Below are positions 1 to 64,000 of a stretch of DNA of 64,000 nt, piece by piece. Numbering within the stretch: position 1 is the stretch's first letter; each line of letters starts with the position of its first letter. The DNA lies in contig CM074804.1 of assembly GCA_037447605.1 (NCBI GenBank), positions 496,001 through 560,000 of the forward strand, in the 5' to 3' direction. A program made the translations under genes and the position numbers. This stretch comes from Zygnema circumcarinatum SAG 698-1b. Taxonomy: Eukaryota; Plantae; Zygnematophyceae. Under the pieces are notes generated by a model. It was not told the origin of the DNA and ran no database searches. It worked only from the letters and a program-made list of their open reading frames with translations.

Positions 1-189
1 CTAAAACATATCCTTCCTGCATCCTTGAAATACATTTTTTACAGTATTTGTACCCTTTACAACCACCACCTAGACAGGATAAAAGTCTGGAGTATTCTGG
101 AGCTCTCCTGCAGAGTGCGTTCAGGGTAAGGAATCCGATAAGAAGGATAAAGGAAGCAAATGTATTCAACAGAGAGAGGATACACTCAC

Positions 190-977
190 TTGGGCTTGAG
201 TAATCTCCGGCTTCTTGTAGAGCCCCGTGGCCCACATAATAGATACAACGATGGCCCCAACAAGGAACTGGAGGGAGGTGATGGTGATGGGGTATGGGAA
301 CACCTTGAGGACCTGGGAAGCGAAAAAAAAATTAAAAACGTCAAAACCATTCTGTATGTGCTCCATTTGCAAGGGGGAACTCAAATGGGTAAAAGTCAGT
401 GCATTGTTCAATGACATAGAGCAGAGGAGAACACCTGACGCTTCCTGCAAATTTAATATAATGTACCGTAAGAAACCACATTGGTGAATTGAAGCAAGTT
501 TCTCCTTTCAGAAGTATATTTTCAACTGACCTGCTTATTGTAAATGTTGAAGTAGATGTTGAACAAATACCACAGACCAAACAGGCATCCGAGCTGGATA
601 GTTTTAGCCAAAGCAGCTTGCTTATCTTCCACTTCTGTTGCATTTCCAGCGTCAAGAGCTGCCGCAGCGTCAGCATCACTAGCTCCGGCTGCTGCTGCAC
701 TGCAAACAGTGCGGACCGTTCTGCGAGGAGTAATATCATGCCCCCGCAGTGCAATGCTCCGCAGAGGCTCAACGCTTCCACAAAAGCCGCGGACAAGTCT
801 CAAACTTCCTGACCTCTTCCCCGCATTCAAGCCGCATTGCACGCCGGAACCAAGTCTTGGAGCAGGCAGAAGAGCCCTTGGCGCGCAGGGCGACGCGTAC
901 TTCACCACAGACGAAGAAACAGATGCAGCAGCAGTGGCTGAGGGGGCGGCGCAGTGGGAGACAGCGACGGCAGCCAT
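190..977 (-). CDS. PPT: Plastid phosphoenolpyruvate/phosphate translocator (TPT family), 5' part; gene continues beyond window start
   Basis: Exon 977-531 encodes an Ala/Ser-rich transit peptide then [25 protein letters not shown] (donor GTCAGT). Exon 312-190 encodes [19 protein letters not shown]...TQAQ (donor GTGAGT). These match the PPT N-terminal signature. Confidence 0.9.
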
Positions 978-1721
978 CGCGGAGGTAAAGAGGGAGAGGG
1001 AGAGCGCGAGAGAGAGTGGAAGAGGCGGAGCTTAAGGCGAGAGCGTCCTGCAGTCCGTACGGTACGGCATGCCGTACTTCTCTCACATGTGCGACCGACC
1101 GTTCCTGTAACGTTAAAAGCAATATAGATATTTTTGATTGTTTCTTTACAGTTTGGAATACACAAAGGTCCATCTATGTAGCCGATCTATGCTGTTGAGC
1201 GTAGATGAGGTCTAAGGTGAAGGTACGAATTGAGCTTGAATTTGAATATTTTGCGTGGAAACTTTCGGTTTGATGACATCATCAAGTTGCGAAAAGAGCG
1301 CGGAAGTATGTATGGCGTTCCCCATCGAACTCGAGGGACTCCCGCGTTGGTTAGAGGGGAGGAAAAAGTTGCTGACGCCACAAACTACGCAGAAAAGAAT
1401 CCGGAGAGATGACCAATTTAATTACTCGAGATGATTTCGAGCCAAGCTGAAGGTCAGCTGCATGTGTCCCGTGAAATCACAGTGTGCCACGTCAGAGACA
1501 TGACACGTGGCCGATCATCATTGGCTCCGGCGAGAGAAGTGTAAAAACGGTCACTGAGTCACTCAAATTACTCTGTGTTAACTGACGCATAGCCAAGGTC
1601 GAACTTCATGAGAGCTCAGCTATGGCGTCGCTCAACCCTAATTCTCAACCTGAAGACCTGCAACCCTAATCCTGCCTCCTGTTTACCCCAACCCTGATCG
1701 CAGAGCAGCAGAAGCAGCAGC
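978..1721. promoter_or_regulatory. Bidirectional promoter region PPT / UTP25
   Basis: Head-to-head genes. CCGTAC/GTACGG cluster at 1055-1077, G-box-like GCCACGTCA and GACACGTGGC near 1486-1511, and telo-box-like AACCCTAA near 1634 and 1663. Confidence 0.6.
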
Positions 1722-4700
1722 ATGCGGGGCAGAGGAGGAGGTGGGGGAAGGGGCAGAGGCCGGGGGGGAGGGGGGAGAGGAGGAGGGAGAGGGGGGAGAG
1801 GAGGGAGAGGAGGGAGAGGAAGGGGAGGAGGGAGAGGGGGCAGAGGGGGGAGTGGAGGCAGAGGGGGAAGGGACCAACCTCACAAGCGTCAGCGCTCGGA
1901 CTTGGGAGGAGCGGATGGCGAAAGGGCTACCGGAGCGTCAGGAGCACTTTCAGCTGCAGGTGCAAGTTGTTTTCATCTTTGCTGCTGTATCACATCCTTC
2001 AAGTGAAAATACGCAAATGTTTCTCTCTCTCTCTCGCGCGCTCTCGCTCAGAGGGAAGACTCACTTGCTTTCCCGCAGCTCCGTTTCCTTTAAGCTGGTA
2101 CCGTACCAGCCGAATGGTACAGATTTTCGAGTCTTCTTGTATTTTCCTCCCTGAATTCTTCTCGAGCTGCTCTATACCCTGAAAGCAACCTCAGAAAGCT
2201 AAAATTTCTACCCCGTTTTTTTTTTGTTTGCTAAGCCATTAGCCGAGTCTTAAGGTCTGTTTTGCTATAATTCAAGATATGAAAGGCTGAGGCTTGTGCA
2301 TGCTTAGCAGCTGCTGAGGCTGGCAGGTTCAAGCGGCAAAAGAGAAGCGATGACATCGAAAGAAAACCACTGGGACTTTTGGAAGCTGGAAATGGCTCAG
2401 CCTATGACGCACTTCTGTCCTCTCTTAGGAAAAGTGGAGCTTCATTCGCTCAAGCTTATGCTCGCAGGTGTGAAGCACAACTGCTGGATTTCGTAAGGCT
2501 TTGTTGTCCAAGTTCGTGAATTTGATTTTGATAGATTGATTCCACTTTTTCATTTACAATGACCATATGCTCGGCGAGAGCTTCTGAATGCAATAATTTC
2601 ATTGTATTCAACATTTAGCAACATTGAGGGGGAGGGCAAATGAACTCAGTGAAACATTTCTCACAGACAAAAACGATATTGGTCTAAGCAGAACCAGCAT
2701 ATTTTTTTTGGTATTTTTGATTTTGTTTTCTATTATTGAAAAGAGGTATATAAGTAAAGATTAAAACGCGCCCCGTTTGTACATTTTCTAGGTGTTGGCA
2801 TTGAGGTCGTACACTCGTAATACATTGGGACTAAGGCATGAGGGACAAGTATTGCGTCTCAAACCAGAGAGTTAGTGAATTGTTGAGAATATTACTGCAG
2901 ACAGACAAGAGAAAGTTGTAAAGACAAAAAGTGGAAAATTCTCAGTAATACGCCAATCTTGGTGTTGCGTAGTGTATCAATCACTCGATAACTAATAAAA
3001 AAAAGGTACTTGGTACATGACCGCTTTAATAATTCATAGTTAAAGCTATTTTTTGTTGTGGGAGGGATAAAATGGCAGGAAGCGAGAGGAAGAGGGTGGT
3101 AGCAGCAGTGAAGGGGAGGGAGAGTTTTCGGAAGAAGGCAATGGCTATGGAGTGGATGAAGATGAAGACGATGAAGACGATGAAGTTGACGAAGAGGATG
3201 GTCAGTTTGTCTTTCTCGAGCCATTCTTGAAAGTATTTTGTAGACGTTGTTATGTTGTCAAAGCCAACAGCAAAGCCAATCCAAAGCTCGAAGTAGGACA
3301 GAGGAGGGGAGAGCAAAACCAGTGATATTGCTTCCGCAATTTAACAGGGTCATTTTGAAGTCTGTTTAGTAGAATATCCACTCCTTTCAACTTTGGCATT
3401 TGTTTTTTTGTGGGATCGGCAACCCTATGATCGCAAATTTTGCTCTTCTCACGCAGATGGACATGTCCTCGAGCCTCTGCAGCCGTCTGAAAATGGGAGG
3501 AGTGTGACGGAGGGCTCGGAAGTACAAAACAAAGGAGGTGGGCCAAACAGTGAAGTAGTTGAGATAGCAGATGAGGTAGCAGATGGCGATGGAAATGAAG
3601 AGGAGGATGAAGTGGGTGGAGAGGAGGAGGATGAAGTGGATGGAGAGGAGGAAGTTGAGCATTCTTCTTTAAGGTGAGCAGTACGTACCTTTCAAGCTAT
3701 CACATTGGAGATAAAACAGCCACCTTTTGTGGGGAATTCTGATAGGTAGGCATAGGAAATTGACCATTAAAGGACATAGTACACAGAACATAGAACATGG
3801 AACATAGAATTCGGCGACGAGAGATGTGCACAGCCCTCTTAACAACTTCTCTTGCTGTGGTATTGGGCCCTGCTCGGCATACGCGCAGCTCTTTCGAAGC
3901 CCAATTCGGCCGCATTTTGACGAGTTCAGAGGTCGATATTCTCACCAAAAGCAAATCTAAGTTCACAACAGAAGTTGCAGCTTCAGGATTTTTGGGAGCC
4001 AAATGGGTTTCGGATCGTGGGTCCCTTCCAGAGGTCAGTTTCTGACAAAATTTTAATGTTTTTTATCGACTAAAAGGTGGTTAGATTTGTAAGAGGAAGG
4101 CAGAATTTGTATGAGAGAAGCAATTCTCCTTAAGGATGGGATTCTCTGTTTTTCTATCGTTGATTGGATTCCATTTGCCACTTTTTGTTACGTGGGGAGG
4201 GAGAAATCCCAAAAAGGCAGAAAAAGTAAGGCGGAAGCTGCGTTTACGCATTAATGGAAATGTTTTTTAAGGTTCATTTTTTGCAGAGTGAGAGTTTCGA
4301 ACCCGTTTGAAAGTGAACGTGCAGACCATGTCCTATTTCAGATATCCCCTCTTTTGTCGGAGTCTTCGATTTTTTGGAGTTTGAGTGACGGATGTGCTTC
4401 AAGCTGTGGGGTGTGCAGGACGAGAAGAGTTTGGAGAAGCTCGGAGTGAAGGCTCGGCTACGGGCACACTGGAAGGCTGGGCATAAAGGAGCAGAGTATG
4501 GGGACTTTGACTCGGCTTCCCAGTCCCAGTTCTTTGGCCTTTGTGAGTGGACCCATGGTTTTTACCCTCATAAAGTGTTTACAAATTTCTCATTTGCCAA
4601 TTGGATGAAATATGTCTATGCTTCTCTTCTTTGATTGCTTAGTTTATATGTGCTTCTTGCGGTCTGGCTAGACCTTGAAATGTGTTTTTTTTTTTTTGTT

Positions 4701-5294
4701 TTGTGAGGGAATATCTTCCTTTTTGGGGCTGAAATAACGTTTCATAGTTGATTGCTACGGTGAAGTTTCTTAGCAAAGGTACGGATTTGGGGGAAGTTTT
4801 GTGTCATAAGACCCCAGTTTTTTCCTGAGTTCTAGTAGCGTATCTCTTCTTATATCCTACGTTCTCAAAACTATGCATGGAAAGCCTGCAGAACATTTTC
4901 ACCTTTCGTCTTTCGTCTGCAGAAATGACAAAGAAGTGACAGAAAAGGACAGATGAAAGAGAGAAGTACGGAAGTCTTATTGAATTCGGGCGTTGTCCGT
5001 TGCAGGCAACGCTTACTGTGATGTGCTCCATGTGGAGAGACCCTCTCCGGAAAAGACTGCAAAATGCCAAGGGGAGGAGGCCAGACTTATGGATGTGTAC
5101 GCACTACATGTGGTCAGTTCCGTTACCGTTCCGTTCCGGCCTTTGTGTAGGCCTAGCTTGTCGTCCATCGACTTTAATCGTCTTGTACTGTGAATTGGAT
5201 AACATGACCAAAATCTGAGTCAATGTAACTAACCATATGGCTAAGTTTGTTAGTCATGTGAATGGAGGTAACTTGGAAGGAAGGGGAAGAACGA

Positions 5295-5326
<32 letters not shown>

Positions 5327-8300
5327 ACGAAAACCATGTATGTGAAACAAGGAAATTGGTCAAATAGGGAAATTTAAAGAAAAAATAAAATTGAAAATAT
5401 GATGCTTGGCGTTGAATGTATCCAGCTGAACCACGTGCTGAAGACGAGGGATCGGATTGCGAAAAATAATGAGAAGCTGAGCAGAGATTCCGGGCGAGAG
5501 GTCAACGGTAGAGGCGGGGTCCACATCGAGGATCCACCTCGGGATCAAGGGTTCACTCGCCCCAAGGTGCTCATGGGTCCACTTCCAAACAAAATATTGG
5601 TCAGGTCAGGCTTGAAAGATGGGGTTGATCCTTTCACCTTTTTTGAACTGCCAAAATGAAGAAACTCGTTCATTTCGATTTCTTCGTTTTGTTTTGCGGA
5701 AGATGAAGATTTGATTTTAGTATCGAGTTTTTTTTTCTTTTTTTCTTTTCAGGTTCTTTTCCTTCTTCCCTTCCGGAGCGTAGCCCTGCGATTGGTGGAA
5801 CGGATTTTGGCTATCGCCCCTCCCTCTCAAAAGGTGTGAATACAAATCTCAAAACAGGGGAGTTTGCGCCTTTCATCTGTGTGTATTTGATATGACTAAA
5901 CTAAATGTCTAACTAAATGACTAACTAAACTACTCTTCTGGTTTCTGGTTCTGGCTTTGGATACTTTGAGATGCTTTGTTTTCATTTTTCATTTTTTGTT
6001 TTTTGTTTTGTGTTTTGTTTTGCAGACTTCAGTTGAACACAAGGAGCGCTTTTTCGACGACTTTGGTGTGGAGGAGGAGGGGGAGGAGGGGGAGGAGGAG
6101 GAGGCAGGGGGGGAGGACGAGAGAGAGAGGGAGAGAGAGAGAGGGAGAAAAGCAAAGTTAAAGGCCGCTGCGCTCAAAGGAGGAAAGCCGGCAGATCATC
6201 GGGTACTTTTTGGGGGAAATAACGACGATCATTTTCGAATAGGTCTAAAATTCACGAGGTATATTTTGTTGCGATTAAACTATAAAAGAGTGGCATACAT
6301 TTAGTCCAATCACTGTACAATATTTAAACTTTTTTTTAAATACCAGTTCTCTCCTCTGCAGTGCTAAAAAGCGAAGAGATGCTTTTAAAATGGGTTAGTT
6401 GTAACCCAGAAGCTGACAAGGGATGTTTTTTTAACTTTTGTGTGAAGCTGTAAAGCTGAAAAAAAAGAAAGAGCAGGTATGGAGAGGGAAAGGGGAGGTA
6501 TTAGTTCTGCTCAAGATGCATTCATACAGTTGTTAAAAAGCTCAGTAGGGAATGAGAATCAGAATGAGAGTGAGAGCAAGAGCGAGAGTGGGAGCGAGAG
6601 TGGGAGTGAGAATGGGAGTGAGAGAATGAGGGACTCTGGAGGGCTGCAGGAAGAGCATAAAGCTGTACAGCGAGTTCTATTCCAGCGACATCATCATCGC
6701 ATCTCCCATCGGATTGGTCACGGTATATTTCCATTAAAATTAAATTTGAAAAGAATAAATATGCAAGAAGCATTTGGGGTCTCACCTTGTGTATGCTGAG
6801 AACTGGAATTGTTAGGTGTCTCCTTGTGCTATTTAAGTTTCTTGTTTTTGTTTTTCCTAGAAGTAGATAACATGCAGGAAAATCAGATATTTGTTTCCTG
6901 GGTTGTGGTTGTATTCAGCAAATAGGAGAGGCGAAAGCAGAGAAAGATAAAGACACCGACTTCCTGTCATCCATTGAGGTGAGAAACCACCAGGAGAAGT
7001 GGCAAAGGTGGAGATATTTACAATGCATGCATGTACGCTTTATCCCCGCCGTTAGTCTTAAACTAAGTTGCTTTCTAGTAATTTTTTTGTTGTAATTCTG
7101 ATTCCACGAATGGAGGGAGAGGATGCAGATTGTTGTGGTCGACATGGCCGATGTCATTCTCATGCAGGTGAGCTGCTTGTAATGATCTCAAAGATGTCAT
7201 TTAGGAACTTAGATTTTATGTCTCTTTGTCATTTTGCCCTATTCATGGTTTTATCAGCAAAGTTATCTCTCAAGTTCAAGTCACCTTGTTGTATGAACTT
7301 ATTGCATACACAATACGCACGATCAACAATGTATACGTGACCATTGACTTAAAGTATACCTGTGTGCTGGAAGATTGACCGCAAAAAGGGTGTGTTGCTG
7401 ATGCGCACGCTATATTTGGAGAATTTCACAGAACTGGAATCATGTTGTCACGGTTTTTGAGGAACTGAACCGCGTTCCCAGTAAGCAGCATGGAACGGAT
7501 TTCATGCGGATTCGCGAGTGGTAAGGTGCCGCCTTCTCCTTGCCCTCTCCTCTCCACTCCCCCTTCCCCCTCCCCCTCCCCCTTCCCCCTCCCCCTCCCC
7601 CCTCCCCCCTCCCCCCTCCCCCCTCCCCCTCCCCCCTCCCCCTCCCCCCTCCCCCTCCCCCTCCCCCTCCCCCTCCCCCTCCCCCCTCCCCCTCCCCTCC
7701 CTCCCACCTCCCCCCTCCCCCCTCCCCCTCCCCCTCCCCCTCCCTCCCCCCTCCCTCCCCCCTCCCCCTCCCCCTCCCCCTCCCCCCTCCCCCTCCCCCC
7801 TCCCCCTCCCCCTCCCCCTCCCCCTCCCCCTCCCCCTCCCCCTTCCCCCTCCCCCTCCCCCAATGGCAATGGAATTTGAATTTTCCACGAGTTCTTTTTT
7901 TTCTCTGAGGCGTTCCCAAAGGTAGAGTCTTGCAAGCTTGTGCTCCATTTTGGCCCTATTGCAACATCTTTTCCATGTGAGACACTAATGAAATGGAGGC
8001 GAGTATTGGCATGTCATAACAGGAATCTGAATGGTTGGGCTCGCCACTACCGCCAAACCATCATCACTTCTTCTTTTGCTGATGCTGGTGAGCACTTCGC
8101 TTTATTGCAGGAAAGATTCACGTGAAACTTGTTAAGAGCAAAGGTGTTTTCATGGACTATATCAGACCTCCGTGTGTTCTAGGTAGCCATCTACAATTGC
8201 CTACAAGTGCAAAGCCACATGCATATCATGTTTGGTAATTTTCACTTGTTTCACTGTCACTTTAACTTCAAGTGGCTGCTTTGTGCCCATAGACGGTTTC

Positions 8301-8748
8301 TTGTCTACTCATTTACTTCTTTTTTGAGAAAGAGAACAAAAGGTAATTTGATGTTGTGTCACAAGCCCAGTCGTTAAGCAGCTCCATCCACGTTGTGCGT
8401 GCAGAAATTAATGCTCTGTTTCGCCGTTCTTGCGCAAACCATGCAGGAAAGGTGAGTCGAAAGATTAACCTTCTATGTTCAAGAAATCATCGTTAAGCGA
8501 GTCTTTTTCAGATCCACTTTATCTTGTTGTAAAAACGGGTGTCGTTGTTGAAACGGGTGCTCTTGTTTGCGTCGTCCTGCACTCCCTTCCTAGAAAGACT
8601 TCTTTCAGGGAGCGTACATTCTTTCCATCCAAGTCCTCTGTGATGGTTGATAGTGAGCTGAGTTCAGAAAGAGTAGAAGCGGAATGGGAGGGCGAGGGGA
8701 GGAGGATGGAGGGTGGGAGAGAGGGGGAGAGGCTGGGGAGATAAGGGG

Positions 8749-8794
<46 letters not shown>

Positions 8795-11431
8795 TGGAGA
8801 GCGACGGATTCAGTGGGGCGTTTTAAGCCTAGGCTAGTTGGAGAACTGTATGCACTCTTCCAATCTCTCCGTACAAAACGTGCTCACAACAACAAAATTG
8901 AGCAGTGAAAAGAAGCCGTGTTGTCCTCCTGAGCAGGCCTTACTTTTGGCCCCACTCTCTTCCTTTGCAGGTGAAGCTCCGTCTCTCCCACTCCGGAGTC
9001 CTCTCCCGCGTTATCCCTCGAGTGCGGCAGGTCATGCCCATTCTGCACTCATGCATTTCATTGGCCTATATGCCTAGTATCTATATCTCTGAATATACTT
9101 TACCCCTGTGTACGTATATATCGATTATCTACATACCTATGTACGTATATAACTATGTCGTGTATTCCATTACCTGTATGGTAGAAGGGAATGAAAGCCT
9201 CGAAGCAGAGTTCTGTGCATAGCTTTTCTTTCGTTCCTAGGTCGCTTGTCATCAGCTCCCCTTGGTTCTGCATGTTGTTTTTTTGTCCATGAACATTTGA
9301 TGGCATCGCCATCGTGAGATCAATGCCAAATACATTTCTGCCTACATACTGTATACAGATAGACCCTAGTCCCATATACTAATGCCTATTGGAAGTTGCG
9401 GATTCATATTGTACACAAAGAGCTAAAAAAGAAAAAAAAGAAAAAAAAAAGGAGAGGGTTCGTTCCTTGTTACTTGAGAATCTTTCCGCATGTCAGCGTA
9501 CGAGCCCTTTTCAGATGAAACACAGCGATGTACAGAACTCTGCTCTATTGTGCAGTGCGTTTCCATGTGTTCAGGTCCGTTGTTTGCCCTGACTTTCCAT
9601 GCGCTATGGGAGGCTGCTCAGGTCTATGAGCGGATCGACTGCGATTCCATCACCGGCAGTGAAGAGGCTCGCTTTGAATATTTCACAAAGAACGTGTACC
9701 CTCGCATGCGAGACTCCATGCAGGTCCGTTTCAGTATTCACAAATCAACCAACGTTTATGCGTCTCTTCCTATGCGTCCAGCTGTTGGAACTTGAATTTG
9801 ATGGAGTCAGACAAAAGAGGAAGTGGAAAACAAAGTTTGTGGGCTTTGTTATGAACGATAATTTAGACTACTATATGTTCTTTAAGTCCGGTCTGCTCAT
9901 CTACTGATGATAGAGTACGGAGGCAGTTGGCAGAACAACTTTTTTTTGCTTTTCTTGACTGCTTTTTTTAAAACTTTTGGGTCATGTGGGGCCTCAGGGC
10001 GGAGTTTTGGTGTTCATGCGATCGTACTTTGAGTTTGTTCGGCTGCGGAACTTCCTTAAAGCAGAGGATGCATCCTTTGCGTTACTGGCTGAGTAAACTC
10101 ACTTTCCCATTGTGGACTCACAATACGTAATTGCATATTCGAACAACTGAAACATCGAATCGAAGTGTTTTAACCGCTTACAATGGAGATAACATGCTTT
10201 ACTCATTGAGTCGGGAACGTGATGAACTCAAGGGACTTGTCCTGACTCATGTAAAGACGAGCCTCTTGTAGGATATATTAGTGCTTGGCATCAGACTTAA
10301 TGTAAGTATCTCGGTTTCTATGCATTCAGATACACAAAGACGAGTGATGTATCGCGTGCCCGCTCGTGGTTCTTTCATGGACAGCGCCGCCTGCTCCTCT
10401 ATACAGAGAGGGCACACTTTTACCATCGCTTCCAGGTGCCCACTGTCAAATTCTCTGATGCATACCTTTTTGGAAGAGGTACAACCATTCTTCCTGTTGG
10501 TATGGTTATTGCTATTAGTCAGTTGAACAGTTAGTTAGTTGTTAGTAGTAGGAATGCGTTAGTTCATTAGTTATTATTAGTTCGTTGTTGAGTGATACTT
10601 GAGATGCTTCTGAAACCGCAAAGTCGTAGCATGCTCGTCGCGATGGTACGTAAAGCTTGTTTATTTGTATGGGGTGGACTCTTTTTCTGCAGATCCGAGG
10701 CATCAAAGAGATTGTATTTGTCTCTCTGCCGCACAATCCACGCTTCTATGCGGAGGTCAGTTTTGTGAAAACTGTCACATTTAAGAGTCTGGTTGCAGGT
10801 TGTAACTGTAAGGGGAGAGAAGAGAGAGAATATGAGGGAGAACGAGAGGGATAGAGGAAAAAAAACCCATCGCAGAGAGCGGATGGGGGGCATGGATTGT
10901 CGGGGAAGAGAGGCACAGAGAGAGGGAGAGAGTGAGAAAGAAAGAGAGCGGGGAGGAGCGAGAGAGCGAGAGAAAGAGAGAGAGAGATGAATAGATAGAT
11001 GCCCACATAGTATCTTTGCACTCAATTTTCCACGGGCTGGAGGGGACCAACCTGTAGATGTTAAATCTTTTGGAAGGAACGGAGAGTCCTTCGTGCTCTG
11101 TTCTCTTTACTCAGTTCGACAACCTTCAGGTGTGAACGCGAAGCCCAAGCGAAGAATCGCATTTTTTAACCGCATCTTACGCCTATAGAGTGTAATCAGT
11201 AAATGGGTTTGAACGATACTATGGAAAACCCAAATGAAAGATGTAACGAATTAGCATGTTAGGGGGGATTGCCGACTCTCAATGCCTCGCTGACCTGCCT
11301 TATTTGTTGGTTAGTACTTAAGAGTGTGAGAGGAGGGGGTGTCCCTTTTTGTGCAGTTGGAGCGCATTGTCGGGACATCGAGAAGCTCCAAATTGCTTAA
11401 CTCCCAAAACCGGACGTTCATGTTCTGCTGA
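1722..11431 (+). CDS. UTP25: U3 snoRNA-associated protein 25 (UTP25/DEF/NOF1), about 20 exons
   Basis: GT-AG exons join to give [34 protein letters not shown]|[54 protein letters not shown]|[40 protein letters not shown] and a C-terminus LERIVG...TFMFC*. N-terminus is RGG-rich then acidic. Confidence 0.93.
7553..7861. repeat. (CCCCCT)n-type homopyrimidine tract in a UTP25 intron
   Basis: About 300 bp of C runs separated by single T. It generates the spurious Pro/Gly ORFs in the track. Confidence 0.95.
9225..9328 (+). repeat. Dispersed about 100-bp repeat ending CATTTGATGGCATCGCCATCGTGAGATCAATGCC; other copies at 11825-11853, 25806-25908, 39892-40005
   Basis: Direct visual alignment of four copies. 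One copy is the 3' end of the retrotransposon fragment. Confidence 0.7.
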
Positions 11432-12560
11432 TGGCCCTATAGACGAGGGAGGGAGCTGTGGTTTGGCATTCAATTTTGGGTAGGAACTGACTAATGGTCA
11501 GGAAAAATGACGAATGGTCATAGGGCTGAGGGCTATGGGATGAGTCATATGAGCATCGATGGTCCACCTTTTGCTACCCCAGTTCACCCCTCCCTCCACC
11601 TTCACCAAAATGGCTCGTCACTGCAATGGATGTGGTCGCATGAGGCCGTGTTGTTGCTTTTCATGCATGGGATGTCATGTCAAGCCATGACATGACATGT
11701 GCATGGACAAACATAGTTTTAACCATGGGGAGCTCTTCAGCGAGGCGCTATACAACATGAAAATTGTATTGCCATTGGTCTCACGAGGGTTGCGATACCA
11801 TACGATGACATGACACGACATGACATGGCATCGCCCTCGTGAGATCAATGCCAATCCCGAATTTCAATTTCAACATGAGTCTGCCATTTGTAATGACTAC
11901 TGATTTGCTGGTTAACCAACTAGTCAACCAACAAGTTGAGTCAATTTGTTCAACTGGGCTCACTAGCCAACTAGGCCAGCTCGTCATTGTACGGTAACCG
12001 CTTCGTCCGTACAGCACAATCTGCCGTATAGTACGGTCTGCACGAACCATCCACGTGGCGGTTTCCTCCCGAGCGCAATGTGGCGCGACCTCTGACAGGG
12101 CCCTACCACACGTGTGAACACTCGCATGTGTGGGTTCACACGTGCGAGCCTCGCACGTGCGGGCCCGGTCGGGCAGCCCCGCTCTCTTGGGAGGCGGCAG
12201 CGCGCGCCAGCTGGCGGCAGTGGAGGGGAGAGGGGGGGCGCCGCGTGGCAGCAAGTGAGGGCGGGGGAGGGAGAGGGAGAGGGAGGGAGAGGGATAGGGA
12301 GAGGGAGAGGGAGAGGGAGAGGGAGGGGAGAAGCCATGGTTGCCTGCGCTTGAGGAGGAGCAGGAGCAGCAGGAGTAGGAGCAGGAGGAGGAGGAGGAAC
12401 AGCAGGGCGTTGGGCAGTATCAGCAAGTGGAGGAGGAGGAGAGGGAGGGGAGGAGAGGGAGGGGGAGGAGAAGGAGAGGGGAAGGGAAAAGGGAGGGGTA
12501 GAGGAAGGACAGGGGGGAAGGAGAGGGAAGGGAGGGAGGGAGGAACGTGACATTGCAGCC

Positions 12561-14743
12561 ATGTCAAGCTCCATTTGCCCGAAGGAGATTTTGGTGGAGG
12601 AGGGAGACACGCTGTGGACATTAGGGCAAAAGCTGAATGTAGATTGGCTGGAGCTGCAGGCCTGCAATAACTTGAAGGATGACCTAATTTTTGCGGGAGA
12701 GTTCCTGAAAGTGCCGCAGATCTCCCGTGTTGCAACTTCCAAGCCGCACGTGCCGCGCCCTGCAGCACCTCCTGTCAGTACGAAGGTGGTGCTGCAGAAG
12801 AAAACGAAGCCTGTTGTGGTGCAGGCAGGGGATACTGCATGGGATATTGCAATCAAGTTTGGAATGACACTGGAGGAGCTTGAAGCTGTGAATTCAAACA
12901 TTTCGGATTTTATTTATCCTGGCGATGTCCTTTACTTGCCAGAGGATGCAGTGGAGCGCCACAGGGCCTTCACTTCGCTAAAGCCTGTGAAGGCAAAGTT
13001 CAAAGGCGTCTCACCGAATGCACATTTCTTTGATGTCTTTCCCCCAGAGAAAGGTAATGGCAGCGGTGGATAGTTAATTTACTGGCAGGAAATGCTGGAA
13101 ATGTGGCGTACGTCGTCAGAATTTCGTTTTCTGAAGCTTTTAAAGCTTGACCTAGAAATGTAAAGTCAAGATTTGAAGCTTGCGAGGCGGCTCTCCTCCC
13201 CATTATTGTAGACTTTCTTCTCTTGTGTTGCTCGAGCTGTAGACGCCTTTTCGCTTCGTGTCTTGCAGTCCTTGTAATGGACCCCTACCTTCTGAAGGGT
13301 CTGAGGCAATGCAGAATCAAACCATTGCGATCCTTGGAAGTGTGTTCATTGCAGAGGTCGACGTGTATAGGGAGAAACATCGAGGATTGCTTGATGGCAT
13401 GCGCCTGGTTGAAACCAGCTTCATCATGCCAGCTCCGGTTGGTGATGATGGGTTGAGCATAGGACCCCTGCAAATCAGGTAATGTCTTAAAATATGTTCG
13501 CCCTATCGCCCTGGCCTTACACGACCTTCGTCTGTAGTATTCTGTCTACTCTGGGTTCTTTATATTGAGATTCAAGTGCCGAGGATCTTTCTTGGCATTC
13601 ATCGCATGTGCTGGCTGGCAACAGCCAACAAGCAGCGAAGCGATAGCAGTGGCTCTCGGTGTGCAATGCAGGTCAATCTTGTCATCTCCTCTGAAGAGGA
13701 TCATTATCCTTTTCAATAGCATGGCCATCGTTCATGGAGAGGTATCAGGGCTGTTTAGGGTAAGCTAGGGACCTTGCTTGTCAACCCTAAATGGGCGAAT
13801 GGATTGGTTTATTATTTCAATCAAATAGTTTTGACCTTTGTTTCTGGTCTTTGTCAATATGTTTGTGCAGTCATGACTACCACACAGATGCCTGGTGGCT
13901 AGCAAAGTCTCCTGCGCAATATGAACATTGCGAGGATGTTGAATACTCAGAGCGGACTGTCATCAATTACTGGCTGCGATACTGTCCGTGGGCTCTGGAG
14001 TTTGATGACTTAGAAACACTTGCGCGCATACACAATGGAGGTCCACGCTTCTGGCGGCACATAAAGACTGCCCGTTACTGGTGAGTGCCTGCTTGCCTTG
14101 CTTCCTTTCTCCTCTCTGTTTTCCATTTTTTTTTTAGAACAGAGAGAGCCATTCCCAGTTGTTCGAATACACGTTAGATTTCCTTTTTGACCGATGCTAT
14201 CAACCTTCCGAGTCGAATGCTTTCTTGAATGAAGAACATTTCCCTCCCTTTTCATCTTGAATTGGGATGTTGGCAGAAGTGTTGGGAGGGGGGGGGGGGC
14301 GTTTGTGTCGAATTTATTGAGCAGTACAATGGAATGTAGCATAACAATGCTTGACGGTTGCATGCCCCTCGTTGAAGATACAAATGATGTGTTGCATCTC
14401 CATTGTGGGCTAGGAAGTAACTTTAGTTTCAGTTTCCGTTTCAGTTTCAATCTTACCTCTAAGTCATCTTCTTCTTGGGCGTGGTTGGTGCGGAATTTGC
14501 GAAATTTTCAGGAAAAAAGTGAGGAGTGCCATGAGGCAATTTGGGTACTACAAGGGTATTCCGGAATTGAACCCTAATCTGTCGACGAGCCGCCTCTCCT
14601 CGAATGGAATGTTCCCCATCCTGCAAAAGCATCTGGCTATGAATGTGCCGTGGATCGATCCTCAAGGGTGGAACTATGACTCTATCGATTATAATGCTCT
14701 TTTGGATTCCCTGGAATCGAAATCCCGGCGCAGAAGCAGATAA
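12561..14743 (+). CDS. Two LysM domains fused to an invertebrate-type (destabilase-like) lysozyme domain; 352 aa, exons 12561-13053, 13355-13478, 13871-14080, 14512-14743
   Basis: LysM1 is VEEGDTLWTLGQKLNVDWLELQACNNLKDDLIFAGEFLKVP. LysM2 is VQAGDTAWDIAIKFGMTLEELEAVNSNISDFIYPGDVLYLP. The C-terminal domain LLDGMRLVETS...VGDDGLSIGPLQISHDYHTDAW...CED...ETLARIHNGGP...TARYWKKV fits the i-type lysozyme pattern. All four exons join in frame at GT-AG sites. Confidence 0.85.
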
Positions 14744-16020
14744 GGAAGGTCGAGGCTGCAGGCCTTGCAGCAAAAGTTGCAGTTATCTCTCCCTCCCTCT
14801 TTCCCTCCATCAAGAATCTTCAGACTTACGGTCCCCTGTGTCATTAGGGCATCCTCCAGTCGCCACTCTTCAATTAGGGTCTGACTGCTGGAAAAGGAAA
14901 GCCCAAGCAGGAGGCAGTGAAGGGTCATGGGTGCTGTAAGGCGGCCAAGCAGGGGGATCTCTCTCTCGCTCCTCGCCCCTCCCTCTCCCACCATGTAAGC
15001 AGAGGCTAAAGGCATACATAGACAGATAAGTTCAGAGAACTTCATATTCTGTAAAGGTGCAGCGTGGCAATACTTGGGCTGAGCTGCTTTTGTGCTTTAT
15101 GGTTGGAAGATACCGTTGTAAGGTCCGCATTTTGCAAATGCGCCGGAGCTTCCTCTTGGACTGCGGAGCTCCATAGGAGCCACAGCAAACAGTCGTTTAT
15201 GGTTTTTGGTTTTGGGTCTTTGGTTTCTGGTGTTGATTTTTGGGTTTCCTTAATTTATATAGATTTGTTTCATCCGTGGATGATGAATTTTACCTGTTTC
15301 AAATATCTGCTTAGTCTATTTGCCCCTCTCTCCCTCACTCCCTCCCCCATCTTTCTTCCCCCTCCCCCCTTCCCCCTTCCCCCTCACCCTTTCCCCTCCC
15401 CCTTTCCTCTCCCTCCCTTATTCTCCCTGTCCGCAGCCTTTCTATGGATGCCTAGTTGAGGTAGTTTTCAAGAGCTCCATGGAACATGAGCGTCTCCACG
15501 TTTGAATTTTCAACATACTAATCCCTGAGCAAACAAAACATAAACACATAGTGCAGACTGTTTTCACATGCATGATCTGATTGGAGATGCCCTGCAGTGC
15601 CACCTGGATTTGGAATATGAATTAAATACACAAAAAAAATTGCGGATGGAGGGGGCGAGAGAAAGGGAGGGCAGGAAGGGCAGCGAGGAAAGGGAGGGGG
15701 AGAGGGCGAGAGTAAATGGGAGAGGGCGATGGGGGAGGGAGAAGAAGATCTCAAAGTGTAGTTGACAGGAAAAAACTTGGTATTGAAGGGTAGCTCTCAT
15801 CAGAAGCCTAACCTCTTTCAAACCAGCTTCTTGACAGAACTTCTCCTTTTCCATTTTTCACACCCCGCTAAATTGCCGGGCGCACAACATCCGCCTCAAC
15901 TAGGAATCCTTCAAGGAGACCACAAATAAATGAAGTTGGCGAGGCCCCACCAAGCCCTAACTTCCATCACCTGTTTGCCATTTACTAAGAAAGGGAGCCT
16001 ACATCTGATAGGTGCATCCA

Positions 16021-16310
<290 letters not shown>

Positions 16311-16394
16311 AGAGGAGATATTTTCAATAACTTTGTACTTTCTTACATGCAAAAAACCTGCCAGCTGAACTGAACAAACGGCCCCCAACTACTC

Positions 16395-17838
16395 TCAGCT
16401 TGACTCCTCCTCTTCTGCCTTCTTGTCATCTTCCTCCTCTTCTTCCTTAAAGATGAAGCTTGTCGACCTCTTTGAAAGGACAGCCTTGGCGAGAGAATAC
16501 GCCTTCTCAGCCGCCACCCTTCCTTGGCCCAGCCAGATAGCCTTGCGGATCTTCGTCTTTGTCCTCGACATCTTCTTCTTGGGTACTATATGAAAACAAA
16601 GCAAAACGACAAATGGGGAGATCCATAGTGGGTGCATTGCCTTAGCGAATCTTCTCTGCCCTCACAACGGGGTTCTTAAAGCAGAAAGAGACACATCGGA
16701 GGTTGAGGTCAAAGTCCTCATTGCCAAAATTGGGACGAGCTAAAGCAGAGGGAGAGAGAGAGAGGGAGAAAGTCTGTGGTGTGACAGTAGGCTGAGTGAC
16801 ACCATAGAAATGCAAACGTGCTTCTACAGTTTACTATCTCAGTCAGTTGCTACGTGCAATGCCTTACAGGAAAACTGCAATATCAACCCAAACCCGAAAC
16901 CCGAGCTTTAAGACCGGTGAATCAGTCGAGGCATTAATTGGCAGTTGCACAATAACCACTAAGGTGCTAATCGACTTTTAGAAAAAATCTTAAAACTTCG
17001 CATACTGTTTCACTACAGTTGCCAATTGATCACTACCTTTGACATCCCAATGCTGAACAACAGGCTGCTTAAGCCAGCAAAAGGTCAGGTAAGGTTGGTC
17101 CATGTTTAGCCAATAGAAACGGTGCAGCTTGCAAAGTGAGAACAGGATCCGAAATCATTTGAAAACTGACAATTGAGGGGGAATTCCACCCCTTAAAATA
17201 GTCTTCATGCAGCTGATCTCAGGCCTTGTGGATACGGCTTATTTCCTTCTAAATTTGCCTGCTCTTTCTCTCCCTCTCTCCGTCTGCTTTTGACTCAATA
17301 TAGACCTTAAATAAGGGCTGATACATATCCATGTATGAAAGTCATGATCCCTGGCAAATGAAAAATGTAATCTGCCAACTGGAACATTCTCACAACCGCG
17401 GGAATCCCCCTTACCACATTGGCTCAAATGTTGAAGGACATCAACACAAAATTCATTCAGGAACTTACTTCCAATCCTCGCCTTACAGCCATTACAAACA
17501 AACCCAAATCACAAACACTGACACCCTATCACTCCTCCAGAAGCAGCAAGACTCTCAAGCCAGCCCTCCTTACCCGCCATGGCTATCCTTGCAGGCCCTG
17601 CAACGTCCAGGCCTGAAGCTGAAAACAGGTCCGACTCGCCGCCCAAGAAAGCGGAGCTCCTTCCTGCCACGTGGCATCCAGACGCCGGCAGCCGAGCAGA
17701 CTCCAACTTCTGCAGCATCGACACGTGTCCCGGCCTCACTGACGCCACGTGGCGTGCGGCTGTGGCGGGGGCAGAGCAGGAGGCTGCGGAGAAGGAGCCG
17801 CACGCTGCGACCGAAGCTTGAGCCGCCATGGCCGCCAT
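16395..17838 (-). CDS. rpl32: Nuclear-encoded plastid-type 50S ribosomal protein L32 with transit peptide
   Basis: Last exon 16585-16395 (acceptor TTTTCATATAG) encodes (V/L)PKKKMSRTKTKIRKAIWLGQGRVAAEKAYSLAKAVLSKRSTSF, which resembles plastid Rpl32 (AVPKKR...IRK.IW...KA.SL.KS), plus an acidic tail. Exon from 17838 encodes an Ala/Ser-rich presequence with SAFLG. The donor site and any middle exon are unresolved. Confidence 0.75.
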
Positions 17839-18366
17839 GGCCCGCTCTTTGAGAGTGTGCGAGGGCGAGAGTGAGAGGGAGGGGGAGAGAGGGCGAGGGA
17901 GAGAGAGGGAGACGGGTCAAGGGGAGGGTGTTCAGGTTTTGAGACACAGAGAGGCGCCATTTAGGGTTAGGGCGGCGTTATCCGTTTGGAGGGTTCAGTG
18001 CCACGTCACATGTGCCAGTTCCGCTGCTGAAAACGGCCGTCGGGCGTCTGTGATTTGGCTGAAGGCCCCGACCACAGGGCCATCAACACGTGTCCATTTC
18101 CAGTTGGTTCGTACGGTCGTGACGCGACATGTGTTAAGTGAAAAGGGTCAAAGGGTTCCATGCTGATGTTGTTACAAAAATCCGTAAAATTCACGGTTTG
18201 AACTGGAACGGAACAGCATAGAAAGGCGTGGAACGACGCTATCCATGGATGCAAACTGGTTGCTTCATTCATAGAAATACTAAATTTGGAATTTCGCCGT
18301 AAAACAAATTTCGAGACCAGCACACCCATGTGCTTTCCCCCCAAAAACGATCCCTCAAAAAAGTCA

Positions 18367-20908
18367 CTATGTCTTTACAGGGACCTGTGCTGGGGTCTCT
18401 TTGCTCTCTCGCCCTCCATGTTTGCTCCCTCCCCCCTTTCTCCCACTGTTTTCTCGGTCCTGAGTGGGTGTGGGAGGGGGAGCGGGAGGGGCTGTCTCTC
18501 CCTTCTCTCCGCTCTCAACCTTCTCGCTCTTGTCTCCGTTTCTTCTTGTGTGTGCTTCTCCCTCCTTTTCTCTTCCGCTCTCCTTCTCCTCCTCCTCCTC
18601 CTCCTCCTTCCCCTTGCTCACTCCCGCCTTCTCTTTCCCTTGTCCATGGCCAGCAGGTTCCACCTTTTCTACTTTGCCATCTCCTCCTGCAAACATTGGC
18701 AGAAGAAGTGATACCTTTATAAGGACGACGATAACCAAAGACTTCAAGTTATAAAGAGGATATCAATGGTAAATTTCTCTCGCTCTATTCTCAAAGTTAG
18801 AGCCTCAGCAAGAAAGAGCAATTCAGCTTTAACGCAGTCCCACTGCCCATAGCGGGCGGCCAATAGAAGTGAGAGGACCTACCAGTCACCTTCTCTCCCT
18901 TTGTCTTGAAAGTCTTCCGCATGTCAAAAGCATCTTCACTATCAGCGTAGTACTTGGCTTCAATGTCGTTGATCCTGCAGAAGCAAAGTTACGTTAAGTC
19001 GCCGAGCTCTTATCCATTAAGGGCTCCATGTTGGACTACGCGTTACTTAAGCGGCAAGAACATAAGTCAAAAGGGCAGCCTTCTGCAGATACTTTCCAGA
19101 ACCACGAGCATGATACTACACCGAACAGAGACCGCCCTCTCTATTGTGAGAGCAGTCAAAGAGCAAAATAAGCACTCACTTGTAGCCAAGAGTTTCCGTA
19201 TAAAGGTGGAATGCTGCTCGGTTGCTCTTCCGCACATGCAAGGAGACATACTCTGCTCCAAACACTTCCACCATCGCCTTCTCTATTCTGCTGTTAAGAA
19301 AGGCCTCCATGCGTGCTCATTGCAAAGCAGCAACCATTAAATTACATACATTATGCGGTAGCTCACTCGTTCAGCACACGACTCCCATCACCACCGTAAT
19401 AATCCTCCCTTTCGTTTTTGGATCACTAATGGAACCTTATGCGGCCCTAATCACTAAACAAAATAATGGAGAAAGAAAATAAATGGAACGCGAAATAACC
19501 ACCAATCTCTTACAACATTCCTAACTCATCTCAAGAACGACGCCAAAGGAAAGCACAGCAGGATACGTGCAGCACTCATGAGTTTCGTCGCCAAGCCAAG
19601 TTTGCGATGAGTCCGGAGAACTGCAAGGGATGTGATATGGCCATGACATTCTGTGGTTTCTTCTTCCCTGTTATCACATCCCACAAACGCGCCAAAGGAA
19701 GGGAAGTTTGCGATCTCAATCATCGGTCCTTTTGTAAGACAAACAGGCAACAAATGTTCAACTGCAGTATCTGTCGGTCATGCACATTTTTTTATCAGGT
19801 TCGTCCTTTTTAGGCAGATTGGAGCGTTCAGAAAGAGCCATCCGCTGGTGAAAAGACCTAAACATTACATAAAAGGGACGAGCTTTGGAGACAATGCCTT
19901 ACATTTTGGCCAACACATATCCGACGATTTTCTTGTTATAATCCTCTGCCACATAGAGCAGCTGTGGCCAAGAAAGCACATGATAAAGGTAATACTGCAA
20001 CTCCAACTCCACCGTGAAGCCAACAAGGTCAACTTCCGGATATATTGCAAACGGGCTTCCACCAAGTAGCCAATGGCTCACATTTAAGCTATGAAATCTT
20101 ATGAAGAACTAATCTGTCTGTTTGTTGTGTTCACAATTCCTGGAGAAGCTACTGTGAACCTGGTCAGGAATTTAATCAAACAAGGACGATATAGACACAC
20201 CTTCATCTGATAATTCTCCGGCAGACACAAGAGGTTGCAGTTCTGCATTGCCAGTAAGTCATCCACCTGAACCCGAAGAAAGGAGTCAGGAAGGTTCACA
20301 ACATAACTCCAAAGTTTTTTAGCAAATATGTAGAAGATGCATGTGCTTGAAGGCAGGGCTGTCGGGTTGACCTTACTTAAACAAGCTTTCATTAGAATTG
20401 GAAGGCACATAATATTTCACTATAGTTCTATTGGCTAAAGAACAGAAAAAGCGTTCAGAATTCAGCTTCAGAAAGTTGTCAACCGATCTTTTCACTCGAA
20501 AACATTTCACGCGACATAGCAAACTTGTATGCGGCTCATCTCTCCCAAAATAAGAATTTGCAAATTCATCAAAATGATCGGTGTTAAGGTCATCACGTTT
20601 AGACTTCTTGTAACACGTACTAAACTCGTGTGCTGGAACTTCCCCTCACCACGATCGAAAAAGAAAAAAAAACGCAAATTTCAAGCAGTTTTTAAATTTT
20701 TGCATAAGCTTGTAATGCAAGCGACCTGCTGCAGGCGTCGTCCTCTCTGACAACAAAATGGCAGCCATAAGGAACCAAGTCCCTGCGTGCTAAACTTGAC
20801 AGAGCTGATAGAGAAGCGAGAACAACCCTCAGGAGCCATGCAAGGAACACAGGGCAGAGCAGGAGAGAGAGGCAGAGGCCTTACCGTGGCCTGGCGAATG
20901 CAAACCAT
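18367..20908 (-). CDS. NAA10: N-alpha-acetyltransferase 10 (NatA catalytic subunit), 7 exons
   Basis: MVCIRQAT|[22 protein letters not shown]|[18 protein letters not shown]...VGYVLAKM|[30 protein letters not shown]...|[18 protein letters not shown]|[20 protein letters not shown]. The last exon (charged tail) is less certain. Confidence 0.95.
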
Positions 20909-21144
20909 GGCGTCCTGTTCTCCCTACAAAGGGCAAATCCCTGCAAGCGGCGAGGGAAGGAGGGAGTGAAGAGCGTGGGAGAGGGAGAGGGAGAGGGAGA
21001 TGAGAGGCGGCTGCCATATCGTATCGAAATATCGGAATTAATGTCGATATCGTACGTTCTGTGTACGGACGTTGGGCCTCCCCTTGGAACTGGAAGGGGG
21101 AAGGACAGGGCCTCTCCCTCTCTCTCTGTAGAGCTTCAGCCGCC
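20909..21144. promoter_or_regulatory. Short bidirectional promoter NAA10 / Era (236 bp)
   Basis: Divergent ATGs at 20908 and 21145. It holds a TATCGTATCG...ATATCGGAAT...TATCGTAC cluster flanked by GA/CT tracts. Confidence 0.65.
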
Positions 21145-21756
21145 ATGGCTGCCTCCTTGGAGCGCTCGCTGGCCTCTCTGCCACGTTCGCAGCTAGAGGA
21201 CCTCCTGGGAATGCCGGGGTTCTTTTGCGGAGGATGCAGGCAATTGAAAGGGGCACGGTTGAACGAGCTGTCGCAGCAAGGGTCACGCAAGGTTGGTGTA
21301 CTTAGGATTTCTGCACAGGGAGAGAGAAGTAGTGCAGGAAGCAAAGTTCCTTTTGAGAGTAGGAGACCGCAGGCGCCTGCTTTTTCACCTGCATTTGAAG
21401 CAGAGGAGTCTGCTAAGAAAGTTGCGCCAGTTTTTGTATATGATGAGCATATTGCACGCAAGAAGCCGCTGCAGTTTCCCCTTGGTAGACAAGATGCAGA
21501 GGAGGATTTGCCTCTTACAGGAATGGCAGTCCCTCCAAATCATAAAAGTGGTGAGTGCAGTCGTCCTTGAATCATTTCTCACTCTTTTTAATAACATTAA
21601 ACAAGCTATTGTTATGGAGGGAGTGGCTCTTAATTATTAAGAAGGACGTCGCATTCGCATTAAAACAATAGGATGTTGCTACGCTTAAGCAGGAATTCGA
21701 GCTAATGGCGCCATTGATGTCAAGGAGGCTACACTTGCAGTACTTCTAACTCCTTA

Positions 21757-21801
<45 letters not shown>

Positions 21802-24716
21802 TTTCTTGAAACATAATGTGCTAGATAGGAGAGGGATAGAGCTGACTTGGTTCTAGAAATTGCGGAAAGGAAACATAGTCTGTTGAGGGTGCTGGGGCTG
21901 CTTATATGTCAGAACAGCGTCGCAGTATTTGCTGACAGCTACAGTACTGACGGACTATGATTTTCGGTGACTTCTGTGCCTAAAATGCACGTGAAAGTCA
22001 GCTCGACTATGAAATTTAACTTTTTGAGAACTCAGTGAAGTGCTCTCGCCAGACGACGTCGTATCAGAAATGATGAAACTCCCGCAGTTTCTTTAAGTAT
22101 TTCTTACTATGACGCCTCTCGCTGTCTCTCTCCCACTCTCGGAATAGTCCTCTTGAAAATGAAATGAATATTCGGTATCTCTTTGGATGTGGAACAGGCT
22201 ATGTGGCAATTATTGGTCGTCCCAACGCTGGCAAGAGTACCCTCCTGAACCAGTTAATTGGGCAAAAGCTTTCCATTGTTACACAAAAGCCGCAAACTAC
22301 ACGACACCGCATTCTAGGCATCTGTTCCGGTCGAGAATTTCAGGTGCTACTTGAAGCCAGATGCTGAGTGCAAGCATGATATTGTGTCAATTAGCTTTTC
22401 AGTCCTTTACCATGTAAAATGTCAATATCTCGGATTTTATAGGTTCTCCAAGTGAGATAGAAAACAAGCAACCTTTGTAGGTGTGGACATTGCCTGCAAG
22501 ATGACGTATCCATTGCGAAACTCGGTAATTTCTTGATGAATTATGGTGCTCCCTTTCGTTTCTCAGATGGTGCTCTATGACACTCCTGGTGTCATGGCAA
22601 ACAAAATGCACAAACTGGATGAGGTGATGATGCAAAATGTGCGCAGTGCAGCAGTGAATGCCGACTGCATCGTATTGGTGGTTGACATCTGCCTGGCTCC
22701 AGAACAAGTGCGTCTCCATATTCCCTTCTTTCTCCTTCATCTGCCGCTTTCTCCTTTTGCTTGACTATAAGTGAAGCGCACGCAACGAATGTTGTTGAGT
22801 ACAGTTAAAGCCAAATCGAAAGGTCTTTTTGTCCATAGACAAATGTTAATTATGGCGTATAGATTTTTGTGTGAAAATGTCCCTTGGCCATGGTTGTAGG
22901 TGATGGACATGCTGCAAGAGGCACAAGCAGCAGCTGCTGAAACGAGGCCATTGCTGCTAATTCTGAACAAGAAGGACCTGCTTAAGCCAGGAGAAATTGC
23001 AAAGAAGCTGCAGGTATTGTTTGTTTTCGTTTAGCTGCAAAGAGTAACCAATTTGGGGTCGAGCAGGTGATGATTGATATGGGGTGACGCCCTCGTGGGC
23101 TTCTTATCCTTTCTCCTTTCCAAGCAGCTGTATTGTTCAATTGCTTAAGCTTGTTGGCAAAGATTTTCTCTCTGCAGACCGAGCGCATTGTAGTGAATCT
23201 TGATTCTTATGGCGATGAACATTGAGCTTTTGTAGCAACTGAGTTTAGACAAGGGTACACTATGCTTTTATCTTTTACTCAATCTGGTTGAGTCAGTTGC
23301 GGAGTTGAACAAGGAGCAGAATCGAATCTGTACAGGCAATCAACATTGGATTTCCACGCATTGTTTTCCTTACTGCATAGTTCACGGACGGTGAAAGTAA
23401 CATTCTCTTAGAATGTGAAGAGTAACACATTTATCCTACCTGTGTACGATTTCTTACCGAGGCATCTGCGTGATATCTGTGGCAGTGGTATGAAGCCAAC
23501 AGCGGTGCTAGTGATGTGATAGCAGTGAGTGCCAAATATGGCCATGGCTGCGATCTGCTCCGAAAGTGGGCATTATCTAAACTGCCTCTTGGCCCTGCAT
23601 ATTACCCAAAAGTGAGTTTCTTTTGCCTTCTTCAATTGCCTTACATAGAATCCGTTGAGTTTAGTGACTTTTTTATGTCAAGCAGACAAACATCCGTTTC
23701 TGCATTATGGAACAATTGTCTGGATGCAAGTTTCTTGTATTCAATGCAGGCCCCTTCACCTGATGCAGGGGCCAAAGTTGGGATAATCTGTGCATCAGGA
23801 TATCGTAAGCGAGCATCCGGAACGTTTCTTTGTATCAGAGATAGTGCGAGAGAAGGTCCTCCTTCAGTACCATCAGGAGATCCCGTATGCAGCTCAGGTG
23901 CAGCATAGAAACTTCAAGCTCTGCATCATCATTGCATTTGCTGTGTGTAATCCATCTGATGTTTTTGAGTTGAAGTAGTTTTGCTTCTCCTCCCCATGTT
24001 TTCGTAGTGGTTGTGATATAATATGTGGAGAGTACGACCAAGGTAGCTCAGCCCCTTTCAAGTACGACTTATCTGTCTGAAATTTCCATCGTCATGCCTT
24101 CGGACTCAGGTTGTTTGCTGTGGGAGTGGCTGAACAGGTGAATGTGCTTAACTATTTTGAAAGGGATGGCAAGGCCAAGGACTTCGTAGAGCTGGAGATT
24201 GTGGTTGAGAGGGAGTCACAAAAGGCTATACTGGTCGGGAAGGTAAGTTGGAGGAGCATCACATAGCAAGCAGTACTAAGTGATAAGCTCTGTGTATATA
24301 TGGCGTGCCTCAGAGTGTTGTTCTATGAAGGCCATATAAACAGTTGAAGTATGCACTGCTTAATGGGGCAATTTGGAAGAGGGCTTTGCAGGAAGGGAGG
24401 GCCATCAAGGCTTTGGCTACAGCATCCCGTTTGGAGATTGAAGATTTCGTGGGGCGGCCCATATTCTTGGAGGTGTGCCTATGTCACCCTTTGGGCTTTG
24501 TAGCGTTGAGCTTTTGGCACCTCTTTGACCCTGAACCCCTACAAGCCCTAAAAATCAATGACAGCATGAACTAAGGGAGACTCTTTATTCCCATCACCTA
24601 ACAACCGCAGCTATTTCACCGCCTGGTTGCAGATTCGGGTGAAGGTGAAGGAAGGATGGCGGGAAGATGAGAAGCTCCTTCAGGATTTCGGGTTGGACAG
24701 CAAACGCATGTTGTGA
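21145..24716 (+). CDS. ERA1: Organellar (probably plastid) GTPase Era, 9 exons
   Basis: N-terminal extension then HKSG|[15 protein letters not shown] (G1), KPQTTR (G2), DTPG (G3), NKKD (G4), VSAK (G5), and KH-domain motifs [40 protein letters not shown]. Confidence 0.95.
21760..21800. repeat. (GT)n microsatellite in Era intron 1
   Basis: About 20 GT units. Confidence 0.95.
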
Positions 24717-24869
24717 CTTGTGACTCTTTACCTTATTGTAAAGGAAGCCTAAAATGAAAATTACTCGCCCCCATGTGTGACCTCCAAATGAAGGCCATGT
24801 TGCCCATGCCCATCGAAAGGTCGCCATGCCATCCATGTCATCGTCTTGTCACATGCCGTATGTCATGCG

Positions 24870-25233
24870 TATAGCTCCGTATTATACACTTTTAGGTTCG
24901 ATACAATGTATAATACAGTATTAATACTGTATTATACACTGTATAATACCTTCACGCAGCCGTACAATCGGAACATAGATATGTACGGAAATTATGTACG
25001 GAAGGGGTGTACCAGCATATACGGACAAAGTCACACGTGTTGAGTGTTTGGCACGTGACGTGACTTGGCAAGTGCTGGAATTTCAATATTATAATCAACC
25101 TTTGTTCAACTAAGCACGAAAATAAAATAAATACGTTAAATACATTTAAAATACACTGTATTTTTAAATGTTGTATAATACGCATGTATTATACAGTGTA
25201 TTAATACACGCGTTTGATACATACGGAGCTATA
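24870..25233. mobile_element. MITE (364 bp) with 13-bp TIR and 8-bp TSD, hAT-like
   Basis: TIR TATAGCTCCGTAT / ATACGGAGCTATA, flanked on both sides by GTCATGCG (24862-24869 and 25234-25241). AT-rich palindromic interior. Confidence 0.8.
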
Positions 25234-25377
25234 GTCATGCGTTCTAAACCATAGGTACACATGGCCACTTGCCATATGCCACATGTCATGTGACTTTGCT
25301 ATGCCAATTGCCAGGCTTACCCGCATACTGTACTTCTTCATGTACATCATCATCATGTTCATGTACTTCTTCTTCTG

Positions 25378-25908
25378 TGTTGGCCGATCCAACCCGTCGC
25401 GATTTATTGTCACGTGCAGCACATCATGAAGGCGTGGCTGCTCGCGATGCGGCCCTTTGCAAGGAGCGTGCATATGCTCACCGTGATGCAGCCGACGAGT
25501 TTGTTCCTATGGCTATTGAGATTTTTGGCTGCCTCGACACCCGTTTGGATACCTTCCCTCGCCAGTGCGCCCATCGCNNNNNNNNNNCCCTCCTCCGGCG
25601 ATTTTGGCTACCTTTTATCGACAACGTATTTCCGTCGCCCTTCAGCGTTGCCTCGCTTCTACGCTACTTCGGCGTGCTGCAGTTGTTGGTGACCGTGTTG
25701 GTGGACTTCCGCCGCTCCCTCCTCGCGACGTGCCTCACATCGGTGACCTTCGCGGCTGCTTCTAGGGCTGCGTTGTTGTGCCTAGGCGTAGTTTTCCGCT
25801 CCTAGCTTCGTCTTATTGTGTTTCGGTCCTTTGTGACCAGTCCTTCGTGGTTCCACATTTTGCCTTTATCCATGTAAATTTGATGGCCTCGCCATCGCGA
25901 GTTCAATG
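25378..25908 (+). mobile_element. 5'-truncated non-LTR retrotransposon fragment, restriction-like endonuclease (CRE/early-branching clade) C-terminus plus 3' UTR; spans an assembly gap
   Basis: VLADPT...AA..EGVAARDAALCKERAY...FVPMAIEIFG and, after the N run (25578-25587), FYRQRISVALQR. These motifs are typical of RLE domains of CRE-like elements. Confidence 0.65.
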
Positions 25909-26136
25909 AAAGTTTGCGCATTTTCTTCATGTTATGTTATGTTATGATCTACACATAACCAGTAGGCATCGGAAACATCACATTTCCGATGACGCGGTGA
26001 CCGGCTGGCATATCCGTACGGCCATGAGCATCGCCGGGCATGCAGCGCCATGCAGCCCCGAAACGGCTGCCTTCGTTCTCAGGCCTTTTCTTGATTCTCC
26101 TTCTCTTGCCTTGCTTTTCCCCTTTCTGGAAGCGCC

Positions 26137-26550
26137 ATGGCGTCTTTCTTTTCCAGCAAAGGGGTTGGCAAGGTCGTCTCCTTGATAAAGCAAACAGCAA
26201 AGGATGTTCTGAAGTTGGCACAGCCGCCATGGAAAGTGACTGGGCCTGCTGCTTCCTCTCTGTATGTTCCTCCTTTCAACGATGCCATGGAGACTCGAAC
26301 CTCCGATCCGGGAACTCCAACGGTGCATCCATGGATTCCTAATGCAGAGCCTGAGAGGGTTTATGATATCACGTACTACACGCATGGATATCGAAGTATT
26401 GAGGTCAGAAAGCAGCAAGAAATGGTAGATGTGAAGGAGGCGGCAGCAGAGATGGAGGAGTTGGAGGTGCCTCCTGCTCCAGGGCAGTCCTTCAGAATGG
26501 GGAAATTAGTGCCCGCAGATGACAATCCTCATGGAGGATTCCAACGGTGA
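26137..26550 (+). CDS. NDUFA7: Mitochondrial complex I subunit NDUFA7/B14.5a, single exon, 137 aa
   Basis: PPWKVTGP...P.A.E.R...PGT...IPNAEPERVYDITYY...GGFQR resembles plant B14.5a (KPWQITGP...DPETVYNIVY...GGGYEK). Confidence 0.8.
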   Translation: MASFFSSKGVGKVVSLIKQTAKDVLKLAQPPWKVTGPAASSLYVPPFNDAMETRTSDPGTPTVHPWIPNAEPERVYDITYYTHGYRSIEVRKQQEMVDVKEAAAEMEELEVPPAPGQSFRMGKLVPADDNPHGGFQR

Positions 26551-26691
26551 AACTGTCATTTTCAGAAAGAAAAAATTGAGTTCAGAAGTTTTGTATTCAG
26601 AAGCGAATAAATTCACTTGCAGCGCATCTGGTTGATGCTGTAGAAAGCTTCTCTGGATATACTGGAAATTCAAAATGAAAATGTTTAGCCT

Positions 26692-26737
26692 AGTTTGACT
26701 AGTTTGACTAGTTTGACTAGTTTGACTACTTTGACTA
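26692..26737. repeat. (AGTTTGACT)n 9-mer tandem repeat downstream of NDUFA7
   Basis: Five units. Confidence 0.9.
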
Positions 26738-27612
26738 GCCTTATACTATCCCTCGGAGGGGACATGCGCGTTAGGGCGTTGACGACAAATGAGTTTGATG
26801 CGAGGGAAAAGAATAGGTTCGGCCTTTTGTTTACTTTGCTTTGGATGCGATGATTCTCTTGCTAGCAATTTGCCATAAGTTTTCAGCTCCTTCTCTGTGA
26901 AAATGTGCAGAAGGTGATGTTTTGTGTTATTACAAACTGATGGAAAAGCAAGCTCAAAGACAAAGTCAAAGTCTGCGTGATAGATTGCAAACTTTTTCCA
27001 CTGCCCCAGATTTAGCGAGTGCTAATGCTTTAGGGCCGAAATTTAGGGGCTTGAAGCGAAAATGAATGGAGTTAAAACCCTTCGCAAAGTGACGCATGAG
27101 GGCTGGGTCTTGCATACACTCGTTTGACTAGCAGGTATTTATTTTTAAACCAAGAATTATATCCGCTGCGTATGAATAGGTGAGTTCGCTAATGTAAACT
27201 GCAGGGCTTAGTCTCATTATACTCTCATCAAGCATTCGAATAGCAAGAAATGGGACAGAGAGGGCTTATCCTGTGATCACCCTCGCCTCCTTCACTCTTG
27301 TTTTTTCTCCTTTAGAAGCAAAAGAGTGAGGGGGGGGGGCGAGTGCGGGGCTGCAATTTGAACAAAAACCAAATCTAATTGATTGGACAGTTTTCAGTTT
27401 GGGTTGCAAAACACCTTTACCTACTGCTTACAGGATTCTAACAGGAATTGGAGGCAGCGCACGTTACTTCCTATTGCTAACCGATAGATACTGCAGCAAA
27501 CTTGGTTGCTCGAACTCGACTAACATGTAGTCACATCCACTACTTGAGGACTCTCCCCTCTCTCTCTCTCCCTCTCTTTCTAATTTTCTCTTCTCTCTCG
27601 ATCTCTCAAGCC

Positions 27613-30482
27613 TCATAATTGTTTGTGGTTGTACATAGTTGATCGAAGACCTGCAATGTCCAAGGCCGATCTTTTCAAGGTCGACTCCACATAGTATACA
27701 GCACCAACGTACCTGATAAGTTAAACCACAACTCAATAAAGTCAGTTTGGGTTTCCAAGGGCACAAAGCCGAAGGGAAAGCTCGCGTGCTACTGTCTTTA
27801 CAGTATCTCTTCAAAGGAGCACACTTCATATAAAGTATTGCGTGACAAGTCAACTAAAGAATGCTCCAAATGGCTAAGGAAAGAAAGCAAGATGAGCAAA
27901 GCCGCTGAAGTGATCTGAAGGTCATTCAATGGTGAGCGTTCTGCACTCACACAAGAGTGGTGAAGGGCAGCCAAAAGACGCGCTTCACAGCGGGGCGAGG
28001 TAACCTAGAAAAGAGAGAGAGAGAGAGAGAGGGGGAGAGAGAGAGAGAGAGCCTTAGACATTTTTAGAGTATGAGGACCTGCTGAAGATAGTGTAGACAA
28101 GTATTATGCAGGTGTTGAAAGATAATCACAGCGGAGAGATAGCTCAAAAAAGAATCCCAAGCAAAAGGGAAAAGAAAAAGATGCAACATTGCTTTCTAAA
28201 TGACAAGCATTCAAAGCTGCAGTTATACAGAAAATAAAAACATGCATGAGGCAATGATGTTTCGATAGAGGATAACAAACGTTGAGAGAACGAGGTACAG
28301 AACTCACATAAGGATGTAATGAATCCAGAAAAGGCAGAGAAGGGAAGATGTGAGTGCCGCCCCTAGAAGCAAACGGGAACGAGAGAATCCAAGAAGGGAA
28401 ACAAGAAGCAAAAGGAACACTGTTGTGGTTGCAATGTCTGCAAAACCCCTCCCAATATGTGCTTAAAGTCGAGTCAATAATTTTACGTATGCTGAGGGGC
28501 CTTGGTCTACATCAGTCAGAAAAAGGCTCCCGTTTAGTTTCCTAGTGATTTCTTAGCAGATATGTCCGTGTTTTATGGAGTGTGGAATAACACCATCAGG
28601 ACTTATGTCTTTATCAAGAATGGCATGAATTTATCAAGAGGAATACGGAACCACCCTCAAGGCCACGTAAGATGCCATGGCTTGGGAGATAGAGTAACAT
28701 TGCTACTTGATTTAAACGCGGATAAGAAGTTGAAGACCAGCCCTGGATGCCTGTCTATAGAAACATACAAATAGAAGGATAATTTACTCTGCATGGCAGT
28801 GGCAGAAAAGGAGGGAGAGGCCAATACCGGCAGAAACAACAAATGATGAGGGCATCAGGCCCTGAAACTCATTATAGTAGCTCTGCAACCCAACATCCTC
28901 ATTCAGTGTCAATCCTTCACAGCTTGAAACACACATACTAATGCATTGACTTAACCAAACAGCAAAATGTTGGACAACAATCTTCTAAAGTGAATGTTGA
29001 ACAAGGTCAAAGATGCCTTTATAAGTGACAAAGTGGAACACGAAACTCACCCTTTGCCAAGGGTGATAGTGTTGAATATATGCTGAGTATGCATAGAAAC
29101 CACTTAAGCCCAGAGTGAGGACAGAGAAGCAAGCCTGCACATAATGCACGATTAAGTCACTAAATATTTCTCTGCAATAACAAGTCCTCAACAAGCCAGT
29201 TCTAGATGAAGGGCTGAGGGTTGGCCTCCCCCCGGTATACATTTACTCAATGGCAGTGAACAGGAATGGGAGCAGGAGTACAAGAGCAATATCGGCTCTG
29301 ATAATATTAGTATACATTATATAGAGTAATATCTATTGGGGAAGGGAGGCCAGAGCAGAAAGTATACCTAAGCAATGTAGAAATTAACAGTACTATCTAT
29401 GCATTACGCCTCTCGTTGCAGTGCTGAAAACATCCTCCGATTTTCTTCCATGTATCAAACGAGTGATCGGAAGTGGAAAAAGGGGCGCGAAATTGTACTT
29501 GAAACCAAGAAAAAGCTCGTTACATAGGGAAAAGCTGAGCAAGACTAAGAGAAATATGGCATGGAAGCTTACCCGCCATGTATTAGTGGCCCGCGCATTG
29601 GCATCCTCAAATGACTGTACCAATCGCTCTTGCTCTGCAAAGGCTCCGCCCGCATCACGAGAGAAAGTTGTCATGCGAAATTCAATGCACTGAGAACAAA
29701 GTCTGTCTAAAGTAAGTAAATTAGCATCAATTTTATTAGCATTCAATAACACCGCACTCTGTTTCCCATTCTATAGAACCCAACCGCCAGCAAACAACCC
29801 TTACAAGCTTCGGAGCAAATAAATTGCTTTTCTCGCTTTCAATACAAACGCAGGACATGGGGAGGGCGAGAGGGGATGAAGCATGACCTTGCCAATTGTA
29901 GGAACTTTCTGCACAGCCCTATGTAACCCTATTCCATAACATGCCATTCGTAGTGCGCTACGTCACACAAGTGGCAACATTTCTGAAGGAAAATTCATGA
30001 ACTTGATACAGCATTATTAATGTATAGTAGACTTTCAGCTTAACGCTTGATATTGCTCAATTAATTCGCAACAACCCAACAAACATAGTCGAGGTTACCC
30101 TAGAAATTTCCATGCATATATTCTGAAACCATGAACCAGCACTCCACCTAACCAGTTCAAACTCATAACCCTAAAAACAATGTCCAAAACGTTTCCTTTA
30201 TGCTTCAATCTGAGAGCGCGAATGAGGGATTATTTCAACACACTTAGAAACCTTCCAGCCCCGCCCTGCAATCCCCTTACCATTTCCGCCTCCCCCTCCA
30301 CACCACCCTTCCTTCCAGAATTCAAAACCCTAACTTCCATCCTGCAACCCTAAAAAGCACTTCAGGAGAGAGGAGGCTCTCCCACCGTCGATGTCGAGGA
30401 ACAAATTGGCGTCATCGACGTCCGATGAAGAGCCGCGCATCGCATGGCCTCGGCCGCTGCTCCCCGACTGCACCCTTCTCAT
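27613..30482 (-). CDS. Conserved plant multi-pass membrane protein of unknown function
   Basis: Spliced pieces: EQERLVQSFEDANARATNTWR, LGLSGFYAYSAYIQHYHPWQR, LLCLFWIHYILM|LPRPAVKRVFWLPFTTLV|YVGAVYYVESTLKRSALDIAGLRSTMYNHKQL*. They resemble a recalled plant family (EQE.LI.SLE...W...PW...FW.YY...WLPF...L...MY..K). One middle exon is uncertain. Confidence 0.65.
28144..28274 (+). repeat. About 130-bp dispersed repeat, second copy at 33519-33650
   Basis: Both read TCAAAAA.GAAT.CAAGCAAA.GGGAAAAGAAAAAGATGCAACATT.GCTTTCTAAATGA.AAG.ATTCAAA.CT.CAGTTA.ACAGAAAA...AACATGCATG...CAATGATGTTT.GATAGA.GATA. Confidence 0.8.
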
Positions 30483-31016
30483 AGCATGTCGCCGCAGCTT
30501 CTCTCTTCCCGCCACGTGTCACACCTCCCTCCCCCTATCCCTCACTCTTCTCTCTCCCTCTCCCTCCCTTCTCCCTCTCCCTCTCCCTCACAACCATCCG
30601 CCACTTCGTGGCAACCTCCCTTCCCAACCGCCAGGTGGGCCCGCCCGTTACTTTGCACGCGCCGTTGCACTCGTTGGTTCGCGCACAGTCAGGTCAGGTA
30701 CAGTTGTGGCTTTAACGCGACGATGAAGCTTTCTATGTTCAACAGATCCAGTTTCCGTAGCTGTCAACTGGATGGCATGTGCACTCGATGATGTCAGCAG
30801 ACACTCATTCTTTTCCTTATGACATCATCAAACACTGACGTCGTGATGTCATCACATCCTGATCTGCAACAGCGTCAAAGGGTTGCGGGCTTTTCAGGGG
30901 TTTTAGGGCATTTAGGATTTTAGGGCTTCAAGGGTTTGTATGCAGAGAGCGAGGAGGGCAGCAGTCGGAGCAGGGCAGAGGACCAGGAGACATCAGGGCA
31001 GCTCTCAGCGGTGGCC
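30483..31016. promoter_or_regulatory. Bidirectional promoter membrane-protein gene / SSSCA1-like
   Basis: G-box GCCACGTGTC at about 30511, TGA(C/T)(A/G)TCA palindromes at 30788-30852, and TTTTAGGG telo-box-like motifs near 30900-30925. Confidence 0.55.
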
Positions 31017-33141
<2,125 letters not shown>

Positions 33142-34867
33142 ACGAACCTGCTGAAGATAAGAGTTTGGTTTGGATTGACCCATCATCCAGTTCGGCCAAG
33201 TGGCAGCTGGGGCTGTGTTTGGGACGGCAGCCCCCTTCCTGCCGCCCTTGCAACGAACATGGATGGGCAGTGGCAACATTGAAAATGGGGCTCTCTATGT
33301 GGCTGCTGATTTATTTGGCTTCTGTTGTTTACACGTCAAAAAATCGATATTGGTGGACATTTCAGGGACGGTTGAAATGAACCTCAACAAGTGCGCAAAG
33401 GCAGGGGTAGGGGGTAGCGGGAAAAGGGAGGGGGAAATGTTAAGTCATGCGTGTAGGACGGAGGTCAGTGCAGCATTGCACCGCTGTCCTGCACTGAACT
33501 CCGTGATTGTCCTAAAAATCAAAAAGGAATCTCAAGCAAACGGGAAAAGAAAAAGATGCAACATTCGCTTTCTAAATGAGAAGTATTCAAAACTACAGTT
33601 AAACAGAAAAGCGAAACATGCATGCGTCAATGATGTTTTGATAGATGATATCCGATTCCGATTTTCCTCAAATATTTTTGACAATCGAACAGCAATTGCC
33701 TCAAGACGAATCCCATACAACGGGTGCTCTCAGCGAAGATCAAGCGGCAGCGTGCGCTACCTGCAGGAAGTGTGCCCATGCAGCGCTATCTACTGAAGCG
33801 CTCTGAAACTGTACTTCCTCCTACAACTCATTTTTAGACAGGCCATAAGATTTTGCCTGAAGTGAAAGAAAAGAGTGAAAGAGAGAAGTTGTTTTAAAGG
33901 GGAAGACATCAGAAATCAAGGTCCGCCGCACAGCAGGGCTTCCGCAGGGATGACAATATCTGCCACATGTTATACCCTCGTAGCTACTGATGGGGAGTAG
34001 AACGCAACTGGAACTACAACTGCTTGTGATGCTTGGAGTTCTCTCCTGAGTCCATGGAGCCATGCCAGCATTACCCAGACCTGCATTGGAACCATGAAAA
34101 GGAAAGTATAAGAACCTGCAAAACTATTCCCACATATCAACGTAATAACTTCCTCCTTGCTATTCTGGTTCAATCATTTTTTAAGGGATAAAGATTTCGC
34201 ACTTGCGAAGCATTCATATTATACTCAATGCAGGCATCTGTGCGACAACTGAAACAAGCGACACACACTGATCCGCATGCGTGAATAGCATATGAAATGG
34301 CCAAGGAAAAGGTCTGGCATAGTTTCTACAGATTCTGAATAAGCAAAAGAATTCGCGATGGTCAACATCATTCAAGGGAGCGCACTAAAAGAAGCAGTGT
34401 CAACTGCAGTTGAAGTCCATCAATTTGCAGCCACAATTAACTGCAAGCAAAGTACCAAGGTAAGTTTAGTATGCTAACGATCTCGGGGCGGACGGATCTT
34501 CCGCTCCGAACGGATTCGGGCAGGCCCTAACATATTTTTTTCTCTCAAAAAAACAACAGGCTGCGGATCAAGATCCTCGTGCGTTGCCTTTTTAAAGAAA
34601 TGTCTAGGGGGAGTCAGACCTTGACCATCGCCCGCGGAATTGAAAGATAGATTTCGACGGCGGAAAGGTATTGATTTCGATTTCCGAATTCGGTTCGGAA
34701 ACCACGGCTCCCCCCGAACCTGTCTGTCACGTCCGTACGGCGGAATAGGTTACAAAAATGCCCCCAAATTTCAGAATTCCGCGCTCCGAAACGGGGCCTC
34801 CAGAGGCCCCCCGTTTCGAAATTCCAGCTTTCCGCCGATGAGGAATCGTGCCCCGCCTTGTCGCCAT

Positions 34868-35448
34868 TAGGGCGTGTCAGACTTAACAAAATGTTACGAA
34901 TATCGAGTTTTTAGTATTACGAGAATCGAGGTTACTAAGTACTAAAAATCATCGCGCCCCCGAACCTAAACCGAACCGAACGAAAGTCAACTGTGCTAAG
35001 TCAACGGGTCAACGTTGCGAAGATTGACCCGTGGGGTTTACTGAAATTGCATTTCTTCGCACGATTTTGTTCGCACCCAAAAGAGGCGCCGAAATGGACG
35101 TGCGAAGAAAATACTGGCGAAAATCGCGTCAACGTGACGTCATGGTTGTATTCCCGGCTACCCGCCCGCGCCCGCGCCCGCCCGTGACGCGCAACACGAC
35201 ACAACGACAAGCGGTCTCCGCGCGCCGCGCCGGCGCTGTTTCTAAGTCTGAGGGCCCCGCGCGAGGGCGAAGTTGCGAAGACGGCGTTTGGAGAAGTGCG
35301 AAGACGGCGATCGCGGAGTGCGAACAGGACCGCGCCGCGAGTGCGAAAAACTACGCTCGGGAATTTTAGTTTTACTGACGTTGACTCGAAATGTTACGAA
35401 TATCGAGTTTTTAGTATTACGAGAATTTTTTAAGTCTGACACGCCCTA
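34868..35448. mobile_element. hAT-type MITE A (581 bp)
   Basis: 18-bp TIR TAGGGCGTGTCAGACTTA / TAAGTCTGACACGCCCTA. A 38-bp subterminal direct repeat (AAATGTTACGAATATCGAGTTTTTAGTATTACGAGAAT) sits near both ends. Confidence 0.85.
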
Positions 35449-35449
35449 T

Positions 35450-36009
35450 TAGGGGGGGTCAGACCTTGACCATCGCCAAACCAACTTCGTAAGCCCGTCG
35501 GGCCTATTCCGCCGTGTACGGCAGGCCTTTTTCGCAAAAAGTGGCCGTTCGGCAGGTTCGGGCGCCGCGAATTCAAGAAAATTATTATTTTACCTTCGTA
35601 TCTCCGAGCCAGGTCTGACCCCCCCTTTTCGCCCCGCCGCGCTCCCTCCGCCGCCCGCCGCCCGCCGCCCGCCGCCCTCCGTTTTGTCGCCACGCGCGCT
35701 TCACACATGCGAGAGGCGCTCGCACGTGCGTGACGCGCATGGCGACAAGGCGGTGCACGATGCCTCATCGGCGGAAAGCTGGAATTTCGAAACGCAGAGC
35801 CTCCGGAGGCCCTGCGTTTCGGCGAGCGGATTTCGGCGGATTTCGGAAATTTGGGGGCATTTTTGTAACCTATTCCGTAGTACGGACGGGACATGACAGG
35901 TTCGGGGGAGCCGTGGCTTCCGACCCGAAACCTGGAAACGAAATCAATACCTTTCCGTATAGGGAATCTTTGAATTTCGTAAGCGATGGTCAAGGCCTGA
36001 CCCCCCCTA
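35450..36009. mobile_element. hAT-type MITE B (560 bp), same family as the host foldback element
   Basis: TIR TAGGGGGGGTCAGACCTTGACCATCGC / GCGATGGTCAAGGCCTGACCCCCCCTA. Its right two-thirds are homologous to 39290-39672. Confidence 0.85.
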
Positions 36010-36010
36010 T

Positions 36011-36414
36011 TAGGGATGGATTAATTACGACTATATAATATATATTATATTATACAACTGTGACGACTAGATAACGGCTGATATATATTACTTTACAACG
36101 CCTTTACAACATGTACGGTCGGACGGTCGTATGGTCGTACGATTGTACGGTAGTATGCGGTACGGATGTACGGTCGAGCACGAGCAGACAGAGTGAACCA
36201 GACGGACGCATTTCGCAACGCCAACGCCAAAACGATCTTATTTTGGTATTCTACGACCGTACGACCGTACGACTACGGTCGTACGGTCTTAAATGTTCAA
36301 AACGAGTGGGTATAATATATGTAATAAAGTGTTTTAGTTTGTAATATATTACTACTTTTAAACCCGTTGTAAAGTATATAATGTATTCGGAATTTATAAC
36401 GCGGGCCATCCCTA
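36011..36414. mobile_element. hAT-type MITE C (404 bp)
   Basis: TIR TAGGGATGG / CCATCCCTA. Interior has many CGTACG/GTACGG/CCGTAC repeats. It is followed by GTCGCCAT (36415-36422), identical to 34860-34867. Confidence 0.8.
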
Positions 36415-37431
36415 GTCGCCATGCGCGTCACGCACGAGCGAGCACCTCTCGCACGTGTGCGGCGCGCGTGGCGACAAAATGGAGTACACCGGTACAAACA
36501 TGCCGTTTCGGGCATTGTCAACCGACAATCACAATCCCGCGATTACGAAAATCGTAAAAGAAAAGACCACATCCTCGTCCAAAGACGATTGTCCAAAAAA
36601 ATAAATAAATAAAATAAATAAAATAAATAAATAAATAAATAATAATAAATAGAGTCGTTTCGTGCCGGTACGGTGATGTCGACGACGTTTCGATGACGAA
36701 ACGGTTACGGAACAACCGCGATATCATCTTCCCCTGTTCTTCACGTCCTCCCGATTTCCATTTTCTTACACTCGCCTGTCTAGCTGAAGAGTTGCTGCTG
36801 ATGCTTGCTGCCCTATTGTTCCGAAATCTACCATAACCAACACTCTTGTCGCTGCGGATCCTCTACCTTTTTGTTGCTGCAGCTCCTGCTGCTGCTGCTT
36901 GTGTTGCTACTGATTTTGTTTCTACCAGAGAAATGGAAAAAACCGACAATTAATGATTGGTGGAGGAAGGAGGAGGAAGGAACATGGAGTGTGGTGAAAG
37001 GGAGAATGGTGGAAGGGCGAAGGAAGAAAAAGGAGAGGGTGTTGAGGAAGGATGGAGGCTACTAACTGACAAGTCAGTCAATCAGTCAGTCTGTCAGTTT
37101 GTCGGCCAGTCTGTGAGTCCGTCTGTCAGTCAGTCACTCAAAAATCCAGTCTGTGTTTGTCAGTCAATCAGTCAGTCAGTTAGGTTGTCCATCCATTAAT
37201 CAGTCAGTCCTTAGGCCAGTCCTCCGTACTTTAAAGATTTTGCTGGACATATGGAAACGCTGGACATATAGAAACGTTGGACATATTGAAAAGCTGGACA
37301 TATTGAAATGCTGGACATATGGATATTTGGAATTTTGGAAGTTTTGGAAATTACCAAAAAAAAAAAAAACTTGAGATAAGATGGTAAAGATGAGATCATG
37401 ATGTACATAAGGTTCGGACTTACGCTCACTC

Positions 37432-38501
37432 ATGTGTTGTATAGCAAATAACCCTGGACAGATTTCGGAAAGACCCGGTACTGGAGATGATGATGTTCAA
37501 AAAGATCGAAAAATGTTGGAAACATAAGATCTTGATGTAAAATGGTTCGTACTTACGCTTACACTTATGTGTTGTATAGCAAATAACCCTGGACAGATTT
37601 CGGAAGGACCTGGTCCTAGAGATGATGACGTTCGAAAAGATCGAAGAATGTCCGGATCTGTCGATCTTGATGAAAAAGAAGGTTACGTATTTATGCTACT
37701 GGCGTGTGTTGTATAGCAAATAACCCTGGACAGATTTCGGAAGGATTCGGTCCTTGTGATAATGATGTTTGCATTCTTCATCATTTTTTTCTTCACCTTT
37801 TTTATCTTTCTTTTTCTTTTTCTTTCTTTCTTGTTGTTTTTTTTTTTTTCTGTGTGAGAGTGTGTGCGTTTGTGTGTCTCTGTTTGTGTGACTGTTTGAA
37901 TGTGCACATTCTTTTAACAGAAAAAACAAAAAAAAAAAAAATCAATCTAAATATTACAACATGAGGCCTCACGTTGTAATAAAAAGTTTGATTTTCCTTT
38001 TTTTTTTGTTTCTTCTGTTAAAAGAATTCGCACATTCAAACAGTCACACAAACAGAGACACACAAACGCACACACTCTCACACAGAAAAAAAAAAAAACA
38101 ACAAGAAAGAAAGAAAAAGAAAAAGAAAGATAAAAAGGTGAAGAAGAAAATGATGAAGAATGCGAACATCATTATCTCCAGGACCGAGTCCTTCCGAAAT
38201 CTGTCCAGGGTTATTTGCTATACAACACATGAGTGTAAGCGTAAGTACGAACCTTTTTTCATCAAGATCAGATGTATCCGACATTCTTCGATCTTTTCGA
38301 ACATCATCATCTCCAAGACCGGGTCCTTCCGAAATCTGTCCAGGGTTATTTGCTATACAACACATAAGCGTAAGCGTAAGTACGAACCATTTTACATCAA
38401 GATCTTATGTTTCCGACATTTTTCGATCTTTTCGAACATCATCATCTCCAGGACCGGGTCCTTCCAAAATCTATCCAGGGTTATTTGCTATACAACACAT
38501 G
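37432..38501. repeat. About 136-bp tandem repeat, roughly three units per arm, in inverted orientation across the palindrome centre
   Basis: TGTGTTGTATAGCAAATAACCCTGGACAGATTTCGGAAGGACC recurs at about 37432, 37568 and 37704, with reverse complements ending near 38230, 38365 and 38501. Confidence 0.85.
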
Positions 38502-40246
38502 AGTGAGCGTAAGTACGAATCTTATGTACATCATGATCTCATCTTTACCATCTTATCTCAAGTTTTTTTTTTTTGGTAATTTCCAAAACTTCCAAAATTC
38601 CAAATATCCATATGTCCAGCATTTCAATATGTCCAACTTTTCAATATGTCCAGCGTTCTATATGTCCAGGGTTTCCATATGTCCAGCAAAATCTTTAAAG
38701 TCCGGAGGACTGGCCTAAGGACTAACTGATTAATGGATGGACAACCTAACTGATTGACTGACTGACTGACCGATAGACTAACATACACAGACTGGCCGAC
38801 AAACTGACTGACTGACTGACTGACCTGTCAGTTAGTAGCCTCATCCTTCCTCAACACCCTCTCCTTTTTCTTCCTTCGCCCTTCCACCATTCTCCCTTTC
38901 ACCACACTCCATGTTCCTTCCTCCTCCTTCCTCCACTAATCATTATTTGTCGGTTTTTTCCATATCTCTTGTAGAAACAAAATCAGCAGCAACACAAGCA
39001 GCAGCAGCAGAAAGGCAGAGGATCCGCAGCGACAAGAGTGTTGGTTACGGTAGATTTCGGAACAATAGGGCAGCAAGCATAAGTAGCAACTCGTCAGCTA
39101 GACAAGCGAGTGTAAGAAAATGGAAGTCGGAAGGACGTGAAGAACAGGGGAAGATGATATTGCGGTTGTTCCGTAACCGTTTCGTCATCGAAACGTCGTA
39201 GACGTCACCGTACCGGCACGAAACGGCTCTATTTTGATTGTCGGTTGACAATGCCCGAAACGGCATGTTTGTACCGGTGTGTGTTGGTCTTTTCGCGCCC
39301 CCGCGCTCCCTCCGCCGCCCGCCGCCTGCCGCCCGCCGCCCGCCGCCCGCCGCCCGCCGCCCTCCGTTTTGTCGCCACGCGCGCCTCACACGTGCGAGAG
39401 GCGCTCGCACGTACGTGACGCGCATGGCGACAAAGCGGGGCACGATTCCTCATCGGCGGAAAGCTGGAATTTCGAAACGGGGGGCCACCTCGGGGAGCGC
39501 GGAATTCTAAAATTTGGAGACATTTTTGTAACCTATTCCGCCGTACGGACGTGACAGACAGGTTCGGGGGGAGCCGTGGTTTCCGAACCAAATTCGTGAA
39601 TCGAAATCAATACCTTTCCGCCGACAAAATCTTTCAATTCCGCGGGCGATGGTCAAGGTCTGACTCCCCCTAATCGGTTTCCAATCAAAAGCGATAACCG
39701 GTTTCCAATTCCGCTAATCAGGAATCTACGCAACTGAACAGAACACAATATTAAACAGCTTATGTGTTCGATCAGTTTCCGTTTCAGTTCACTTCACATA
39801 ATTAAGGTTCGAAGACATTTCTATAAAAAGGCAACGCGCGAGGATCTTGATCCACAGCCTGTTGTTTGGAGGGGAGGGGGGTTATCATTCTCGTTTTTCT
39901 TTTGTGCTTCGGTCCTTTGCGCCTAGTCAGTTCCTCGTGGTTCCCCATGCTGCTTTTGTACATGCACATTTGATGGCATCATCGCCTCATCGTGAGATCA
40001 ATGCCACATCCTTTTGTTCATCAAACCACACCAGCTAAAGAAACCATAAAGTACCCTTCTTTTATTGATGGACCCTCACTCATAAGATACACAATTCACA
40101 ATACAGTTGTAAAGCTCACACCCCTTTATAAATTCCAAAGAAAAAATCAATTGACATTTTAATCAACCCATCTCCATGACGAGCCACCCTGACCCTTAAC
40201 CCTAAACTTCTTCACCCCCAGCTCCTCCCCACCCCCCCTTGGAGGC

Positions 40247-43099
40247 TCACAAAAACACCATCCGTGTGGCGAGGCCCACAACGAAGGGGTCCATAATGAG
40301 GCGAGTCAACAGATAGAACACTACTCCTAATGTAATGGAGATTGGGAGGGCAGGGAGAGCCTTCCGGTAAAGAGCCAAAAGCAGCAGAGTGGCCCCCAGC
40401 CCTGCAATGATGGCTAAGTAGCACGCATACACCGTCATAAGGTCATACATTGCCGCTCTTCCAACCAATACACTGTAAAATATGAAGTCTCCCAGCCCCA
40501 ATTTTATCGAATCTGGCAGCCCGAACTCTCTCGCAGCTATTTCTGGGCCTGTCTCGCGGTTCCCTGATCGTTCCGTTACGGCATCCGACATGTCGAACAC
40601 AACGGATTCCGTTCCAACCTCAAGTTGGTGGGCCTCTACTTGGCGGAGCTCCTCCATGGCTCCTACTAAGGGAATGGCCTCCTCATCTACTGCACTGCTG
40701 CTGCTTCCAGCTTCCAATCTCCCTTCACTATTGTGGGTCTCAGCCCTTACATGCCTTGCTTCAATGTCTAAGCTCGAAAGCCCACTCCCTCCACGATCTT
40801 GCCGCAACTTCTCAGCTTCTCTCCCAGACCCCACCTGCCCTCTCTCTTGAGACCCAATTTCTGCTCCTTGCTCTCCCTGAGAGAGAAGAGATCCCTGCTC
40901 GTCGTCACCTACACTTGAATGCAGTGCAACTCCCTCTCCCCCTCCTCTTCTAATCGGAAATGTCGGCCTATTTGTTCCTCTAGACCTCTGTCTACGCTCT
41001 AACCGCCCCCCATGTCGAGGAGAGGAAGGGGGAGAACTCGCAAAGGGCTGCTCAACATAGCGAGAATGTTGAGCTCCTCTTCCATGGAGGGGACGAGCCT
41101 CATATATGAGGGCAGGAATCTCTTCATCCCTTTCTATAGCCAGTTCGACAAGCAGCTTCAATGGGCCACCTGTTGAAAACGCAGTGCATAAGAACAGAAA
41201 ATAGCTTTAACGCTGGCGACAAACAGGTAGTGAGAGGCAAACGAGAAGGTAAAGAGCGTCCATGTGACATTAGATAAGCAGAAAGGTTACAGGTGTCAGG
41301 ATGCTATTGGCCCACCTGGCATGAGGACCGCTATAAGGTCGTATACGGCCATTGCCAAAAGGAGTAGCCATGTCGTCCATTCCGGCAGGTGGGTGAACCA
41401 AAAGGCCACCACTGCCCCTATGATGACTAGATATGACTGCGTGAGGAGGACGGGCACGCGGCAGAAGAAGACGGCGAGGACTCCCACAATGGAGAAGTTG
41501 TAAAGAATGATGCTAAAGGTGATGATGTCAATGGGAATGGACAGGGCCTGACAGGGCACGAGTTACAGACAAGTAGGTCAGAGTTTGCAGATCTTAGCAT
41601 GATGTAATTCTTGACAAGGAAGGGCTCCGCTGATCTTCTGCAATCGCTACAGGTTCATAGGAGACTGTGAACATATATCATGTAATGTATTCTAAAGTAT
41701 TTCAAATGACGCAATTCGGCTGCAGCTCCACATATGTTCAGGTTAAACTAGCTTCACCTCATGGATTAGATGGACCACTAAAACGGAATTTATTTGCAAA
41801 TCCTACTATGCTTGATTAGTTGTCAAATGCCATTGAGTTTCTGATACCCAGCATTAACCTTGAATGAGCTCAAGATGCAATGCGATTACCCATGCTATAC
41901 GAACTACGACATTCACAGGCGTAATCAAAAAAAAATTTTGCAATCTAGAAGGTGATCAGATGATTCCGTACCACAGTCAAAATAGGCCGCGCTCAAAAGA
42001 TCTGGTAGCTTACCTGGATAATTTGCACTGCCACGGAGCCACCTAGCCACGCCAATATTGTGAAGGCAGAGAATGCCATGTAGCCCCATATGAGGCGTGT
42101 GCACCGCAACCAAAAGCATCCCACAAGGATGAAAGTGACAATTGTAATTGACACAATGAACACAACGGCATTGAGCAGTCCGCCCTCAAACTTCTGGACA
42201 TCCGAGTCCGTGCTGCACAAAGCATGTACAGCGGATCTCAAATTTAACACAAGCTTAATCCAGCTTCATTGTGCGAATAAAACACTGAGGACCCGTCGGA
42301 CTTATCGGCAACACTCAGAGGGACGGTATCAAGACTTAAAAAGAAAAAAACATGCAAGAATTTCTAGAAAAAAATGAAACATTCACGTTCTAAAGAACGC
42401 AAACGCAGCATCAAACATTCACCGGCTTCACCCTTGCGAGAGGTAAGCTTTCTATGGGTCGTTCTACATCGTCATTTCCAGTGCCTATCCGGTTTCTTGA
42501 TGTTTGTATGCCCGTAGATATGACCTGCTCTATATTGTTCTTAAGTTGGCACAATCACTACTGAAATTGAACTAGAATGAGACAAACACATTCAGCAGGA
42601 GCAGCACCTTGCTGCACTGCATGATAGAGTATGCATTGGTGCAGGACTTTAGTCGCTGGTTCGAAATTGAAAACACTAAAGATTTCAAACATTGAGCATT
42701 TTATGTGCCCGGCTCGGTCTCTATTCACTGGTACAGAGAAGCACAAGTCACTTTAGTCGGACATAAATGCCGGATAAATGCGAGCCCTTCCTCTGCGCTT
42801 TTATGAGGAACAAGAATTTGAATTTCAGATTCGGAATAAATGCTAGTGCCAATGGATATGGGATGGAAAACATGGAGGGCGAATATTCAGCGTCCAAAAG
42901 CGGAGAAATGAACACAGGACTTGGAAACACACCTCCTTTCGTGATAAATGAGAGCACCAATAGCCGGGCCGCTCTCCGGAGAGCCGTTTGGAGTGAGGCC
43001 ACGCACCATGAGCAGCACGAGCAGCATGCATGCGGATACTGGAGTCACTATTGCAGTTATTTCTGCTCCCAGGCTCTCTAATACGCTAACCGGCTCCAT
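40247..43099 (-). CDS. PSEN: Presenilin (gamma-secretase catalytic subunit), 4 exons
   Basis: [60 protein letters not shown]|[11 protein letters not shown]...[38 protein letters not shown]. The YD, GLGD and PALP motifs are intact. Confidence 0.96.
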
Positions 43100-43155
43100 G
43101 GAGCTGCAAATGGACTGCTATACTAGCCAATGTCCTCTCGCCGCTGAGAAACTCC

Positions 43156-43360
43156 TGCAGAAACCTTAATCCATGGCCTCCTCTATCCAGTGAGCGAGCT
43201 CTGCAAACCCTAATCCATGGCCTCCTCTCTCCAGTGAGCAGTCTCGGCAGAAACACCACCTCATGGCCTCCTATCCAGTGAGCAGCCTCGGCAGAAATCC
43301 TAATCCATGGCCTCCTCTATCCAGTGACAAGCCTCTGCAGAAACCCTAATCCGTGGACTG
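43156..43360. repeat. About 44-bp tandem repeat (4 full plus 1 partial) immediately upstream of the presenilin ATG
   Basis: Unit GCAGAAACCCTAATCCATGGCCTCCTCTATCCAGTGAGC... at about 43156, 43201, 43246, 43289 and 43335. Several units carry a telo-box or a one-base variant. Confidence 0.85.
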
Positions 43361-44277
43361 CAGCGTAGTGCGAGAACCGACCTGCTGCGATGCACATCGT
43401 GCGAAGCAGCAGTTAGGGCGAAGGGCCAGCCCGCGGGAACCCTAAAAAGTGAAGCACTTGAACACAAGTGCTGCGATTGCAGTATGCAGCGTGGAGGCAT
43501 GCGAGAGGAAGGCCGGCTCTATAAAAACATGCAGGGCCTTATTTAATCTAATGTCATTCTTCTTCAAGCGTGTATTTGAAGGCGGAAGTGGGGGAAGGGA
43601 GAGAGAGAAGGCCGAGGGGGAGGAGGGCTAAGGTATGGAGGGGCCTTCCGTGCCTTGCAGGAAGCAGCCACAAGTCAGGTGCTTCTTCTCCTTGAGCACA
43701 AACCTGTTCATTTTATTTTCCTTCATATTTTTTCTTTTTCTTTCTTGTCTCCAGGTTGGCCTGCCTGTGTGGTGCAGTCGCTATTGAGGGGCTGTCGACT
43801 CGTCTACAGGGATCATGCCATTCCTGTCACTGGCATGCCTCTGATTAGCCTCAACTATTCTGTTTCTTACTGGTTCCTACCCAATATTATACCACAATAT
43901 TTCTCAAGAGGAACCCAAATGGACAAGGCCATGGATTTTGAAGGAGGATGCGAGCATTTTGTTCATGAAATGGGTTAGAATACAACTTTTTTAATTTTGA
44001 TCGTCAGTGCAAAAAGCTTGTTTGCTGGTCTTGCAGTTGATCATTGGCAGTGCTGAAGCGTAAGATTCCCTCCACGAAAATATGCAGAGGTCTGAAGCTG
44101 TGCTAACCCCCTTCTCACTCTACCCTGACAATCCAGAGCCCCGCTAGGTCATGTCGCCTGGATTCAATCTCCATAGCAATTCACAAGTAACAAAAAAGGC
44201 ATTTCGCTTAAACGAAGCGCAACACAATGAAGCATTGAATGAATCATTTAAGGAACTCGAAGGGAATTTACACTCAT

Positions 44278-47200
44278 TCACGACTGCTTCTCGTCAGAGA
44301 TTTCTAATACTTCTTCTTCCACCGGCTCGCTTATTCTTTTAGCATTCGTACGCCGAAGCCTATCCTCCACTGCTTTTACGGCATCTGCTGTCATAATAAG
44401 AGTGTCGTGCTGCAATATGCTGTACACGTTCAACCCCTGCAAACACAACCACGGTAAACAATTTACACACGGTGGGAGAGGAAGCAGAGGGGGAGGGGGG
44501 AAGGGGGAGGGGGGAAGGGAGAGGGGGGGGGGGGGGAGGAGGNNNNNNNNNNGGGGGGGGGGGGAGGAGGAGGGGGAGAGAGAGAGGGAGAGAGAGGGAG
44601 AGGTCCCTTACCATAACAGGCAACACCCTGGTGTAGTACAGGTTGGCTGCTGCCCTCCTCAGCTTCTCATTTGACCTTAGCGCGCCATCCACCAATAGGA
44701 CCTTCTTCGCCCCCACAGACTGTACAAATGACGACATGAATTTTGTCTTGTGGTCGGGAGGCTCAAGGTTGTCCATGACGAGTAGCTGAATGAAGACGGC
44801 AACATAACCAAAAACGGAAGGGCCAACAAAGGATAGCGAATGAGCCAGATTATGTCAGATTAATGCCAGATATGGATTAATGTTGTTTTTATTCAACTCC
44901 ATCATAAATCGCTCCACTACAATCGTCTCAAGTGACGGGCCTCCATTCAGATGTATACTGAGCTCAATCTTCACATGCAAAGCTTTTGTCCAGGCGTAAC
45001 TGAACGATGCATGTGATCATTTTTTCCGACATTAAATCGATGTTTGATGGCAGTTACTCACCTTCCCTTCCGCCACGCGAGCAGAGAGAGCCGACTTGAG
45101 CCCCAATCTGCGAACCTTCTTTTGCAAACCGATCTCATGGCTCCTTGGTTTTGGCCCATGCATTGTTACACCTCCACGGAACTGCCATGTGGACCTTCCC
45201 AGAAAGAACAGTTTTAACTCTCCATGTATCAAGGCAAACCAGGGAGGGAGTAAGGGAGGAAGCGAGAAGGGGATGGAGGGAGGGAGAAAGGGAGGAAAGG
45301 AGGCCCTTCTTTTGTTTCGTCACACTTGATGAAAAGAGACGAGGTACAGATTAAACACGCAGCCATTTGAACCCTTACCAAGATGTTAGACTTTGCATGT
45401 GGAAAAGAAGCACTTAAGATTGTACAGGGCCTCGATTTGCAAGATAAAGTTTCTACTTGACCAAGGCGAGGGGGAGGAATTGCACCTGCGGCCCCTTAAG
45501 CGATCCATGGCGGGCATTGCCAGTTCCTTTCTGCGGATATGGTTTCTTGCCAGTGCGATTCACCTCAGAGAAGTGAGTCTTGGTACAATGGGTGCCCTGC
45601 AAGTCCAGCCATCCTTGTATTCAGCCGGATGCTGCAACTGAGAACAAAGAGTACAAAGGTTTTTGGTACAAGTGCTGTTATACGACCGGCATAAGGGGAA
45701 CATCTCTTCTCAACCAAGATTATACGAGGCCCAGAAGATTCATTCGTGCTGAAAACGTAGAGGAAGGAAGTTTAATCGTTGAGAAAGCTTTAGAAACATG
45801 CTGCTGCTATCCATTATAGGAGGCATCCAGATGCAGCTGAATCTTTGTGCACAGAGGTACGGCATAAAGACTTATCAAAACTCAATAGGGAATCAACAGC
45901 AGAGGTAGGCGAAGGCTGTTGATGCTGGATAGCAGTGGAGAAGCAGGAGCCAACTAAGGTTTTGTCAAGACTACAGTGGACCATTCCATACAAATTGTGT
46001 CCTACCTGCCGCCTCTTGGCCAGCTGCCAGCGCACCACTCTCTGCACAATGTCAGTCCGAAGTGGCACATCAAACACATCTCCTCCCAGAACGATAGATC
46101 CGCATTCCTCAAGATTGAAGTTCTTGATTGGCAATTCAAGATTCTCAAGGGTACCTGGCGTGCACAAAGTAACACATGAATTAGGAACTGAGAAGAGAAC
46201 GGAGCCACAGTTATTTGAAATGAAACTTGGGCCTTAGTGGACCTGAGCCTTCGGGAGCCACGGAAGGACATACAGTGTAGGTCAACGGGGGGGTTAGATG
46301 CAACCTTTCTTATGGTAATGCAATCCCCATGGAACAATCAAAGCACTTTTATTTTCACATCTTGATTTCAGAAAAAATGCACTGTATCCTGTCCCAAGCC
46401 CCTGCTGAGACATCATCGGTCCCTTCAAGCAGGCATTTCTTGTCTTTGGGATTGACGATGGCCGTGTCTAGTAAATTATTCACCAATCGCAACGCTAAAG
46501 GAGGTCATAAACCCCGTGCTCTTCCCTCCCACTGAAGCTTTATCCAGTTCCCCACAGTATGCCCTTCCATTCGACACTTCACTTTCCTCATGTGCAGGTG
46601 CTTAAAACCATCGCGACCCTAAATTTGTCAGGCAGAAAACATGCACTGTTCCTTGGAAGTAAGAAAGATACTATCAGTTGCCATCGTCCCACGCTGTACA
46701 CTTGGCACGTTGACAGTTGATATTGGCACTTTGCTTCTTCAACCATTACGCCTACATTCTTTGAGATTACTATTATTTTCAACTTAAAAAAAGAAGTGGC
46801 AAATCCCCATTTCTTGTACCAAAATGTTAAGCAAGTGCTTTTCTGCCGGACGTCGAGGGGAGAAGTGGACGCCTTCTAGGGCTCAAATCGGAGAAAAACC
46901 AGCGAAAGCATATAACTGTACAGTGGAGCAGGTGCCAACGCTTTTATCCTGTTCAACAGTTCGCATGTGAAATTGTATGATCTTGCACTAATGTGCCTCC
47001 TTTCAACATGACCTAAGGCGTAAACGAGCACCTTGTGTTCGTGCAACATGGAGAGCGTTTGATGCCGCCACGGAAAGGTCAGCGCCGGAAGAAGGGAGAA
47101 CAGCGGCAGGACTCGAGCAGTGTCTAAATGTATGACCTGGTGGAGCCGCCTTACTTGAGCACAATGCTGCCTCCACCTATGATTTCGAAGCCACGTATCC

Positions 47201-47766
47201 ATGCCCATGAATATAAGTCAATGAAAATGAAAAAAAGGACAAGGAGTAAGCTATGAAGTACCTGCCTCATCTTCAACTTATTCCGGGAATGAAACACTAC
47301 ACTATCTTTACCACCTCATGAGGATAAAAGTTTCCATTTAAGAGTAAATTCTGATGCGGTAACGAGTTATTTCCACCGAATAGCATATATAGACTGCTAG
47401 TGCCTATCCACGCCTTTCCCATAATCGCTGAAATTGAGCTCTGCGCGTACTCCTGCTCTCTCTCTGTCTGCTTCCAAATCTCCACAGAATGCCTCCCTTA
47501 CCACCCCGTAATTCAAGCGCTCCTATACAAGCAGCTTGCTGCTACACCCCTGCCAACACAAGAAACTCACCGCAGCAGTCTTCCATAGGCGGGCTGTAGC
47601 TGAGACCACACGGCCGCCCCTCCTCAGAACGTCCATGTCCACTCAGAACAGCACCCCTATTCCTTTGTGAGCGACCTCTAACCCTAACTTGCTGCCGCGC
47701 TTTTGTAGGGTTTAAGGAAATGCCCGACATAGATTTGCTGCCTTTCCTCCTGGCCAGCCAAGGCAT
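44278..47766 (-). CDS. uL4m: Mitochondrial large-subunit ribosomal protein uL4; 5' end (upstream of about 46460) not resolved
   Basis: [26 protein letters not shown]|GTH.TKT..SEV..TGKKP.PQKGTG.ARHGSL.GPQ|[13 protein letters not shown]...[12 protein letters not shown]|...|[13 protein letters not shown]. The start coordinate is a guess from an upstream ATG ORF with a GTGAGT donor at 47570. Confidence 0.85.
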
Positions 47767-48612
47767 TGGGAAAGGGGCAAGCTTCAAGGGAGCATGAAAC
47801 CCTAAATTTAACACCAGTTCCAGAATCCGTTTGAAGTACTTAGTTCAATGGTTACGTATATCTCTTGATTTCATGTCTCCAGTTAAATCAGAAATTAATT
47901 GAGATATAACATTCAAACTTAATACATAGAACCACGAAGACGGCTACGAACCTTTCCATTTCGAAACTTAATTCATCGAACGTCTTCCAATAATCACTCG
48001 CCACGTACAAGTTTCTGTCCACGTGACGGACTCCCATTGGCTGGTGCTCGACCGTAAGCTCGGAGCAGGCGGCCGCATGTGCGTCCGTACAGTCCCGCCG
48101 CATCTGCTCGCACTGGCAGGCCGGCAGGGGAGGAGATCGGGACCGTCCGATTCATATTATGCACGTGCGATGGACGCATCTCCCTGTGCGGCGGGCCTGC
48201 CCGTTGCCGTTGGGCGCCCCTTCCAAAATTTGGGGCCCTCCCGCCAGCAGCACTGCTCTCCTGCTGTCAGGGGCGAGGGAGAGGGAGTGGGAGAGGGAGA
48301 ACGAGAGGAGAGAGGGATAGGGAGAGGGAGAGACGAGAGGGAAGACGAGGAAAGGGAGGAGAGGAGAGGATTTTCGGGCTGTGAAGGGAGGCGCTTTTTG
48401 ATTCTGCAGCGGGAAACGGATGCAAGTAGGAGAGAGGGAAGGGTTGCTGTAAGTAGGCGCTGGCAGCTGAGGAGGAGGGTGGTGCTGCTGCAGGGAGAAT
48501 CCTCTTCAAGTTTTGCCTTTACTCCTGATTCAAGGCGCTGTTTTGGCTGCTAGAGATCCGTCACGAGAAGGCATAGTCTGAACCTTGCGGAAGATATATC
48601 TCTTTGTAGGAG

Positions 48613-50687
48613 ATGAATACTGCCATGTATGGTGTTGCTGCTGAGTATGGCGCAGGGAAGAACTCCAAGGCTTCTGTGCAAACGGTGGACAGCCATTCCG
48701 TCGCTAGAAGGTCAGTCTGGGTGCTTGACAATAGAGGATCCTATATGGATGACTCTGATTGCAGACATTATATGAATCCATGTATTTTTGTGGCTGTGTG
48801 GATATGCATGTATGTATGCATGTGTGATATGTATATATGCATGTAATCTAATGTGCAAATGCATGTATCAGTGCACGTACGGATGTATGTATGTGCATAT
48901 GTATACGCATGTACATGTCTTTTTCTTTATGTTTGAATTTTTCACATCGGTATATTCGAAATTTTCCATGTGTATGCATAGTCCCACGTTTACCTGCATA
49001 GTGATGCAAATACATACGCGTATACGCACATGCAGACATGCATACCCCGCCATGATGTGTATGTAACCCTTGCGTACGTACGCATATGTCTATTCACGTA
49101 TGCATGTCTGTACTCAAGAGGCTCTGCTTGCCAATTGAATGACACCTGGAAAGGATCTCGAAACACATCCACATCTCTTCACAAGTTGATGAAATGAGCT
49201 GCCCTTGTAAATCTGAGAGCTCGAATTTTATGTTTTCAAATTTCTGGTTGCAGGTTGCAGTCAGAGCTGATGGCACTCATGGTAGGTGACAGGTTCACTC
49301 TTTTTTACCACCCGACTTCATTTTTGAAAGACTGACTTTCGTGCTGGTTCTTAATAAGCAAAAGGCAACTATCAGAGGGGTATTTGACAACATAAAGTTT
49401 TATGTCTGCTTAATTCTACCGTCAGACTCGATAAATAAAATAACGAAATACTTGTGGTCATCGGACATGCCATAAATCACTAAATTCAATCACTTCAAGG
49501 AATGAATGAATTGCCTGGAAAGATGCCATAGCATTCAAAGTAAGGTTTTTGAAACTATCTGATGTTGGTATCCCTCATCTTGGTTGGACAGAAGCATCTC
49601 TTTGCTGCTCCCTTCACCGTTTTAGGAGCAACGTGGTTTTTGGCTGACGAACTGATGGTTGCCTCCTGCAGACTTGTGGTGATCCTGGCATTTCTGCATT
49701 CCCTGAAGGAGATAACATCTTCTGTTGGGCGGGCACCATTCAAGGCAGTCAAGGCACTGTCTACCAGGGTCTCACATACAAGCTGAACCTACAATTCCCT
49801 ACAGACTACCCCTTTAAAGCTCCAACTGTCAAATTTGTGACCCACTGTTTCCATCCAAATGTGGACCAGTACGGAAACATCTGCCTAGACATCTTGAAGG
49901 TATGCAGAGGCAGCCTTACACCAAAAAGAAATTTAAATAGCATGCTTCTGCACCGAAAGCCTCTCGTTAGCTCCACGTTAAGGAAATAATCACTTTTTGC
50001 TGAAACTGTCCTCTACAACGTTTGGAATGCAGGATAAGTGGTCGTCAGCTTACGACGTCAGAACTATATTGCTTTCTGTACAAAGTCTACTTGGTGGTAC
50101 GTTCCTCCCACCTTTCTGTGTTTGTCCAGGTTTCCTGCTCACGTTCTTTGATTGAATTGAGGCTTACTGGTGAATGATGCCTCTTTGCAGAACCGAACAA
50201 CGACAGTCCTCTAAATGGTCATGCAGCAGCACTGTGGGCACACCAAGAAGGTAAGCAATAAGTAGAAACTTGTTGCTCAGTAAAGGAGAGAGATATTCAT
50301 TAGGTAGAGAAAGGTGGTAACCATGCTCCTATTCTGCACCTCAATCGTGCTTTTGTACCATAAGCAACAGTAGGGGTTTCCTATTTAGCCTGTTAGTTGT
50401 CCTGACAGAAGTCGTACACTCTTAACAAAATGCAAAATTTCGAGTGCATGAGGAATCTGTCGATTGCATACTATGCAATAGCGTGGTGTTGCTCCTGAAA
50501 TCCTCTTCTGGCAGTAGTCCTTTACAGCCAGATTGTATTGGAGCAGTTACTCGATCGCTGCTTTCAGGGAGTTAGCCGACCGAGTTCAGATTCTTGGTTT
50601 ATCCTCCTAATGGTCAGCTGTGCGTTGCCCGCAGAGTATCGGCAAGTGCTCCACAAGAAGCAAGGGGAGACGGAGGGCCTTTCGTGA
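48613..50687 (+). CDS. UBC20: Ubiquitin-conjugating enzyme E2 of the UBE2C/UBC19-20 (APC/C) class
   Basis: DSHSVARR|LQSELMALM|[22 protein letters not shown]...[10 protein letters not shown]...[17 protein letters not shown]|[21 protein letters not shown]|[15 protein letters not shown]|EYRQV. The catalytic Cys is present. Confidence 0.93.
48770..49115. repeat. Degenerate (ATGY/RY)n simple repeat in UBC intron 1
   Basis: Alternating purine-pyrimidine TGTATGCATG-type sequence over about 350 bp. Confidence 0.85.
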
Positions 50688-52547
50688 CTGGGGAAGTCAA
50701 TGGAAGCTTCATCCTGGCATGGAATGCAGCGACATTTGTCAAATTTCGGCAAATGTGCGACGCCCTGTCTACTTCTTATGGCACTATATTGGGCACTTCC
50801 CCGGTTAGTGGGAGTTGATATTCCTGGCAGGACTTTCGTACTTAGCCTTTCACTGCTAGAGTCTGGTATTGGTCATTATTTGGTTTCTAGCCAACTTCCT
50901 TCGTCCACAGAATTCTTGTTGAAGCTGTCTTCTGGCAGCAGTCTGTTGCATTCATTGGTTGCGCTTGTCAGCGATACATTCTTCATGAATCATTCAATCT
51001 TTTGTAGCCTCTTCCCACAATGCCTGCTCTAGAACCCCCCATAGACTTAGTTGAGAGAGCCTACGTCAGTAGTGAGAAAGGAGAAACGATCAGTCGTTGT
51101 TGAAGTCACAGAGAGAGAGAGAGAGAGAGATGGGGGAAAAGAAAAGTGGAGAGACAGAGAGAGTGTGAGAGAAAGGCTGGGGACTGCTTTTGACTGTAGT
51201 CTGTAGGGTGGCAAACTCTGTACTTGTCAATAAGTGGAATTTTCTGTCTTCAATTCTACCTTGTCCTCGTGCCAAATGCTCCTTCAGTTTTGCCCTTTGG
51301 TGTTGCAACGCTCGTAGAGCCACTCAGCCTGTAAGGCCAAACTGCGTGTAAAGGTGAAACTGTGAAGTAGTAACCTCACTACGAAAGCAGCCAAGTGGGC
51401 ATTTTTTGTCTAAGTAAAATGTAAAAAGCGAGGGGGAGGAAAGGGCTAAAGGGGGAAACCCATACATCCCCTGCTGTTCAGATCAATGACCTCCAGTGGA
51501 CCTCAGAGTCCACGCGCTTCTCTTGCGCAAGAATCTCATTGTTGAACTGTAGATCCAGAGAAAACGCAAAACTGAACACGGCCGCTGGTTTTTTCGAACA
51601 CACCAAAATCTTAAGAAAAAAAATTGTTCAAATTTTCAGGCTTTTTGATTTTAACTGTTGACAAAATGCATGCATGCATACGTGGCGCGTCATTATTGGC
51701 TCTTCACGTGAGCGATCCACCTGAACTCGGCCATGACCGGTCGGCCCATGGCTTTTGCACAGACCATAAGGCCGTACGTCTACGTGACGTGACATAGACC
51801 ACACTGTTCATAATGATTTCTGGCTAGGGTCACCACACTCGGGAACGTGGCTCTATCCCATTGGCCGTAGGACTATCCGGTTGGGCGGGAAGGTTTGTCG
51901 CCGAGTTACACCGTATCGCACCGACTACAACCACCGGCCGGCCCACATTATTGCTCGGCACTGTTATTTCAACTGCCCGCATGCCCGTTTTTGTCTGCAA
52001 TGGCTGCCCTTAAGTGACAAGGCCTTATAAAGGTTTTTGGGCCTTTTCGTCTTTGAGCTTCCTCCAAAAGAAATCCGCCACGTGTGCATAAGTCTCCACG
52101 TGGCGTCCTCCATTGACCCAGCTGCTGGAAGTACGGAAAATAGGCCCTTTCTGGAAAATTCTCCTCGTTTCACCGCGGTCGTTCGGGAGACCTTCCGTAC
52201 AGTCCCGTTCCAGCCAATCGTTGAACGCCGTTGCACGGTTTCAGAAAAGAACCGTACTTTTTTCCACTGTCCGCGAAAGAAAAGCGCTCGTGGTTTCTGA
52301 ACCGCCGTCAATAACCTCCCGGCCGTTTCCATGTCCCAGTTTCACAGTTCCGGGGCGGCTCTTTACGGCGAACGGAACTCTAGACATAGATCCCAATCCT
52401 TGGACCCGCCCCTTCTCTGAGGGTGCATTCGGTAAGCTCTTGGAGCCGGGGGTGGTAGGGGAGTCATTTTTGCAGGTAGGGATTTGGAGGAGGCCATTAG
52501 GGTTTTGGAGTCCCTGAAAGAGGGGCTGTGTAGAGGGGGTAGAAGCC

Positions 52548-54048
52548 ATGTCGGAGAAGTATGGCACTCCTCTGTACCCCCCCGGATTGCCCCCTTCCTT
52601 GGCGGTGCCGGCAGGAATGTGGACGACAGGGCTGTGCGGCTGCTTCGAGGAATGCGGCGTTTGTAAGTGTTTGTCGATGTCATGGGGGCGGTTTGAATCT
52701 GCCTTTTCAGGAATGCCACTTGTATGGTTGTTAGGAGTAGGGAAAGATGGTCCTGGTGTGTGCAGGCTTCCGAGCAGCAATGCTGTAGTTGTGGTGAAGA
52801 TGCTATGCGTTGCTAATGTTGACGCAGAGGAACTAACGGCGAAGTTTTCGTTGACAATTGCTAAGTTTTTTTCCACATTTTGTACATGATGAGAAGTCCT
52901 CTTTTCCTTTCCCTTGTTCTCTTGGAAGCAGTGGTTACAGCTGTAAGTTTGCTCGCTCGTGAAGTGCACATGCATGGAGAAAAGTATTATCTTTGAATGA
53001 CGGACACTATTCTTTCAGTTTCTTTAATGCTTATTGTTTCTCTGGTTGCAGGTTGGTGCACGATTTGTTGCCCATGTGTCACCGTCGGGCGAAACATCGA
53101 AATCATTTCTGGCGGCCATACAGGTGTGCTCTTTCACATTCTATAAACTTAAGCATTTGTCTCGGCTATCCGGCAATTATCTTCAATGCACATGCAGTAA
53201 ATAAACTGAGCTTGCTCCCTTACATTTACAAACTGTGACTATATAAAGTTACAGGGTGTGGGGACCTCCACATTGATCTGATGCCTGCACATAGCTAGAT
53301 GGATTCCTTAAAACGAAAACATTGCAGATAATGCGTGTTTGCGTAGAAAGTTCACTTGAGACCAGTGCACGCTATGCTATCCACCCAGGTGGATCCACTC
53401 GATGACATCATAATGGTGACGATAATGTGTGTGTGCAGATTGTTGTACTGGAGGCGTCGTGTACATGCTACTTCAAATGTGTTGGTTGGGGTGCTTGTAC
53501 ACATGCACATATCGAAAAACACTTCGTCGAAAATATGAGCTTCCAGTGAAGCCATGCCATGACTGCTGCGTACACATGTTTTGCCATGTATGCGCTCTCT
53601 GTCAGGAGTACAGAGAACTGAAAAATCGCGGCTGGAATCCCGCACTTGGTAAGGACACTCTTTTTCCCCATATGAAATTTATTGCCTTTCCCTTAGCCTA
53701 TCCTTGGAAACATGATGCCTCATGTTCAGCATGTCAAAGACCTCATTCAAGACTCTCAGTACTTGACATCTCTCAGCACAGCCGCTGCACGATTGAATGT
53801 GGCAAAATTACGTTCTTAATTTGTTCCTGCTATGGCTGTCTGTTTCGTGGTTCGATTTGTAACTCAAAGCATTGAACACGGACGCTGATAATGCCGAATA
53901 ATTCCAAACGAAGGGTTGAGTGTGTGTGCCTGATGCTTGAAATTGATTTCTTGAAGAGTTTTTGTCGGAGCTTGCAGGTTTCAAACACAATACCCAGTTT
54001 CAGCATGAGATTGGGACCCCGCCTGCCACTCACCGTATGTACAAGTGA
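52548..54048 (+). CDS. PLAC8-domain protein (PCR/CNR/FW2.2-like), 4 exons
   Basis: WTTGLCGCFEE, CCPCVTVGRN.EI, LYTCTYRKTLRRKYEL...PCHDCCVHMFCHVCALCQEYRELKNRG is the PLAC8 signature including the CCPC motif. Confidence 0.92.
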
Positions 54049-54142
54049 GACCCTAACAATGGGAGCCCTCAATTGGTAGGTGACTGACAGGTTCACCATA
54101 TCAGATTATGTTTTTGATATCGAAAATTCTTTTATCAATCCC

Positions 54143-54222
54143 ATTCAACTATTCATATTCATATTCAGATTCAGATTCAGATTCAGATTCAGATTCGTAT
54201 TCAGATTCAGATTCATATTCAT
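54143..54222. repeat. (ATTCAG/ATTCAT)n hexamer repeat downstream of the PLAC8 gene
   Basis: About a dozen ATTCA(G/T) units. Confidence 0.9.
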
Positions 54223-55102
54223 ATATTTGTGACGACAGGGATTGAAAACTTGCATTTAGGGAACTCTGCAACTTCAAATCTTCTGATCATCGCTGCACTC
54301 AGCAGATACGTGGATGCAGCTCGTTAAGTGTGCCATTTCCTGCTAGGCCTTCTTTTGAAGCTGTTCTCTTCGAGGAGGAACTCAGCATAGAATATCATCC
54401 TTTCCAAATGTATTATGTTTTTTAAGCAAGTATACGCTTGGCACGCTAGGAAACATGTTGATGACGCTGATGTTGACGTCAAGTTGGTTGACTAAATTGA
54501 CTGTGTTGTTGACTTATTATGTTGATTTTCTCGTTGAATACATTGACTGTACTTTTATGATGTGGTTGACTACATGGACTTCGTCCTTGCAATTGTCGAG
54601 TACGTTGAATATGGTGACTACATTGACTACTCTGTTGATGTTAGTACGTAGATCGTGATGATCACGCTCCTGTTCACCATGAAAGACGGAAGGGAGAAAA
54701 GGAAAGAGTGGATAGTGGGCAGGGGAGGGGAGGGGAGGGGAGGACGATGTGAATATATTCTGAGAGTGAGAACATACAGCGTGAGAGTCAACCAACACAG
54801 ACATGACCATTGTAAAATAGACGTCGATTGAGGAATAAACAAGTCCACATTATTATTTGCGGCGAGATAGAGAATGGGCCCAAAATGAGAATGGTCCCTA
54901 TGCTCGTTTTCTATGCTCCTTGCTCCTCAACCTGTACGGTTGTGCTGTTCCAGTACTGTTCCGGTTTGGTTCGGCTCAAATCGGCTCTGCTCCGTTCTGT
55001 TCGATCCGGTAGAAACAATTCAAAAATCAAAAAGAATGCACCTGCAGTAGCTTCGATGCTTTTGTGCTTCAGAGCCACGAGGAAGCGGAGGATGCGTCAG
55101 GT

Positions 55103-57799
55103 TCAAAGGGTTTGTGCCACAGTGTTGAGCTTGTCAGCGAAGGCGAGCTGAGTTCGAGTGAGGTTTGCGAGGTAAAGGACCAGAAGAAGGTCCTGCAGAT
55201 GCCAAGTAAACCCAGAGAACTTAGGCTAGTGAGGGAGGGAACGGGGCACGGGGAGGGGGCGGCGGGAGAGGAGAGGAGGGAGGAGGGAGGAGAAGGGAGG
55301 GGGGGGGGAGAGGGGGGGAAGAGTGGGGAGGGTGGGGGGGAGAGGGGTGGGGGGGGGGGGTGACGGGAAGGGCAGGGCCTCACCAACTCCTAAGGAACTT
55401 CATCATTTTAAAACATACAGTCTGAATCCATCAGCTAAGGGAGAGGCACGTACCTGTACACTGTCGTTGAAAAGTTTGTCAAAAGAGTCGTTGTTTATTT
55501 GTGGGATTGCTGCCACCGTGTCTGCCAAGTACCGCCCGATTGTGTTATCCGGTTGTATTCTTCCCTCCTGAACAGAAATACAAGATAAATAATTGATAAG
55601 TACACATTGCTGAAAGGAATAAAAGCAAACTCATCAAGCAGGAAGTCCTCATTGTCATATTATCCCACACGCTGCCTAATCCTTAATATGTATCCAAAGG
55701 CTCGTCATTTACTGTTGCCTCCTCGTTATCGGCCTCGTAAGCCTCTTCACTTTCTGCAAAAGTTCTGCCCTTAATCAAGGTCTGCTACTTTCCGACCTGT
55801 TTTCTGCCCTTATCCATTTTTCCCCTACCTTCCAAGACTCCAGTTCGCACATAATTCTTCTCCTCTTTGCTTTCCCGCTCTCCTTATTCCCTTCGGTTGC
55901 TTTTGTATACCTGTCTTCTCTTGTATCTACATAAACCTTGATTTTGCCTGAACACCTCTCTTCTTTGTATCCCATATCCTCCCGCCTGGTATGCATTCCT
56001 CCGTCAGCTGCAGCTTCCTATTCCCTACCTGACCTGTCAACTCTAACCTCTCATTTCCAATAGCTCCTCCTGCCTTCCTTCAAGCGGTAATTCTGCTGTC
56101 ATTCTCTGTCTCCCTCTAAATCGTAGCTGTTCTACCTGACCAACTGCTCACTATTTTCTGCTTCACTAAGCTGCTCTCATCCCTTAACCCCTACACCAGC
56201 TCCTTCCCACGTGCATCTCTCGTTCGCTTTGGCGTATCCTCTGCACTTCACTCTCCTCCTAATTATATCACACCAAGGCTTTCTGCAAACTCACCACCAC
56301 ATCGTCTACATATGTGAACACCGTATCCACCATAGTCAATAAGCGGCCTATTGAAGATTCGAGTCCCTCCAAGTCATTTGGCAACTTCTCCACCACAGAA
56401 CGCTTCAGGTTCTCAACTGCACATCAATCAGACCTCTGTTAATTGACAGAAATTCATCTGAAACAAGTCTCTGATATATGTCATGAGACAATGCTAACAA
56501 TTCAGACGAGACATGGAGACAAAAACAGCAGAAAATGGTGAAGAAGGAATCACCTCGAAACACTTGAGCCAACAGAGTTGAACTCTATCAAACTGAAAGT
56601 CAGTACATGAAAAACACAATAAGCTTGATCATCTACAAGTATGAAGAAAAACGCCTGCACAGTTTAAACTTCACAATTGTTGCTTATCCATGATCACAAC
56701 GTGACAACTCACATCCTATTCGCTCTGCCTCCACCATCCGCAGATCCAAAGGAATTTCCTGAAACTGCGCTGCCAATTGTCGTTCTCCCAGTGTCAAGGG
56801 AGTAGAGATGTATGCTTTGATGGTCGCCTTGTCGTCTGTAAAACCTGTATCCACCGTCAAATGAACTGGAGTAGCTGTCTCCCTCGCATAGAAATCCTGA
56901 ATTAGGGCATCACTGCCACTCACTCCTAAGCCTGTGGAATACCTGCAATGACGAAGCCATACACAGGTCCATAAGGACAAGAATATCAGCCACAATAATT
57001 GCAAGCACTTTAAAACTTTACACAGTCAGAACTCAATGCGTGTGCGAACAATGCTGCTTTTGCAGAAATATTAACTGAACCAAAATAAAAGAAAAACACT
57101 TCAATGATACTTTCTAAAAAACTTGTGATTGCCAGGAGTCTTCATTTATGAAAGGGCAAGGAGATTATCGATAGAAAGGGGCTCAAGAGTATCAAAACAG
57201 CGCAATAACCAGTGTGCACACCCTCTCTCCCACCTACCTCCTGCAATTAAGAACCTATCCCTAACCCCGCCCTCCATTCCACAACCCTAACCAGAAACCA
57301 AGAAAAACCTCCCCCCAAGCAGAATTGTACCCCCTCCCCCAACCCCTCCCCCTTTGCAAACCCTACTTCCCAAACAGTCCTCAAAACCACAACCCCAACA
57401 AGAAACACGCTTTCTCTAAACAGAAACTCCCCTCCTCCCAGCAAACCCTGCCTCCCCAAACCCCCCTCAACCCAAATCCTAACCATAAAATTCTCCCTAC
57501 CATCCCACGATGACTTCCTTGGCATTGACCCGGTGGTGCAGCTCGAGCATGGCGCGGTGGAAGTCAATATCCACCGCCACTTGGTCCGCCGCCTCGCTGT
57601 GAGGCACCGCATAGCTTGCGCGAATGTCCACAGAGCCATCGGGGCCCTGCGCGCCCAGCAGGGTCCCTATGACCCGCGCCTGCCCCTCCGCCCTCCGCAC
57701 ATAGCACTCGCAGATGCTCGCCAGCACCGCCGGTTGCACGCGTGCCCCGGACACGCCGCCGGGGCCTGAACCCACGTGCAGAGCCGCAGCCTCCGCCAT
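55103..57799 (-). CDS. eIF3f: Eukaryotic translation initiation factor 3 subunit F, 5 exons
   Basis: MPN domain ARVQPAVLASICECYVRR...RVIGTLLG...SYAVPHSE...EVIVGW|YSTG...LIQDFY...PVHLTVDT, then DLEGLE.SI..L, DNTIGRYL, and DLLLVLYLANLTRTQL at the C-terminus. Confidence 0.95.
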
Positions 57800-58115
57800 G
57801 GCTGGGGGTGAGAGAGCGTGAGAGGGAGAGACGGAGAGAGGAAGACGGAGAGAGGGAGAGGCGGAGAGAGAGCTGAAGAGGCTGACCCTCTGGGTTCATG
57901 GAGGGAGGCGGTACCGTATCGTATCGGTCTGGATCAGTGCATCATATCGGAATACTATTATTATATTTTTGTCGCATCGAGAATCAAATACCGGAATGTA
58001 TCGTACCGGGATAATATCGTATATTGGAATGTGTATTGGTAGAGTGTATTTTTCCCCCACCCCCTGTGAGAGCGAGAGTGAGGCTGCGAGTGTTGCAAGA
58101 GGCGAGGCGGAGGCC
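57800..58115. promoter_or_regulatory. Short bidirectional promoter eIF3f / HEN1 (316 bp)
   Basis: Divergent ATGs at 57799 and 58116. It holds the same TATCGTATCG / ATATCGGAAT / TATCGTAC motifs as 21016-21056. Confidence 0.65.
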
Positions 58116-61100
58116 ATGGCGGAGGAGGAGGAGGAGAAGGTGAAGGAGGCGGAGGCGGCCCTGCAGCGCGTGGCTGCCGCTCTGCCCGGCCTGCTTTCGG
58201 CCGAGGTTAGCCATCTCATGGCATAGGCCTTGCAGGGGATTTTATGGCATCCTCTTGAAATGAGCAGCTCGGTTGCATGCAATGCGACTGGGCACGAGTC
58301 TACAGCTGACATTTCTTTCTCTCTTTATCTCTACCTCTCTCTCCCTCTCTCTGGTATCTTTCCCTTGATTTACCACGATTCCGTGTAGCCATCTCAGCAT
58401 ATAGGTGTTTGAATACTGTAACTTCAGCTTGTTGAGAAGTCCATGTTGAAACTTCCAATAAGTTATCTGATGTGCATTTGTTAGTGAATAATTCCGTCCC
58501 ATTTCTGTGTTGAAGAAATTCAATAGAACTCGTACTTCTTAAGAAGGTCAAGTTGACAAGCACAAGATATCATAGGATGGTATACCTTTCCGGAGCCTGA
58601 AGTTGCCACAATTGTTCAAGTTACTTTCAAAAGTATGTGCCAACCTCAAGCCCTGAAGACCTTACTGAGAGGCGGGGCTGGTCTCATTTGCAGGCAGCTG
58701 CAAAATTCCTCCCCATACGCGAGCACATAGAGGCTTCTTTTGCAGCTGGTCATCCACTGCCACGGGTTCCATTGGGCGCTATTGCTGCTTTAGATAAGCG
58801 TTTGACGGAAGCCTGCAAAGAAATGCTGCCTGCCTGTGATTTCGACCCCACTCTCAAGCTTGCATGCCTTCAACAAGCGGCACCTCTATGCGACAGTTCT
58901 GTGTCCATGTTGGAAACGGGGCATGGATTATGGCTGCAGCGCAGTGAGCCGTTTTCTTCGGAGGTGAAGATGGCAGTGCTGCAGCAAACAGGGGATGGAA
59001 GTCAGCTTGTGAAGAAGGAACAGAAATTTAAAGCAGTTTTCGTTCCATGTTCTGGAGAAAGGAAACCAGAGGAGCTAACGATTACTGTTGGGGAAGAAGA
59101 ATATTTTATGGCTGCCATTTCCAAGGAGCTTGGCACCACTGATGCGGGATCTCTTCTTCTTTCCAGGTAGATATTGTGTTGTTATTTGTATGAATACTTC
59201 GGTATCAAGGAATGATGAACTGGACTGCGTAGCCATTTGTTTCCGCGGTTGAGAACTGTGAGGAGCAGGAGGGGCTGCTGGCCAGATCTTGCCAAGTGCA
59301 CCTGGTTGAAACTTCCTTAAACAACAAATAACTGCCTGACCTCTGTTTTTATCTTGATTGTCTAACCACTGTGATATCCAAGCTTTCAGACCCCATAAGG
59401 TAAACGGAGCAACGTGATGTTGGAATGTAGAAGTGAGGCTTCTGGACTGCAGTGAAACTGCAACTTCACATTCTTTAAGTATTTCCCTCTCTCATTATCG
59501 ACGGAGCTTCGGTTTGTGCCTCACGTGGTGCAGTGCAGACTGCTCAGCGGAGCACATTCTAAGCATCGCTTTTACTTTCGGATACCGAATTTGCTGCCTC
59601 CGATTATTGCTCTCCCAGCATCCTCCGACAATCTGGTCAAAAGCGGACATCAAAGTCGGGAGCAGCCAAAAAATGAGTGCGCAAGCTGGCTAACCGGTCA
59701 ACGCATTTACGGCGATGCCATTTTTGCAGCTGTTGGATCATCCCACAGTCCAGTGCCAGCTGGCTGTCGGTTTCTTTCGGCAAACGTAACTCTTGATGAG
59801 TTCTACAGGTGAGCCCTACGCTGCAGGATGAACTGAACATTTCCATGCTTTACTCCTCCCCAAACCTCTCCCTGCCCTACCTCCCACTCTTCCCTTATGC
59901 TTATGTTCTCCTAATTGAAGGACACATTCGAGTCAGGTCACACCTTCTTTCTATATTCCGTCGTTAGACTTGCACATTTTTGCACATCCTTCTTTATCAT
60001 GCAAAGGCAGCTTGCACCTTGCTATTTGCAAATTTGGGGCATGCAGGATGGTTCAAGCGCGACAACCCGAGGGAGCTTATCAGCTCAACTGCAATGCACC
60101 TCTTGCTGCTCGCCTTGCTGCAGGATCATATAATGCGGCTGTCTGGCAAGGTCCACCTCCAAAGGCTCTTTTAGAGCAGTTATGGGTTCAGCGCCGGCAG
60201 GAGCTGATGGGAAGTCCAAGTCCTGTGTATACATTGTCAACAGTAGGGAAGGAAAAACACCCCACAGATTTTTCTTGCCACCTCACTATGCCTACACCCT
60301 GGCTGGAGAATGAGCCCATTCGAATATTTGAGTCAGGCACTTGCAGATCACGCAAAGATGCAGAAAATAGAACTGCCTTTCAGGCCCTTCTCCTCTTTCA
60401 GGAGTTTCACAATAGAAAGGCTTCACTACTGCTGCCTTGGCTGGGATGCTCCAGGAAGGAGAGAGATGAGTTTGGGGTAAAAGATGGCAGGGGGGGAAAG
60501 AGAAGCGGCATTGGATGTGTATGTGTGAGAGGTGAAGTTCGAACCCTCGTAGAAAGTCCTGATGGCGAAGGCCCACCTCCTCCCGGATCAATAGTAACCA
60601 TTGATTACAAAATGCATTGGATAGTTCCTGAGTCACAGTTTCCCCTTTCAGAACCCTGCTCAACTGGACGACACAAGTCAGTGGCAAGGGAAGGAGAGAA
60701 AGCAGTGGATCGGATTGGAAGTAATGGGTTGGTAGGATGTTCGGAAACAGACTATGCAAAGGATGAGTTGAAGGTGCTGGTAGAGGAGAAGAAGCAGTTT
60801 GAATTTGAGTTGGGCAGCGGAAGTGTTGTTGAGGCCCTCGACTCGTGTGTTGGAAACTTGCGGGAGGGCCAAGTGGCAGCATTTCAGATGGAGCTTCCCC
60901 ATTCGTGGGTATTTGATGTTGTGAGCTCGCAATCCGGTTTGAACAGTGAGTGCATTCCCTACTCGTTATTTTCTCTTTTTCTTCTTTTTTTTGGGGGGGA
61001 GGGGGGGGGAAGGGAAGCAATGGAGTATCCAGATTGGAAGTAGCGCTTTGGTTTGTTTGTGGGGAATGGTGACTTGCTCTATCTCAAAGAGGAAGGAGTT

Positions 61101-62511
61101 TTGATTTAGCAGCATAAAGGCTTTCCCTTCATTGGATTGTACACGGAGACGTCATACCTGTACAGCATGTGGATGCGATGTGGTGCAGGTGATGCATCAT
61201 GGGAGCTGGTTGAGTGTGAAGTGAAGCTGCTCCGTTTTGACATCCCTCTTGAAGAACGAACCGAAAAAGCTTTTTTCAGTCCTCCACTTTCCAAACAACG
61301 CTTGTCATTTGCGCTTAGTATCATAAATCGACTGGGCATGAAGTCCCTGGTGAAGCCCCCCCACTTTGCCTGGCAATACTCTGATCAACTATTATTTAAT
61401 CATAGCATCTTAATTGTCCCTTTTCCCTGCCAGCTTCAACTGATGTCTGATTACGGATTTTATGTTTTTTAGGTTGACCTTGGGTGCGGAGGAGGTGCAC
61501 TCCTTAAGCAGCTTGCAGAGGGATGTGCTGTGGAGGAGTTTGTGGGAGTAGATATATCATCCAAGGCACTTGCCGCTGCTGCTAAAGTGAGCCCGAGTTC
61601 TGTCTGCCCTCCCATCTCTCAGCGATTTCTAATACAAAATCTCGTCATACTCAAAAACTGTGATGCCATTGTGCGCTGCCTTTCGCCTTCCGCTGAAAGT
61701 CTCACCGTGGTGCGCTCTGCAGATGCTTGATAGGTCCTTGGGGAAAAGTTCAGATGAAGTGAATCTTGAAAGCAAAGCTTACCGGCCAAAGTCAGTGGTG
61801 CTCTACGAAGGCTCCATCACGGAATTTGACTCACGAATTCAGGGCTTCGATCTCGCGACTTGCATCGAGGTACTTTATCTTCACATCCTTGTTCAGAACC
61901 CAGTACTCTCGGCAAGCCTTCTGCCCTCCCTCACTACTCCTTCCTATGTGTCGAATTCCCTGAATCAAATCTCTATATAGAATTTGGGAATCTGAGTTGC
62001 AGCTATGCCTATTGCCATGATGCAGGTTGTGGAACATCTGGATCCTCAGCCCCTCCGTATTGTTGGGGATACTATTTTAGGTGCTCTCCAGCCGAAAGCC
62101 CTTCTGGTATCGACCCCCAACATAGAATACAACGTCCTTCTAAAGGCAGCAAAGAACAGTTCTGCAGCCAAGGGCGGAGCTGGCACTTCTCAAGCCATTT
62201 CACTTCGCAATGAGGACCACCGTTTTGAGTGGACAAGATGCGAATTTCAGGAGTGGGCCGACGCTCTTTCCGACAGACATGGATATGATGTGGAGTATAG
62301 CGGAGTGGGAAGAAGAGGAGAGAGAGAAGAGGAGGGAGAGGACCCTGGTTATGCCACACAGATCGCTTTATTCACAAAAAGGGAGGGTGAGCCTCTCTCT
62401 CCTTCTCGAAAGGAGGGGAATAATAGACAGGTTGAACCCTATACGGTTGTGTGGAGTTGGACAAGGCAGGGAGAAAGCTTGAGTCGGATAATTTTGGAGG
62501 AGGGACAGTGA
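58116..62511 (+). CDS. HEN1: Small RNA 2'-O-methyltransferase HEN1 (La-motif, dsRBD, PPIase-like and MTase domains)
   Basis: La-motif-domain exon (VPLGAIAALDKRL..AVFVPC..LLLSR), GQRIYGDAIFAAVG, WQGPPPKALL, FEFELGSG, FSPPLSKQR, VDLGCGGG, GVDIS, YEGSITEFD, TCIEVVEHL, STPNIEYN, RNEDHRFEWTR, GYATQIALF. Confidence 0.93.
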
Positions 62512-62959
62512 AGAGGAGCAACGACCAATCAAGTCACAGATGGATAGAAACAAAAGGATTATTCTGTCTCAAATAGCCAGACCCACCTTCTCGAAAAGCT
62601 TAGCTCATGGATGAAGGCCGGAGAGGAAAAAGGAAAAATGTCAACAGACTGAACACTTGTGATATTGCGGCACGTGGGTACAATTGCACCATGTGAATAG
62701 ATAATAATTGCCTACCTCTTGATTGCAACTCAAAATGTACATGACAGATGGCCACGTTTCATTGGACAGATCAGTTGTGCTTCATTGCAACCACTTTTCC
62801 AAAAGCGCGTGAAAACATGCTGTGGTTTACAACATCCTCAATCCAGAAACCTCCTCAAACTATTTCTCACTGTCTCCTGATGACAGACGGCGCAATCAAG
62901 TCCTTTTCCCATTTATTCATACAATAAAATAGTCGAAACGGTAGTCAAACAAAACATAT

Positions 62960-64000
62960 TTAGGGTTTTGGAGAGCAGAGAGGCAGCACCAAAATTTCTC
63001 GTTTTTCTTGGGGCTGCCCACCGTAGATGGACACTTGGCGGGAATCCAAATCGAAAAGAGCCGTGCAGAGAGTGTACAGCTGGGGCCCTGCCAAAGCCAG
63101 AGCCAGGCCCTTCTTATATTTCTAAGCTATTAACGAGAAATTATCCTCATAAGGAATAGGAGAAGCAAAATCTTATCAACAATTGGCACATTCAGAAAGA
63201 AAGGACTCACCATTTTCCTCGTAGACGTTGCCTGTCATGAAAATTGGAAACTCGGGAATTGCGGCGTCTCCCAAAACCTGTAGGATGGTGGTCTAACCCT
63301 TGAATGAGTCTCTCCCTCTCCGTGCAGGACAGTCGAGGAGAGCGAGAGTAACAAGCGCAGCAGAGACGACATTCAGCGCTGGACAGAGGGAGGGAACGAA
63401 GAGGTACAAGCGTAGGAGAGAAAGGAGGGACAGGAGAGAGAGGACTATCAGAGCAGGACAGTGGGAGGTGAGGAGACAAATAAGCGCAGGAGAGAGGAGT
63501 GGGGGCAACCTTTGTCAGTCTTAAAGTCTTTTGCAAAGCTTGACGAGGATTTTTAGTAAGTGGTACACACCTTTAGGACAGCATCCGCGTTCTCTGGAGG
63601 CCATAGTTCACTTGCGCGCTTTTTCCGTTGCACTGAACTCTCATTCCCTTTCTGGCAAATGTAGCACTCGATTCATGTCATCAACATTTGACCTAGCAGA
63701 GATCGCTCTCCCCACGGGGTCCTCACAATATGAAGTGTTCAAAACACAGCACTCAAGCTTTGAAAGCTGAAGATCATGGCAAAGCCAATTCTAGTGCGTT
63801 ACGACATGATGTGAGGTAATGTGCGGTGAGATAAAACACCTTAAGGTAAACATGGGTATAAGAAAGGAGGGGCACCTGCGGTAGGCCAAGGCGGAGATAC
63901 ATGTTAGCATGGAAGTACGGCTGCTCTCCAATTTCTAGCACGGAAAAGCGACCTTTTGAGGCCGTCTCTACAGTCACGATTCTCCTCGATGTAAAGTCCA
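62960..64000 (-). CDS. Peptidase C45 / AAT-family (Ntn-hydrolase) protein, 3' part; gene starts beyond window end
   Basis: RRIVTVETASKGRFSV...YFHANMYLRL|..NESSVQRKKRA...VLK|VLGDAAIPEFPIFMTG..|GPQLYTLCTALFDLDSRQVSIYGGQP resembles plant C45 C-termini (HANMY, LGD...YPIY.TG, YTLCT.L.DLD). Confidence 0.75.

Follow-up and report, generated by a model that had tools for sequence, protein, structure and literature searches.

How could three different short transposable elements come to lie head to tail in a chromosome of Zygnema circumcarinatum, each separated from the next by one nucleotide and all enclosed within a single target-site duplication? This arrangement was found in a window of 64 kb, the whole stretch of DNA that was analysed, where the block and its immediate borders are composed of the following features:

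34860..34867, + strand: left copy of the 8-bp target-site duplication, GTCGCCAT, read from the sequence; it fits NTNNNNAN, and in the mirror arm it and the right copy align to one and the same 8 bp
34868..35448, + strand: element A, 581 bp, with a 19-bp perfect TIR, TAGGGCGTGTCAGACTTAA; multi-copy in reads
35449..35449, + strand: single-T spacer separating A (right end) from B (left end), CCCTA-T-TAGGG, read from the sequence
35450..36009, + strand: element B, 560 bp, with a 27-nt TIR (26/27), TAGGGGGGGTCAGACCTTGACCATCGC
36010..36010, + strand: single-T spacer separating B (right end) from C (left end), CCCTA-T-TAGGG, read from the sequence
36011..36414, + strand: element C, 404 bp, 40% GC, with a 9-bp TIR, TAGGGATGG
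36415..36422, + strand: right copy of the 8-bp target-site duplication, GTCGCCAT, read from the sequence

The order GTCGCCAT / A / T / B / T / C / GTCGCCAT is exact, as the initial annotation had described it. Each element presents inverted TAGGG...CCCTA ends, all six termini start with TAGGG and are complete, and the TIRs match at 19/19 positions in A, 26/27 in B and 9/9 in C. The TIRs and the base composition differ among the three elements, and the TIR variants pair according to the boundaries first proposed (GGGGGAG with GGGGGAG, GGGGGGG with GGGGGGG). The whole block comprises 1,547 bp, with the A-left and C-right ends facing outward and flanked by GTCGCCAT. Moreover, among 16 tested pairings of a TAGGG start with a CCCTA end, 34868-36414 was the only one flanked by a direct repeat of more than 3 nt, which was 8 nt long, and the middle element was accordingly found to have no duplication of its own, as had been claimed. 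Alternative pairings of termini (34605-36009 and 35450-39672) and other duplication lengths were ruled out by the flanking-repeat scan. The sequence CCCTANTAGGG occurred twice within the window, both times in the block, against an expectation of 0.01. Both spacers are T, as is the base preceding A; this has no established cause and was counted against the joining of cut ends by end-joining repair discussed below.

The insertion is situated in the left arm of a larger host element, the mirror arm of which retains the target site:

34605..39672, no strand assigned: host foldback-like element, 5,068 bp, with 44-nt perfect termini (TAGGGGGAGTCAGACCTTGACCATCGCC...)
39424..39431, - strand: uninterrupted (empty) target site in the host mirror arm, located by alignment of both GTCGCCAT copies

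The host arms are about 90% alike over approximately 2.5 kb, with an axis near 37966, and consist partly of tandem repeats with 135-bp and 17-bp units. Long inverted arms, partial tandem repeats and short unique termini place the host, and with it the source of B, among foldback-type elements. The flanking-repeat scan found no duplication around the host at 34605-39672, although its termini are the same as those of B, an observation that was also counted against end-joining of cut ends. Once 34868-36414 was taken out, 34605-34867 and 36415-36484 aligned as one block to the reverse complement of 39672-39362 (333 columns, 89%), and both GTCGCCAT copies matched the single mirror-arm copy at 39431-39424. 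This clean alignment confirmed the empty site that had been proposed for the mirror arm. The site had further been taken to establish one insertion event; an insertion with one duplication is supported, but a single event is not, since serial events within one duplication would also fit the empty site.

The same alignment bears on the possibility that the joints are an assembly artefact, namely mis-joined repeats within the 5-kb palindrome, which is very improbable. The flanks align cleanly to the mirror arm, and a mis-join would need shared sequence in the same orientation, whereas at both joints the abutting ends are mutually inverted and lack not a single base. High-copy repeats crowd the region, short-read contigs break within them, and none of the contigs (Logan) from four public runs that were compared with the locus was shown to bridge a joint with at least 31 nt on both sides. 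On the other side, one of the two sampled 31-mers containing the A|B spacer T occurred in the contigs of three samples, each belonging to a different study, a weak indication drawn from a 62-nt joint query and two sampled words.

The contigs from these public runs demonstrated that A, B and C are separately repeated, with solo ends elsewhere, and A in particular occurs in many copies in the reads, together with short derivatives and solo ends. These contigs gave solo ends rather than paired flanks, and that no 8-bp duplication was found around a solo A, B or C was likewise counted against end-joining of cut ends. In run X5, the summed contig depth reached 49,000-55,000 at the ends of A, B and C and 292 in the interior of B (35636-35706), single-copy contigs having about 58-93, and depth varied more than 50-fold along the block. 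In run X7, one contig stops precisely at 35450 and others stop at 36011 and near 36414; those ending at 35450 and 36011 continue into unlike sequence. The depth differences and the contigs that end at internal boundaries and then continue into unlike sequence indicate that the three blocks occur apart, so the doubt initially raised, that A, B and C might never be found alone, does not hold. The precise stops at 35450 and 36011 also ruled out that the spacer T is part of the elements.

The same depth differences and contig ends argue against the block being one element family with internal TIR-like sequences. This reading, or else that of three TA-targeting (Stowaway-like) elements in adjacent TA sites, is barely credible. 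TAGGG...CCCTA is formally equal to TA + GGG...CCC + TA, as TA targeting would have it, but 16 bp (TATTATTA and a second GTCGCCAT) would have to have been inserted beforehand for no evident reason, and three hits in adjacent TAs would have to follow. Furthermore, a hAT affiliation is indicated by the 8-bp duplication together with the YARNG-type ends, and A, B and C are on these grounds considered hAT-like non-autonomous elements. YARNG-type short TIRs (such as CAGGG or TAGGG) are present at all six termini, and the 8-bp target-site duplication expected of hAT elements was recorded for the composite. The terminus of A reads TAGGGCGTGTCAGAC, and this element carries a 38-nt subterminal direct repeat in two identical copies (34889-34926 and 35389-35426); the subterminal regions of C contain seven CCGTAC/GTACGG motifs, and its TAGGGATGG presumably resembles the terminus of Ac. 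CCGTAC is a subterminal motif of B as well, whereas that of A is TTACGA. The duplicated GTCGCCAT fits the hAT target pattern NTNNNNAN, its second base being T and its seventh A (one site; consensus from PMC2803484, Table 8). Searches for TIRs found no A-, B- or C-type termini elsewhere in the 64-kb window.

B has a particular relationship with its host, with which it shares the terminus TAGGGGG[GA]GTCAGACC. Over 35625-36009, B matches the host right end (39289-39672) at approximately 83% identity, the host's 28-nt terminus being common to B, and an uncut copy of the target site lies within B itself at 35739-35746. Judged by this 83% similarity, B is classed as a deletion derivative of the host foldback family, not as a plain MITE. 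The earlier description of three different MITEs was thus right in that three separately repeated elements are present, but B, sharing the right end of the host foldback, does not count as an independent MITE family of the ordinary kind. B contains a terminus-like sequence at 35611-35628 (AGGTCTGACCCCCCCTT) followed by the foldback right end, and in this respect B itself has the look of an element formed when repair synthesis in an excision gap switched templates. Applied to the whole block, such repair would have copied one element, overrun its end by one base and switched to the flank of another, twice. Internally deleted and chimeric DNA transposons are generally attributed to abortive gap repair and template switches. 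Two switches would nevertheless not be expected each to leave a complete terminus exactly one base after its end and to resume exactly at the first base before the next one, with all six termini intact, and this origin of the joints is decidedly unlikely.

The empty site and the single duplication would also accommodate serial independent insertions at one 8-bp hot spot, and tandem transposable elements arising from repeated hits at one site have been described under a 'double insertion' model (PMC9659126). In this case, the insertions would have generated GTCGCCAT[A]GTCGCCAT[B]GTCGCCAT[C]GTCGCCAT, the internal spacers having collapsed to the last T because facing ends were cut and rejoined or through small deletions. 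It is consistent with such a history that T, the last base of GTCGCCAT, precedes all three left ends, and that the site, placed at the base of a local palindrome in a repeated family, could be a preferred target; the pairing of unlike A-left and C-right ends would be unnecessary. However, three hits on the same 8 bp plus two identical 7-bp losses would be required, and the whole duplication between copies, which is the defining mark of the model, is absent, the spacers having 1 nt and not 8. Collapse by cutting and rejoining of ends would, moreover, be a sub-route of the explanation preferred here and not a rival to it. Serial insertion is therefore regarded as improbable. Double-insertion tandems resemble the block in having tandem elements in one locus with a common target site, but they keep a full duplication between same-family copies, whereas in the block units of three families stand 1 nt apart. 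Tourist and Stowaway MITEs form nested or adjacent 'multimers', reportedly described by Jiang and Wessler in 2001, and these similarly bring small non-autonomous elements side by side. In such multimers, the TA/TAA duplication is re-used as a target and a whole duplication stands between neighbours; an element that duplicates 8 bp cannot leave a 1-nt spacer by duplication re-use, which sets the block apart from them.

The explanation towards which we lean, with the balance of probability slightly on its side, is that end-joining united hAT ends that a transposase had cut with one flank nucleotide each, in the way that V(D)J signal joints arise. A, B and C would be separately mobile, non-autonomous elements, the ends of which were cut by transposase. 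A hAT transposase nicks the DNA one nucleotide into the flank, leaving a 1-nt 5′ overhang on each excised or half-excised end; this 1-nt offset of the first hAT nick is said to have been shown by Zhou et al. in 2004 (Nature 432:995). Two such overhang ends, when abutted, would produce exactly one base pair between CCCTA and TAGGG, and cellular end-joining repair would join the cut ends directly to each other. Both joints of the block (CCCTA-T-TAGGG, n=2) have the appearance of signal joints, with complete termini and a gap in the range of zero to a few nucleotides. The resulting train would then have come to rest within the single 8-bp GTCGCCAT duplication, in the left arm of a foldback of B's own family, by one of three routes. 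Free excised elements may have been ligated and then integrated via the outer ends (route a); neighbours may have been fused in cis after cutting of facing ('reversed') ends, with the product moving as a macrotransposon (route b); or excised elements may have been captured by end-joining in a gap at the cut end of a resident element, the duplication of which was re-used (route c). The anatomy of the locus, its single duplication, the empty site and the independence of the three families are demonstrated; the joining mechanism and the route to the site are what we infer.

End-to-end joined TIRs are known from episomal hobo, Hermes and Ac/Ds elements, and Gorbunova and Levy are said to have described such episomes in 1997. 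In the hobo and Hermes circles recovered in vivo by O'Brochta et al. 2009 (PMC2803484), the intact TIRs abutted without a spacer or were spaced by a single A, T, G or C or by a few nucleotides, 1-nt joints being the commonest class in their Table 3. These data bear out the statement in the initial annotation that end-joined hAT circles with very short spacers are known. Like the block, the episomes consist of intact hAT termini that meet directly or across one to a few intervening nucleotides, and they have been read as a counterpart of V(D)J signal joints. In contrast, they unite the two ends of one element in an extrachromosomal circle, whereas the block unites different families, head to tail, in a chromosome and bounded by a duplication. 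Hermes circles whose ends were 0 or 17 bp apart failed to integrate (PMC2803484), which fits the idea of locked inner ends and says nothing about the function of outer ends. Once a train has formed, its inner ends are probably locked, and therefore it could move only as a unit.

Composites that move in this manner occur in maize, where Ac macrotransposons and composite insertions were reportedly described by Huang and Dooner in 2008. They were also addressed by Zhang et al. 2014 (PMC4270019), and Ac macrotransposons bounded by two hAT ends were found to leave their site and insert anew, producing 8-bp duplications (Sharma and Peterson 2022, PMC9910405). The block shares their outline, being bounded by two competently oriented hAT ends and one 8-bp duplication. 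Maize composites behave as one transposon, a property that is hypothetical for the block; they also contain kilobases of host DNA between two Ac/fAc ends of one family, joined by microhomology, whereas the block contains whole elements of different families without host DNA. The A-left and C-right ends have only TAGGG in common and share no subterminal 6-mer, and since no subterminal motif is shared, the pairing of both ends by a single transposase, as in routes a and b, is unproven. The original interpretation, a concatemer integrated by its outer ends, thus keeps its support from an 8-bp-duplication insertion fitting NTNNNNAN and from separately repeated elements, but is weakened by the scant resemblance of these ends.

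Searches for relatives and for a transposase were carried out in the window and in databases. No further YARNG-ended elements with 8-bp duplications were found by a scan of the window, and a perfect-TIR scan returned one unrelated candidate. None of the five longest ORFs tested in the window contained a hAT domain, and that no autonomous hAT turned up there was counted against end-joining of cut ends. A 187-aa ORF running through B and across the A|B joint had no match among database proteins, and for the neighbouring presenilin gene the best database proteins were 40-46% identical over most of the query and provided no usable orthologue. The 16-nt terminus of B matched 120 metagenome loci, none of which carried the longer B terminus, and these were discarded as chance hits.

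The train is a single instance, which was counted against end-joining of cut ends, and should it remain the sole one, it would be a curiosity of repair at one locus. Its wider extension is speculative and on the whole doubtful: signal-joint-like joining across hAT families would be regular in this genome and would weld whole non-autonomous elements into 'trains', each of which, its 1-nt inner joints being uncuttable, would move only as a unit and could found a composite MITE family, B (a complete short element plus a truncated foldback end) being an older product. The end-joining of cut ends predicts a genome-wide excess of 0-2-nt TIR-to-TIR joints. If true, it would link three subjects so far studied apart, namely the chemistry by which hAT transposases cleave at a 1-nt offset, the end-joined 'episomes' with their unclear biological role, and the way in which composite or chimeric MITE families originate. 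The block would then preserve, as a fossil in a wild genome, an event in which heterologous transposon ends were united in the manner of V(D)J signal joints and the product became fixed in a chromosome. As such, it represents a possible way to build composite transposons and would suggest that unrelated non-autonomous elements can be welded simply into new mobile units.

The three small hAT-like blocks, here called A, B and C, lie end to end within a single 8-bp duplication, and the layout described in the initial annotation (three blocks, T spacers, one duplication) is identical to the sequence:

34860-34867, left 8-bp copy, GTCGCCAT
34868-35448, element A, with 19-nt perfect inverted termini TAGGGCGTGTCAGACTTAA
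35449, single T spacer
35450-36009, element B, with inverted termini matching at 26 of 27 nt, TAGGGGGGGTCAGACCTTGACCATCGC
36010, single T spacer
36011-36414, element C, with 9-nt inverted termini TAGGGATGG
36415-36422, right 8-bp copy, GTCGCCAT

The 64-kb window contains two occurrences of the joint motif CCCTANTAGGG, each of them in this A-T-B-T-C train, against 0.01 occurrences in shuffled sequence. All 16 pairings of the region's four TAGGG starts with its five CCCTA-like ends were tested, and 34868-36414 alone was flanked by a direct repeat of more than 3 nt, one of 8 nt. The GC contents of the blocks were 52% in A, 60% in B and 40% in the AT-rich C, whose terminus is Ac-like; A carried 38-nt subterminal direct repeats identical to each other, and the core TAGGGnnnGTCAGAC was common to A and B. 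Two ORFs of 187 aa (35430-35993, minus strand) and 102 aa (35730-36038, plus strand) traversed B and crossed its joints with A and C; neither had a database relative, and they are probably fortuitous in GC-rich sequence.

The train occupies part of the left arm of a foldback-like host element of 5,068 bp (34605-39672), which has 44-nt perfect termini and arms that are about 90% alike and partly built of 135-bp and 17-bp tandem units. When 34868-36414 was deleted, 34605-34867 and 36415-36484 aligned to the reverse complement of 39672-39362 as one unbroken block (333 columns, 89% identity), and a single copy at 39431-39424 was the counterpart of both GTCGCCAT copies, indicating that the train, 1,547 bp long, was inserted with duplication of 8 bp. 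GTCGCCAT also conforms to NTNNNNAN, the hAT target pattern tabulated for Hermes (PMC2803484). The target site (34860-34867 with 36415-36484; mirror 39362-39431) lies at the base of an inverted repeat of about 70 nt, TTGTCGCCATGCGCG...CGCGCGTGGCGACAA. This local repeat is kept in both host arms and within B and may therefore be structurally favoured as a place of insertion. A duplication flanking the host was looked for and none was found. The palindrome extends past the host termini, since the 55 nt at 34551-34605 are repeated inverted, with 95% identity, at 39813-39867, separated from the right terminus by 140 nt (39673-39812); loose read ends at 34550/34551 mark the border of two repeats.

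Judged by its sequence, B differs from an ordinary MITE. Over the final 385 bp (35625-36009) it was about 83% identical to the host right end (39289-39672), and its first 28 nt matched the host terminus; B is thus a deletion derivative, since diverged, from the family to which the host belongs. It also contains its own uninterrupted target-site copy (35739-35746). Owing to terminus-like sequence at 35611-35628, the left 179 bp (35450-35628) resemble a short element, complete in appearance (TAGGGGGGGTCAGACC...GGTCTGACCCCCCCTT) with T rather than A as the final base, that has become joined to a foldback right end in truncated form. Summed contig depth in the bin at the 35628 boundary was about 50 times the single-copy level, and this fused form may itself be multi-copy.

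The possibility that the blocks are a single element with internal TIR-like sequence was addressed by comparing 34500-36600 with Logan contigs from four public sequencing runs of this organism. In run X5, where apparently single-copy contigs had depths of about 58-93, summed contig depth, which is not equivalent to copy number, reached 50,676 at the left end of A, 55,069 in the A|B joint bin and 49,086 at the right end of C, with 7,000-25,000 in most block interiors, 292 at 35636-35706 and 631 in the right flank. This more than 50-fold unevenness indicates that A, B and C are not always together. Moreover, contigs of a second run, X7, matched B from exactly 35450 and C from exactly 36011, each at about 98% identity, and beyond these matches ran on for 136 and 173 nt, respectively, in dissimilar sequence; the remaining block boundaries showed loose contig ends with varied continuations, and short A derivatives had joints skipping 526-543 nt. 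These contigs show that the blocks occur apart and that the T spacers lie outside the elements; together with the depth unevenness, their exact boundaries lead us to reject the single-element reading, and the initial annotation's proviso that the blocks might never occur alone falls away. In X5 and in a further run, X6, a contig had the left end of A immediately after about 25 nt that end at 34540, so that elsewhere an A copy lies 11 nt from the CCCTA-type terminus TTCGGGCAGGCCCTA (34515-34529), whose partner is absent within the window. A public metagenome scan for further copies gave chance matches only.

Short-read contigs broke inside repeats, and none was seen bridging a joint. A 62-nt query with the A|B spacer at its middle had only two sampled 31-mers, of which one recurred in contigs of three samples, each set of contigs coming from one of three studies, which weakly supports this joint. 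An assembler mis-join is unlikely on the anatomy, because the abutting ends are mutually inverted, with no sequence overlap between them, and yet not a base is missing at either joint.

A standard hAT insertion cannot leave 1 nt between elements, since each insertion adds its own 8-bp duplication. Zhou et al. (2004) reportedly placed the first hAT nick one nucleotide inside the flanking DNA, which would leave a cut transposon end with a 1-nt 5′ overhang; two such ends, opposed and ligated, would leave one base pair between the termini, and hAT cleavage geometry thus predicts a 1-nt spacer. Joints of this kind are on record: in circles of hobo and Hermes recovered from flies, intact TIRs were spaced by 0 nt, by a single A, T, G or C, or by a few nt (PMC2803484). 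The double-insertion model of tandem TEs expects the full 8 bp between neighbours (PMC9659126). The left ends of A, B and C are all preceded by T, which could reflect a target preference at position 8 or, under the rival reading of serial insertion, descent of the spacers from the T in GTCGCCAT. On balance, we lean towards the joining of transposase-cut hAT ends by end joining as the best explanation.

The initial interpretation is in part supported, and the single integration of an episomal concatemer becomes just one of three routes that fit the data. In route (a), free excised elements would be ligated into a concatemer that integrates. In route (b), the facing ends of neighbours would be cut, as in reversed-ends transposition, but would be ligated together rather than inserted at a target; the intervening DNA would be lost, and the product would then move as a macrotransposon. 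In route (c), a resident element with a cut end would capture excised elements through end joining, and the duplication already in place would serve again. Routes (a) and (b) need the left end of A and the right end of C to be paired by one transposase complex; these ends have only TAGGG in common and no shared subterminal 6-mer. Route (c) requires no such pairing, although the overhangs at its four junctions would have to be compatible.

Integration failed, and transposition was even inhibited, with Hermes circles whose ends lay 0 or 17 bp apart, whereas spacings of 80 or 160 bp were functional (PMC2803484). Extended to the train, this analogy suggests that its inner ends should be locked and that only the left end of A and the right end of C would still be usable. 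Ac macrotransposons are composites bounded by two hAT ends, known to be mobile as units with 8-bp duplications (PMC9910405).

Regarding neighbouring features, a 364-bp element at 24870-25233 (13-nt perfect TIR TATAGCTCCGTAT, perfect 8-bp flanking repeat GTCATGCG) belongs to an unrelated family whose ends are not of the YARNG type. A presenilin exon-like ORF (40247-41161, minus strand; Pfam PF01080, E 1e-50) begins some 600 nt beyond the right end of the foldback; its best database relatives were 40-46% identical, with none near-identical. Further right, an ORF at 59970-61043 (plus strand) encodes dsRNA-binding and Dicer-dimerisation domains.

The known relatives of the train are end-joined hAT episomes and hAT macrotransposons, and it is a variant of both; its significance would be greater if the genome held an excess of 0-2-nt joints or more such trains.
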